NCBI GenBank assembly: GCA_965655095.1 | Contig: OZ296650.1 | Coordinates: forward strand, 26,040,001-26,104,000 | Origin: Haplodiscus bocki | Taxonomy: Eukaryota | Direction of reading: 5' to 3' | DNA: 64,000 nucleotides | Shown: in pieces, positions 1 through 64,000 of the stretch | How positions within the stretch are numbered: position 1 is the first letter of the stretch | How the letters are laid out: every line of letters begins with the position of its first letter | Translations under genes and position numbers: made by a program | Notes under the pieces: generated by a model | Database searches by the model: none | The model's input: the letters and a program-made list of their open reading frames with translations, nothing else | What the model was told of the DNA's origin: nothing

Positions 1-275
1 CCGATATCATCGATTTTAGCCTTTTTTGTTTGTTTTTTGGTGTTATTAGGGCTAAATCTGTATGGCGAAAGCATATTTATATCGTTTCTATATCTTTTTA
101 TAGTAGAAGAGGACATGTTTAATTGAGATGATATCTCTGATTGTGTCATTTTAGGATTTTGACATTTAATATTCATGAAATCATTCATAAGTTTCAATTT
201 ATAATATTTAGTTAACATATTAGGATCCATTGCAGAATTTTTATTTATTTCGTTTAAAGAAGGAGTATTATTCAT
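1..275 (-). CDS. Helix-turn-helix DNA-binding protein (3' end runs off window)
   Basis: Hand translation from ATG 275: MNNTPSLNEINKNSAMDPNMLTKYYKLKLMNDFMNIKCQNPKMTQSEISSQLNMSSSTIKRYRNDINMLSPYRFSPNNTKKQTKKAKIDDI... The segment NPKMTQSEISSQLNMSSSTIKRY fits an HTH pattern (TQxEIAxxLxxSxSTIxRY). Not in the supplied ORF track because it has no stop in the window. Confidence 0.75.
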   Translation of the reverse strand, partial: MNNTPSLNEINKNSAMDPNMLTKYYKLKLMNDFMNIKCQNPKMTQSEISSQLNMSSSTIKRYRNDINMLSPYRFSPNNTKKQTKKAKIDDI

Positions 276-418
276 TTAATATTGTATAAAACAAAACATA
301 AAAATAAAAACATAATTATGACAATTAAAAATAAAAATATTTTAAAGTATTTGTTTTGTTTCATTGTGTTATCAACAAAGTTGACATATTCTTCAAGTAA
401 TTTTGTTTTAATGTTCAT
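272..418 (-). CDS. Small (48 aa) single-pass membrane protein
   Basis: MNIKTKLLEEYVNFVDNTMKQNKYFKIFLFLIVIIMFLFLCFVLYNIK*, with one hydrophobic span. Its TGA overlaps the ATG of the HTH gene (ATGA). Confidence 0.5.
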   Translation of the reverse strand: MNIKTKLLEEYVNFVDNTMKQNKYFKIFLFLIVIIMFLFLCFVLYNIK

Positions 419-423
419 TTTAA

Positions 424-930
424 ATGAATAATAATCCAGAAACATATTTGCTATCCCATAACAGATTTATTGATTATCTTGTTTTGATATTTGTAGACAA
501 AAAGAAAGCTCAGATTTATACCTTTCCTAATAAAGTAGATGAATATGATATAATTCAATACATTATTGATTTTCCTTATCAACGTTTATTTAGACCTAAT
601 AAACATCTTGAACGCTATCGTATCGGAACTCCTAAACACGAAAATTTTTTGTTCAAAATAGGCGATAAAAAATATCTACACGTCGGCGAATCTATTTTCA
701 CGTTTACAACAAATAGTAACATTAATAAATACGGTTTTAAGTATGGTTATAACGATATTAAATACCCTTTTGCATATGACAAAACAAATATTTATTATAT
801 GTTAGAGAAAAAATATGAACCTATTAATCAATATAAAAAATCTATATACAAAGACGAATATTCTTACCTGTACAGAAATAATAAAACAAACGGTAAAAAA
901 TTACAAAATTATAAACTTATTCATGAATAA
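424..930 (+). CDS. 168-aa hypothetical protein, Tyr/Lys/Ile-rich, resembling giant-virus hypothetical proteins
   Basis: Intact ORF in very AT-rich DNA with a TAAATG start. The block FLFKIGDKKYLHVGESIFTF...YGYNDIKYPFAYDKTNIYYMLE resembles, from memory, an NCLDV hypothetical family (LLxIxxxKYxxIGxxIFxF...GNNDVPYPYAxxxxNxYLLxE); not verified. Confidence 0.7.
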   Translation: MNNNPETYLLSHNRFIDYLVLIFVDKKKAQIYTFPNKVDEYDIIQYIIDFPYQRLFRPNKHLERYRIGTPKHENFLFKIGDKKYLHVGESIFTFTTNSNINKYGFKYGYNDIKYPFAYDKTNIYYMLEKKYEPINQYKKSIYKDEYSYLYRNNKTNGKKLQNYKLIHE

Positions 931-945
931 TTTTCAACATATTAA

Positions 946-1104
946 ATGACTATAACTAAAAATAAAATTAGAAAACGAAAAATTAATCTAATAATCCCAA
1001 AAAAATGTAATCATAATCTGATTATTCCAAATTATAGTAATCTTGGTTATAATCTTATAATACTAAAAAATAATGATTGTAAAATTATTATCCCAAATGT
1101 ATAA
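946..1104 (+). CDS. 52-aa basic peptide with four (N/K)(L/I)II(P/L) repeats
   Basis: MTITKNKIRKRKINLIIPKKCNHNLIIPNYSNLGYNLIILKNNDCKIIIPNV*. TAAATG start 15 bp after the previous stop. Confidence 0.45.
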   Translation: MTITKNKIRKRKINLIIPKKCNHNLIIPNYSNLGYNLIILKNNDCKIIIPNV

Positions 1105-1107
1105 AAA

Positions 1108-1568
1108 TTGTCAATTTTCTCAAAGAATATAATAGATAGAGAGCTGAATTTTTCAACGTATACTTAACTTTTAACGGGCTATCCAATGACATATCATTTG
1201 TACTTGTGGCTCAAAAATTTATAATCTCTACATGTTTAAGCTATGTCGACATATACTGTTTTTGTCAATTTTCTCTAAGAATATAATAGATACAGAGCTG
1301 AAACTTTCAGCGTGTATTTAACTTTTAACGAGCTATCGAATGGTGTATCATTTGTATATGTAGCTTAAAATTTTGTAATCTCTACATGTTTAAGGATGTC
1401 GACATATGCTGTTTTTGTCAATTTTCTCGAAGATTATAATAGATACGAGGTTGAATTTTTCAGGGTTTACTAAACTTTTAACGAGCTTTCTAACGATGTA
1501 TCATTTATATTTGTAGCTTAAAATTTTATAATCTCTACATGTTTAAGGTATGTCGACAGAGTTTTTGT
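1108..1568. repeat. Three tandem ~154-bp repeats (subterminal repeats of the virus-like element)
   Basis: Units start ttgtcaattttctc at 1108, 1262 and 1415. Shared blocks: ataatagata..gagctgaa, aactttta(a)cg, tcattt, aatctctacatgtttaag..atgtcgaca. Confidence 0.9.
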
Positions 1569-2019
1569 ATTTCTCAGAAATCGTGTTTTCGTAATAAGAT
1601 AAAAATATCCACTGGTCAACTTTCATGTCTAGCTTTTCAACCGTCTTCGAGTGAGCATTCCTGGTGGATATCCCCGTCGATCTATTCTGCTTTTTCAAGC
1701 ATTCAGACATGGACAGTTCCTCCTATAGCTTCACGGTAATGTACGACAAACGACTGGGGATACGTATTAAGCAGCGAACCCCAAACACTGCGGCATTGCC
1801 TTAACTTCATCGATGTCATTCTACAAATACCAATCTGCTATAGGAGACGAAACAGAAAAAGAAATACTAACATAAAAATACACGTGCAAGTTCATTTTAC
1901 CATTGCTGTATAATTTTGCGTTCACATAGATGTGGAAATATATATACACTCTTTCGTACAATTATATGGTGGAGAAAAACAGGTATGTTAAAAAATTTTT
2001 ATAATTATTTTTGGTACGG

Positions 2020-2144
2020 ATATAGGTGCACATAATACCAGTCAAATAATACCAGTAAAAATTATGGTAGTCAAAGTCGGTATCGGGTTTGGCTACCTTG
2101 ATTTTTTACTGGTATTATTTGACTGGTATTATCCGCACCTATAT
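2020..2144. mobile_element. Palindromic (hairpin) MITE, ~125 bp, TA-flanked
   Basis: atataggtgcacataataccagtcaaataataccagtaaaaa ... tttttactggtattatttgactggtattatccgcacctatat is a near-perfect inverted repeat. Confidence 0.8.
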
Positions 2145-3104
2145 AATTATTTCTAAATTTGAGAAAAATAATTTTCAACATACTCAAGTCGATCGAAGGA
2201 CCAGGTGCTAGTTTACACTCTGATGAAGAAAAATGCTTTGTAAGATTGTAATCTTAAAATGGAAACTAACCAAATTTTCGTGAAACGGCAACAGGGGTCG
2301 GATCAAAATTTCTAATAACGTCTAAATTCGGAACGACCATCAATTAGCCGCCAAGCAATTACACTCAAACTGACTTTAACCAAAATCAAACACTATAAAT
2401 TCAACAAACCTCATAATGCCTACAACTTTCAATTTTGTCACAAAGTGTACTATTCAACCTAACCAAAGTCTTTTCTTGGGTAGATTTCCAATCCGCTCAA
2501 AAAATCTTTATGAAGTAACTAACCTTTGAAGGAAAATCAAGTAGGCGGGAACTCCAAAACTCGAATTACTGAGTTACTTCGAATTGGTTTGAAAACAAAA
2601 AGGAACAAAATTCTCCTGAAGACAAAAATAGGTAAAGTGACCATCAATCTTTCGGTTTCCAATAATTGGGGTGACAGGTATCCACCAGATCCGACGTAAC
2701 AGGGGACCCTTGACAGAGAAAAATGGCATCGGTGCCATGATGAAAATGGGAACTACCCGGAAGTGTTTCTAAAAGGGTTATTTTTGGTAATTTAATGAAA
2801 AGTTGAGATATTTTTCTCGACGAAAAATGAAATTTTTGTTTGAGACATGTAAAACAAGTTCGATAACGGTTCTAAAAATACAACTGGCGGGGTATAAATA
2901 TCGGCGGTTTTTCGGACTAAAATCCGTAAACCGGCTTGCACTCAGACAACGACGACGACGAAGACAACAACGGACGTGCTTTTGAGAACTTTGGGGAGTC
3001 TTCTGCTATTCTTCGACGCTCTTCGTATTCCTAGTTACTCTTTTAAAAAATTTTGAAAGAAAAACTCAATTAAAACTCTTCGTTATTGTATCTCTCTTTC
3101 TTTC

Positions 3105-3108
<4 letters not shown>

Positions 3109-3140
<32 letters not shown>
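3109..3140. repeat. (TC)n microsatellite
   Basis: Uninterrupted TC run within a pyrimidine tract (3091-3149). Confidence 0.95.
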
Positions 3141-3145
<5 letters not shown>

Positions 3146-5189
3146 CTCTGGCTCTATTGGGGCAACAGAGCTATCCGTCGACAACTCGGTGCTGCGACTA
3201 TATGTAAGTTTGTAACTTTAATTCACTGAGAGTTTTCCCAAGTGCGCTTTCTGACTGATTTTTCGTGAACAGCAAAGATTCTTTGGTTCTATTCTTGCTA
3301 AACTTGTCTGCATTGGACTGAAGTTGGAATTCGAAAGTTGAGCTGGATTTCCAACTGGAGCAAAAACCTTTTTTTGCGATTAAGCAACCAATTGCTTGCT
3401 TAAAAGAAACAAAAACTGAGAGCTTTGCTGTGCGGTCTCAGTAAAAACTGAGAGAGTTAGAGTGGTTGAAAGTCTCTATTGCGTTTTTCACTAAAAACTG
3501 AGATTGTTTTTTTCAGAATACACGGTTTTTTTGAACTCGCGATTAAGTCTACCTTTCATTAGCTAAAAGTTAGATGTAAGTTAAGAAAACATAGTTGGTT
3601 GCAAGTATCCGCCCAACGTAAGTTCGACTTTGAGTTATATTTAATTACCAAGATATTGTTGTTTTTCTTTATGCCCTAGTTAGTCGAACGGCAGGACGGG
3701 ATTTTATTTTTTGCGTCACCGAAGTCCCCCTTACTATGGATCCTTCTTTTGGCCCACTGGCAATTGGGTCGTAGCAAAAGAGCTACTGTAGTCATAACTT
3801 TATTAAACCCGTTTGCCAGGGGTTTATAATTACTGAATTTATGGAGGTGTCTAAGAGTTAGAAGCATAATTTGCTCTACACCGGACGGAGATAAATTAAA
3901 AAAAAGTCCGCGTAGGTCTCGGTCCACCAGAGGCTGACTGAAAGCCATGAGCCCAGTGTCGTGAGGTACCAACGTAGCATCTCCCTGCCGCGAACCAAGC
4001 AGAACTTCCAAGGTCTGCAGTACCGGCTAATGCATGGTTGTGAACTGGACTTCTCGTTCTTATCCCTAAAGGTGCAGAGTGATTTCAGTTCTACAATTTT
4101 TGGATAGTTTTTCGCAACAGTCAATAGAGCTAAGTATTAAGTGATTATAACTGTTTTTTTTCAGCTAAGGACCAATTAGTGCCGCTTTCTGGTCTTGCCG
4201 TAGAGTAACTCCGAGAATTGCTATACCTCGGAGTGCTCTCTTAATTAACCACTTTCCACCAATGGGATTTGTGAGTATCCCAAATTTTTCGCGTCTGTAA
4301 CCCTGCACCTTAAGACTATACCCCTCCTTAGCTGATAGGTGCCAATTTTACATAAAGACAGTTTTACTAGAATAGGGCAAGCTTGGGGCAAAGTCAGAGC
4401 AATTATGAGTTCGATTGAATTTTTTGGTAATGAGAATGAATATGGCAGAAAAGGAGCAACAGTCAAAGACAATCCTTCAAGCTTTTTTTTACAAGAAACC
4501 TTTAAATCATCAGTTTCATCTCATCTAAACGACAATATTAGATAATTATTGCAAGCATTTTGCACTCTAAGGATAAAAATAATTAACTGAAGGATTGTGA
4601 GCAAAGTATTAATACTTTGAACTTTGGAAAATCTGCTTCGAATGATCGAAAGGTGACAGAAATAGAAAAAAAAAGAAATTTTGTTTTGCACGAATTGATC
4701 CTCGAAAGCTGATCAGGGGGGTGTTTTCCACAAAATCCGAACTCTATGCAAAAATCAATCAAGCTCAACACTAAAGTGCTAATTGTTCACACGTTGAAAA
4801 TTGCGGGAGCAAAGTCAAAATCCTACCATTCAAGCGCCGTTTACAAACAACAAATTGATCATTCAAAATTATGAAAAAGGAATGTTCAATTGTGTTGCCA
4901 AAACAAAACAAAACAACAAGTCCAGAAGAAATTTTCATGCGCTTTTTTGGCAATTTCGAAAATTTGAAAATATGGACTTTTTCTGGTTTCCCGAAAGCTT
5001 GGCCAACAGCCTCGCGCCATAACTTCTTTGCTGTCTCGAACTATAGTTAACAAGAAAATGAAACGACAAAACTCAAATTTTGTGTTGTATTGAAATTTGT
5101 TTCCATAATTGAACAAAATTGGTAGCCTAAAAATAAATAATGAAAATGACGAAACAGAAAACACAGAACATTATATATTTAAATTAGGC

Positions 5190-6490
5190 CTCCTCGCTTC
5201 TCATAACACTGAAAAAGGCGCCCTGGAGTTGTGCTTATCAAATGACTCCCAATCTCTGCTGTAATAAAGAGAATCAAAGATCTTCTTGGGTACATCGGCT
5301 CTATTTCCGAGGCAAGAGTTTTATTCTGACGCCTGAGGCTGTGCCAAAAATGTTCAATAGCTATGATGTCCAGGACTTTGGGGCCATTGTTACATCTGCA
5401 AATAAATCTCGCTGAAAAAGTCTCACGTGTTTTTCGCAGTTTGAGTCGTTAAACCGTCCAGCTCCAGTTTCCAACTTTCTTCAAACTAAGCAGAGTTTGT
5501 CCCATTCTGTAGAACCAGCTGTACTTTTTGTTGAAAGTAAGCTGGAGAGTGAATGCTGCACAAAGCGCGAAGTTTAGAGTTATCTTTGGTAACAGTATGT
5601 AGAGATATTGAAGTTGATCTTTGTCGAAGAAATCTTTGCAAAACTCTTAGAAAAATTCAAAAGTTAGAAACTTTAACTTATATTAGTAATAGCTCAAAAT
5701 TTAGAGAACAACAAAGTTACCCAATGTATCTAGCAAAGTGTATTACTATTCAAAGTAAAACTTGCTGCTACTTTAATCAGATTATTTGGTGGTGTCCCAT
5801 ATACCCTCAAACATAACCCCTCGGGTCGTAGGACTCTTAGGAAAGTTTATACATTGCAGTATTACAATTTGTGATTGACGTCCCGAACTCAAATGCTTCC
5901 CTATGGTTCAACAACATTCAAAAACGAATATTATTTCCTTTCCTTTGCATGTCAATCACCTTTTTTGATGAACATCAAATTTACCTTTCTAAGTATAAAT
6001 ACCCGGTGTTTTTCGCCTCTTTTCAGAACTCAATTTGTCAAACCATGCTTTCCATAGTAAAAAATTTTTGATAAGACTTCTTGTTCCGCTAGTTGAGTAG
6101 AATACCCTTTGAAGACTAATATATGCGTAGTCCAGCTCGGAACTGTAAACTTCAAAACTCAAAACTCCTTGAAATCTAAAAGCTCATAAACTGGTTTACT
6201 TCTCACTGGCCGGCGTATTCCATATCCTGCTGGAGGGTTGATGTGGTTTTGAACCGACCTTCAACAATCTCTCTCACATTGCATGTTTTCTGAGTGGCAT
6301 GAAAAAATTCGTTGAGTCGCGTGGACCAATTTTTTACGTTCCAGTGCGTTGATTCGAATGTTTGCATTAATATTATTTTCTATACGAAAGCCTAGAAATC
6401 ATTTCGTTGATCACAATATCAGTTTTAAGATACGTTGTTCTCGCTTGGACTGGCTCATTCTTTTGTCGCGATTTCTGGCTGGAAGTAAAT
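5190..6490 (-). pseudogene. Degenerate Tc1/mariner (DD34E) transposase
   Basis: Across stops and frameshifts: ELDGLTTQTAKNT*DFFSEIYLQM*QWPQSP/DIIAIEHFWHSLRRQ matches the Tc1 QQDNAPxHTAK...WPPQSPDLNPIExxW catalytic region (D-E spacing ~34). Upstream, QPEIAT..MSQS...RILK and GYGIRRPVRSKP resemble the Tc1/Tc3 HTH regions. Confidence 0.65.
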
Positions 6491-6679
6491 CTTAATTACG
6501 AAGCCGCTACAGCCAAAGAAGGGACAACAAGACGGCCGGCTAGCACCGGCATATTTTTCGCCCGAATACAAATATTTTGATCAACATTTGCAAACAGTTA
6601 AAAACGAGACTACTGTTTAAAATCTAGTTTTCGAAGGTTTTCTACAAACATCAATTCCACCAATGTTTTCTATATTTTA

Positions 6680-7165
6680 TGAAAATGAGGGGGTATCACG
6701 ACTTTCCGTTCAAAATTTTTGTCTCACGGTACCGAAAAATTTTGTTGGGGAACAATTCAGTTTATCAGAAAATTTCGATTAACGAAAAAGTTTTTTGCAT
6801 GAGAAGGGGATATCACGATTTTGTGTCGAAATTTATTGTCTCACACTACTCGAAAAATTCGTAGGAGACCCGGTCTGTGTTTCAAAAAAGTTCTTGTATC
6901 GAAAATTCCATGCATAGGAGGGGGAGAGGGGCATCATGGTTTTACCGAAAATTTTTTGTCTCACAGGGCCGAAAATTTTCGTACGGGGAACCCCTTAGTG
7001 TTTCATTAATTTGGTGTATCGAAAAGGTTTATGGATAAGAGGGGTGGGGGGGGGGGGTAGGGAGTATCAAGATTTTCCGTCGAAAATTTTTTGTCTCACA
7101 GTGCCGAAAGTTTTCGTTGGGTAACCCTTTAGTGTTTTACTAATTTCGGGTATCGAAAAATATTA
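6680..7165. repeat. ~115-130-bp minisatellite (about 4 units) inside the Helitron-like element
   Basis: Repeating gagggg..tatcacgattttccgtcgaaaattttttgtctcacagt.ccgaaaa.tttcgt.ggg.aaccc..tagtgttt. Confidence 0.85.
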
Positions 7166-7189
7166 GGGATGAATCGTAAAAATATTCGA

Positions 7190-7252
7190 CACGGCAGTGA
7201 CTCGAATCCCGAAGCTACTGCTTGAGAACCTTGTTGTCCTAAGCCTACTGCT
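7190..7252 (-). other. tRNA-derived (Glu-CTC-like) degenerate segment
   Basis: Minus strand cagtaggcttaggac..ggttctcaag..cgggattcgagtcactgcc shows A-box-like, CTC loop and B-box-like parts. Homologous to 57451-57510. Confidence 0.45.
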
Positions 7253-8516
7253 GTCATTTATTTTTGAATAAAAAGAGTTGGAAACTTTGGTCTGAAAAAA
7301 GAATAAAAGAAAAACGACCCTACTGAATGAATAATTTTTCTTGCATATTACATATGCAGCAAAAAATAATAATAACTTCATGTATTTTACGTCATTGTGT
7401 CATTAAATTACTTCTGTAAAATTTAATTTTTCATTGTTTCAGCAACTTCCCAATAAAATAAATTGTACGAGATATTTACAATTTAAATGTATTGGCGCTG
7501 TTTTTAGCTAACTGGTAACTAATTGTATCTACTAATTTTTCCAAACTTTGATGTACTCTAGGATTACTAAAACAAATTAAAGGAGCAAAAGTTACTTTTT
7601 AATTCTGAATTATGGAACTAAAACCTACGAAACTTTTGTTTCCGGGCGTTTCCAAATTATCGGTTGGACTTTAATTGCTTCAATTTTCATGTATAATCGC
7701 TGTCAAAACTAATTAAATTTCGAATTTCGATTACTGTCTTCACTCCATATCCGTTCTTTTTACTTAATTTTAATTTAAAAGCACTTGAATTAACTTCACC
7801 AAACGCAATAACCGCTAATGAAAGCCACAGAGGTGTCAACAGTTTTATTCGACTTCCTGAAATACGCAAAGATTATTTCAAAAGTTTCGTGCAGTTGTCT
7901 AGCCAAGTAATTCTAAATTGACTTAGAATAACAAGCACATCTATAGGTTGAACTCTGGCTAGCCCAACTGTCATTTTCAGAATAGGCTAACAATCCTCTT
8001 TTGTGATCTTTCGAATTTGGAAGAGAAATTATAAAAAAAAAACATTCATTGAGGAGCAGAGGACAAAATAGCCTGATATTGTTGCATTAATGGTTAATTC
8101 ACTAAAGAGAGAGTTTGGATTCATTCAACAGTCTTTCAAGAAGGGATTAGAAAGGAAATTTGCACATCTTTATAATCAGTAATTTTAACGCCATTTAATC
8201 AATGCTAAAATAGTGCCTACATACTGGCATATAATGTAGGAAAAATCTGTTTTACTTCCTAATTTGTTTATTCATTTTTCTTCTAATGAAGTGTTTTTTT
8301 ACAAACTAACGTAATTTGTATTGCTAGAGAATGTTTTTCAGACACCTATTTGTCTCCACTGAACGCTATAACGCTATTTTTGCTCAAAGTTTTCCGTGAT
8401 AAGTGTATTTTCAGATGCGTTTCCAATTGCAGAGTTTATTTTTAGAATGGCAGCAATCCACAAGCATGCTTTTTCATATTCTATAAAAATGGCCTACAAT
8501 TCAATTGAACATCAAC

Positions 8517-9050
8517 CCCGGGTTGGAAAAACATAGCTGCCATGGCATGATCATGGAGAAACATGGCCATGATCATGCCATGATGACAGCATGGCGGCCT
8601 GTTTCTTGATATGGTCGCCATAATTCATGGCATGATCATGATATGATTACCATGTTTTCCATGATTCATGGTATGATCACTTTATTTGCTCTTTCTTTAA
8701 ATACCAAAAAAAACGAAATTTTTTCTTCAAATAGTTACTGCTAAATACCATTACATGGCACATTTGACTGGCCTTATTCGAAAGTATGCCTCCAACCTGC
8801 CGAGTCAGTAAATTTCAACGAAGATTACTCCTGAAAAGCTGGGAGGTTTCTTCCATGGTTGAGAAAGCTACTCCATATTTAACACTAATTTCGACATAAC
8901 ATATGCATTACGGTTTTCCGCTATTTTTGATAATTCCGAAATTTTGGGAAAGAGATCCAGTCTAGTACAAGTCTTTCGGGTAGTTTTTGATCGGTTTTTT
9001 ATATTTTAACATATTCCTTGCTAAAAATTAACGGGAATTAATTCCTTGCA
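8517..9050. mobile_element. Fragment of a CCC(G/A)G-terminated, CATG-rich non-autonomous DNA element (CMC/EnSpm-like)
   Basis: Starts cccgggttgg followed by dense catg/catgatcatg repeats. Reverse-complement homologue of 52510-52788. A related end lies at ~9799-9940. Confidence 0.55.
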
Positions 9051-11754
9051 AACCTCGAAAACAGCAGACCAAATAATTTCATAGCATGTTTCATTTCATC
9101 GGTTACAAGTTTGGTAACCGGTTAAATTCTTTTGACCGTTTAACCGGTTAACCTTTTCAGCGCTCTACGAATCACAGATTGAGCAAAACACAAGCGGAAC
9201 ATTTTCCCCGAAGAACCGGAAACACTTCGAGCAATCCGCATTTTAATATGCTTTTTCTACTGACGGTCGTTTTCAAAAAATTGTGTTTTTCGTTTGCTAA
9301 AAAAGAGTGAATGTATTCCAGATTTAGAAAGTGTGAATAACATATGATTAAAATGACATTTTTCCTGGGAAATGTAATAAATCGAAATGTTTTTGAAACA
9401 AAAAGCTGTTAAATGTACGAAGTCCCTCCCATATTTGGCGAGAAATGGCGGTTATAAAATAAAAGCTGATAATACCGAGCTTACGTTTTAAAAATGAAAA
9501 TGGGTAACCTTGGGCAGCTTATAAAAGTATTAAAATATAAAAAAAGATTTAGATGTATTAGAGCATTGCAAGGATTTTTTCCAACGAGCACGGTTGGAAA
9601 AATGTTACTATTCACTAGTACATTACCAGTGAAATTTTGAATGTCAAAGTTTTGAGTTCGTCAGATTTCAAATCTAATCAATCAATGGTGATTTCTATTG
9701 GATTGAAATTTGTGTAATTGATGATATATTATCATTTGTTAATACATATAATCATAATGTTTATAAAAAGTTTCATGCATATCGCTTTCGTCCATAAAAC
9801 CCAGGTTGACCTCTTATGGATAACCATTCTTGATTCATATATGATTCATCCATGATCCATGGCATGCCATGCAGAGCATAATCTCAAGATGATGGCATGT
9901 TATCCACAAATCTCGGATGATGTTCCACAAATCACGAATGATTTTCATCGAATTAGCAAAAAAATAGGATTTTCTCCAGAAAGGTACCGAAAATTTGTCA
10001 CACAGAATATAGATTCAAAATCAATACGCATAGTGAGAATTTGAGAAAATGAGAACTGGAAGGGTCCAAGTGGCCGCCGCCCGTAAGGTCAAAATATCCA
10101 TTGAAAATTCTGTGTTTTTATAAAATTGTAGCTTTTTGGGACAAAAATTTTGGCTTTATTGCGTTTTTAGCAAAGTTTAAGTCAAAAATTTGGTACGATA
10201 TACATTCTGTCTGGAAAAATCCTTAGTTTAAACAATTTTGGCACATGTCTTTGCTGAACGTTTTTTTTATATATGCAAAGCGGGTATTATGAAAAAAAAA
10301 CGTTTTCGTGTTATTGACCTGCACTTATGGTTCCAAAATTAATGGGTACCCAGACAACTTTGGTATCTCGAATAATTTGAAAAATTCATGGTTTTAGGCA
10401 GTCGAAACAAACGAAAAGCCACTGTAATAGTCGGGCACTTTTGTTAAAGATCCTATAAGAGACGCCTTGATATAAAATTAGACATCTTGGGTTGCCCGAA
10501 AAGGCAAAAGACTTTTACCAGAAAAATATCATGATACAGTTCGAAAATTCCAAATTGTAGTCTAAAAAAATATTTTTTTAAAATATTTTTCAGACTAAGT
10601 AGTCTGAAACAAATATTTCAGAAGCATTGAATTGGAAGAGGTGTAACAAACTTAACACAATTTTATTTAAAGTGATCTTTCAGAACGTGACTTTTTTAAT
10701 TGCCTTTGTTTTTTTTACGTTTACCTGCTAGTTGCAGGAGATTTTTATTATTTTGATATTGAAAATTTCGAACATTTTTCATAACCAAACTTGATCAAAT
10801 TTACCGTAGAATGCAAAAAAGTGGAAGTATTTCTCAAAAAGAGGGTACGAGAAGAACGTTTTCAGTGGAAAATGTTGGCAAATATAGCCAATGTGATACA
10901 GAAGGAAAATAGAGGTGTAATTTTTCCTGCAAATGCATCTTTAACAAAAACTTAGAGCAGAATATATTCCTAAGACAACCGGCTGCCTCCCTTAAGTAGT
11001 AAGATTACTCAAAGTAATCTGCTGCATTTTAAGAAAGTTTTCTTTTCTTAGAAAGACAACTTCCAAAGCTAATAGCACCGAACCAAGGTCATAAAATAAT
11101 TTGCAGAGGCGTGTTTCTCAGTATTTTTGAAACGTCACCCACAGCCATCTTTTGAGGGAATAACTGTTTCTAGCGAATTTAATTTTTTCCGACTTTCAGT
11201 TAAAACGTACTTTCTCGAACAAACTCAGCGCTGAGTTTCTGCAGTTCATGTCTCTTTGCTGTTCGGACTTTTTCAAGAAAGGCAACTTTTGCCTGACTTT
11301 CATCGTGTTGACTTTCATCGTGTTAACTTAATTTGCTTCGACTTTAACAGTTAGCTTATTCAACTGCTGTTTTCCTTAGTTTTACTTTTTTCTCTCGTTC
11401 TTCTGCTTGACACCCTTCCATTGATTTCTGTTTGTTGTAATCGCATTATTGAAATGGATTTGTCTATGAACTTATTTGATAAGATTTTTTTAACTACCAA
11501 ATTTATTGTAGCGCTTTAGACCGGTAATTTTTTGTACGGTGACGATCTAGATTACATTAGCAGTTCAGTGTACAAGACTGCGATTTTCTAGAATAAGTAT
11601 AGCAGCAGTGCCTTGGTAACCTAACCCTTCAGAGTTCCTTCTTCTTCAACACAATTCTTTTGCCCCACCTTGCAAACTGTTCGCCGCACTTTTTTTTCGC
11701 CACACTATTGCCAATTTATTTGCCGCTGCTTTTCTGATTGAAAAAGAAATTATT

Positions 11755-12270
11755 ACAAGAAAGCGGGCTACCACCAGCATATTTTGTGCCTTCCCATTTC
11801 TCTAAAGAAGGCTTTTTGAAAAAATGAAAACATTTATTTCCGAGAAAACACTCTTCATATTTTCAAACTTTTCCAATGTTCAAAATTTACTGATTTTTTG
11901 CCAAAAAACCTCATAATTCGGGCGGAACAGACATTTTTGGAAAAACTACCATTTGATAAGCGTTGTACAGCAAAATTTGACGCCTTCAGCACTTTTGAAG
12001 ATATTCAAGTTTTTTTTCAAAAAACCCATCTATTTTTTCAAAAAAACTCCTATTATTTCTGTTTTGGGAAATCTTATTATTTCAGTCGGATTCTAGGGTA
12101 AAATTGCTATATTTTGGTGCAAAAAATTCTTGCTTCGGACGTTCAGAAACGTGAACAAATTGCCGATGTTAACGTGAACGTAACTGGCAAATATGGAGTA
12201 AAAAACGCAGCCATTGGAGAGGATGCGCCCATTGCTACCAATTTATAAATAAGGAGCAAAGAAAAGTTTT
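11755..12270 (-). mobile_element. Helitron-like non-autonomous element
   Basis: The acaagaaagcgggctaccaccagcatatttt terminus resembles 6527 and 41928; the body is homologous to 41928-42400 and, inverted, to 38450-38950. Confidence 0.55.
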
Positions 12271-12299
12271 TTTCAAGGCTGCTTGCTCCCAAAAAAACA

Positions 12300-13056
12300 C
12301 CAAATCAAGAAATTCGAAGATTATACGGAACAATATATCTCAACAACTGTACTAAGACATACCTGCTTCTCTTCGTGAACTTTGTGATGTCGCCCATGAA
12401 ACCTACCCCTTTTTGATTGTTAAAAACGTTAGTTTGCTTATAACTTTCTCCGTTTGGTTGACCAACCGAGCTTTACGGTAGGAGGCTTGTAAAGTCAGAC
12501 CCGCACATGCTAATGCTGCCTTGCATTTCGCAGTGACAACTCATTCCTTTCGTGAAAATGGCGGATTGAGACTCTAACCGTCCATTGTCAAATAAAATCA
12601 GCGCTGAGAATTGCATTCACCCGTTCACAGAAGTATTAGGCACTCCTTGATTTCAAATTCAAGACGCAGTGGTGCAATCAATCCGACATGCCAGCAACGA
12701 TCCTGATAACAAGCAAGTAGATTGATCACGCGGTCGGAGTTTTCGTGATTACCGGTCCACATCTCTAGGAACCGGTCCAAACAATAACAAAAAATCCGAA
12801 ACTCTTCAACACAGTGAAAAAAGCAAATTACCTTATGCCACCACAGGAGCATCAACTGACGGAAGAGTTCCAAACTCTACTCCCCGAACGCACCAAAAAA
12901 TGATAAAATAGATAGAAGTTACTGCTCTCAGCGCATCGATAAAAAGAGAGTTGATAATTATGGCAGATTCAATCACTCTAGCCGTGATAGCTTCCAAAAT
13001 TGTTTCAAGTAGGGCACAATTGTCGCGGGCATGTAAAAGAAAGAAGATTAATTGAA
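12300..13056 (+). pseudogene. Degenerate Ty3/Gypsy gag
   Basis: LRELCDVAHETYP...FSVWLTNRALR*EACKVRPAHANAALHFA resembles the gag capsid C-terminus. The region ends in a decayed zinc knuckle CFK*G..H..LSRACKRKKIN*. Confidence 0.45.
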
Positions 13057-15499
13057 TTTGGATTTACTATCCGTTTCCTATTTTCAATCTCGTTTAGAGT
13101 GTGTGCGTGACTAACGCTCCGTTTGTTGTTTAAACTAACACAAGCGCTGTGGTGCGTCAACTGAGTTAGTCTCCAGAGCTCTTACCTTCTTACTTTTTTT
13201 GCCTCGCCGGGTCCGCCAAGAAATATTGCGCAATTTCAGTAACAAGGACTTTACGATCAATCAAGGGGAAAGATGAAACAATAAATTAATCAGCCCACAA
13301 AGCAAAGTGAAATGTGTTTAAGTGAAATGAATTGCAAATGCACGTCTCTGAGGATTTGGTCATTATGACTGTTGGCGAAGAAAGGGAGAAATTCAAGACA
13401 ACAGCAGTCTAGTTCCGCAAATCTTTACAAACAATCACTTTCTGCAGCAAAAATTCAACAAATATATATCTCCCCTCGAAAATTTATGCCTTGTAAATTT
13501 TTCCAAAATTTATCTGGCAACAACTTGTGAACATTGAAAGTAATCACCTTTCCATCTTATTAACAGTATAAAAAACTGAGTTGACAAATCAGACTAGGGA
13601 ATAAAGAACTCGCAGTATTCAAGAAAAAAGTATTATATTGAATATATATCAACGAAGTCAATAAAGAATTAAACCATCAATTTTTGATACTGATATAACA
13701 GTTCACAAAATTTCTGAAATTCATTTCATCAATTTCATCCAAACTTATAAAGTTTGAAAGATACGAGAATTTTCAGGAAAGATCTGAAAGAAAATTAAGA
13801 GTAAAATCAGTTTTTGAACGAGTATTTTTGGAGCTTTTGGCGAGGGCAAATAGTGTGATCTTCGCTTTTTCTAGCACTGCTTCTCCTATTCGTTGTTCAT
13901 TTTGGTGACATTTTAAGTTTTACGTTTTATTTATATGTCGCTTGCAGTTTCATCCTTTTGTCCATGTTCAGTACCTGGCAATTCGCGGTCAACTGGTTTG
14001 GGTTTCAGGATTTTTTTTGTTCATTCACACATCAAGATATCAAGGTCGAGCTGTGAGTTCGAACAAAAATTTTATATGTGTTTTAACCTTTCAGAATTTC
14101 GATTTTTATCTAGACACATGTACCATGCCAAACACAGGCTACTTGGTTGGGTCTCTTGTTTTGTCCTTTATTGTCCAACCGAGACTAATGTCTGGCGAAC
14201 TTTATGGAAGGAAAATTTGAAACTTTATGGCCGAGCGAAAAATCAACTGCACCTCGCGAATTCAAAAGGAATTTATCAGTAAGCCCGAAAATTTATAAGT
14301 TTTTACTTAATCGGAATTTTCGTAGGGAAACCAGCCATATTTCACGTCTGGAATTGTGGAAGTAGTGTTAGACCTGACCAGAGAGATGTACTCATTCTGT
14401 ATTAACAAAATCTTTGACAAACGGATACCATCAATGAAGTCGGTTGACATGCGCGTTGTTCCACAGCTCTTCTTTTATGAATAAAACTTGCGATAGAATT
14501 GAATAGGAGTTTCTACACGAAGTCAGAGAATGGAATTTTCATAGAATGATTTGCGAAAAGGACGGTTTCCGCATATTTGTTCCGTAACTAGGAACTTAGA
14601 TTGAATTTTCAGTTACCACTACACGAGACGAGGCGAGACTTCGTCTATATAACCCCAAATAAATTTCTTCTGAGGAACTTTGTGAAGGTTGTGCAGTTTA
14701 ACATTTGCTCTAGCTTCAGAGTGGAATATCTTCCGTGGAATCCGCACACGCCAGCACCGAAGCTGGCGTTAGTGGACACTTTAGACTCCAGTGGCAAGAG
14801 TATGGAATAGGTGAGCAAACAGAGGAAGTTTTCATAAGTCCGAAAAAATTTGGACTTTGAATAATTTTGTCTAAAAAGGCAAAGAGAGAAGAAGAGGTGG
14901 ACCTAGAACTTTTTGACCAAGTAGGGAGAGAAGAGAGAAAGGGAGTTTGGATTGAGAACATTTTCGTCCAAGGGAATAAAAGGCAGAAGGGAAGTTGAAC
15001 TTAGAAAAATTTGTCCAAGAAAAGAATGAGGAGAACAAGAGATGGGGAGAGCAAGTGAGAAGAGGATTAAGCAGTCCCGTCCGTTCAACGGGAAAGAAAA
15101 TTATGATCGAGTTGGTTTCGTAGATCGTCTCCAAGATCACAGCATGCTGCCGTATCATGCGACGAATAGGAAATTGGCTCGTGCCAAGCATGAGAGCAGC
15201 TGGACTCAAAAGGAAAATAGCTCTTGTTAGAAGTTTTTATAAAAAAGAATTGTGCAATCCCAATGTTAACTTTATTCCTCCAGCTTCTTATTGTTTTTTA
15301 TTTTACACCATCAACATCACATCGAAAGGTTAACTTTAATTAATTAACGTTTTAATTTATTAACGTTTAAGCGTTGTGTGTAACGCGATGCAATCCTTAT
15401 CTTGAGGCGCAAACGCCATGCCAGACGCCAAAAAGTAACAAGGCAACTTCAGAGGGAATCACGAAACCATCAGGAAAGGAAAATGATGGAACTAGATTT

Positions 15500-15956
15500 T
15501 GGACGAAAACGTTTTTGTATTTATTTGATCACTAATTTCCCTTTAGATGCTGTTTGAGACTCAAGAGTTAATATTTGTTGTTTCATTCTCGAAAATAATA
15601 GTCACCTCCCCCGCTACATCCGATCAAATCTCAGACTTGGCTCTAAACGTCTTTTTGCGACTGCTCAAGGTTGTAGTATAACGATGGGGGGAGTTGACAT
15701 GGAAATAAAAGTTGCAACCATGGAGTTCCTATGCACCTTCTCAATCGTAGAAGCTTGCGAATTAGAGGGTTTGTTAGGTCTTAACTTGATGGAGACACAA
15801 AATTGTGATTGTATGTTTCCTCTATCAGAAGTTTTCAGAAGAATCGGGGTCTGTTCTGGCCCTATACCCTGCAAGTTGTTGCCAAAGAGCCGTCCTGTTG
15901 CGATTCTTGTTGGTCATGATACGATCATCATGGGGACGGAAGACTTCAACGATTAG
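15500..15956 (+). pseudogene. Degenerate Gypsy-type aspartic protease (retropepsin)
   Basis: One frame reads PLDAV*DSRVNICC...FATAQGCSITMGGVDMEIKVATMEFLCTFSIVEACELEGLLGLNLMETQNC. The catalytic D(S/T)G is mutated to DSR at 15558-15566, with TANG-like and ILG-D-L-like motifs. Confidence 0.7.
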
Positions 15957-17989
15957 ACAGTGCTAACTACGGTGGCATCTTTGAGCTCTCACAGTCTTCT
16001 GTAATTGTTTGGGAATGAAACGAGTTTCCAGATGGTTCAAAAAACATTGCGAGTGTTTTTTGGGTGAGGAGTTACCAAGGTCACCAACGTTATAGTTTTG
16101 GAAATTTTAGCAATGAAGAAATTAGCCGACCTACTTTTCAAAGTTTGGGGGCCCAATTACTTGTTATCATTTGGTGCAAAAGTCTTTTTTGTATTAATGC
16201 GCTCTCAAAGTTGTGACTGACAAAACCCATCAAAAACGGTTGCCTAAAATTGGACAAAAAAGCTTGCAATTTTGCAGCATGTTCACTAAAGGCTGATGTT
16301 TTCCTAGGGCCATGTTGCTTGTATGGTAGTGAAATATTATTGAGTCTCTGAAACAACAAAGTTAACTTGATCTGATTCTTTCTCGATGGAATTAGGCTGT
16401 TTTATTTTACAAAAAAAATGTGAAAAGTGATGTTTCTCTGGCTTTTCATCAGTAATGAAGCCTTCAAACGGTTTCATTTTTTTCCTGATCTGGTAGAAGG
16501 ATCCTCCAAAAATGAGTATTTGATATGACAGTCCATGGTTCTTTGCGCAGTTTTTGACGAATTTTTAACAGTGGTGTCGTTCAATGGGGTATATGACAAA
16601 TTTATGGCTCTTTCAAGCCTAGTTATTCCGTAGACTTCGATCCTATCAGCCCAATGCTTCATATACAAACCACGGAGAAGCTTTAGAGGCTACTCAGAGT
16701 CTCAGCGCTTCTGGAGCTAGAGTTTGTACTCCAAAGTTCAGTTGTTTTTGATTTGTGATGTTAACTTTTTATCTTTTAGCAGTGTCTGCAGCAGAAAACA
16801 ACGTGTCCAAGTTCTTGTTTATCAGTTCTGGTTTGCACCAGCTGAACTTCATCTTAACCATCAGGGTCAGGCGGCACCATGTTTTTAAGGAAGACTTTCG
16901 GTCAAAGTTTGTAAGCTGAGCTTGAGCGTTCCATGGTGTAACCTTCCGTCTCTTCCGAGAATCGCACATGGAAACCGAGGCATCAAAATTACAGGCAGTC
17001 AGAGTCGTATGGATTTTTCCGCGTTTCCGCAGTTTATCTCTTGTTGCCCCATCTCAATCTTATGTACTTGGAGCTTCTGCAATGTTCCTGTTACATTTGT
17101 TCTCGCCTGAGAAAAAAAATTGTTACTGGGTGGCTCTGTGTTTTTAATTTTGAACGTCAGCTGAAAATTGGTATCGTTTTGGTTGCTTGGAAGAATTTTT
17201 AGAGCCCGAAAAGCTAAAACCAAAAAGTTGCATGCATTATTTAGTAAAAATGAAGTTGAAACAGTTTTATTAAAAAAAATCCGTATGCACGATGACAGAC
17301 CTGAATTGTTCGACAGACTGTCGATTTGATGGTGTTGAGAACAAAAGTTCCCTGTTTTTTATGTTGAGTTTTGAGCAAGTTTCAATAATGTGAAAACAAT
17401 TTTTTTTTCATATGATTATAATCTTCACTGCTAAAATTACCTTTTGTAAATGACCTTTGTTTTTTTACTAAAGAAACACATTGCTTTTGCAAAAAAAGTT
17501 GTTTATTTTCACAGCATCACAATACCGTTCCATGCAATGTAACTGCAATATTTTCTCCATCGTAAAAAAAATGCGACATCTTCAAAGAAAAGGTGTTTAA
17601 TAACTCTACCCACGCACAAATTGAAAAAGTTAAATAAAAATCAGCCTTTTCCAAAAATGCATTTTTTTCTTTCTTCATAGCGAATGAATATGTCTATGTA
17701 TTGTTCATAATTATTGAATTTTGATAAAAAAAAAATTGGGGAATTTTCACTTCTTAATATTACTTGAGACAGAAAAGGCTTAGATATTGAACTCTGATAC
17801 ATAATTTAGTAATCGCAACAAACTCCAATTTATGTCAAGCGAGTGGTAACTACTTAGCAATTAGTTGTACATAAAACGAGTTTGTAAAAATGCAGAAAAA
17901 GTCGAGCGCCAACAACAGCCCCTTCCCCTCGCCCTCGCCCTCCAGCCCTTCCCCTTCACTCCTCGCCCTTTACCCTATGCTTCCCTAAT

Positions 17990-18330
17990 TCCCGCCGGTA
18001 TGTCCATAGTTGAGTTTTGCAGGAGAGAGAATTCACCAATTTCGTTTCTTTTGTTTCGTGTAACTTCCTCATGAACGTCAACCGAGGACAGAACGTACGT
18101 AGAGTGGAATGTAACATCTCTTTATTTGACACAACGCCCCCAGGGATGTTTGCCATTTACGCGAATGAAGATGAAAACTTTTTGACATGTCTTCATTCTG
18201 TTATTGCTCGCCAACTCTTTTGCTGCTTCCAAACGTTTGCAACAGCATTGTTTCCAGGGCTGTACAGCACTTCTGTAGCGCAGTTTAGGACGAATAACAG
18301 AAGCAACATGAATTGGTAGCAAAATACTCT
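17990..18330 (-). pseudogene. 3' fragment of a LINE reverse transcriptase
   Basis: VIRPKLRYRSAV/YSPGNNAVA/KRLEA.QK resembles the LINE post-RT motif LVRPxLEYxSxVWSP...LExVQ; later TKLVNSLSCKTQLW. Confidence 0.5.
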
Positions 18331-18649
18331 ATTTCTAGTTTGTGGAGAATTAAAACATGATGATTGAATAACAACAATTTTTGCTAATTGCTGTAAATTG
18401 CAGAATTTGCAAGTATCTTGAAGTGTGAAGCATTAAAAAGTATCCTTTCAAGTTCTGTCGGAGTGGCGGAACTTTCAAGTGCCACAAATGGATCATGGCG
18501 GAACTTAAAAACTACTTGTTTCTGCTATTCATTTTAGCCAATTTGAATACTTTCACGAACTGAAGTCCTGACTAATAAGCACAGTAAACTGCCTTTATAC
18601 CTCTGAAGAACGCTGAAAAAAAATTAGAGCCAAAAATCATCACTGAGTA

Positions 18650-18830
18650 GTACACTTTAGGAACTCATTTTCTCTGAAACAGCGCTGATTAGCACTGGTA
18701 TTTTCTACCAACTGTTAACCAGCGCTCAACATTATGAAATCCTGCCACAACGTTGTTTAGCTCTGATTCAGAGAAAACGAAATTACAAGAGCTGTTTCAG
18801 AGCTCTTTGTTCTCTGAATCAAGAAAACTG
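18650..18830. repeat. Fragment of the CAGCGCTG-rich element family
   Basis: cagcgctgatt, ctctgattcagag and tttcagagct motifs as in 38955-39848; other fragments at ~24960-25088 and ~50195-50340. Confidence 0.55.
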
Positions 18831-21189
18831 AAATGATATTTCAAAAATATTCAAGCGTTCCACCATTTTTTGGCGAGTTCATGAACCTTACAGTTCATTT
18901 TATAAGCCCAATCACCTCAAAAAAATCAAATGTACTATTTTTGATGTAATCATCAAACCAAACTAACTCCTAATGGAATTTAGATTGAGTTATCAACTAA
19001 TCTAAAACAGGATGATCACCAAAAGGTAGATTATAACTGTCACCTGCTTGTTTCGTTTGGTAATTTTGGAAACTGTCCTAAAAAACAATCAAGCAGATCC
19101 GAATTAGGTAGATTTTGGAGCTCCTCTGACATTCAAAAAAAGGCGGGACCAGTATTATTTGAAACAGATGATTATAGAACAAATTGCTCCATCTCCTTTC
19201 CCCTTGTTTTCCGAGGTTTTTACTATCAAAGGATTCTTGAGTCACAACAGATGGAAAACTGGAGCTGAACCGGGTGGAAAACAGTAGAGGATGTAGAGGA
19301 TGACCCACTTGAGAAATTTTAACAGACAGTCAGATATTATTTAAATTTATGAGTACTATAGTAGAAAATTTATTGCATTGTTTTTTTCTGAAAAGTATGA
19401 CAATGGTGATCTTTATTGACATCAAAAGGAGTCCTCATGTCTGAATTTTTTGGAAAGAATTTCACGCTTGCTCCCAAATTGTAAGAAACGAGTTTTTTTT
19501 ACGGAAATAACGAAAATAACGAATATTAGCAAAAATGAATCGGTTTGTTTCAGTTGGGTGGTTGCAGCAGTTAATGGTTCAGGGAGTTATGACAAAAAAA
19601 TCAGGATTCAATCGATCAATATGCAAAAGTGTTAATAAAATGAATAAAGTTCCAATCTAATTTGTTTTCCGGGGGCGATTTGCAGGAAAAAGTAGAAATT
19701 TATACCAAGGGCTTCATTTTTCCACCATTTAAAAGAGGATAGAAATTTTCAAAGTTGGGAATAGCTTACCAGTGGAGCTATTTCGAATCAATTGGAGAAT
19801 ACTGTCCTTTCTAAAGCTGGAATCCTGATTTATTAGTGGAAAATAGGACGAACCAAGGACTGGCATAACGTTCAAATCCGTTGTTAAGATTTGAGCAGCC
19901 GTAACATCTGTAGTATTTGTGAGAAATATCTAAGTCTTCTAACATCTAATTCAAAAAACTTGCAATTTCCACCTTTGCATTTCTTGGAGTGTCTTGGTGA
20001 CGTGGGTGGTCTTTCTGGACTGTGTGTGTGTGAACGGAGTTTGAGAGAACTCCCTGGTTCTGTCACTTGGGCCATTAGCCTGAAAATCTCTTGCATTAAC
20101 TCAATTCAGTTCTTCTTTCCCCAACAAGCTCGAAAATAAATTTCAACTTGCTTCCGATTGAACTCACTTTCTTCAGCTTCCTCCAAGTAGTGTCACATTT
20201 TCGCGCTCTAGTTAACACAAGCAGGCAATCCAATTCCCGGCTAATAGCCTCTTATTCAATAATTCTTCGGTGGGTTGGTGGTGTGAATTAGTGTGAAAAA
20301 GGAGGAGCCTAATCATCATCTACTATAGTTGAGATTCAGCAGAGAACTACAAAATGCTGAATTGCTGAATTGTTTTCAATGACCGCTCTTAATTTAAAAG
20401 CGCTCGACCATTACATCAAGTTTATTTTCGTAAGAGGACAGACGCCAAGTAAAATAGATCCATTTTCTGCAAAACTGCAACAATAGCTCAAATCGCATGG
20501 ACTGGTGTTACTAATACAGCGACACAGTATAGAACGTATCACAGATCTCCTCCAATTTTGAAAATTTCTTCAAATGCATGTACTCAAAGCCCTTAGAGAA
20601 AACGACTTCTAAGATTTTCGTGATACTTTTCTTTGCCTATATCAATTCGGCAAAGAAAAAATCAAAATTTCTGGCTTGAGACGATTAGCAGCGCCGACAC
20701 TGAGCTGCTATCGGCTTTTTACTCCTTGGCGATACTGTATGAATTTTTTGTATGCCACAATTAACGTGCACAAGCAAATTATTCAAAAAAAAATCGGACA
20801 ATCAGCATACATATATTTGAGAAATTGTCACCGCTGTATTAAAGGAATGTTCAGTTTCTGAGATATCCGTAGAAAAAATAAAATCTTTAGCTTGTTCAAT
20901 GCTTCAATCACTACTGGCAGAAACCAATGTTAATCGTTTAGTTTTCTGGAAACCATTATATGCTATCTACGAGCGTTCAGATCACTTGCTTCTGCGAGCC
21001 GCGTCAACTTTAGACAGGGGCAAAAAACGTGAGATTCATTTTTGTTTTCCGTCGAAAAAAAATTACGAAATTAAAACCATTCTCTCCATGTGTAGACTTT
21101 TTTCTCATAGATTTGCCAATTCTGGCTGCGTAAATTGCGTAATTTTTGAAAAAAAAACCAATTGGCTACAATTATTTTTCAAGCGGCTC

Positions 21190-21500
21190 AATGCAGTCTA
21201 GACAACCCCGTCGAAAAATTTTTGCTCGAAGTCTTAAAATTTTTCTCTCGAAGTCCAAAAAAATCATGAAGTTATGAAGAAAATCTAAAAACGTTTCCAC
21301 CCAAGATGTTCGGCCGGACACGCAGAATGCAGTTACCAACCGTGCCTTGAAAGTATCACTCAAAATCCGAAAAGTTTTCGTTCGAAATCTGAAAAATTCT
21401 AAAATTGCACATTTTTCAATTTCATCAACCAATTTTTTTTTCGGACACGTAGAGAGCAGCTTTGACCAAACAAGACCAAAACAAATTGCTCAATGTGCAA
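21190..21500 (+). repeat. Degenerate ~125-bp satellite units (ggacacgtagaatgcagttttgacaacc family)
   Basis: Motif recurs at ~21190, 21315 and 21443; inverted copies at 57118 and 57248. Confidence 0.6.
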
Positions 21501-22309
21501 ATTTTTGCAGAAAAAAGACGAAAAATTCCAAAAAAAGTGTCGAAACTTGCTAATAAATTTGTCATATCTACACAATCAAATTCATTTTTCTTCAATACTG
21601 CCTTCTTCACTCGTTCTGCGAAAGTCTCAATCAACAGTTTTTTACTAGCCGACCAATTTCCATTAAAGTGATCTGTTTTTCCGGGATTCCGAATCCTGAC
21701 AGGGCAAACATAACCAGTATACTGTCAATATTTACCAATCTCGGCTTTTTTTCGAAACTACCTGCTTGATATCTTTAATCAGGGGCCCAATTAACAGCTC
21801 TATGCTTGGCGAGGACGCTGACACAGAAACCTCATGGTCCTTGATTGTTGCGCGGTAATCCTGATATTCTTTTAGGACCAAAATAGACTTTTTTGATGAA
21901 TTCAAAATCTCAAACGCCATTAAATTAATAATTGACAGCCTTCTTTCTGTAGGAGAACTTTCGAAGTGAATTTTTTGGTTTTTGCTGTTGCTGCTTACTA
22001 ATAATGATGAGCCGAAAATTCTGTAGAAAGCAAGTGTTTTTGCTTTTTTATCGAATTTCAAACTCAATTTTTTTCAAAATTTTCATCTTGAAATCTCACT
22101 ACAAGGTCTCAATTTTTTTTCAGTAGAGAATTCGGTGAAAATCCATTGTTGTACGTTCCATGAATCATTTCTACACCTTTGCAAAAAAATTTGCGGTTCG
22201 ATTGCGCTTCTTGGTAGGATTTAATCTCAGGATTCATTGTTTTGAAATTACTAACAAAACATGTGAACGGAAATTATATATATTAGATTACAATTTTTAC
22301 AGATTTTTT

Positions 22310-22745
22310 GTACTTTTGTTATCTTGTTCGACAAGTAGAGTTGACGGTCTTTTTAAAAAGAAGACATCAAATTGGTCTGCATTTCTTGCGTCACCACCAA
22401 TCCATTCCAGAGTATTTTTTCCCTCAAATCATTGATGATTTTTTTTTGATTTTGAGAAGAAATTTAAACCTTTAGAATGTCTCAACGACCGTGAATTGGA
22501 GAAAATTCAAACAAATTAGCTTGCCAGTGCAAAATTTCATCAAGTTTTCAAACATCCAGTTTCTTTTGTATCTGGATGTGTACGGTGGAGCACTGTCCTA
22601 TTGAAGAATAGAACCATTCGGATAAAGGAGGTAGGATGCATAACAAAGAAAACCTGGTAGAATGTTACAACACTTTGGACTAGATATTGTTGGTAATCCT
22701 TCTATCACTTTGAGGTGACAGCCCTGTGAAATAGAAGGACCTCAG
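22310..22745 (-). pseudogene. Degenerate Tc1-like transposase, catalytic C-terminal half
   Basis: GPSISQGCHLKVIEGLPTISSPKCCNILPGFL...LYPNGSILQ*DSAPPYTSRYKRNWMFEN../LHWQANLFEFSPI...LWNGL..TQEMQTNLMSS closely follows the Tc1 DDE consensus (ILQQDNAPxHTS...WPxNSPDLNPIE). Confidence 0.75.
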
Positions 22746-25201
22746 TTCGTAATTGTTTTCGCTCAATTTTTTTGCCCGTTTTGTTGGTTTTTTCAAAACT
22801 TTGTGAATACTGTATACATAAATTTTTCAAATAAAGCTGCACCATGTACCATGTTTTCATCAATAATCTAAACATCATCAAGCGGATAGGAGTTCAAATT
22901 TTTTTTATAGAAATTGTTACCCGTTTTTCCTTTGCACGTCTGTCACTTCCCGTGTTTTCTTTGGCTCACCTTTTTTGATTACAATTTCCTAAAAGTTTCT
23001 GTTATTTGATCGCGTATGCATTATTTTTAATATTGAAGTTGAACCATCACTTTAACATCCAGGTATTGAGGTTTAAATAGTACACATGCTTTCGCTAAGA
23101 TAAAGTTTAAATTCATGCTTTATGCTTCCAGTTTTAAGTGTTACACCAGTTAACTTTTTGTACCACTTGAACTTAGGACTTCAATGCATGTTTTCAATTA
23201 TATACACTTTTTCCGAAATTAATAGATATTGAGATATATACAATTAGAAAGACAAAAAGGTTCAAAATTTGAGCTGTTATTGGCTGGTTAGGATAGCCCG
23301 GTACAGTAACAAAAAGCTTGTGTATTTAACGGTGGCGAATGACTCGCTATTTTTTTGACACATTAGCAAAGTTATTGAGGCAAGCTTGCAACCACTTCAA
23401 TGAAAAATGCTCCGTGATTTATTTGCAAACAATCCATGCGATTGCTTCAAAAACCCTGAAATTTCAAACTTAGAGCAACCATTTTCATTTCTAATCTTGT
23501 TGAAGTTTTTTTGCTGTTTTGAAACTTGCCAATTGTTCAATTCTTTTTCGAAATAAAATGTCATCATGACCATCAAGTATTTCTCTGATTGTATATCAAA
23601 AATGTTTGCGTACTTTTAATTTGATCAAGGGTTTTCTAAGGACAGTGGCCTTATCAATTTCAATTGCTCTGACATTCTTTGCTATTCTTTTCATATTCTA
23701 TGGTTTTCTCAAATAATTTTGAGGTTCAAACGTATGCTTGCTCGCAAGAGATGGTTTGGTGTCACAATGATCGAAGTAAAATTTCTAGGAAAGGGAATGA
23801 TTCAAATTTTCTTCAAGTTCAACAGTGTGGAATAGTTTTTAGGTTGGCAATTTTCAATTTCAATAATTTTTATCCTAAATTTTAGGAACAGAACTCTCTA
23901 TAACTAAAGAAGATTTCAAGAAACTTCGATTTTTACAATTTTCCATTCATTCAAAATTCTTCCAAGTTCCAACATTTTAGGATTCCAATTTGCATATAAG
24001 TTCCTAAGAAACTTTATTTCAGTGGGAATTGTAGCTCGGGGGTTTTGAAACCAGATGTATTGCTTGAAGCCTTTTTCTAATTTTCGGAGGCTATTGATAA
24101 AAGTACTAATATTTGTGTAAACGAAAACATTTTCTGCAAATATTATCACACTATCCTTCCCTTTTCTTGTAGCATCTTTTGTCCTATTTTGCTAATTTAT
24201 CAAAACTGCCATTTATTCCGATGATTGCTTACTTTGATTAAATTTCCTCCAAAGTAACAGGTAGGTAAATATGAATTGTTATTCCCTAGTCTAGTCCAGC
24301 CGGATTTCAGTTTCTAAATTGTTGTCCCTGCCTTATCATAATAATTGACTGGAAATTCTCAAGGACACTGAAGCTATAAATACAAAACTAATTTCTACCT
24401 CTGGCATCATTCTTGTCCATGTTTTTGTGCCAAAGAGAACTTAATTTATGAAGTGTGTCAATTGGTATGCCCCTAACGATGTATACTTACAACACATGCA
24501 GGTGTGGTTCGCGTTCAGAAGAACACTAAACCCTTATTTTTAGGATACAGACTGTTTAAATTTGTTTTAAGTTTCCTAAGAGACCCCTCGTACGAGCGTG
24601 CGTTGGGTTGAAGCTTACTGTAAGAAACTCGGAAAGGATTTTAAAACATGATAATTGGAAAACTTGATTATCGAGGTCAATGAAAAAGGCATTAAATCGA
24701 TTGCAACGAACTTTGGATTCAGATTTTATCTTTTTATAATAAATTCTCTTTAGACCAAATCACCATCCCCGAAATGGGGTTCAAGTGCCGCCGACGAACA
24801 GCGATGACCCAGGTTTTGATATTTACCAGCGATGGTACAGATAGCAGATATTTTGAAAGTTCCGGTTCAGATCAGGGCTGTTTGACAGCTGAATCACCAC
24901 AGTTTACAATTATTAACAATTTCCGCGCTTTAAATTTGCTATTAAGTTCAAGTTGCATTTCTCTTAGAAATTGATGCTTCAGTGATGTTTCAGAGCTGCC
25001 CAAAGACCATCAAATAATGCACAGCGCAATATCAGTACTGGTCACGGCTGATTATTCCTCATTTAAGGCAAATCAGGGTCAACCCGGGCAACACTGAACG
25101 CTTTGTTTCGAATTTAATTTTCAACGCGCTGATCGTCATTGAAGGTAATTACTTTCAGCAACTTGAAAATCAACTTTGAATGACAGCTGATGCCTTTACT
25201 A

Positions 25202-26264
25202 CCGTATTTTCTCGAATATAAGACCTCTCTATAAACAGATTTTCATCGTGAAAAAAGAGGCCTTATTGTCAGAGCAGAAGACTAAGATGAGAAATATTAC
25301 CGATCTTCGAATTTCATCTAATTCTTCCAAAAAAATTTACGACTAGAAAAATGTGAACAATTGCGTCCCAAAATTTCAAACACTTGTATTTTATTCAACA
25401 AAAAAGTGGGATATTCAACAATTTTAGTAAAATATGCGCTAGGGTGTTGGAGATAGTAGTGGAAAGTCTCAAAAGCCACTCTATTCCAAGCTAGAAAATT
25501 TTCCTAAAACTCAGGACAAGTCTCCTATTTAAATTTTGCGACTGTTGCCTTCCTACACTTTAGCAAAGGTCGTCTCAGGCGTGAGTTCGAAAGGAAGGTC
25601 TTTTCTATAATTAACTGCTCAATAGTACTTCACTGGGTTCAATCTGTCTTTGTTGTGAAATGGCTGGAGTGAATTCACGTGTCTTCTGACATCTGATCTG
25701 AGGTGGTTGGGAGCGCATCAAAACGGCAAATTTTGTCCGCTATATATACTAAATTTCGTTCACTCGGGAGCCAATCAGAATGAGAAACGCAATGGATTCG
25801 CTCCGAGTATGACGTCAAGTCACGTGCCCAGTCACGTGACTTTGGATTCATCAGTATCCATAATGTTAAAACACACATGACGTCAAATGACGTCAGATGA
25901 CGTTATCATCTCGGGAGTTGATTCTATTGCTTCGGTAGATGACGTTATTGTCCATGTAAGGTAGGTGAGAGAGTAATGGCGGCTGTCGTTTTCAAGTGGT
26001 TGTAAACAAATGTTGGACATGTTCGAACTTGTGAATCGGAAGTTAAAATGGCGAATACAATATATTATAGTTTTAAGTTTTAGTTTTTGAAAGTTTTTGT
26101 TTTTCTTTTTCTCTTTGCCGTATGTCGAACACGACATTTTGACGTTGCATTATTTCACTTGATGGAAATATGGAATGTGTAGAAGGGTTTCATAGCCTGA
26201 ACTAATTTTTTTGATAACATGTCAGGAACAATCAGGGAGTCTTATTATAATCGGGGAAATACGG
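25202..26264. mobile_element. pogo/Tigger-type (Tc1-mariner superfamily) non-autonomous element
   Basis: Left ta|ccgtattttctcgaatataagac and right gtcttattataatcggggaaatacgg|tta form imperfect CCGTA-type TIRs with TA-like flanks. Confidence 0.6.
25741..25947 (-). promoter_or_regulatory. Pol II promoter-like motif cluster (CRE x5, E-box x2, CCAAT, TATA)
   Basis: TGACGTCA at 25810, 25878 and 25888; TGACGTTA at 25898 and 25940; GTCACGTG at 25819; GTCACGTGAC at 25831; agCCAATcag at 25771; TATATATA at 25741-25748. Confidence 0.55.
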
Positions 26265-27782
26265 TTATAATATATTGCTTAAACAGGCTGTGAATGCCAT
26301 TGAAAGGGTAAAATCGAAAACATTTTGGCACAAACTTAATAGTTTCGCTATTTCTTTTCGTTCGGCCAAGGATTATTGGTTGTGGAAGGAAAATAAGTCG
26401 CCATGGAAAGCGCTGACAAAGCTAACAAGATTCGAAGTATTCGGAAACAAATTTGTTTAGTTGATGTTTCCTGTTTTGAAGGAAATATTCACGCATTTTG
26501 CCTCATGGTTGTTTTTGTCTTCTTGTAACATTAGATTTTCCTGCTTGCTGTCAATTTTGAGTGATCTGAATCTTAATTGCAGATCTCTTGTCGAAATGCG
26601 CTCAAGATAAAGAAAAACAAATTGCTCGGCTACAACGGGGGTTTTTTGCTTCGTTGTTTAAAGTGCGTTTTAGAAAAAAAATAGATTCTACAGCAATTTC
26701 ATTACTTCTCTTCAAACAATAGGTCCTGAAAAGCATTTTAGAAAATATTAGAATAATTTTTCAAAGTGAAAACTGCCCACTTTTGCAAGAATTATGCAAT
26801 TGACAAGTTTATGAAAAGTCATGTGGCGAGCAATTTGTTTTTCTTTTTTAAACTATGGCGCCAAATAATAATCTCTAACATCGCCAGACGCCTTTTGAAT
26901 TTCTGAAAAGAATTTCCACGAATCTTAATATAACACAAAACGATCCCTGGGAATGTTTTGAGACTTACTGGCAGGCTGACTGAGACTGTTTTTATTTTGC
27001 TGCTTCAAAAATAATTCTGGAGCTTTTGGGATATTTAATGGGATATCTTTCCGCTGCCCTGAAGGAACAAAGTTGATGCTGCCCAGTTGATTTTTATCAA
27101 AACTGATTGAAAAATTGGCACAGTTTTAAAAAATAAAACAGGTCAAGTTTATTCGCTGATTAAGTAATTTGGCTAAATAGCCAAATAAGTTGGCCCTAAT
27201 TTAATATTTCTGACGAAGTTTGTTCTTGGTCCGAAGCTGGTTTTTGGTCCGAATTTGACTTTGGTGCAATTTGTCCTGGAACCAGTGTAAAAAACTGGCC
27301 GAAAACGAAATTGCAGAAATGTCCCTTCTCAAAATTTTTTACCCCAATTATCATCTATTAATTTAATATTCTCTGCCCGCATTTTACATACGGAAAGAAA
27401 ACCATTCATTTAATATTTACATGAAATTAACCGACTGCAAGATTTTGGTCTTACAACAGTTCAATCTCTAAAATGTTTCAATTTCAACGCACAATTCGAT
27501 TAAAATGGTAACATTTCGTGTTTCCTTTCTGGGTAAGAAAGATATTAAAATAGCCGCAAAGCGCATCCTAAAAAAATTGTAATTTGGGAATAAACATGTT
27601 TCTAATGCGAAATTCACTTTTTTGGATGATGGCGCCAATTTGGACTATTACTGGCTTCGTTCTTGGTTAACCAAAGAAAGAAGCATTCATTTAATTTGAA
27701 GCGATTGATTTCCAGTCAAATTAATTTGCGAGGTTTTCGCTTTAAATTTTTGCGATCAGTTTGTTTGGCGACCAGTATACTC

Positions 27783-28362
27783 TGCGACGAGTTTTCCGCC
27801 CTCTAATTTTCGACGAGTTGAATGCGACGAGTTTTCCGCCCTCTAATTTTCGACGAGTTGAATGCGACGAGTTTTCCGCCCTCTAATTTTCGACGAGTTG
27901 AATGCGACGAGTTTTCCGCCCTCTAATTTTCGACGAGTTGAATGCGACGAGTTTTCCGCCCTCTAATTTTCGACGAGTTGAATGCGACGAGTTTTCCGCC
28001 CTCTAATTTTCGACGAGTTGAATGCGACGAGTTTTCCGCCCTCTAATTTTCGACGAGTTGAATGCGACGAGTTTTTCGCCCTCTAATTTTCGACGAGTTG
28101 AATGCGACGAGTTTTCCGCCCTCTAATTTTCGACGAGTTGAATGCGACGATTTTTCCGCCCTCTAATTTTCGACGAGTTGAATGCGACGAGTTTTCCGCC
28201 CTCTAATTTTCGACGAGTTGAATGCGACGAGTTTTCCGCCCTCTAATTTTCGACGAGTTGAATGCGACGAGTTTTCCGCCCTCTAATTTTCGACGAGTTG
28301 AATGCGACGAGTTTTCCGCCCTCTAATTTTCGACGAGTTGAATGCGACAACTTTTCTGCTTA
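27783..28362. repeat. 40-bp minisatellite, 14 full copies plus a partial
   Basis: Unit tgcgacgagttttccgccctctaattttcgacgagttgaa. Only two single-base variants seen (~28076, 28151). Confidence 0.97.
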
Positions 28363-28523
28363 CCAAAAAACCACCTTTTTTCTTTAATTTTCGATCATAA
28401 TTCGGATGGAGCAATAATTCGATTCTGATCAGGTTCATTGCAAAGATTATTATTTTTGGCGTTTTTTGAGAATAGCATCAAAAAAGCTTCTTATTTAAAT
28501 CTGTTTGCTATAATGTAAAATTT

Positions 28524-29064
28524 TTATAAAATTCTCAAGACTAAAGAACTTTTTGCTTTCTGTTGTCGACTAAAATTGCAGAGTGGAGTGTTTAAAAAGA
28601 AATTAATGGAAAATTTTTCCACATTAGCAAATTGGACGTCTATTTGATAGAGCTCTTGACAGACAAAGTTCTGCAAACTGTTTCCCAACGAATCAATTTG
28701 TGCTATTAGTTGAATCAGTTCATTCATCTTTTCAATAACAATTGACGCCGTTTCTGTGTCAGCTGTGGAATGGAGAGAGTGTCCTATTAAATTTTTGAAA
28801 ACTGACAAAATCGAAAAGATTGGTGCAATTAAAAGCAAGCATTTCATCATGGTACCAATTTTTCTTAGTAGAAAATCATTTTCTTTTAATTGAGGCTGCA
28901 AAAATCTGTGTTTTTTGAGCTTTCACAATATTTTGTGATGAATGTATGTTTCGGTTTTGACAAAAACTCAAAGTTATCTGATTGCACAAATACAAAACGC
29001 ATCCAATAATTAGTTGTTTTTCTAAATTTGGGGCACTCCACATGAAAATTTCAAGAGGTGGCAT
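28524..29064 (-). pseudogene. Possible decayed RhoGEF DH-domain (SOS-like) fragment
   Basis: LLRKIG...CLLLIAPIFSILSVFKNL...DTE resembles SOS DH YLQSIG...RLLLAPVYHCLHYFELL...DKE (from memory). The frame changes near 28890. Confidence 0.25.
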
Positions 29065-29739
29065 TTTTCTGATGAGAAGAACTCCTAATCATAAATAAAT
29101 TATTCAGAAAGGTCTGGATAAAATCAACTTCGATGTAACGTTCATTCAGGCTCTATTTTAAAAATTGATTAAATTTCATTTGCTTGTCCACTTTTTCCGC
29201 ACCCACTCCAATTTCCATCTACAGTAGTTGGTTTGTTACCAAATGAACTTCACAAGAGTATGCGGAACTCGTCCCCCCACCCACACATTGCCAAAAGTTT
29301 ATCCGAATCGAATTTTCAGTGGATAACAAAAACATTTCTCAAGGTTTTTCCACATATTTGAAGGAATGTTGGAATGTTGAGGGGGGAGGGGGTTAAGAGC
29401 TGAGTGTGGTACCTGTGATTTGATATGTTTACAGGGAGGACGCTTGATTCAAAAAGATCGCAATTCTTGAGACTGCAAAATCTGCAGATGTATTTGAGAT
29501 ATACGTACAGATGTGAGGACCATTTGATGGCATAGATATTGGTTTAGAATTTTTCAGGCCCCGTAATTGAAATTCTCCATTCAGACATTTTCTTACTACA
29601 TACTCTCTCTGAAAATCTTTGGACCAAAAACTTGCATGAATTAACATAAAATCGAAATTAGGTCGCTCATTGTTTTGTTCTGCAATAATTACATGAAAAT
29701 TTTGAGTCGTTTCTAGGCAAATTCTTTGTTTGTTGGTAT

Positions 29740-30120
29740 TGTCCGATTAAGAGTCTTTGAACAAGTAAAAAATACATTGCTAAAAAAATCCTTGCTCATT
29801 ACTATCAACATAAACGAAAACAGTGCTATGTCAATAGATGTATGTTTGATAAGTTTCAAACACTGACAATTATTGTACCGAAACCTTCAGGAGCTAATTT
29901 AACAACGGACAACAAATGATCCGGTACATGACCACGAAACACCCTCATTTCCCCGGGCCTTCTGCAGTTTTTAGGTCCAACAATGCGCGTTCGATTCCAG
30001 AGAGGAGGAAACGATGTCTTCATGGATTGATGATATTACGCAACACTTAGGTCTAGCCTTCAGCTCTTGAAAACCTAGTGTTTCAACATAAAACAAGTGG
30101 TGGTACAAGCCGTTTGACTG
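29740..30120 (+). pseudogene. 3' end of an RTE-clade LINE
   Basis: Fragments RLRVFEQ...KKIL, K*SG/HMT and RGG..SSWIDDITQHLGL...NKW match the RTE C-terminus (FE..CLRRIL, WxGH, RGRP..W.DDI...LGL). Confidence 0.55.
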
Positions 30121-31129
30121 CTCAGCATGTCAAAAATATTCCAGATATGTGACTTCGAACTTTTCATGGGTGATGATGAAATCCAAAATTCAAGAAAGAC
30201 CGAGACTGAAGGTTTCCATTAGATATGCATGTAACTTTTTGCATATTTTTGTTGCAATTATTCGAGTCTTCACGATATTGAATCGAGTGGTATTCGAATT
30301 TGGGAATGAATTGGGGAAAAAACCTTTTGAGAGGTTGCATAGTAACCCTGTTATCACTCTAATATTGCTTATTATCAATATTGAATAAAATTTATCAGAC
30401 ATTTTCCTGGATGACGCAGATCTGTTTAGTAGTTAATGAATTAAATTTTTACACAAGCACAAAATGAAACGAGAAAGATAAGATTTTTAATAACATAATT
30501 CTTAATCTCATTTGCATTCTCGGTGTTACTCCAAATTCTCGCTATGGCCAGCATTTGCTAATATTTGCAACGAAACACTTCAATCTTTGCCTCGGATACT
30601 TGTAGAGGCATCACATGAATGTTTCCAGAAAACTCGCATAAATTATTTCATTTTCTTCGACAGTGCAAGTGTTCAAGCCGTTTCTTGGATGAATATCTGA
30701 GATATCTTTAGTTTTTTTTGGAAAACCGAGGAAGAAATGTCATTTCGAAAAGAGTAATGATATTAAAGCTTTTTGTTTCTTTTTATATAATGCTTTTTTG
30801 CCCAGATAAGAATATTCATCTCTTCTATTCCATTCAGTTCATTTAAAAGCTTACTAAAAAATTATTAATTGAAGATAAAGCAACTTTCTTTCAAAATACC
30901 TGAAAAAACTGACTTCCAAAAAAAGAAATAATTTGTGATCACGTTGCAATCTCTGACCTCGTTAAAACGAAGTTTGAAACAATGCTACGCTAAAGAAACA
31001 AAATGGAATTAGGGGTTTTTAATTGGAATGTACCAGACAACCACACCTATACCGACAAAATTAACCTGTAGTCCAGTAGGATTATTCCATTTTTATCCGT
31101 TTCTGGTTCGCCTCCAAATAGAAGTGGAA

Positions 31130-33180
31130 AATGCAGGAAGTGAAATCTATTCCAACACTATTTTTATGCTATTTTTACTCTAGCGATGCAAAGAATTTTG
31201 GAGCCTTCGATTACTTCGCTAGGACAAACATGGTAAAAGCAACTTACTCCGTCCAAACATCCGAACCTAGAAAACGCGCGCAAGTAACCGGGCTGGGCCG
31301 TAACAGACGTTTGGCGCTCGACCAGTCTGGGGAAAAATAAATGAAGAAACATGCACAAGCCATTACAACCAGCAATACCCCAGATGGTGTGAAGAAGCTG
31401 TGAAATCAGAAGTTTCAAAAAAAACCAAACAAGCGTAGACTTGTGTAACGAATCAAATACACAATGGTGCAGCTAACGGAGGTGCCGGCGAACACTGTGC
31501 AGCAGTAGGCGCAGATTCAGTTGCCCCTCGCAACCAAATCTGCGCAAGAAGTTTTTAATTACCGAAATTGGATGAAAAACGGGTCAAGATTTTTAACCGG
31601 TATACAATGGTAATTACGGTCAATTAACGGTCCGCAAGTGAATGATCATATATCATCTTCGTTTTTGTTAGCAGTTATTACGTAATAAAAAGCCTCAGAA
31701 GCAATTCTTTTTTCACTAAACACACATATTCTGGGACTATGTACCATTCAACGGTAAACGTTTCAAGGACGACAATCAAAAACCAAAAACAAAGGTACCG
31801 TATAAAACCTTATGGCGACACTACAAATTTTCCTGGATTCGCAAATGCTCTCCTGCCACTCATTTTGGAAGTTGACACTGGTTTAATATCGCGGAACTTA
31901 TAAGAATCCTCATAACTTCTAAGGGGGAAGATAGCAACAGAACTTTAGAAGCACGTGAAAGCCCAGTTTCGATACAGCAAATCAACACAAAAACATCCAT
32001 TTGCTCTGATGACTCCTTGGTACGAAAAACTACGAAACCGAGTAAAATGGTTCTTGAACCGTGGACAAAAAACTGAGAAGGGATTTGCTTGACAAACACA
32101 AATACTCCCCGTAACAAAAGGCATCATGCGCAACGTTTCTACGTTTCTCATGCGACCCGCCGCACTGAACTGTTACGGTTCAAATACTTGCGTTCCGAAC
32201 TGAAAAGTTACTTGAAGGCCAAGAACATCGAGAGAGAGGCGGAGGCGAAAACAACCCCAATAAAAGTACCACTGAGAAAGCTGGCTATTGCAAATTTAAT
32301 CCGTCGTGCACAGATACATGCGCTCTGATTCTTTCTTCCTTTCGAAAACCAACTTTCTCTCATTAAATGTTCCAGTCTCGAGATAAACATTAGAATTCAC
32401 AAACGAGTGAAAAATTGCAACACGAACAACGTAGGCGTCACGAGTTACGTGGATCTCTCAATCAGAGGAAAAACAGTTGCCAGTGAAAAAAGCTCTTGAA
32501 AATCACAAAGAAAAACAAACTTCGAAGACCATAAAATTTATGTATTGTTCATATTCGTCCTGCCCAATAAGGTGTACAGGAGCATTATAACCAAAAAGTG
32601 TCACTGGGCAACAAAACCTTGTGTTCAACAAAAGATGTTCGGGAAAACTTTGAGCATAGATTCCACCGAAAAGTTTAATTTTTTGCGACCTCTGCTTTTC
32701 TACACACTGCTGCGCGCTGAAAAAATTGATACCAAGATGCAGGCTGTGGTCACCATACCCATCATCTGCATTTTAACTGATTGGTTAAGGGGAGCCCAGC
32801 ACTAAGCCTAAGCACAGAGAAAAGTAACGCGCCAGAAATTCCAATCCAAAATTGATTCAAACAGATTCTTTCTTGTTTTTACGTCCGCCCACTCTTGCAC
32901 TGCCCGAAAGATGCCCTTCAAGTCCTGACTAGAATTGCTTAGTCATGTTAATTCACAATGTGGACGGCGACAGGAGAAAATCTATCAAGTTCCAGACTCG
33001 TTTTTCTCAAATTTTGAGCAGCGTCTTTGCAATAATTCTTAGCGTTCAGCACTGTTCAGTCCCAGAGCTCACATTGGAAACAAAATTTTTGAATACGTTC
33101 CCCCAGCGGAATCTCATCACTGATTGTGTTCGGATCCTGTGGCGTCGGATGAAGTTATTACTTGCAACAGGAACTGCATG
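31130..33180 (+). mobile_element. Degenerate BEL/Pao LTR retrotransposon pol
   Basis: Colinear remnants: RAQVT/GWAVT (P.A..T.LGW), SLNTHILG (SLND.L..GP), FYVSHA...YLR...AK..PIK...KL (RNase H/peptidase A17), RSDS, RH...DLSIRG (NPAD..SRG), LRPLL..LLR..PII, and VPELTLETKFLNTF (integrase). Confidence 0.6.
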
Positions 33181-36100
33181 ACTTAACTGAAATTATTGTT
33201 TGTCCACATTCCACAGTTCGCGGCATTCCACGTGCTTTTAGAATTAAATTTTCGGAAACATTCTGTTCAAATGTTCCAAAAAGCTGATGGCGGAAATGTT
33301 GAAACTTTTCGGTAATGCTTTCAGTTTGTTGCCTGAGATTATCATCACAATCTGTGTTGAAAAAAACTTTTGAACACAAGGCTGGTTAATATCTGTCCTC
33401 GACCGTTTGGTTGTAGATATTTCCGTGACATTTTGGTTGAAGAAACAAAAACAAACATTTTCCGGATGTTCGAATTTGAGTACGCTGGAAGGTTCTCTTT
33501 TTCAGTTAGTACCGGCCTAATGAAAAACTTCCTTTAGCCAACTTGTCGAATTGTTACGGTTGAAGACAGTATCCTTAACTTTGAACAAAGTTTATGTCTT
33601 AGCGTTGGAGTGACCTTTGGTAGACCATGGACGGATTTGCAAAACCCGATTTCATTTCTTCCCAACCATGTATTGGGTCAGGTTTTAGGCAGGAGTGCGC
33701 CAACCACATTCCACCCTACTTGGCTCGCAGAATCGAAATATTGGTAATTTTCCATTTACTAACAGAGCATCGATTTATTCTCGACAACAAAAGTTTTTTT
33801 GAGAGCAAAGTAAAACGTTCAACGCTTCATTTGCCCAAGTTGAAAATTAACTAACTTTCTGATGATGCTCATTGATTGCAGTCTAAACTAACGCCAAAAA
33901 AATTTGATGACTGACTCCATAAACTTTTCCACGAGCTATAAGTTGTAGGAGAAGCATCTTTAATTCCCTCCCACGCCCTACTTTATGCCTATGATTCAAT
34001 TACGTCCTGCTTTGGAGGCCTTTAGGTCAGGAATGTTGTCAAACGATTTTTTTTCTAGTTCTGTGACGTCACCTTCGAGCTAATCTTCTCCGATGAGTGA
34101 CTTTTTGTCCATAGTGCAGCAGAAATTTGATGGACACATATGGTGATCACTCAATAATATGTGGAAGTTGCGGCGATAAAAAACTGCATCACAATGTTTT
34201 TCGAGCTTTTGTTCTCTAGGTCCAGATTTCTGCAAATCTTACACCGAATCGAGAATCTTCTTCAGTGCTCAAGTGCTCACGACCAAATCCTAACTGTTGA
34301 AGTTGTTTTATTGTCTTTTTTCCTTACATTCATTCTCTCCAACTTTTCGAAAGATCACCATTTTGAAGTACCTCGTTCAAGGAAAAAGATAGCAGAAAAA
34401 GGTGAGATTTCCTGAGAATCTGTTGCCGCATCGCCAATTGATCACAGAACATCTGAACGTTTTTTTTGAGCTGCGCAACCAAGCATGTTGTCTTCCAACC
34501 CATTCAAATTTTAGGCTATCAGCTGAGGAAAATACCAACCGGAACAATCCAGTTCGTGACATGATTTCGAGCAATGCTCATTAAATCTACCAGGGAAAAA
34601 TTCTTGATACACTCCCTCAGCGACTTCGATCTGCACCGCTGATTCCTTTAGAGCATCCTCCCACGATGGAAGCCCTTTTTGCTTATCAGCACGAAGCCGA
34701 CTTATGCTTCAGCTGGTACGCTAACGCTGACCAAGAGTTTGAACCACACGTTGTAATTTTTTTCGGTTGCACTCACCAAATTTTTGTCTACAACATTAAA
34801 TTGGAACCGCACTCAGAGCATGAAACAACGAAAAGTTTCTTTCTATTAGCTTTATCTGAACCTGAGTTTGTCCAACAATCTATGCAGAGTTTTGCGACGG
34901 TCGTGTCTGGTTTAAACATCTCAGATTTCGACCATTTTTGGTTTTCCAGACCGTCTGCTTGATGCAGCAGGCGTAAAATGCTGCTTTGATTTGTTTTCGA
35001 TCATGACGTTTTCCTAATAGAGTGTTCTTGGGCCATTTGCCATTAGTGTGCTTATTGCGTGGCGAAACGGAATCAAAAAAAAATTTTTGCTAACGAAACT
35101 TAATTGTGCAAAGAGAGGCGATCTTTGGGAGGGAAGTCGGTCCACCCGATGATTTTCCGCTGCTGAACATTACCTTGGATCGTCAGATGGATTTCCGTTT
35201 TTTCGAATGCTGAATATTCACTAGTTGATAAACTTAAAATTGAAATAACCTCTGAAGTTCCAAAAATGGCATGAAATAGTACTTTTGGTTTTTTTCTAGA
35301 AGAATTATGGTCCTGAACTACTGATTTTTCTTTTTTCTTCTCTATTTTCCATCTATTTGTCCATTGATATCCTTCTGTCATCGTTAGATTACTTCAAGCA
35401 GAGCCAATTTCCCAGTTTTTAATTAAGGTGTTAGAATCTCGAAGGCAAGAACCACAGAACATCCCTTTCTTGCATTCTTCGTAATCTTTCCTAAACTGGT
35501 GACTGCTTCACGCAATTCCTTCTGCATGAAAATATTCCCCGAAATCCCAAAGTCTTTTTGCTTCTAATCTGATACTTGACATCAAATATAATACTCAAGA
35601 TCATGTTGTTTTACCAATGCTCAATCAAAATGTCCATAAAAATCTCTTTCCTGGGTTTTTTGTTAGCTCCAAAAGAAATCTGAGCTGCTTCCAGAAACTG
35701 AATGGGTTTCACAACAGCTGAAGGATTTTCAGTTTTCAAGATTTTTTCAAGGAAAGAAGAAAAATTAATTGTATGAATGTGTTCAAAATCGAACAATTGA
35801 TAAAAAAGAACTACAGTAGTCACAGTCAACGAAGGCAGAGAAAGAACTTTTAAGCTCTTATAATCTTTGCCATTCGAAGCCAAAAAATGACGTGTCACAA
35901 GCGGTTCATAGGAAGCAACCATTTGTTTAAAGTGCTTGAAACATATGCGTGGAAAAAAAGAATAAAAATGGATAAAAGATCTAGGTTTTTGTCATAAGTC
36001 CATTCCTAGAAAAGTCTTTTACTCAACGTCCTAAAAAATTTTCATGGGTGTATTTAAACGCGAACCATTTTCTGATGCTATTTTCAACTGATTTCCTTTT

Positions 36101-36398
36101 GGTTACTCTGTGGTAATAAACCGAACGTAGTTGAGCCGATTCTTTTGTTGTGGTCTTGTATGTGCAAAAAACATCGTTTTCACGCATACATTAAAGTCGT
36201 GATCAGTATGTCAGTTGCTTGGAATTTCCATCAAAAACCTACATGACAAGCAGGTCAAGGACCATTAGATTTTTACACTTTAAAATTGTCTCGATCTGGA
36301 ACTCAGTTTTTTAGTCGGAGCTTTACAAATAAGTGAAAGTGCTCGAATATTACAGTGGCTAGTTTTCTATCACCGTGTATTCGACGAAATTGAAGAGG

Positions 36399-36658
36399 TG
36401 TTAGTAACGTAAATGGCGCAAGCGTTGTAAAAACAATGGAATGTAATGAAATGTACAACACAACCGATTGAGAGGGCAAAACTATATATTCGAGTTTGGT
36501 TACGTCGGAGGGAATTGATTTCCGTGGTTGGCGGGTGTTCCGGTTGTCCTGAGGATGTGCACCTAGTCTAAATCTGAGCTTGCTGCTTCACAAGACCGAA
36601 GATAAAAGTTTTAATTTTTTTTAATCAATACAGTTTCGAGTGAATATTAGCTACAACA
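36399..36658 (+). mobile_element. Candidate LTR (TG...CA, 260 bp), possibly followed by decayed gag at ~37250-38400
   Basis: tgttagtaac...ctacaaca with an internal TATA-like tatatat and a polyA-like aataca. No TSD or clear PBS found. Confidence 0.35.
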
Positions 36659-38449
36659 TATCCCACGTATTCGCTGATCTTCCAACTGCTTGTGAGTTAC
36701 TAACCATTTTGACATTGCGGTTTTTTATTCAAATTAAAATAGTTTAAAAGTCGTTTTTGAGCAAAGAACCTAAAGAATTGCAGAAAATAGGCCAATATTT
36801 TTGCGCATAAAAATTTGACAGCGAGTTACTCTTTGCAACACTACTTTAACTATATCTTATTCAAGTTACGCAATTTATCTTCGACCGAATGGCAAATGTT
36901 TATCGGGAAACATCCCCCGGATATAAAGAAGAATACGAAAAATTCATTTCACTGCGTATATTTCATTTTAACGGGAATGTATCAATTACTTTAGATCGTT
37001 TCGGGGGCTAAAAATTGATAAAAATTGGTACAACTTGATATAAATCTGTAAGTTACACTGTCAAATCATCGACTCCATCTCTTCAATCATTTGTTACCTA
37101 GATACGCCCGTCCACCTTCTCTTCTCCGGGAATAATTCCATAAATGAATTTTCCAACACTTTTGTTATACTTGAATATATTGAATAGTTGAAATGTTACA
37201 AAACTAATAACCTAGAGAAGGTTTGCTATGGTGAAACGCACAATTTCAAATGAATTTAGCATACTAAAAAGAGTATTTAGAAGGGCTCTACCACTATAAC
37301 AAAGAGGCAAAGCTGGGCTTCCCAAACACTCGAGACACAAAACAGTCTTCCTGTTGACAAATTTGACAATATATTACACGTACTGGTTACAATAAAACTT
37401 GCTAAAGCCAGCAAGTTTTTGAGATGCAAGCTGCTGCTCTTTCAAAAAATTACAGAATATACCCTGTTAGAGATTTTAAAAGAAACATTTTTTTAGTTGA
37501 TCCACGAGCAATAACCGACATCTAAAAATTGGTCCCCAAGAAAACTTCTTATCAACTGGGCACTATTATCCAAGAAAACTACTTTAGAGGAAAACTTCAA
37601 GAAAAAAAGTTCATTCAGATTTTGAGAACTATGGCACCCTGAACAAGTTGTAAGTCCTAGAAATTGAGCGAGAGTTAAGCGGACGAACATGATCGAGAGG
37701 AAAGATTCCGACAAAAGACAAAAAACAGAACTCTGTTAAATTAAATTAAATTAAATTTCTGTTACAAGCTGAAAGAATTGTCAGAAAAGTATCAGCCAGA
37801 CCATCTTTGCCATTTCATGGATACAACAAACAGCGATTATTCTTTTCGGTACTGAAGTGACAAAACCTTCGACGGTCGACACAAGCAAATTATTGCCAAT
37901 TTTTCAAACAGAAGTTGAGACAGTTCTCGATAAAAATTAAAAATGAACCACCCCAGCTGTTCCTTTGCAACTTCAGCTAGCGGTAGTAGTTCAATCAGTC
38001 TTGGATAGACTCCATCCAATTATCAGTCGTCTAGAAAAACGCGTTTGAAAAACAGTGCAAGAAGCAAAAACATCGACCTTCTTTCAAACAAAAGATACAA
38101 AATCAATCGAAAAGAGTCAAAAATATACAATCTTGGCTGCTCATCAGAAGCTACAGGTTACAAGTAGTTGAACCAGCACTGAATGGACCCATTGCAAAGA
38201 GTGGTTTATAAGTTAAACAGGTTTAACGAATATTTAAAGTAAACACAACAAAGAATTATCAATTCCAGTTCAAAATCCTTCCACGGAAAATTATGAAACA
38301 GTTGCTCGCTACCCCCTCACAGGGTCTTCAGTTAAATTGAAGTCGAATCACTACGGCATGGGCGAAACTGAGCCACTAGTTCTCAATATAGTCTTTTTTC
38401 GCGAAAGGCAGCTAAATGAATTAAGTCAGTCCATTTATTATTTGACGCC

Positions 38450-38950
38450 AGATTTATAACACGGAAAGAAAATCATTCACTCAAAAACGGTGAAATCCGA
38501 CGTTGTTCTAACGTTGACTTGCCAATCAAATATTTTAGACTTTTGACTTTAATCGGACATTTGCTGAACTTGAAAAGTTTTTAACAATAAATCATAACAA
38601 AATCGCCATAATTTGTGACTGGAAAAGTAACTGTACTCAAAACGTACAAAGTTCGTGGTTTTTGAAAAATAACAGATGGGTTGTTTTTGAAAAATAAATT
38701 GAACTTATTCAAAATCGACAAACTGAGCAATTTTTTTGTCCCATGCGTATCATTTTTTTTTAATTCTTGAAAATGTCTAGTCCAGCTTAATTGTGAGGTT
38801 TTTTACAAAAACAGAAATTTCGAACTTAGAAAAGAATTACAAAGCTTGATGAAAAAGTATTTTTGGAAAAAAAATGCTTCCATCTTTTTAAAATGCAATA
38901 TCAACAAAATTGGTGAGCCAAATAATGCTGGTGTTAGCCAGGCGTTTCGT
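38450..38950 (+). mobile_element. Helitron-like non-autonomous element
   Basis: Ends aataatgctggtgttagccaggcgtttcgt, the decayed inverse of the acaagacggccggcta terminus; body homologous to the 11755 and 41928 copies. Confidence 0.5.
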
Positions 38951-38954
38951 AGTA

Positions 38955-39848
38955 CCCGGGTTGAAATCCCAGAGATATTCGGCGCTAAGTAGGTCTGATG
39001 TTTTCAGCGCTGTTCAGCGCTGATTCAGAAAAAAAACGGAAAATACCCGCGCTGAGTATCACTGTTACAGGGCTAATTTGCCCAGATTTTTTGCTAATGG
39101 GCGACTTTCAGAAGTGAAAATTTCAGCGCTGATCAGAGTTGAACAGAGTTGTTTCATAGACAACCTGCTTTTGGATCAGCGCTGAATCAGCTCGAATATT
39201 AACACAGGTGGATTAGATTGTCAAATTGTTATAACGTAGTCAGAATGTGACGAAACCGCATTAAAAAACTAACAAAATGGCATTCCATTTCTTCAAGTTT
39301 TCCAAATATTCTGTTGACTCACAGCAAAAATTCCAAATTTATGCAACAATCTTAAAAATGCAGTCCACTAAACGCGAAAATGCTTCTGAAAACTACAATC
39401 ATATCAGTTTTCTCACTGTAGTGTAGCATCAAAAAGCTCGAAAGTTTAGTTTGTTATATCTTGGGCCCGCTAGAAGGCAGAACAAACACTTCTTCATTCC
39501 TTCATTCTTCTTTTCAGCAATATGGGCTGTGCCTCGAAATTGAGGTGCTCCGAAATATTTTGAAAAAAAATTATTTGAAAATTGAACTGAAAAATGTCAT
39601 TTTGAATCCACGAAGAATCCGCGCTGTTCAACACTGTTTCAGAGGAAATCAGTGCTGAAACAGAACTGTTCAGCGCTGATTTTGCTGCTCTGAAAAATTG
39701 ATTTTCCGGCGGTGATCAGAGCTGAATCAGCGCTGTTCAGGGATTTTCAGTCAATATACAGCGCTGAATCAGAACCGCGTTTGCCAGCTCTGATAATTTC
39801 TGAATCAGAAGTGATCAGCGCTGAAATCCTCTGAGACTTCAACTCGGG
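38955..39848. mobile_element. Non-autonomous TIR element (CCCG termini, TA flanks, CAGCGCTG subterminal repeats; CMC/EnSpm-like)
   Basis: ta|cccgggttgaaatcccagag ... ctctgagacttcaactcggg|ta inverted termini, with many cagcgctg(a) motifs in both arms. Confidence 0.8.
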
Positions 39849-41927
39849 TATTTTTTCGAAAAGAGTATGTTTTTGGTTTTGAATGAAAATTGTCACAGAA
39901 CGTCAAACTCGATTAAAAGAAGAAACTTTTAGATAGTTTCATTCCACAAAATGGAAGTCTATTTTTGCAAAATTGAAGGAGTTCAATTCCTCTTTTTTAT
40001 CGCTGGGACATAGCGGAGAAAATTGGTGTTCTATCGAGCAACCTTTTATTGGTTTTAACCTCCATTCTTTCAGGAATTCTTGCAAGTTTATGGATGGTTT
40101 CATAAATTATCGGAGAGTTATACGAGGACAATGCATGCACGTAAATGGCCCTTAAATACCGTACAGCGAGAAATCGACCCAGAGATACCTCACCATGTAT
40201 GAACGTTACAGTGAATTATCTGTAGTCATACAGACACGCCTAAAAAGATATACATCTACATCTTCTTTAGGCGTGTTCCCGCGACTATAATATTTCATAA
40301 TAACTCGAGTTTCATGCTCAAACACGAAAATAGTATAGTTTCTTGAAAATTGCATATTGCGAATGGCCACTGATGATTGTTATTTGATGAATTCCGAAAA
40401 AAGGTCGGGAATGGAAACGTACCACATGGTTCAAAAAACGTCAAAAACAGTCAAAAACAATCGCAAGTGGCTACAAATGTCACTCTGCCAGTCTCTAACT
40501 TGATGGAAAAATTTTCAAACAACGACCATTGTAAACTTCATAAATGAAATTTTCAATTTTACAGTTTGCACGCGCTCAAATACATTCTTTGTAGTTCTGA
40601 GATATCGATCTCCAAAAATGGCAGTTTTCCTTGCTTAGTGAAATTAATTTCTCATACAACTGTACTTGAGCCTAAAGATTCAAGAATATACCAATTTTCA
40701 AGTTTTTTTTTACAAAAAAATCTATTGAAAAAATGTCTGCGCCCAACCTAAATGTATATACAGGTGTAAATGTATATATACGTAGAAAACATCATCCAGA
40801 AATACAACGTCCAATGTGTTTTGATCTTTTATAATTACAGACGCGAAAGCTTGCGCGTTTTGATGATGCTGTGCTAGCAATGCTGATGGTATAATTTACA
40901 ACCACACTTGACGACAAATTGTCAGACTTGATGAAAACGAAATTTTTAGATGCGAGTATTTTCTGAAAAAAGTGATTTTCTGTTTTTGATGCATAATTGA
41001 GATTTTGTGGAGAAAAAGATGGCCTAAAGGAAGATAAAATATTTTTAATCAGATATTTCTCGAATTTGGCGCATTCAGATGTTGAACATAGATGCTACCA
41101 AGAAACTCAGTAACACAGGATTCCTACCAAGAATTTCAGGTATCTACGGAGGCTTATCAGGAAATTCAGGATTCTAGGAAATAAAAATGTTTTTCCTAAA
41201 CAAGAGCAAAACAAGACGTACAACTTGCAAAAGGATATATTCTACCACTTGAAAATTACAAAACTTTTCATTTCTTCCAAAAAACAACTTGATGTTTTAA
41301 TGTGTCGTTTTTTGAAGAAAACTACAATTTTATCCGCCTTCTGCAACAAATATGGTACATTTTGGTTATATAAAATTTTTTTATCGTGTCAAAATTTTGT
41401 CAAAATCCAGGAATCGGCAAGTGTATGTAAAACAAGAGGCGCAGCAGCGCTGCGATTTTTTCCGTCAACAGTGGGTACAAAGTAGATCTCAAAAGAAATT
41501 GATGAAATTTCAAGAAAAAAGTTGACGCCTTAGGGAGCGAGGACGCCCGCTTTTAACTCATTAAGTACAATATTAGACAAAAACTGGTATTCTCAAGATT
41601 CATTACTAGGTGTTCAGAGGAACTTTTTGGGGCTTTAAAAAGACTTTTTTCAAACGTGAACATGTTCACTCCAAATTGGCAAAATTAAGAGGAAGAAAAC
41701 TCAAAACACAGCGCCAATGATTTTCCTTTGGTAATATATTACGACGGAAAATAGAATCCAGAAACGGCCCAAGTTGGCAAAAGACGTAAGGCCCAAAATA
41801 TCTATGGTGTCATTTGAATTCAGAAAATCATGGATTTTTAAATCAAATTTTGTTATAACCCTCAGATTTTTCCTGACAAAAGAAAAAAAACTCATCAACT
41901 GCCAATTAACTTCCATGCACTTGACTA

Positions 41928-42400
41928 ACAAGACGGCCGGCTACTATTGGCATACTTTTCACCAACCAATTTTGTTAGAGATGCCTATTAAAAGGAGAAA
42001 AGCGTATCTTTTTCAAAAAATATTTCATCAACGAAATTTGTAGCTTTCCGAATTTCAAAAACTTTCTGTTTTTTTTCTGCAAAAAACCTCACAATTAAAG
42101 TGGAAAAAGCGTCTTTATGAAGTGATAGCCATTGATACGCACAATACCACAAATTTGCCAATTTTACCGATTTTGAAAAATGTCATTTTTTTCAAAAAAA
42201 AAACAAGTTTTGTACGTATTAGTGAATTTTTACTATTTCAGTCAAATTTTGCGGCGAATTCGCTACAAATTGGTGATAAACAATTTTCAACTTAAGGCAC
42301 ATCGGACAAGAACATTTTCAAGTAGCGATGAACATGAAAAAAAAACGTCAGAATGGAGCGTTTTCAGTTGATAATTTTCCTTCTTTATTATGAAAAAGAC
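41928..42400 (-). mobile_element. Helitron-like non-autonomous element
   Basis: acaagacggccggctactattggcata terminus shares its first 16 nt with 6527; body similar to the 11755 copy. Confidence 0.55.
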
Positions 42401-43149
42401 TGTAAAAGAACTGTGCGGAAAACCAAAAAGCTTCAGAGTGTCAATGTTTTTTCCCAACTTTTGCTGGACAAATAGTAAAAAGATTTTTCTGCTGTTTCGA
42501 AAACAAGAAGATTCGAGAAATTGAAAACACGGTATTAAAATTTCCTATATTTTATCGAGACAACCTTTTTTTGCTATACAAATCTACAAGATTGCCAATT
42601 GTGTACACAGTTTTTGGAGTTTCATTTAAACAAATTATTCATTCCAAAGTAGAAAAGTTTTGCAGGAAAAACCAACAAAGATGAAAAAATAAACAAAAAA
42701 ATGCGTACAAAAGACGGGGCAAAATAATAAAAAGTTATAGGAAAAAACATGAGGCACTATTCCACAAGCGCAATATACGATCGAAATAAGTTTCCATTGT
42801 GCTTATCCATGGAATTCTCGGGACATCAAAAATGTCATTGTGAGAAAACTTCCATGAATTTTTTCTGATCGATCGCCAGAACGTTTCACATGAAAAGTTC
42901 TCTTTACGAAATATAAAAAAGTGAAGTGGCCAACAGCTTGAAAGCTAAAATACTGAAAACTTCAAGAGAAATGTAGGAGCCCTGCAGGACAAACAAGCAC
43001 ACTCTTGAATGAGAGAAAGGCAAAATTAATTTTTTGACTTAGAGTTTTCAGGCCCTGTGCGTAGCTGTAGTACGTGCATCCGTATCCCACATGACTCATA
43101 TGTACCTACTATCTTACTTGGAAGGCAAACGCAGTAACTTTAGTTGTTT

Positions 43150-43600
43150 TTTAGCAAATTTTACAACACCGGGTTTATCATTTGGGACGAAATTGTAAGC
43201 AAATTGGAGAAGGTGGTGAAACCTAACATTTTGAACACAGAAAAACTGGATCCGTAGTCAAAAAGATGCTTTGAAAAGTACAAGAGCGAAAATTTGAGAA
43301 AAAAAGGAACTTAGTTGTTTTGGCCACTCAAAAGCTAAAGTTGATGTTTTTCTTGCAAAAGAAGTTGACTTCACAGAAATGACTGATAAGTTCCCCAAAA
43401 TGGGCTTTTGATAGAATTGCATCCACAAAGCAGAAGTAAAAATTATCTTCGGAAAATTCTCTTGAGAAGAAAAATAAGATAGTTCTAGTTCTATACGAGA
43501 TCTAAACCGCCGTTTCGCATTAGCTTAGAATACTAGTTGGAAACTCAATATCGATGGCATAAATGCAAAAACTTGTACAAGAACGATGATGTTAGCTATG
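43150..43600 (+). pseudogene. Possible decayed hAT transposase C-terminal dimerisation region
   Basis: DKFPKMG..IAST/KAEV..IFGKFS...FRISLE resembles FP.L...IP.TSA.VER.FS...RISxEG. Confidence 0.35.
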
Positions 43601-46600
43601 TCTGGGCCTATTTCAAAGCACCATAACGCCATCTAAAGCCTTCAAGAACCTCAAAAGGAAATGTTTCAAAGCATTTTGCCAATTTTTTTTCTGATTGGCT
43701 CTTATGTTACGTTTTACCTTGAGCAGCAGTTAGAAAGTTGATATGGATGGAGACAGCACGAAGACAGTACGGGGATTCTGGAAAAATCGGGAAACAAGTC
43801 AGTTTCAGTTTTTTTCACAGCACCAAAATACAGTTTGTTGAGAAACTTCCGAATTTGAGAAAATTGTCCGTACCTTGAACTCCAAAAGAAAGCAATAAAA
43901 GGAACTTTCGACAGGTACGAAAAAAAACGAAAAAAGAACAGATATGAATCACATTCAAAAATATAAAAAAGTTAGCTTCTTTATATGCTGAACAAACGAA
44001 CTGTTCCAAATCTGTGAGTTTGCCCAACCTGGAAAATTTTTCTATCATAAAGTTCTTCTTGTGATGAAAAGGGGAAAGATTCATGCGGAAACTGCAGAAT
44101 TCCGGCAGTAGTAGAAAAAAATAAATCTGGTATACCGAAAAAACTCAAATCCTGGACGTTTTCCTAAAAATTTTTACAATTCCTCGATGAATGGAAATGT
44201 CCTCTTTTTGAATTGAAATCGATGAAACAAGTTTGGTGTTTGTGGCAAAATTTAAAGATTTTGAGCAGAAATCGCATATTTAGCAGTTTTCGCTCACTTC
44301 AGCACTAGTGAAAACGTTCTATTTTGCAGTACCGAGTTCGTTCCTTTTAATGACATTTTAAACTTTAGAAAGTCTCCGTGTCAAGAAGCCCAAATTTGGG
44401 TTGTAGAACGTGAAAAGTAGTTCAAAAACAAAACAAATTCTCAGAACAGTCAAAAAAGAAAATTAAATTTTCAGTTTTTCGCAACAAAAAAAAGATCGAT
44501 TTTTTACCTCATTTAGCGTGGGATTCCTGAAAATTGTACTTTTTCATTTGTTTATTAGAATTCAAATCTAAAAAACTAGTTTCTTAATCGAAATAGGAAA
44601 AACAGGGAAAGACGGCCAACAGCTTTTATTCACTTCAGCTAATGCGAAAACCGTAAGTTTTTCAAAACCGCGTTCGTAATTTTTTTCTGTTGCGTTTTTG
44701 GCCTGACAAGTAGTCGCGCTGCACATTGGGTAAGCCCATTTTTCAGCATAAATTACTCTAAAATAAGAGAAACTCTATAAGTAATGAAAAATGTAAAGCA
44801 AAAATTCTCTTTCTTCACATCGTTTTTTACAAACAGAAGTCTTTCAAAAACACCTTTGAAACTTTGAATTTCTCAAAACTGATTTGAACGTGTCCAGCAA
44901 AGATTCTTTACAAAAAACGATTTTTATGCCAAAAATTTTGACTTTGTTTCGGCCTCAGCACAAAATTTTTTTGCTGTTGTCCGAAACTCTTTTGAAACGT
45001 ATTTGAACAATATTTCCAAAATTTTGCTCATTATTTATAGTAATCAGATTGCCACCACTACTACTCTATTGAATAGTAAGTGAATAGTAAGAATGTGAAA
45101 ATGACAAGAAAATGGTATGAAAGTTCAGGCGTACGCTGTGCGAGATTTCATACGGAATCCGCAAAGTCATGGAGCAAAGGGTGCACTGACTGAATTGAAT
45201 ATTTTTCTTATATTTTACATAAATTACAATAAAAAATAATTTAAAAATTCCTGTTATTTTACTTGGATTGAGTAATAATGTAAATTTATGCAATTTGTTA
45301 CTACTAAAGAGAATAGTTACCATAAAAAGAAAGGACAAGAGATGAGAAAATCAACAGTGTGAATTGAATGAAGATACCGAACTCAGCAGTTCAGTAATGA
45401 CTTTGACGTTGATGAAATTATTTACGGGCTCATAAATCACTTTTTACAGCCACCTAGTTATTGTCTCAGCTGATGGAGGCGCCATGTATTCTGAGTATTA
45501 TATTTTACATGAAAAAAAAGCAGTTTATCTAAACATTTCAGTATCTTTAAAGCATCACTGTGACGCAAAAGTTAGGCAAATTTTTCAGAAATTAACAAAA
45601 AGCCTTTCATACAGTAAATAATTTAGATTGTTTGAGTGTTCCTGATTGCTTTTCGACGTGATGGTTTGGAGGTTATTGGATAAAAATTATGAGTGAGTAC
45701 TCTAACTGAAAAATACTGACAGCACGAAACAAAAAAAGATACAGCCTTCTATCTCAGAAACTGAGACCGGCCTGCTGACGGCCTTTGTTTTCCTCAAAAA
45801 GATGAACTTCGTTACTACAGTAACTATGAAACATCACCTTGGCGAAGTTTTTGGTGAAGTTTTTTTTTCAAAACTTCCCATAATGAACATTTTTACTGAG
45901 CAAGACTGATACCGCAGTAGTACTGTAGTTCCAAGTTTGGCACGAACCAGTAGCAAGCTAGTCTTTCCGGATTCAACTTCGGAATATTTCATGCAGAACC
46001 TTTCAACTAAGACCCAACCGAGGATTTTAGTATGTTGCTTGGTCAAGTGTTGTCTTGAAGGGTAGTAATGCCATTTCTATTCGCAGAAATAACAAAAAAT
46101 TGTACCAGCTCATGGGGAAAATGTAGGTCAATTTTCAATGTTTTGTGTCGTATTTCGCATTACTGTAGAAATACTGTTTTTCTTTATGCTGCGCTCGCCG
46201 TTTCGTTGTTCCCCTATTTTTCACGAATGGTTTTATGGCACCAAAAATGATTGCTGATATTTTGATCTTTATCTTTTAAGGGTAGAAGCTATTTTGATCC
46301 CTTCGGGATAAAATTAGCCACTAGCAGCTGTTTGCTTCTATCTTTTAATCACGGCATACTGAACGAAAAGAAAAAAACCTATGTATCAAACATAAATTAC
46401 ATTGGATCTTGTGACTTCACGAATATGGAAGCTATGCTTTGATTTAGCTTTCCACACCGTTTCGAAGTGTAGAAAACTTAGATTTCGAGGGTGGAGAGAG
46501 TTTCCCCAGAATTTAACTCTAACAGAAATGTTTTTGTATGGTGGATACGGCTCTTGCTGCTATAACTAGTTCTGCTAGTTTTCTCTCCAAATGGCTTTCT

Positions 46601-48149
46601 CGGCTTTATTCCAGTAATCCAAAACTGACAACATGTTGCAGATATCTAATTAACATCGATGAATTAAGTAAATCTATACAAATTATCGTATAACAGAATT
46701 ATCACATTTCGTAATCGGAGAATTCACAATTCATCGAACTAAGATTCGCTCATCAACCTGCAGATGCAGAAGCTCCAACTTCAACTAATTCGCAAGTCCC
46801 AGACATTTTAAGTAATGCAAGAGTTATCCTCGAATTTGCAGCTCCTGGAGCTACCGACAACACAATCTTCTAGAAAAGTATCTTGCTTCCGCGAGACTCA
46901 ACTTATTTCTGCTCCCTAACTCGGTTGTGTCTATTTCCGTATATTTCAACTCCTCCTTTGGTATATTTGCTCATTGCACGTGATCACATTTCCTATTACG
47001 GCGTATCAAGCGCTTCCAACAACGTAGTTTTACACCTGAAAAAACATTCCTCGCCCTCTGTTCAGCGTCCCTGACTAAAGTTCACATTCCTTAATAAATC
47101 GAGTCTTCCGAAGTTTTACCCAGATAGCAGCGTTCGGTCAATGACCTTCCGTTACATGGGTTCACATGTTTTTTTTACACAGCGAGGGTCGATTCACATC
47201 TCAATTTGGCGTTATGTAAAGAAAGCTTTCCGATGAACTGAACTGCTCAAATTATCGCGTCAGCGAAGATAACTCACATGTTTTAACGTACTTTTCCCAA
47301 CTTATGCTAAAAGTTATTTTGAAGTGACCGCAGGATCCGCCCGTGACCTTGAAGATATCCCGTATCATCCAACGCTTCCGTATGCCATCTTATATACTTC
47401 AAGGGTTAATGTTTTCCGAGTTACATGTTTTGTGCATGGCTTGATTATGTATGGCAGTCACCCCCGGATGGGTTACGAAAACAATTCCATATTCGTTAGA
47501 AATCGACTACATTCGTTTTTGCGATCCATTTGAGAGACTACAAGCCAAAATCAAACGTGTATCCTCCGCCAGACCCGCGTGCCCGGTTCCGCGCACCCAA
47601 AACAAACAATCTGCCGCGCGCGGTAAGGCAACAAGTGTGACTTCCATGTATCTTACTTAAGGTTGATAGATGAATGTTTTGGACAAGTTTCATGAGCGTA
47701 GGGTCGACTTGTGAAGATTTACATAGCATTCAGGGTTTGTTTACTTAGGATCCGTCCCATCCGTACATGCATCGTAGGGGTCCAAAAATGTACGCTAATG
47801 GCTTACAATCGTATGGGCTATCGATCCCATATTTTCACTTCCGGCCCAATTAGGGACCGACCTACTTCACTTGTGGTGTTAAAGGCTCAGGGTAGAGGGG
47901 TCCCAACACGATTCCAATTTCATAGATGGGTACTTCTAATCCTAACGTACAGGTGTACAGATTTTTATGTCTCTACGATAATTAGTCCCTGAGAGAACCC
48001 ATTGGGGTGGTTAGATTTTGGGCCCTTAGGTTTTCTATTCGTGAATCTTAGAATACTTTCGCCCCAGAGCGAAACTTAGTCAAATTCGATTTTCATTCCT
48101 TCAAGTTAGGTAAATTGCCTCATCATTAACAAGTTTGACGTCACTCAAT

Positions 48150-49360
48150 TTGCTCACTAACCATACCGTACCGCTTGTTGTTTATCCGTCACTGCCTAAC
48201 AACATCAAATTTACAGAATAAGCAACGGCGATTCACGCAATGGTCAGTCCCTTCAGTTGACTGGATCTACCTAAGCATAACGAAATGTGCTGAACACCGT
48301 TCTGACAACAATCTGGGCTGCGCGCATAAATCGTATGGTTTTCACAAAATTGCCCAAAATCAAAAAAATCCTGCACGAAGAAAGCATTCGAATTTTCCCT
48401 CGATTTATGTTTTGGCCTCAAAATGAACATCTTGTAGGAGTTCCGATCATCCATGTTGAACGTGTTTTGAGAACTTGGATATCCGAATGAAAAATTAGAC
48501 AAACTGGTTTTTCGATAGTAAAAAATATTGGCATACTCAAAATGGCTCTATCATTACTATTTATAGGTCACAGTAATTAATGGGACCAAAAGTTCGTTAA
48601 ACTTGATTAGCCATCGTAAGGAGCACCAAATAAGATTGTACTGTTTTTGAGTCATGAGCAGGGATGTTCAAAATTACTATTTATTGCTACTTTTTCGGAA
48701 AATAAATATATTTTGTTTGTAGTGGCTCAAATTAAATATATTGACTAAGTTCAATCTCAAAAAAATAAGTTTCGCAATCAAACACTTCATTATTTTGACA
48801 CAGATTCTTTCCATTAATGGTAACAAACAGGAGCGTAAGTGATTCGGGATGCATTGACATAATTTTTTCCCATAATTACGGAAAATCTTGCTTTGCACGA
48901 CTGAATAGACGTTCGACAACGTTTGAGGTGCGAGGAATCCACTTCAGATTGATGACCTGAAAATATATTTCGTTGGTAAATAAATATATTTTATTTTATC
49001 GAATTTAAAACAAATATATTTTATATATTTATTGCAATATATTTTCTTTAAATAGTATTTTTGAACATCCCTGGTCGTGAGTGTCGACAGCTTTTACGAA
49101 ACAAGTTTGCTTTAAGCATGCTTTGCAACCATTTTCACAATGGTAGACTTGTGCCAGAAGCGTTTGTGAGTTGCCAAAAGTCACAATTGTTGCACGGCCT
49201 TCGTAAGGTTCTCTTTTTTCCCTGAATTATATTTTCGAGACACGATGACCACTGTTCACTTAAGGGCGAAGAACTTGCTCTAGTTCCAATGGTTGCGAAT
49301 TGGAAGAGAATTGAACCGGAAGCCTCCCCTGTGCAAGTTCAATGCCCAGGTGTCAGACTA
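48150..49360 (-). mobile_element. Degenerate BEL/Pao integrase region, interrupted by a hAT MITE
   Basis: VLRP*VNSGHRV, CENGCKACLK, LTMANQV*RTFGPINYCDL...EPF*V (P.MA.LP..R...PF..CGLD..GPF.V), LLQDVHFE (RAVHLE) and RFMRA...NG. Confidence 0.5.
48659..49073. mobile_element. hAT-family MITE, 415 bp
   Basis: TIRs cagggatgttcaaaa(t)tactattt / aaatagtatttttgaacatccctg. 8-bp TSD gtcatgag (48651-48658) / gtcgtgag (49074-49081), 7 of 8 identical. Confidence 0.92.
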
Positions 49361-50820
49361 GAGTATTAAAAGATAAGTAGTACAAACAATTGAATGAAAA
49401 GTTAAATGTTGCCACGATGCTCCCATTTTTTTGTGGCAAAATGATAGTGAAAAACAATGAAAGTACATTGAGTGAGAAAGAACCGAAACTGGAAGCGTTT
49501 TCAAACTATTCGCCAAAAAACTTCACGTCATTTTTACATATTAAATTATATTCAATGGTTGTCCAAAATTTGTGAATGTTCATAGAATTTAGTTCAAATT
49601 TGTGGTTAATAATGAGATTTCTACACAATTGTCAACATTCCTAAATTTATCTCAATATTGATTTTCCTTCAAGACATTAACGTCAATTTTCTGAACGTTT
49701 CAAACTTGAATGTTATTCAGCAAGCATCCTTCAAAATTTTCTATATATGTAGAACTGCTATTTGCGATTCGAATTCCGTGTTTTTCACATAGAGAAAAAA
49801 TTTTGCGTTTGTTTTACGGTTCAATGGTGCTAAAAGGAAGCTTATTTCACTTCAATTAAATATTTAACATCAAGCAAAAGCGAATTGAAAATCCAAATTT
49901 AGATTATCTGAAAACATCAATGTGTGTCGAATACAAGTGAATTCGTTTTTTGAATTAATTCCCGAAATTTGTGGCTTTTCAACGAAGGAAATATAAGTCA
50001 TACGTTGTAAAAAAAGTGTAAAAAAGTGTTAGCTGTATTTTTCCGGGGATTCCTGGGGTAAATGATTTTGAATGATGAGTACAAGGATCCCTAACTATTA
50101 GACCAGGGTTGCAGTGGATGACAACAAAAAAATAATCACTAAACTTCTTAAAAACACGACCATTCCGGAATAGACTCAGTTTGGTTTATAGAAACACTGG
50201 TTGAGGTCCCAGAGAATTTCAGCACTAATCATCTCTGAATAAGAAATCATCAGCAATAACCGGCGTTGCTTAAGCGCTGACTCAGCACTTTACATTAATT
50301 AAAAATCCCAGAGAAGTGGTGGTTTTCTCTGATTCAAAATGATTTTTTGGTTATATTCCCGGTTAAAAATAACAAAGATGAAAAAAGTGAATTCACATCA
50401 TCAAGTGCGCAGCTCTAAGGTAACTAATTTTACAAATGGAAATTTACAATTTTCAAATCTGGGTTAACAAGTATCTAGTTTGGTTATGTAACACCGTATA
50501 TTTGGAATCTACTTCGGTTACGTAATGTAATTCCGTATATAAGTTTTCCTAAAATTTTTAAAAATTTTTTTTCAAATAATCTCAAATGAACTTCCATCTC
50601 GGCGATTTCGGCAATACTCATGAGACGGATTTGATGTCGACACTTTAAAAAAATTGCGTTTCGATATAATTTTTGTTATAAAATGTAAGAAAACATAGCA
50701 CATTCTGGGATTAGAGCCCGCTAGCTATGGATATGTCACATTTTTTGCAACCATTTTTTTCGAAAATAGGTAGATTTTTGGTATAATTTCCAGTATAAAA
50801 TGTAAATTATAAAGCTTATA

Positions 50821-50880
50821 CTGGGTTTCGAAACTGCCACTTGTGACTTTGGAACCTTTTTGTCCTACCCACTTTGCCAT
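50821..50880 (-). other. tRNA-derived degenerate segment in a repeat
   Basis: Minus strand atggcaaagtgggtaggac...gtttcgaaacccag shows A-box and B-box-like parts. A second decayed copy lies near 50705. Confidence 0.4.
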
Positions 50881-52005
50881 ATAAAATGTAACCTAAGTAA
50901 TGCAAAAATTGGGAGACATCATGAACTTTCCAAAAAAACTCCAGTTTATTCAGAAAGGGGTATCACGAAAGATTTCCCTGTTTGCCTTCAAAAATTCATT
51001 ATATGTAAAGGGTGTATCACAACCTTTTCTTGTTTCTATTTGATTCTCACAGTTTTGAATGTTGTGGTACAATTGCTAGCATCAAGAAGAGTTGTTTGCC
51101 AAGAAAATGCAAATTTGCAAATCTGTGCAAACCTTAGATTGATTCGAAGTGAGTCTGTAACCTCATGATATTGAAGCAACTCTAACAGCTAACAGTTTCT
51201 TCAAAAGCTCTGATTAAAACATTGTTGCAATTTTCGATCCAGTTGGCAATCACACAAAACATGATGTCAATTTTAATCAGTTTCATTCAGGCAACGAATA
51301 AAAAGGCACCAAATGAAAGTATTTCAATAAGTGTTTGCAATTGAAGCAAAATTCTCTGGACGAACACATGTAGTCGATCAGTCAGTGGTTGATTTTTTTT
51401 CAAGTATCAAATCAACTTGTCCCTTTTTGATCCACAAAATTTCTGTGACACTCTGACAAGCTTCTCAAATTTCATTCTTCAAGGTTTTTCAAATTGTATT
51501 CAGTTGATCGGAAGTCAAAGTTTACTCATATACTTGGCGTCTTTAATGTTTTAAAGAGATGGCTTGCTCCAAAATTTCACGTTTAGCTTTATTACAGCGG
51601 AAATTAACGTCTTTTTTCGGACATTTATGCAGCTCAATTCCCAATCTTGAGGCATGCCTGAGCTTTTATTCCACAATATCGATTAGTATGCGGTGGTGGC
51701 GTATACTGGCTTAATGATATGCAATGAGTTGCAAAGAAAACGGCTGACTTAAACAAAGAGCCAGTTTTTTAGTCTGCGCGTTTAGAAAAGGTGCTCTACT
51801 ATTACACTGTTTTTTTGGGCTCAAAACTAGGTATATCTATTTTTTTTTCTCCGGAAAACGTCTCTTATTAGTGTTTTTACGTATGCTTCCTCATTCTCCC
51901 TCAATTTTATTGACACCGTCTCATGTACTGTGCGTGCGGACAGTGACGAATTTAGAGTTGAGAGTTTGTTGGCTTAAAAAATAGGGTTAGTATTGTGAAC
52001 AGTGG

Positions 52006-52788
52006 CCCAGACAACCATAGTCAAACATGACAATCATGCTATGTCATGGTATGAACATGGTTTTTCATACTTAGCATGACATGATCAAGGCTATTCCATG
52101 TTTGTGTCATGGTTTTCATGGACGATACCATATCGTACAAATGGTCGTCATTGAAGGTACCAGGATCATATTATGGTAATCATGGAAAATACCATGATCA
52201 TTTTGTGGTGAGCATGTTCACTATTATAACGTGTGCAGACAGACGTTCATTATCAAGCCAATTTGTTTAAGTAATGCCCTGGTGGTAGTCCGTTATTTTT
52301 CAACTAGGAACATGTTGGAAAATTCATCAGAAACTACCAGAGAGACATTCAGTACATTTGACCTGTTTTCCCAATAAAAATCGAAATTACCAAAAATAAC
52401 TAAAAGTTGTAATTTATTTGTTATATTGAAACTATATGCTATCGAAAATAAAGATTTGAAGACTGATGATCACAGATGTCAACTAAGCTATTCTGGGGTT
52501 CTTATCAATCAATTTTGGTGACGCTGCAGTTTGGAGGCATAATTTTTTTCAGCACCCGACAATTGAGCCTCATAATGCTGTATGGAAAACATTAAAAAGA
52601 TTATGAACATACCTTGATCATAGGATGAATCATGGAAAACATGGTGATCATACCACGTTATGCCATGAATCATGGCAACCATGCCAAGAAATTTGGCCAC
52701 CATACCATCATCATGGCATGATCATGGTCAAATTTTTGCCATGCTGATGGTATAATCGTAGCATAGCGGCATTTTTTCTCAACCCAGG
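52006..52788. mobile_element. CATG-rich non-autonomous element with CCCAG / CAACCCAGG ends (CMC/EnSpm-like)
   Basis: cccagacaaccatagtc... and ...ttctcaacccagg, with catg/catgatc clusters at both ends; homologous to 8517. Confidence 0.6.
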
Positions 52789-55700
52789 CCATGTTGTGGC
52801 CCTTATTTGATCATGAAAAACCAACACACTACTATTTCTTGACTAAATCTATGCGAGAATATATCTCACCATGCAATACCAGCAATTTTCTTCGTAACTT
52901 TTAAATTTTTTTCTCATTTTCCTTCGAACAATTTTATGCCTAGTTAAGTTTAGAAAGGTCCGCAGTGTATTCTTTAAAAGTGCCAGCAACCAGAATCAAT
53001 TAGTCTCCTCACAAAGGAAAACAAAACAAGACAAATATCAAAGGGCTTCTATGTGAAATTATTGGACATGGATAGAAAAAATATTTAACAAAACACCCGT
53101 TTGGCATCTCGAACTCTTCGCGTCATTTTGATGAGTAACACCGGCTGACTTTGTGCTGTTTCGGCTTTCCATGTTTTTCAATTAAAAAAGTTCCACATTC
53201 TTCTAAAATTCTCAGTGTTTCGTCATTTGTTTCACGATGGCAACTTGCATTCTGTGTTGAAGTGGACTCTGAGCTAGACATTATCAGCGATAGGACAGTT
53301 TTTCCAGCGCACGAAAAACAGTTCCAAAGAGACCAGAAAGAAAACTAAATATCTTGGTATATGTCATACTGTTGCGTAACCAATGAGTAAAAGTGTGAAA
53401 CGATGAGAACTTCTCGGTTCTCGATGTTTACAAATTTTGATAAATTTTGCTTTGTTGTTTGAATGTTGATTGTTGATTTTTGTTGAGATCATTCTAGCTA
53501 ACTTCTCGGTACTTGACAGTTGAATAGATTATTTCAATTTTTTTTCTAATTTTTCTTAGTTCAATATGACCAAAAGTGTATATTACTCTTCAACATTTTG
53601 AGATCCGAGAAAAAGCACAGTTTATGATAGTTTAACTTATCGTTATCGCTTCTTAAAATCCGAAAAGCAATTTTACTTGAACGGGTCATGAGAATTTCTG
53701 AAAGTAGTTGTCAGAAATTCATTGCCCAAATTATTGTTTGACTGCTTGTTCAGTACTTGAGCTTTCGTAATCACCTCCATACTGCCCCTTGAAAGATTTT
53801 ACGAGATATGATAAAATTTCGTACAGTAGGGCGTAGCCTTCATCTTTTTGGACACATATTTTCTCAACCAAAATAATTTTATAAAGCACCTTGCTTAGAG
53901 AATATATGACCTGCTAAGAAAACAGTGTGAAGGTTTACGAGCCTGCAGTCGCGAATTTGATTGGAAAATTTCAAGCTTTTAAAATTTAGCATCAAGATTT
54001 TCACAACTTTTTTAAATCCAGGGTTATTGGGTTAATCGGAAACGTGTCGGAAAAATCTTCATGATCTTCCTTCTTATTAGTGATGCAGCAATTGGGACCA
54101 GAGATAGATCGGAATGAAGACAAATTCGGCCCAATAATTTCATAACTTGTATTTAGTAGTATTTAGTAGTGTTCATAAAATTTTTAAGAGTTGTAGATCA
54201 TCACAATAATTATCACGTTTTAGGAATTGCAATCAAAGCGAAAGACAATATAACACAGAATTGTGAAAAACGAATAGAGCCTTCAATTGTGATCAAAAAT
54301 TGGAACAATACGTATATTTGGGTGGAACTCAACAAGTCGAGAACTTCTAAAGCCGGCGTCGTCTGTTTGGCTCGAAAAACTCATAGGACGGAATTGATTT
54401 CGATGTGTGAAAAAGATTGCACTTTGGTATACTTTTTGGCATAAATACAAGAAGACAAAGCTTATGTTGAGATTCGAGTCCACAACTTGTAGATTGAGTA
54501 GATTTTATAAGGCGGTATCACAAAAAGAAGCTGGTCCCAATGTCAAATTTTTTTTTTGAAAACAAGTTCATTTTTCGTACAGTTTCCGGTATTTATTGTA
54601 GAAATTTTTCGATGGAAGGTGAAAAAACATAGCTTATGCTGTTATTTGAACGCGTTAATTCTTGTCTATCTAGTAAATTTTGTTCAGGAGAAGCACGACA
54701 AAAGAATTGGAGCTAAAGTCGAAGTGTTTTTTCGTAAAGAGGTTTATTTTTGGTATAATTTCCGGTTTGAAAAAAGTTTGATGAAAAATGTTGATAGGTT
54801 TGGTATTTTCAAGCCCTTGATTAGCCGCCATTCGATGTTTTGCGAATATTCGCGCGCTGGCAGATCTACTTAAAGGAAATTCGAATCACAGTTTTCCCGG
54901 GGAATATCAGGTACTACAAATAATTTTCCAAAGACATAGCTTTTGTCGTGGAAAAAAATCATTATATCAAATTTCAAAAAACACTCGACTACCCGCCAAC
55001 ATAAGTGTTTCGGTAAATGCAGTTTGCGGAAAGTCGGAAAGTCAAATCCTTGATATTTTTGAGAAAACCTGGGACTACATTTATCTCTTCGAGACCCTAA
55101 TTTGGAACATACCAAAAAAAAGTTCAGTAGAACCTCCATTTTTCGCCATTCGGTTTTCCGCAAGTGTTTGCGGGTAGGTATATGTCACTCGCGTAAATCT
55201 GAGTGGCGGATAATTGACCGAGAGCAAGATAATACTATTAATATTTCGAAACTATGGTTTTTGTTTTGGAAGAAAGCCTGAGTATACCGGAAGAGCAAAA
55301 ACCAGTCCCGATTGTCCGCCAAAAGGTGAAAATTTCAGTATAAACCCTTGTATTTTCGCCAGATTTCAGGCAAATTTTTTCCTACTGATTGGTAGCTCTT
55401 CGTTGGTAGAATTTTGTAGTATTACGACTGAAGTTTTTTTACTGAGGAGTGGGTCGATTCAAAATGAGAAGAGCGCCTTCCGGGAAAAAAATTAAAGAAT
55501 AGTCACTGTGATAGTCCTTCTTTTCGAAACACCGACTGCAGTGGGGATTTGAATTGTTATTGTATTAGGAAATTTTGTATTTTTTTGGTCAAAATTTTAG
55601 ATGCACTAGATCTAATCTCTGATACATTTCTTCACAGTAGTTGTAGATGAAATCAAGTATACTTAAAATTTTATGCTTACTCTTGTTTAGAACTGAAGTT

Positions 55701-55989
55701 ATAATAAATCAACTGGCCAGCTCAGGAAATTTCTTGCCCAATCGCAATGCTTTATGATCAAGTTTGGCAACTTCTTTAAAGGAAAACGTGAAAATGTTTT
55801 GAATTCAGTTTTTCAAGCTTTCCGACAGAAGTAATTTCCACCAACGCCTTCTGCATTTGTTGGCGCTTTCAATTCATCAGAACTCGAAGCAAAGTAAAAG
55901 AACCAAGACAACATTCTAAATCACCTTTTCAAAACATGAATTCGTCTAGTGAGACCTTGATTTTGGAAGTGCAGCTGAAAAACTGAGTT

Positions 55990-56760
55990 TGACCATAAAG
56001 AAAAGCCACAACAAATCGGACTTTTGTCAATTTCGGCCCATGAAGGTACCAATGCAGGCAATGTATATCGAAATACGTTCTTCTAGTATTTTTCTACTTG
56101 GGTAAAATTGTCCACTGAGACCCTGATGGAAGAAATGAAGTCGGTGTTTTAGAATATAAATGAGCTGGACCCTCAAAAAGAAGCATACACATATGAACTT
56201 TTTGTCAATTTCAACAGCTGTTTAACACATTATATTACATTGGAAAGTCGTTTGAAACTGAAAAAATTATCGATTGACACAGTGAAAAAGATATGCAGCG
56301 GGTAGTTATTTTGTAGTATTCGTTTTAATAAAATGTAGCAACAAACATTTACTAAACATTTGGCAATTTCAGCTTGTCAGGTTTTTGCTAAGAGGATGCA
56401 AACTCAAAATATGGAAATCAAATCAACTTCTGCAAAACCAGAATTGCTGATTGAGACGTTGATTGAACAAATGCTGACAGTTGTTCTCAACGTATTTGAA
56501 ATTGAATATTAAAGGAGATATTACGGATACGCATTTTTTGGCAATTTCGACTTATCAAGATTCCTTTGCGTGGAACGCAACGCAAAAATTGGAAATCAAG
56601 TGAAGATTTAAAATTAAAAGAAGGTCGATTCGTATATTGATCGACTGAATGTGGCTAGTATTTTTGGAGACAATCAAAACTAATTTTCAGGAAAAATCAA
56701 ACCCTTTTGCAGTTTTTGGCAACTTTGGTCCCTAAAATTTCCAATACGAGCAACTTAACC
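55990..56760. repeat. Old diverged ~160-180-bp tandem repeat
   Basis: Anchor tttt(g/t)gcaatttc / tttgtcaatttc recurs at ~56022, 56200, 56359, 56536 and 56714. Confidence 0.55.
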
Positions 56761-57039
56761 CCACATATTTTTTTGAAAGATCTTTTGCATCAGTAAATTT
56801 TTTGAATAAGAACTGGATCAAAGAAAAGCAGACCGTAGCTTTGGAGAAAAGTGTGTTTGAGTTTTACGGAAGAACGAAAGTTTTTGCGTTTTCTGGCTTT
56901 TTAACTCCATAAAGTCATAAAGTTTCCAATACTAGAGCCAGAGTCAAAAATATTGCTAATGAATTACCAGTAGCATGTTGAAGTTTGTCGATTGAAATAT
57001 TGATGGATGAATTACAGCTGATTGTTCTGGAGAATTAAA

Positions 57040-57678
57040 AGTTGGAAGTTTGGGAAAAGTCTTCCGTCTAGGATGTTTGAGCAAAAAATTTCGAAATTTG
57101 GCGAAATATTTTCGGCAGGGTTGTCAAAACCGCATTCTACGTGTCTTATGGAACAGTATACAGAATTGTTTGAAAGTTTCATTATTTTCCAATTTTTTTT
57201 GGACTTCAACGAAAGTTTTCTTGACTTCTGGTGAAATTATTTCGGCAGGCTTGTCGAATTTGCATTCTGCGTGTCCAGAGGAACATTTTAGTGTTCAAAC
57301 TTTTTTTACAAATGGAAACATGTTCTCTCCGACTTGGCAAATTCTGGAGAAAAAAGTCCACAATTTGAGAATGATTTTCCTTTCGTAATATTTTACGCCG
57401 TAAAACAACAATCCTCAAAATCGTTGTAACAAAGTAAAAAATATGGAAAAGACAGAGATGCGAACCCGGGCCTACTACTTGAGAAATTTTTGTCTTAACC
57501 TCACAGCCGAGACAATTTACTTAGTAATAAAAAAATTAGCAAAAATACTTTGGAAAAAAAGATAGAAAAAAAGACCCAACTGAATGAATAAATACTTTGG
57601 AAAAAAAGATAGAAAAAAAGACCCAACTGAATGAATAAGTTTTCTTACATATTAAAATAAGTGGCGAAAAATAATAAT
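57040..57678 (-). mobile_element. Helitron-like element end with satellite units and tRNA-Glu-like segment
   Basis: The last ~230 bp are homologous to 7180-7375 and end ggcgaaaaataataat. Minus-strand 57451-57510 contains ttctcaag..ggcccgggttcgcatctctgtc, similar to tRNA-Glu GGCCCGGGTTCGATTCCCGGTC. Contains a perfect 47-bp tandem duplication (57544-57637). Confidence 0.6.
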
Positions 57679-57919
57679 TACTTTACCTACTTTCAAGTCT
57701 GTTGTATCAAATCAAACATTATTTTGTAGAAAAGCGTTAATGAGCAAACCAGGGATGTTACCAGGGATGCAACTCAGTAATGCCCCTGAAAACTACCTCT
57801 GCGTTGCATTTTTTTCCCAAATCTCTTACCCTATCTTTTTTGCTGAAATGCGTTGTCTCCTTCTTGGGGAGTCAGCCGGCTGGGCAATTGGTAATGATGG
57901 AAAGAACTGGAAAACTCAC

Positions 57920-58822
57920 TTGATCTTAGGTTGCTGCTTCTGGGCTGCTCCACTCTTTTCGGCATCAAGTCTGGAATGAGAAGCAAGACGTCTTCTCTGC
58001 TTGGCCAACTTGAGCAAAACCTTTACATAGACGAGACACATGAGCCCACTGGCTCCGGAGACATTAATGTCCATCATGAGAATGAATTCATGGTCTATTA
58101 TTTTCTGCACTAATTTTGGAAGCCACACAAAAGCCCCGTTGAGAGAGCCCTGGGCAAAAGCGGCTACGAAAACGGAACAAAGGGTAATCCTCACTCGCTT
58201 TTTGTTAAACACGGTTTTGTATTCCGTGGGGCGACAGATTGCATAGAAGCGGTTGACGGTAATGAGACAAATAAGCAAAAAAGAGGAAATTACTGAAAAT
58301 CCGAACAAAAAGTAATTGGCCGACGTGAAAACTTTGAAGACAAAATCTGATTTTTCCACAATCAAGTGAGTGTTCAACGTAACAATTAACATGTAGAAGA
58401 AATTGTAACAGAAGTCGACACATGCCAGAGCTGTAATCATTTGTTCACTTAGTGTTGTCTTGTGTTTGTAGTTGTAAACCATGATGACGAGGAATGCTCC
58501 AAACAGCCCAAATGCACCCAAAATAAGACAGGTGATTTGCTCAATGGTCTGGATTTTGGAGCTGAGGTTTTCGTCCGTCAAATCACTGGCTTCGAAAACT
58601 GAGTCATTGCTGGCATTCATGACCACTTCGTTCACTGTAGTCATTTGTGGGAGAAGATCAGAGAACGGGAACTTGTCAAAAAATGTCGGATCGCTGCTGC
58701 CCACTAGAAACGCGGGTGCAGATGAAGAAAAAAGTAAGAAACTGCTTTCGTTTTTCGGAGAAGATGGCAAATAATTTATGGAGTGTGACACTCGGCCCTG
58801 TACAGTCTTGGATGAAAGTTGT
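57920..58822 (-). CDS. Class A (rhodopsin-like) GPCR, exon encoding N-terminus to TM5/ICL3
   Basis: TM1 ITCLILGAFGLFGAFLVIMVY, TM2 ITALACVD, TM3 LICLITVNRFYAICRP (DRY-type motif), TM4, TM5 LMCLVYVKV. Acceptor aatttttcag before 58822; donor GTGAGT at 57919. First ATG at 58644 is followed by NAS/NDS/NLS glycosylation sequons. Confidence 0.9.
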
Positions 58823-59913
58823 CTGAAAAATTAAAAAAAAATGCTAGGGGTCACAAATTTGCAGTTGGGACGTTACTTTGAAAATCAGGAAATTATTTCA
58901 TTAATGCAAGTCAACAGACAAGGGACAAATTATTCCCCTGAAATTTCAATCACAAAAAGCGGGCATGGTTAATTTATCATTCAATGAATTTTAGCTAATA
59001 GGGTTGATTGCATTGGAGAACCTCAATTAACCTAATAGAATGGAGCCTCCTACTTTATCTGTGTCCGAAAATCTTGAAAAATACAAGATGTTTCAACAGC
59101 AGAAAAAAACTCGCAAATTATCGGTTTTTCAATTTGTTCTTCAAAATCATTGCAATAATTTTTCATCACGATCAATCAAAAATCCAGAAATGACAATTTT
59201 TGTTTTTTTTTCACGGAAAAAAATTGAAACGAGGGATTATACAATGAATAATTGAAAAAATGTCAGTATAGATGAATATACCACCCAAGATTTTCATGCA
59301 AGGTCCACTATGGAAATGCCTAGAACATACATTCTAATTCTTTAACTCAGGTTCTTACAGTGATTCTTTCATTTGAGAATGCGTAATTGAAAACCCAATT
59401 CACACTTTTTCACTAAATAATAGATCAATTTGCCCAAATTTCGTAGATTAAAACCCACTTTTTTTTTCAAATTGGTGCTTTGATTTTTGATTCACAAAAT
59501 TACAACGCTAGAAATGCATAAGTATATTTAACTAAAAACAATTAATATAATATATTTCAGTTATATTTCAATTGAAATTTATTTTAAAATTTGATTTTTC
59601 TGAAAAAAAATTGTTCAACAAAAATTAATAGATTAAGCTGTTTTAGCGAGACAAGAAAAACCAGTAAAAGCCTAATAGTTTCATCAAATAAAAAAAAATC
59701 AAGTAATTTTTATAATGAGGAAAATAACGCCACTAAATATCCCCAACAAATTTTGTTGAATTTGCTCAAATATTAAGCTTTAACCTTTGTAATCAAACTG
59801 GCGTGATGAATGTGTCAAAACTGTTATGCGAACAAATTGGCGGCTGGATTACTTCAAAAGAGTTATATTATCTTACAAACTTAGCTACACTACGAAATTT
59901 GAATTTGACTAAC

Positions 59914-62123
59914 CGATTATGAAGGTTTGAGTTGAAGGCAAAAAGAGGAGATTGCAAGTTTGGCAAGGGACTTGAATCTCTGATATAAACACTCTTTTCG
60001 GTATATACTTGAAAGGGCTCACTCTTCAGAATCTGATTGAAACGTTTCCAAATTGATTGACTTCTTATCCCCCCGAAGGAATTAGCGGTTGTGGAGGCGA
60101 CGCTCGTATTTCTTTGGGTGGAAGAAGAATAGAAGAAGCTGCTTCTTTTTTGATTGCTCACTAATTTTTTGGAGGGGAAAATGTGCTGCTGTGGATGAGG
60201 CGATGATGTAAAAGCAGAGGAACTTTTCGTGCGGGAAGAGTTAAGCTGATTAGTAACAAAAAAAGTGTCGAAGTTATTACTGCCAAGCGTGTTATGATCA
60301 CTGCTGTTATTATTACCAGTACTATTATGACCAGCAGATGGAGTACTGTAACCATAGGTGATTGCCGCTTGGTTTTGGGGATGGTCGTTAATAAGAGGTG
60401 TTGGAAAAACAGAGAAAGAAGGAGAATAAGAAACAGTATTGGCCGAAGTAGTTACAATGAAAATTGACGCTTGTAAAATTAAATTCTGAATTATTTCACT
60501 GCTATACGTTGTCCTATAGGAAGAGAGCCTTTTCAACCATTCACAGGCCAGCACAATTGCAAGTAGCGTCGCTGGTTTAGCACTATTTGACGAATCCTTA
60601 TTTTTTCTTGCTTTTTCGTCCACCAATTTTCTCTGGCTTGAGGTGTGTTCCTTATTCAATGCACGCGGTACTGCTTCCCTTACCGCCGCCGACTCCGAAA
60701 AGGGGTGGCGCGATAAAAAAGAGGAAGCCGAGGGTGAGACTTGAACGAAGTTGCATCGTCTTTTCTGATCTTTGGAAGAAGATTGAAATTTCTTCTTTTT
60801 ATTTGTCTGCTGCTTCGAAGCTGATTCTCGTTTTTCATCTGATGATGCAGTAACGCCAAGACAATCAGCTAAAGAAGAAGGTTGGAAAGTTGTAAGGAGG
60901 GAGGGTGTGATTGGCTGAGGGCTCCCTGTTTGCTGTGATGCTGATTGTATTACAGTTGGAAGTGTTGCGGTAAGAAGAGATGACCGCGATAGTCGTGACG
61001 TGAGAGGGAGTATCAGGGAGATCGGGGTTGACGATATTAGGGGTATGCGATATGACTGTTTTTTATTCTGCTTCTTTTCATTTTTTATAACCAGCAGCAG
61101 TTTTGTCTTCTTCGTATTATTCTTTTCCAATTCGTTAGAATCAGTCGCTAGAGCTACAAAGAAGGAACAGCAAGATTTGCTATGAGGTAGTGCGAAAAGT
61201 TGAGAAAAGAAAAGAAGAAACTGCTTTGGTTGCGGTTGCTGCGCTATATTTATACCCGTTTTAATTTCGCTCCCATGTGGTGGCCGTAAATCCCTCTTTT
61301 TGGATGGGAATGTGTTCTTTAAGTAATTGGAGCTCACCACCCCGCGCAAAAAAAGTAACAGCAGTTGTAAAAAGTAGTACTGCACACGGTACTCGTTATT
61401 AAAAGAACCAACAGCTTTGGCGACGTTGGGCGATAAAAAAAATGAACTAGAAAAAGTGAAGTTGCTTATTACATACTCAATGCATCGAATATATTGTACA
61501 AGTAATAGCACGACTGCAGCGGTGGGCCAAAGTGTAGTACTCTTTTTATTTTTTACACTGCATCTATAACAGCAGTTGTTATATTGCGTGTTAGTGCTGT
61601 TTTTCAGAGAGAAAAGCCGCAGAGATATACCGGGAGGGTGACAAATAAATTGATTGTCAATACTACGGCCCCTGTCATTGACTGGTATAACTTCCTCCCC
61701 TGAGCGATCCCTGAAGGCCTGAGGAGTAAATGAAAACTCAGAACAACAGCTCGTCTCATTTAGGATAACAGAACTTTTGGCTCCTTCTTTAACCTTTTCT
61801 TCCTGGTATTCTTTTCCCTCTTCTTTCTCTTTTTCCTCCCTTCCGTATTCTCTCAGTCTTTTGCAAGCGTTACTAGAAGTAGCAATGAAAAAAACGGAAT
61901 AAGTATAGGGATCACTTTCAAATTCACATGTTTTGTTGACTTCTTCACTCCATGAAACATCTGCAGTTTTAGCACAATTAGGGAGTGACTTAGAAAGGAT
62001 TTTGCTGTTCTTAAAGATAGTCCAGGGTTTATCAGTTGTTAGGCCAAAAATTAGAGGTATTGCTCCGTATTTGTACACCTCTTTGGTAGACAAGACTTCA
62101 TAGAAGTTGGGCTCTTGTGGATC
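59914..62123 (-). CDS. 2210-bp open exon, Ser/Lys/Asn-rich, in frame with the GPCR exon and containing no Met
   Basis: Acceptor ttatttctgtttcag|GAT at 62123; donor CG|GTTAGT at 59914/59913 (phase 2) joins A|CAA of the next exon in frame. The listed 757-aa ORF starts at an intronic TTG and has no internal Met. Confidence 0.65.
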
Positions 62124-62329
62124 CTGAAACAGAAATAACAAACGAACGTTATATGATTAAGAGAGTTGATGAAAAATTTTCCAAAAAACTGAAAAAGAAA
62201 ATATATTTTGAGAATTGCACTAAAATCGACATTTCTGGCATTTCTCAAAGCCTTTGGAACAATGTTTCCGCACGAGGGAAAGTTTTTTCTCTAGAATTTT
62301 ATTGCTTGTTTCATTCAGCACGTGTCGGT

Positions 62330-63250
62330 TTGCGCTTTCGACTGCAGTGCTTTAATGGCTCGATGCTACCAAAAGCAGTTATTCAACATATACAGTAGTG
62401 TGATAAAAAGGAAAGAACCTTTATTTTGAAATAAAGATTGGAACGATACATACAGTTGCGTTATACTCAAAAATCACAACATATGGTCGAAACAAGAGTT
62501 TCTAAAAATTTTATCAATTTAGCAACGGTGTTTTTTTGACAGTTGTATGATTTTCATTATAGAAGTTAAGATACCTTGTATCTATATTTATTCAGAAAAA
62601 AATTTGGTTCTGTATGAGAACTTTTTATGTTTTAAGTGCCCTAGACTCCATTGTTGTTTGTATGTTACATACTGTCAAAATGCCCCTCACTTATTGATTA
62701 CTAGTGGGGAGCTCACTAGTTAGTGTTTTACACTTCAAAAGAACATAGACATTCTTTGAGGAATGAAATCATTCTCAATGCCACTACGTTATAGAAAAAT
62801 GTTTCTCACAGATTGTCTATATTCTTTTAAAGTGTAATTACTTAATTACTAGGAGCTGCCCTCATGTGAAAGTAATCACTAGGTGAAAGGCATTTTGACA
62901 GGAAGTAACATATAAGAAAAAAGTTGTCTAAACGATTAAAAGATCAAAAGTTGTGATGCTGAATCAGACTCTTTTCTCAATTCATATGCATACAAAAAAT
63001 CATAACTTCTATAATGAAATTTCTACAATTTGCAAACAAGCACTCTTTTAAAATAGATGAAAAAATTTTTGGAAAAAACTTTGTTTTGACCATATCTTGT
63101 GATTTTTTGAGTTAAAAGAAACTGTATGTATTGTTCCGATCTTTATTACAAAATAAAATTTCTTTCCTTTTATAACATTACTCTGTTTGCTAAATAACTG
63201 ATTTTGATAACAGCGCGGCATTAAAGCACTGAAATCGAACGCGGAAAGCA
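62330..63250. mobile_element. Long foldback (inverted-repeat) element, arms ~430 bp
   Basis: Paired blocks include cagtgctttaatg / cattaaagcactg, aaataaagattggaacgatacatacagtt / aactgtatgtattgttccgatctttatt, tttcattatagaagtta / taacttctataatgaaa and ctgtcaaaatgcc / ggcattttgacag. Centre near 62785. Confidence 0.85.
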
Positions 63251-64000
63251 TGAGACTTAGTTCAACGGTGAGATGCTCAAAAAGCAGTTTTCTAATAATG
63301 GTGTAATAATACAAGATCAAAAAATGCGTCCCAAAACTTTCCATTTCTTAAGCAAACGACGGCTAAAAACTTCCAGAACAAACGACAGTAAAGCACTCTG
63401 AATTTGAACTGTTTTTTGGTGAAAGTGTCTAAAGGCGTTTAGATATCATGGTTCATGCAATTCTTTGATCTCAAATCTAAATTTCCATGAAGGATAATTG
63501 CAAGTCAAACTATTTTGGCTTTTCGCTAAAAAAATTTTTCGAAGAGTGATTTCTCGTCTGCCTTTGATAACCTATCAGTGGAAACATCTTAGAACAATCC
63601 ACTAGGAATCAGATTTTTGCACTAACGCCTAGAATATTGCACCGGTTGATATTAGACAGCAGTGTTTTAATTCAGCTTACCTGTAGGTACTATCAGCGCT
63701 CAATGCGCAAGTCGAAGGGCTCAGTGTACACAGTTTTTGGGCTATTTCACGTTTTGTTCGTAGTTTTGTTACAAGCGGGAATAGAAGCGCTCCACGAACA
63801 GTGAAAAGGAAAAATTTCAAATTTTACTGATTGGCAGTTGCTCAAAAATCGACTGTTAAAAAAGGATGTTTTTCAAAAAATTGATATATGGTTTTTCTGT
63901 GAAGGGCTTCGATCAAACAATCTTTTGTCTTTTCGCCGAGTGAAAAAGATATGAAACAAGAATAATTTCATTGAATAAACCGCTCCAAAAGGTATTCAAT

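Follow-up and report, generated by a model that had tools for sequence, protein, structure and literature searches.

A high-copy Maverick/Polinton family with poxvirus-type gene starts in the genome of Haplodiscus bocki

Results

The right end of a Maverick/Polinton copy

The window, i.e. the whole stretch of 64,000 nucleotides that was analysed (Haplodiscus bocki, assembly GCA_965655095.1, contig OZ296650.1, positions 26,040,001 to 26,104,000), begins with the right end of a Maverick/Polinton copy, one of many such copies in this animal genome (Table 1). The copy is 17,711 bp long (source-contig positions 26024441-26042151) and its remainder lies to the left of the window. The four open reading frames with their starts are exactly as an earlier note on this DNA had described them, and the tandem repeats that it mentions are present. 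The DNA at 1-1105 has a GC content of 22.6%, and its two strands together contain four TAAATG, three of these at ORF starts. All four ORFs behave as real genes, since their differences from nine other copies are biased to the third codon position; for ORF168 the values for the three codon positions are 0.085/0.055/0.181.

The helix-turn-helix (HTH) gene extends to the left beyond the window. The hydrophobic C-terminal stretch of the 48-aa gene product is likely to be a membrane anchor; in several other copies this gene starts with TAA-ATG (the hyphen precedes the start codon). The start region of the divergent pair is a palindrome in other copies, CATTTATATAAATG, with one TAAATG per strand. 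ORF168 had no match in Pfam, PHROG, the atlas, phage or IMG/VR searches, and only homologues of the same family were found. Its predicted model has a pLDDT of 37 and an unusable fold, and a suspected resemblance to a hypothetical protein of a giant virus found no confirmation.

Table 1. Features at the left edge of the window (positions of the window)
Feature	Position	Strand	Remarks
Right end of Maverick/Polinton copy	1..2151	.	Terminal repeats, target duplication
Helix-turn-helix gene, 146 aa, 5' part	3..275	-	PF13412, 23-24 bits (cut-off 21.9); TAA-ATG start at 275
48-aa gene, hydrophobic C-terminal stretch	272..418	-	TAAA-ATG start here, at 418
TAAATG initiator-like site, helix-turn-helix gene start	273..278	-	Sequence
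Divergent pair, back-to-back starts	416..426	.	CATTTTAAATG in the window's copy
ORF168, 168-aa gene	424..930	+	Conserved within the element family; TAA-ATG start at 424
TAAATG initiator-like site, 52-aa gene start	943..948	+	Sequence
52-aa gene adjoining terminal repeat	946..1104	+	TAA-ATG start at 946
153-bp tandem array, 2.9 copies	1108..1558	.	Mostly within the terminal inverted repeat
Right terminal inverted repeat	1129..2151	.	96.4% identity to the left repeat (~1 kb, alignment of 1049 columns); terminates ...ATAATTATT
Imperfect palindrome, ~125 bp	2020..2144	.	Tip of the terminal repeat; at both ends of the window's copy
Target-site duplication TCTAAA, 6 bp	2152..2157	+	Same 6 bp at the left end

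The earlier note had placed a sharp boundary at 1598, which proved wrong: the terminal repeat runs to 2151 and is followed by TCTAAA, and read depth stays at repeat level through 2144 in four public runs, so that an element end at 1598 is ruled out. A chimeric join is disfavoured, as identical target duplications flank both ends of the copy. The right junction is spanned by two contigs without differences, with only 27 letters on the inside, which is below the bridging threshold.

Inverted repeats were found in 9 of 10 other copies, which span 16.9-18.4 kb, and the two repeats of a single copy are 84-99.6% identical. Six of the seven copies with both ends resolved have a 6-bp target duplication (TCTAAA, AAGGCT, TTCATT, AGTGTG, CAGGGG, AATGTA) and one is without; in four further copies one end fell beyond the DNA examined or could not be placed. 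Maverick/Polinton termini are commonly 5'-AG...CT-3'; of the seven resolved copies, three start with AGTAGT and four with AATAAT, the window's copy among the latter. The family has at least 100 copies, with capsid frames that are mostly open and with broken genes in many of them.

Gene content of the family

The earlier note had suggested an integrated linear DNA element, possibly Polinton-like. The terminal repeats of about 1 kb and the 6-bp target duplications bear this out, and so do the hallmark genes, i.e. a protein-primed family B polymerase (pPolB), an rve integrase (PF00665, E 1.7e-11), an A32-like packaging ATPase (PF04665, E 1.3e-5 in the window's copy, over two ORFs, and 3.4e-8 in another copy) and a double jelly-roll major capsid protein (PF21738). 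Four polymerase types occur in the family, and they are 37-45% alike or unalignable. Types A2, B and C match PF03175 (E 5e-16, 5e-15 and 1e-20), and type A, which is that of the window, has no direct Pfam match and is 43% identical to type A2. In the window's copy it is split over three ORFs. A programmed break was ruled out, as the break points vary by copy and some copies read through.

The predicted capsid model (pLDDT 77.6) matches the capsids of iridovirus, Sputnik, PBCV-1 and Mavirus with E-values of 1e-14 to 1e-12, and the identity to the Mavirus capsid is 11-13%, among many equally distant matches. Virophage capsids are matched by this predicted fold no better than those of iridovirus, PBCV-1 or adomavirus, and the element is not filed here as a virophage member. 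Capsid relatives with DNA context were not found in the IMG/VR and metagenome scans, except for one 1.2-kb contig. A 137-aa ORF carries the motifs GTHW, FDSYG and Q..C, which may be those of an adenain-type cysteine protease; it had no Pfam, PHROG or PDB match. Two paralogues of 364 and 368 aa (39% identical to each other) had no family match and are candidates for minor capsid (single jelly-roll) proteins. No RNA polymerase gene was found in the 11 copies examined, in which the longest unassigned ORF is at most 368 aa.

Animal Maverick/Polinton elements of the adintovirus type (PMC8502044, PMC6723459) share the size of 15-20 kb, the terminal inverted repeats and the 6-bp target duplication as well as pPolB, the rve integrase, the A32-type ATPase, the double jelly-roll capsid and a protease-like ORF. 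In comparison to these descriptions, the present family is AT-richer than its host (23-27% vs 36% GC), has poxvirus-type rather than Kozak-type starts, the latter being found in the conventional Maverick family of this genome, and possesses four interchangeable polymerase types, a LAGLIDADG intein and the two ~365-aa paralogues; many of its copies end in AATAAT rather than AGTAGT.

The start motif

It is conspicuous that TAA-ATG is present at 175 of the 187 N-terminally anchored gene starts of 11 copies, whereas TAA precedes only 168 of the 4741 other ATGs (3.5%) and, under the same ORF rule, 27 of 535 starts in Markov-resampled DNA (5%). The enrichment of TAAATG over an AT-rich background, on which the earlier note had made its idea depend, is thus evident. 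Unassigned ORFs have the motif in 6 of 192 cases. In the family-weighted profile (19/19 families) the frequencies are 0.98 for T at -3, 0.99 for A at -2 and 1.00 for A at -1. Host genes with recognisable N-termini show TAA-ATG in 0/14 and a purine at -3 in 12/14, and the longest ORFs in host loci have the motif in 0/34. The genome also contains a conventional Maverick family with 41% GC, and this second family follows the same course, with TAA-ATG at 0/21 and a purine at -3 at 16/21 starts. The variant TAAA-ATG is non-discriminating, as 2 of 14 host genes carry it. A distant metagenome relative has TAA-ATG at 0/2 starts. TAAATG is supported as element-wide and specific to this Maverick family.

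At only 10 of the 175 starts does the TAA also terminate an ORF lying upstream. These ten are what would be expected of translational stop-start coupling on a polycistronic RNA of a tightly packed, AT-rich genome; however, the other 165 are without such a stop, and the motif heads both genes of divergent pairs, with nothing upstream. Stop-start packing as the cause of the TAA is ruled out by these numbers, and coupling is an extremely improbable explanation of the motif. A TATA box was rejected because positions -7 to -4 vary and TAA alone is fixed. In the type-B polymerase, TATAAAT is retained 12-13 nt before a different ATG in 4/4 copies, which indicates that the motif is separable from the start codon.

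The signals could also be relics of a helper-dependent cytoplasmic ancestor that underwent a burst by nuclear transposition, the motifs persisting since the copies are young. The terminal-repeat identities of 84-99.6% within copies would fit with such an origin, as would the broken genes in many copies and the three marker searches of the genome in which a helper was not found. On the other hand, TAA-ATG does not change even though the adjoining upstream bases vary from copy to copy (up to 7 distinct -8..-4 strings per family), and each of the four dissimilar polymerase types carries the signals, which argues for selection acting throughout the diversification of the family. We regard relic signals as distinctly unlikely.

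T at position -13

T at -13, i.e. 10 nt upstream of TAAAT, has a family-weighted frequency of 0.75 vs 0.39 +/- 0.06, a value that was never reached in 100,000 permutations; before non-start TAAATG it is found in 62 of 168 cases. The peak is flanked by T frequencies of 0.50-0.60 at -15, -14 and -12, C/G is at 0.05 vs 0.21, and the T at -13 is weak in 3 of 20 families. Vaccinia late promoters, as outlined in PMC11980589, have TAAAT(G) over the start codon, preceded at the tenth nucleotide by a T that is conserved. At the sequence level, the -13 peak of the element matches this layout.

Early-type signals

The heptamer TTTTTNT was seen once in the replication genes vs 15.9 +/- 3.2 expected (one representative per gene type), and 5 times vs 16.7 expected with the worst-case choice of representatives; in the remaining genes of this copy in the window, 15 were seen vs 14.8 expected. 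In type-B polymerase frames TTTTTVT was seen 5 times vs 32.5 expected, whereas similar heptamers occur about as often as expected (TVTTTTT 26/26, TTTTVTT 28/29). The depletion of TTTTTNT is not significant in two divergent frames of the type-B polymerase (4/7.1 and 4/7.9), and one of the ~365-aa paralogues, which is without TGAA, is partly depleted (6/18.2). In the polymerase of the second Maverick family, 8 were seen vs 8.9 expected. Among 18 early-type genes, only 5 have a TTTTTNT within 120 nt behind the stop codon, so that a clear placement of terminators at 3' ends is not seen. The avoidance is not specific to poxviruses: three giant-virus MAG polymerases likewise avoid TTTTTNT (1/10.9), and a passage of PMC7019647 suggests that chloroviruses use it.

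The element [AT]TGAA was compared across gene families as descriptive counts. It lies 18-62 nt upstream of pPolB A (4/4), pPolB B (4/4), orf99 (9/9), the zinc-finger gene (5/5) and orf125 (2/2), and was found in 0-2 of 4-12 copies of the capsid, ATPase, protease and integrase genes, both ~365-aa paralogues, orf177, orf282, the HTH gene and ORF168. It also precedes orf112 (8/10), orf65 (8/11), orf52 (5/11) and orf155 (5/9), and the division into early and late genes is less sharp for it. The upstream TGAA element of the replication genes is A-rich. AATAAA depletion proved uninformative as a test of nuclear expression, as neither the element (34 seen vs 32.9 expected) nor host genes (9/7.4) are depleted.

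The poxvirus signals described in parts of PMC11980589 and PMC3061580 share with the element the TAAATG over the start codon, the T at the 10th base upstream, the exclusion of TTTTTNT from early-type genes and, less clearly, the A-rich early element interrupted by TG. In contrast to poxviruses, the element is without a poxvirus transcription gene and TTTTTNT does not regularly follow its early-type genes.

A nuclear, helper-free element has to be weighed against this pattern. In such a case the genes would be read by host Pol II, perhaps steered by the HTH protein, from a compact AT-rich core promoter, the TAA would block N-terminal extensions from upstream AUGs, and the likeness to poxviruses would be convergent. 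The integrations with 6-bp duplications, the at least 100 copies, whose capsid frames are mostly open, the presence of an HTH gene and the helper trace not found in three marker searches of the genome are in accordance with this. Nevertheless, the T at -3 is opposite to the purine of the host context, the co-resident conventional Maverick shows the host pattern, and neither the -13 T nor a TTTTTNT loss confined to replication genes is predicted, hence we consider a nuclear element unlikely.

A similar two-part layout is known from the yeast plasmids pGKL1/2, for which a section of PMC6211774 describes an early element resembling that of poxviruses, situated 20-40 nt ahead of the start, a TAAAN initiator and a 5' poly(A) made by slippage. 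According to the same section, pPolB, terminal repeats and AT-rich packed genes are shared as well, whereas pGKL2 encodes its own RNA polymerase and pGKL are without capsid or integrase. The helper could accordingly be a cytoplasmic linear plasmid of the pGKL2 kind, or an unsampled autonomous family member, encoding a poxvirus-related RNA polymerase; its early element plus TAAAN would be the layout of the replication genes here. However, an RNA polymerase ORF was not found in the 11 copies examined, and the strict TAAATG with the T at -10 fits the vaccinia late description better than TAAAN does, which makes a helper of this kind very unlikely. pGKL elements are not known to integrate.

The polymerase intein

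An intein carrying a LAGLIDADG nuclease is present in the polymerase of sister copies and absent from the window's own polymerase type. Its site is allelic to the YGD-TDS site of delta-like polymerases, and it is 38-43% identical over its full length to the nearest ones; one of these, P0377, shows 100% identity to a gene of a giant-virus MAG. In a quick tree, inteins of giant-virus polymerases are among its nearest relatives outside the Polintons. The intein is a sign of gene traffic linking the polymerases of giant viruses and Polintons. Giant viruses with a related intein are without the TAA-ATG pattern (4 of 29 ORFs), so that the intein and the promoters were not donated by the same virus.

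Discussion

We think it rather probable that the family lives like Mavirus, staying latent in the nucleus and relying for its transcription on a pox-like cytoplasmic helper. Nearly all starts are of the poxvirus type, unlike those of host genes, which makes it likely that the element borrows the polymerase of such a virus. The integrated copies would be silent, and in an infected animal a pox-like large DNA virus would probably supply the RNA polymerase for their transcription in the cytoplasm. TAAAT would be the transcription start, where slippage on the A run may produce a 5' poly(A) leader that makes an otherwise leaderless mRNA translatable. The polymerase-side genes would additionally be read early from the TGAA element, and it is proposed that this early reading selects against an internal early terminator. 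Capsid, ATPase, protease and integrase would be late genes, the integrase being packaged so as to serve in a subsequent integration, and the polymerase modules and the giant-virus-type intein may have been gained or swapped during such co-infections.

The earlier note had suggested cytoplasmic transcription by the element's own polymerase or that of a helper. The first part finds no support, as no RNA polymerase gene was found in the copies examined; the helper part and its mechanism are what we infer, because no trace of a helper was found: searches of the genome for VLTF3, an NCLDV capsid and the poxvirus early transcription factor, run without a positive control, were blank. A pox-like virus in the host lineage is predicted by the helper reading, and none was found there in these searches. 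We note that the hundreds of nuclear integrations, which speak against a helper, have to be reconciled with cytoplasmic expression.

As a passage of PMC6723459 states, the CroV late promoter lies before all Mavirus genes, and integrated Mavirus is latent until CroV infection. Mavirus and the present family have in common pPolB and rve integrase, nuclear integration and a single late motif of the helper type ahead of practically every gene. The host here is an animal, though, the motif is of the poxvirus rather than the CroV type, and an additional early-type layer is seen on the replication genes. The virophage-like trait of one promoter motif before nearly all genes was matched to published poxvirus late signals and not to an identified helper. 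More tentatively, and with slightly less than even confidence, we suggest that the animal carries hundreds of integrated provirophages tuned to a pox-like cytoplasmic virus, and that helper signals set out their expression in two stages, early and late. In a metazoan germline, such an element would be either a heritable antiviral agent in the style of Mavirus or a hyperparasite, and its family would have taken up a giant-virus-type intein that has by now partly become a free-standing homing endonuclease.

The entomopoxvirus-associated Polinton-like viruses (PMC11296320, as described in part of that paper) share the link of animal Polinton-like elements to poxviruses, the mosaic replication modules and the turnover of end modules; two of them with pPolB lack a detectable integrase, and the likeness meant here is one of description. 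In a term search of the main text of that paper (Barth et al. 2024), 'promoter', 'motif' and 'TAAAT' were absent. In the open-access literature we found no report of TAA-ATG, -13 T or TTTTTNT signals in Mavericks.

The results bear on the question of what animal Mavericks are: transposons of the nucleus, viruses in their own right or parasites of larger viruses. Two Maverick families in one animal genome, one with host-type starts and the other with poxvirus-type starts and terminator avoidance, make this question directly testable, and a screen for the three signals (TAA-ATG, -13 T and TTTTTNT depletion) could sort the Mavericks of any genome by transcription site. The T at -10 from TAAAT and the avoidance of TTTTTNT in the replication genes are poxvirus-like features that go beyond what the earlier note had predicted.

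Element ends, copy number and gene content

The element is a Maverick/Polinton, and termini, duplication, polymerase, integrase, ATPase and capsid of that group were all found; virophage membership is not claimed. The integrated Polinton-like linear DNA element proposed in the earlier note is thus borne out, the pPolB-type polymerase, double jelly-roll capsid, A32-type ATPase and rve integrase lying left of the window. The four ORFs described at its right end were seen in the sequence with the starts reported, i.e. TAA-ATG (TAA directly before the start codon) at 275(-), 424(+) and 946(+) and TAAA-ATG at 418(-), and in a comparison with nine other copies the substitutions in each are concentrated at third codon positions.

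The boundary at 1598 was wrong: the inverted repeat and the TCTAAA flanking this copy on both sides put the end at 2151. Read depth (four public runs of one study) is repeat-level up to 2144 and drops beyond. The ten other copies are 16.9-18.4 kb long where their span could be measured, and a 6-bp duplication is present in six of the seven copies with both ends resolved. The genome gave 100 scored capsid matches; all but the self-match have 90-96% identity, and most have open frames. The count is a lower bound, so there are at least 100 copies. The terminal palindrome was in none of the other fetched loci, and the copies have ends of at least two types, AGTAGT and AATAAT. The TAAACTTTTTTAGTC stretch is similar to part of 'Repeat 2' from the PMC11296320 supplement, which may be chance in AT-rich DNA.

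Positions of the element, its genes and associated loci (G000, host genome searched; C, its contigs; L, further DNA stretches)
Feature	Position	Remark
Element, window copy	G000:C3:26024441-26042151	17,711 bp; start AATAATTAT, end ATAATTATT (window 2151)
Alignment of the terminal inverted repeats	window 1129-2173; L012:4425-5464	96.4% identity, inverted orientation
Palindrome, ~125 bp	window 2020-2144; L012:4448-4573	tip of both terminal repeats
Conserved TAAACTTTTTTAGTC stretch	L011:~4870-4890	3' of orf177; also in 5 of 10 other copies
rve integrase	left of window, same copy	
Double jelly-roll capsid gene	left of window, same copy	predicted capsid fold supportive
A32-type ATPase	left of window, same copy	
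Polymerase, split over three ORFs	left of window	43% identical to type matching PF03175
Protease-like ORF, 137 aa	left of window	no database match
Two ~365-aa paralogues	left of window	39% identical to each other
gag/pol region, presumably LTR-retrotransposon-like	L012:1-714(-); L013:2327-8962(-)	~4 kb left of element
Intein, ~346 aa, LAGLIDADG nuclease	L031:2842-4345 (G000:C8:56.47 Mb)	motif C, YMD/S...HN/TD
Separate intein ORFs, 362-365 aa	L059:1474-2562; L060; L062; L063; L064	5 of 10 intein loci; few flanking polymerase codons
Second, conventional Maverick family	L120+L108; L123+L106; L126+L107; L129+L109	~41% GC, host-type starts
Tandem array of 4.6-kb histone gene unit	G000:C4:15.58-16.31 Mb; C37	large

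The start motif

TAA-ATG was found at 175 of 187 start rows in 11 copies, counting ORFs anchored to a reference gene by their N-terminal alignment, as against 168 of 4741 other ATGs, well above background. The frequency was 27/535 in resampled DNA, 6/192 in unassigned ORFs and 2/138 in ORFs of the host part of the window. The 12 exceptions comprise four rows of a 48-aa gene (the caller used an upstream ATG, the true start being TAAA-ATG), two TAAA-ATG starts in orf99, four type-B polymerases and two single-copy departures. Since the copies are related, gene families serve as the independent units; the equal-weight profile of 19 families, which omits the 48-aa gene and the type-B polymerase, gives T 0.98, A 0.99 and A 1.00 at -3 to -1. 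Stop-start coupling, with TAA as the stop codon of the preceding ORF, is highly improbable, as this is true for only 10 of the 175.

Judged by its histones and intron-bearing genes, the host looks like an animal. At the host HSP70, actin and tubulin loci TAA precedes the longest-ORF ATG in 0/34 cases. Host genes with recognisable N-termini (11 plus three histones) have TAA-ATG in 0/14 and a purine at -3 in 12/14, and the second Maverick family in 0/21 and 16/21, respectively. Because these controls lack it, the motif is in this genome a feature neither of host genes nor of Mavericks in general. Counting against the helper reading given below is a distant metagenomic relative with TAA-ATG at neither of two visible starts; on this 1195-bp JGI contig (L131) the order of the capsid, protease-like and ATPase genes differs.

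Signals upstream of the starts

In the start profile T peaks at -13, the tenth nucleotide upstream of TAAAT, and C and G are almost missing at -15 to -12. Over 20 families T at -13 has a frequency of 0.75 versus 0.39 +/- 0.06 at random upstream positions, which none of 100,000 permutations reach; for non-start TAAATG it is 62/168. Vaccinia late promoters are described as TAAAT, usually with G, over the start codon and a conserved T at the tenth nucleotide upstream (PMC11980589), with which this peak coincides; it was noticed side by side with that description. A nuclear promoter that converged on this form is an unlikely alternative source. In type-B polymerase copies TATAAAT keeps its position, 12-13 nt ahead of a new ATG, which fits a DNA initiator and not a translation context.

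[AT]TGAA lies upstream in every copy of the polymerase-side genes and is absent from most structural genes, four families being intermediate. The poxvirus early terminator TTTTTNT (PMC3061580) occurs once in the replication genes versus 15.9 expected from synonymous-codon shuffles (5 versus 16.7 with the worst choice of representative). It is near expectation in the window copy's other genes (15 versus 14.8) and in the conventional family's polymerase (8 versus 8.9), and look-alike heptamers in type-B frames are at expectation. Counting against an early signal, TTTTTNT follows within 120 nt in only 5 of 18 early-type genes, two divergent polymerase frames show no significant depletion, and one ~365-aa paralogue without TGAA is partially depleted. 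Three giant-virus MAG polymerases are also depleted and the signal may be in use in chloroviruses too (PMC7019647), so the avoidance points to large-DNA-virus transcription generally.

A possible mode of transcription

The copies examined yielded no RNA polymerase gene, so signals of such kind need an outside enzyme. Taken together, the analysis suggests that transcription is probably cytoplasmic and driven by a pox-like large DNA virus as helper. Mavirus has its helper's late promoter before every gene and, once integrated, remains latent until infection (PMC6723459); the simplest model would be of this type, with helper-type promoters at the genes and an integrated copy silent until infection. 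A comparable argument from motifs alone has been made (bioRxiv 10.64898/2026.07.28.741278). A start inside the A run of TAAAT would leave no leader unless the polymerase slips, as those of vaccinia and yeast pGKL do (PMC6211774). A plasmid or autonomous helper is improbable. That the signals are relics is rather unlikely, somewhat less so than the plasmid. Neither VLTF3 nor an NCLDV capsid nor a poxvirus early factor turned up in genome searches, which had no positive control; this counts against the helper model.

Entomopoxvirus occlusion bodies contain Polinton-like viruses (PMC11296320), a paper whose available text has no promoter analysis; in that of the adintovirus paper (PMC8502044) the terms 'promoter', 'helper' and 'intein' are absent. 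The open-access literature gave no report joining Maverick/Polinton with TAAAT(G), late promoter, poxvirus or intein, a search that could miss subscription papers and Repbase notes.

An intein and the exchange of polymerases

At least four polymerase types are swapped inside one structural chassis (L012, L015-L034, L104-L119) with capsids 90-96% identical. Type A2 is 43% identical to A, the window copy's type, and B about 42% to C, both with an endonuclease VII domain. Sister copies with type B carry an intein at motif C (148 matches in G000), which is absent from the window copy's own type. Its best non-Polinton matches are same-site (YGD/TDS) inteins in delta-like polymerases of 1400-1900 aa from metagenomes. 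One of these, P0377, has an identical counterpart on a giant-virus MAG contig, and the others are presumably viral too. Of 69 extracted inteins, 51 went into a quick, midpoint-rooted tree, which gives no direction of transfer; in it the Polinton inteins form a clade (99) nested among the delta-like ones (98). Other Polinton polymerases also bear the intein; two type-B-like ones from other sources (P0379, P0373) share it, so its acquisition is older than the element family. Giant viruses with related inteins have TAA-ATG at 4 of 29 ORFs, i.e. the motif is not in use there. The intein marks an earlier contact between this gene pool and giant viruses; it does not tell which virus the helper is.

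Nuclease insertions in polinton polymerases have been suggested to derive from intein invasions (PMC11161782), and GIY-YIG and HNH nucleases are reported in algal elements (PMC12220804). The stand-alone intein ORF may act as a free-standing homing endonuclease and so aid one polymerase module in displacing another. At two loci (L059 and L064) the polymerase that ends ahead of this ORF is a different one (A2).

Follow-up and report, generated by a model that had tools for sequence, protein, structure and literature searches.

A 796-codon coding stretch without in-frame ATG that may extend a rhodopsin-family receptor in the acoel Haplodiscus bocki

Upstream of a rhodopsin-family GPCR in Haplodiscus bocki lies a minus-strand exon (62123-59914; 736 codons plus 2 nt) that contains neither an in-frame stop nor an in-frame ATG when translated from its first base. 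Spliced in phase to the exon that encodes the receptor (exon 2), it gives 796 codons free of both stop and Met, the first Met (58644) being codon 797; an earlier note on this DNA had proposed such a run of about 796 codons, and translation bears this out. The reading that we favour, with moderate confidence, is that this is a fast-evolving coding exon, cis-spliced in phase 2 to the GPCR to make a long isoform, that a short mRNA makes the plain receptor, and that in-frame AUG has been purged from the extension. The features discussed are collected in Table 1, numbered along the window, by which we mean the whole 64-kb stretch of DNA that was analysed.

Table 1. Features of the extension and receptor exons, in window coordinates (a slash marks the splice point)
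Feature	Position	Strand	Remarks
3' splice acceptor ttgttatttctgtttcag and nearest upstream in-frame stop TAA (62159-62157)	62124..62159	-	no ATG between stop and acceptor
Long extension exon	59914..62123	-	phase 0 at 5' end, phase 2 at 3' end; homologous exon in relative L006:10010-12216
Hydrophobic helix segment (residues 201-224)	61452..61523	-	conserved
Motif YLKNTFPSKKRDL (residues 267-279)	61287..61325	-	conserved
Motif IIQNLILQASIF (residues 544-555), the 'signal-like' stretch of the earlier note	60459..60494	-	conserved
C-terminal block SQSIWKRFNQIL ... VYIRDSxPLPNLQSPLFA (residues 688-729)	59937..60062	-	conserved
5' splice donor CG/GTTAGT	59908..59913	-	relative: CG/GTAAGT, identical codon phase
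Intron, 1.09 kb, ends tttttcag	58823..59913	-	
Exon-2 leader: 1 nt + 59 in-frame codons, ATG absent in every frame	58645..58822	-	conserved peptide SHxINYxPxSPKNESSF
First in-frame ATG (codon 797)	58642..58644	-	position conserved in four species
Rhodopsin-family GPCR coding sequence, N-terminus to start of intracellular loop 3	57920..58641	-	donor AAG/GTGAGT at 57920/57919

The extension ORF is the longest open stretch of the window (757 aa as listed), the runner-up being the GPCR exon at 291 aa, and the remaining five frames of the long exon each hold between 29 and 60 stops. These stops, together with the open frame in orthologues, rule out a UTR frame that is open by chance. A single homologue of the extension was found among 1.8 billion representative proteins (P0005, E=5e-30); it comes from a related species and is syntenic, lying upstream of the orthologous GPCR exon there. 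In the closest relative the exon measures 2207 nt compared with 2210 nt here, has no in-frame ATG and, as here, ends at a phase-2 donor. The offsets between conserved blocks (+72, +66 and -15 nt) are all multiples of 3, and nucleotide identity by codon position falls in the order 2>1>3; conservation of the motifs at the RNA level was rejected because codon positions 1 and 2 are better kept than position 3. Checks of dN/dS and of ORF and ATG conservation, which the earlier note had proposed, give a frame that is open and Met-free in two other species and a dN/dS of ~0.3-0.4 for the extension against 0.01-0.03 for the GPCR core, with dS>1. By these comparative measures the exon is coding sequence under weak purifying selection. 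The second of the two species is more distant, and its 471 Met-free codons (two exons plus the exon-2 leader, spliced in phase), for which 5.7 Met would be expected, include upstream exons that have no significant similarity to the extension and are not alignable with it.

The absence of ATG is specific to the reading frame. On position-specific composition, 10.6 in-frame ATGs are expected in the long exon and 11.3 across all 796 codons, and none is present in either; the closest relative likewise has none against 11.6 expected. Among the 64 codons, those absent in both close species are exactly ATG and the three stops. TGG, the other codon that alone specifies its amino acid, is not depleted, with 5 present and 5.1 expected here and 14 present and 5.8 expected in the relative. 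As a control, all 13 of the other open stretches of at least 150 codons in the examined sequence carry 1.0-4.3% Met. Out-of-frame ATGs number 15 here and 17 in the relative, near expectation. The count of 15 had been given correctly before, but the accompanying expectation of ~25 was too high, since a first-order Markov model predicts 23.1 ATGs over three frames and about 15 for the two non-coding ones. The suggestion that out-of-frame ATGs are also fewer than expected is thus not borne out, and depletion across all frames of exon 1 was rejected on the same figures: the loss is limited to the reading frame. Selection that holds the frame open and excludes in-frame AUG, as proposed in the earlier note, is supported by the other two species, which are Met-free and open in the same phase despite dS>1 and a dN of about 0.56 in the extension. 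Taken together, these sequence comparisons suggest that ATG is selected against in the extension.

One might instead regard the extension as an ordinary long N-terminal region, started by an AUG in an unseen upstream exon, whose want of Met would reflect the protein itself, perhaps an exposed region where oxidation-prone Met is disfavoured, and would be unrelated to initiation. We consider this improbable. An AUG in an upstream exon is the default gene architecture, the extension does carry NxS/T sequons, and a strict upstream scan for ATG-to-donor segments in phase 0 returned one candidate, MLINKMQAVPF/GTTAGT, ~2.5 kb upstream. The candidate has no counterpart in the relative, however, and is unconvincing. 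The composition also points away from a protein property: Leu, Ile and Val sum to ~18% of the extension, Cys content is normal and Trp is at least as frequent as expected, so that no chemical rule singles out Met; moreover, the absent set comprises exactly the four 'punctuation' codons. With dN at about 0.56 and ~100 codons a single step from ATG, new Mets would be expected to have arisen in both lineages.

Little can be said of the extension as a protein beyond its short conserved segments. The LILQASIF stretch that had been described as signal-like is indeed a conserved motif, but it sits at residues 544-555, the wrong place for an N-terminal signal peptide. No Pfam family was matched by the extension in either species, a search of the ESM Atlas gave it no usable match and low 'recognition', and a structure predicted by AlphaFold2 from the two-sequence alignment reached a pLDDT of 26.7, too poor for a fold search; an Rfam scan of the window also gave no match. 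The extension is probably largely unstructured, with a few short conserved motifs.

The receptor itself was correctly recognised as a GPCR in the earlier note, with a match to Pfam 7tm_1 (PF00001, E=7.2e-13, 49.1 bits vs a gathering cut-off of 30.5) over residues 52-229 of a 241-aa piece. Exon 2 stops after TM5, and a search of 20 kb downstream here, and of 10 kb in relatives, met no conserved exon that might encode TM6-TM7 with the NPxxY motif; a JGI metagenome scan yielded no further GPCR relatives. The orthologous GPCR exon in the closest relative shows 96% protein identity, and strong protein conservation starts ~15 codons after ATG 58644.

At the junction, the CG overhang of the long exon and the A at 58822 form an Arg codon, and the peptide that would span it, LHNR/xLSSxT, is conserved here and in the closest relative. 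The equivalent intron in the relative is ~8.5 kb long, with ORFs that look, by appearance, to be retroelement-derived. We infer from the genomic sequence that the 59914/58822 junction is used; the four sequencing runs that contain this DNA proved to be genomic contigs, and no splice joints appeared in them. It could be argued that exon 1 closes a transcript of its own, which stops just past the 'donor', and that the in-phase continuity is coincidental, as read-through of the donor meets a stop within 0-15 codons in both species (TAA at 59870-59868 here; CGG TAA in the relative). This is highly improbable in our view, because three species retain the donor consensus together with its phase, four have an exon-2 leader that stays open in the matching frame, and conserved peptides stand on either side of the junction; a free-standing gene would, in any case, likewise be without an AUG. 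The gene model requires exon 62123-59914, and yet ORF-based callers detach it as a separate 'protein' that lacks a proper start; one protein collection lists it as a called product of 736 aa.

Four species have an exon-2 leader devoid of ATG whatever the frame (joint P about 0.004), a hint that the receptor may start at 58644 on a short mRNA. A short isoform may be made alongside the long one. Scanning through the long mRNA to 58644 is implausible because fifteen out-of-frame AUGs intervene. The two roles suggested in the earlier note, a giant isoform started at a non-AUG codon and a translated leader that governs initiation at the downstream AUG, both stand here as hypotheses.

How the long form might start can be approached from the 5' end of its exon. 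In each of the three species a strong phase-0 acceptor opens the first long exon, and an in-frame stop is met 0-33 nt before it. Comparison by tblastx or blastn of 15.8 kb upstream here with 18.7 kb in the relative revealed no conserved exon, but a short first exon would be missed by this test, and the upstream exon of an ordinary N-terminal region could evade it in this way. Nor is a near-cognate start in good context conserved among the three species over their first 80 codons, where contexts are mostly poor. In acoels about 30% of genes are trans-spliced, and the Symsagittifera roscoffensis leader is without AUG (PMC9911081); elsewhere spliced leaders can supply a start codon, as with the 3'-terminal AUG of the flatworm leader and with 'slORFs' (PMC9851317). 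Neither the window nor any of six loci examined contains the S. roscoffensis leader as published. Joined in phase 0, its 32-nt form would offer GUG and no stop, and a 31-nt version ends in UAG; H. bocki may have a different leader.

These observations bear on a reading with no AUG start at all, in which a spliced leader is added at 62123, a near-cognate codon, either within that leader or at the exon's 5' end, serves as the start, and downstream in-frame AUGs are purged because such a weak start would be out-competed by any one of them, the out-of-frame AUGs being harmless traps. The opening of the ORF at a phase-0 acceptor just after an in-frame stop in three species fits with this, as does the failure to find a conserved upstream exon. 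The combination of zero in-frame and several out-of-frame AUGs is also that of genes which start solely at non-AUG codons (PMC3105428). Trans-splicing is common in acoels, the S. roscoffensis leader contains GUG and UUG (PMC9911081), and start codons donated by spliced leaders have already been described (PMC9851317). Against this, we found no conserved near-cognate codon in good context near the 5' end of the exon, a 31-nt leader ending in UAG (our own reading of the published sequence) would close frame 0 at the junction, and the extension is 2.6 times the longest reported conserved non-AUG extension of 300 codons. We regard this reading as possible but rather unlikely. The same tentative standing goes to its fullest form, in which an AUG-less extension of ~800 codons, begun at a near-cognate codon that the spliced leader contains or closely precedes, has been purged of in-frame AUG over 2.4 kb in at least three acoel lineages, leaving two products, a giant receptor from the long mRNA and a plain one from a short, trans-spliced mRNA.

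In the account that we favour, exon 62123-59914 would be joined in cis, in phase 2, to the exon that first encodes transmembrane sequence in the rhodopsin-family GPCR, giving a long isoform with an extension of roughly 800 residues ahead of the receptor. The exon-2 acceptor is probably also used by a short mRNA, formed by spliced-leader trans-splicing or from an alternative 5' exon, in which the exon-2 leader would serve as 5'UTR and 58644 as the first AUG of the plain receptor. Something spliced onto the phase-0 acceptor at 62123 would supply the start of the long form; most probably this is a short, unconserved upstream exon with an AUG or, failing that, a spliced leader together with a non-AUG start. 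In-frame AUG would have been removed by selection over the entire extension, perhaps to avoid N-terminally truncated extension-receptor fusions arising where ribosomes leak past a weak start or where the mRNA is 5'-truncated, and the outcome would be two possible in-frame products only. Both the nature of the start codon and this reason for avoiding ATG are proposals, and the latter is weakened because out-of-frame AUGs, the first at nt 23, would catch most leaking ribosomes.

The nearest known parallels are the conserved non-AUG-initiated N-terminal extensions, such as those of EIF4G2, R3HCC1 and ANKRD42, of which the longest reported is 300 codons (Ivanov et al. 2011, PMC3105428); out-of-frame AUG traps with no in-frame AUG have been proposed for EIF4G2 and R3HCC1 (PMC3105428). 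The H. bocki gene shares with these a conserved coding region, free of stop and AUG, before the first AUG, and scattered out-of-frame AUGs that bar the downstream AUG on the same mRNA. It differs in its length of 796 codons, in starting at a splice acceptor, in the maintenance of ATG absence across three lineages past silent-site saturation, and in that no conserved near-cognate start was found. With spliced-leader start codons (PMC9851317) it has in common an ORF that opens at a phase-0 acceptor in a trans-splicing animal group, but the published acoel leader is without AUG, and the frame would hinge on the leader's length, 31 or 32 nt. The exon-2 leader, which encodes a conserved peptide and yet resembles a 5'UTR, recalls dual-isoform genes with alternative 5' ends, although both isoforms are predictions here and neither a domain nor a targeting signal can be recognised in the long part. 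Adhesion, LGR or class C GPCRs also have a long region before transmembrane helix 1 with NxS/T sequons; the extension, in contrast, has no Pfam domain, signal peptide or confident fold, changes at about 20 times the rate of the receptor core and has a detectable homologue in one close relative only. We class the gene as a new form resembling the AUG-less N-terminal extensions, with the mechanism offered as a proposal.

These data provide strong comparative evidence that selection can act against in-frame AUG itself throughout a very long coding stretch. Should the start turn out to be an ordinary upstream AUG, the conserved absence of Met would still want explaining. If the near-cognate reading is true, no conserved non-AUG extension known would come near this one in length, and the exon would clearly exemplify selection against in-frame AUG as 'punctuation' within coding sequence. 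More broadly, a start that is either non-AUG or supplied by a leader would push the known size range of such proteoforms far upward, and the gene would offer a tractable example, in a trans-splicing animal, of how the choice of start site can mould coding sequence.

The Met-free frame (one with no in-frame ATG) ahead of the receptor is real, is replicated in related species and has no explanation in composition. The earlier note described some 796 codons with neither stop nor ATG before a GPCR's first Met, and direct translation agrees. Read from its first base, the extension exon runs for 736 codons plus 2 nt without meeting a stop or a Met, and each of the remaining five frames carries 29-60 stops. 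Its overhanging CG forms an Arg codon across the junction with the A at 58822 (after tttttcag), and the frame then stays open and Met-free as far as codon 797, the ATG at 58644, downstream of which a rhodopsin-family GPCR is encoded, as had been read (Pfam 7tm_1, E=7e-13). The extension is the longest open stretch in the 64-kb window (listed as 757 aa), followed by the 291-aa GPCR exon. When queried with this sequence, a word-indexed protein search missed the gene caller's own 736-aa product; empty results from that search on low-complexity queries are therefore unreliable.

Coordinates of the extension, the receptor and neighbouring features in the window and at L001, a locus of the closest relative
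Feature	Position	Strand	Detail
Extension exon	window 62123-59914	-	directly 5': ttgttatttctgtttcag; donor GTTAGT
Intron between extension and GPCR exons	window 58823-59913		1.09 kb
Same intron, closest relative	L001:1442-9913		~8.5 kb
Short ORFs in the relative's extra intron DNA	L001:7023-9289		several; retroelement-derived by appearance
GPCR exon 2	window 58822-57920	-	uninterrupted at VYVKV
Exon-2 leader	window 58822-58645	-	exon-2 acceptor to ATG
Extra intron splitting the relative's GPCR exon	L001:10718-11195		after VYVKV; homology resumes at L001:11196
Ty3/gypsy-type retroelement	L001:13018-18293	-	downstream of GPCR exon, probably within next intron; Pfam RT_RNaseH, rve, Integrase_H2C2 on called genes
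ORF-based gene call of extension exon	window 59868-62141 / locus L005:6713-8923		begins at internal GTG; 736 aa
Foldback element	window 62329-63247		~920 bp, nested inverted repeats; 206 bp upstream of extension-exon acceptor
Foldback arms	window 62329-62702 and 62871-63247		73-87% complementary
High-copy foldback portion	window ~62301-62500		depth ~1800 vs ~31 (genomic runs)

Searching with the GPCR exon returned three related products, all from ENA assemblies labelled metagenomes, the closest of which (P0002) shares 96% protein identity with the window receptor. The sole match of the extension among 1.8 billion representatives, searched exhaustively with HMMER, was P0005 (E=5e-30), a 739-aa ORF call upstream of the orthologous GPCR exon on the closest relative's contig. 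There the extension exon runs from acceptor tgtttcag/TAC to donor CG/GTAAGT, measures 2207 nt against 2210 nt in the window with identical phase, and joins exon 2 in phase. The peptides LHNR/xLSSxT and SHxxNYxPxSPKNESSF are kept around and after the junction, and the first Met falls at the same place in both species (SQM in the relative, PQM in the window). Since ~400 of 670 aligned extension residues differ, the relative counts as a real replicate; ~100 codons per species lie one step from ATG, and an in-frame ATG occurs in neither lineage. The GPCR of the more distant relative (locus L002) is 55% identical to the window receptor and is likewise preceded by two open, Met-free stretches. Canonical sites (ACAG/GTACAA, TTATAG/TT, ACCAG/GTAAAT and AATTTCAG/C) join the two stretches to each other and to exon 2 in phase, giving 471 Met-free codons where 5.7 ATGs are expected, and the last intron is in phase 2 in all three species. 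The conservation check proposed in the earlier note thus finds the frame open, with no in-frame ATG, in both relatives.

From position-specific composition, 10.6 in-frame ATGs are expected in the window's extension exon and 11.3 over all 796 codons; in the closest relative's exon there are none against 11 expected, alongside 17 out of frame. The earlier point that out-of-frame ATGs are fewer than expected does not hold: the window exon has 15 (9 and 6 in the two other sense-strand frames), and the dinucleotide-aware expectation is 23.1 over three frames, or ~15 for the other two, so the depletion is confined to the reading frame. In both species the only codons of the 64 never used are ATG, TAA, TAG and TGA. 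Trp, likewise encoded by a single codon (TGG), shows no such depletion (5 observed vs 5.1 expected in the window species; 14 vs 5.8 in the relative). Among open stretches of at least 150 codons in all sequence examined, zero Met occurs in the extension exons only, and the other 13 (retroelement ORFs, GPCR exons and others) contain 1.0-4.3%.

To judge from its substitution pattern, the extension is coding and weakly constrained. Offsets between conserved blocks (+72, +66 and -15 nt) are each a multiple of three. Nucleotide identity at codon positions 1, 2 and 3 is 0.54, 0.62 and 0.41 overall, and in conserved motifs 0.92-1.0 at positions 1 and 2 and 0.56-0.83 at position 3. The dN/dS comparison, also proposed earlier, gave ~0.3-0.4 in the extension vs 0.01-0.03 in the receptor core (dS 1.3-2.4). 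Constraint shifts abruptly, just after the first Met. An unconstrained frame at such divergence would carry dozens of stops, like the other frames. The extension protein has no Pfam family, ESM Atlas look-alike or confident fold (pLDDT 26.7); its conserved features include one hydrophobic helix (residues 201-224) and several short motifs.

Each of the three species has a strong phase-0 acceptor at the start of its first long exon, and an in-frame stop lies 0-33 nt before that exon (the acceptor's own TAG in L002), so something must be spliced on; ATGs between stop and acceptor occur only in the closest relative (L006). For the long-form start, an unseen AUG exon seems somewhat more likely than a non-AUG codon. 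No conserved upstream exon was found within 15.8 kb in the window species or 18.7 kb in the closest relative, and the one strict ATG-to-donor phase-0 candidate, ~2.5 kb away just beyond the window edge, has no counterpart in that relative; nor was a conserved near-cognate start (such as CUG, GUG or ACG) found across the three species. The four sequencing runs that contain this DNA consist of genomic contigs. Trans-splicing affects 30% of genes in the acoel S. roscoffensis, whose published spliced leader lacks an AUG (PMC9911081); in other phyla a spliced leader can itself supply the start codon (PMC9851317).

The exon-2 leader (148-178 nt) is free of ATG in every frame in four of four species, the out-of-frame part alone having a joint probability of ~0.004 (codon shuffles, four species), and it therefore looks like coding sequence and clean 5'UTR at once. 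This would fit a second, short mRNA entering at the exon-2 acceptor, with the receptor starting at 58644. No exon for transmembrane helices 6-7 was located by conservation with the relatives in window 38000-57919, and the remainder of the receptor gene may lie further off or be poorly conserved. ATG is lost in frame only, while Leu, Ile, Val, Cys and Trp stand at normal levels; this suggests that selection acts on initiation and not on Met chemistry, presumably against N-terminally truncated fusions. The proposal that selection keeps the frame open whilst excluding AUG is thus supported, by in-frame-only depletion replicated in relatives, though this support does not reach as far as a particular mechanism. 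Any selection that arises from leaky scanning would be blunted by the out-of-frame AUGs (the first is at nt 23), which makes the cause of ATG avoidance the weakest step.

On sequence grounds, the reading with most support is that the gene has two isoforms: it would make a long receptor, whose extension of ~800 residues is disordered and evolves rapidly, and a plain receptor. The pattern resembles the one described by Ivanov et al. in genes whose sole start is non-AUG and is followed by intervening out-of-frame AUGs; the longest extension there is 300 codons, against 796 Met-free codons here (PMC3105428). The extension would belong with AUG-less N-terminal extensions, as a variant.
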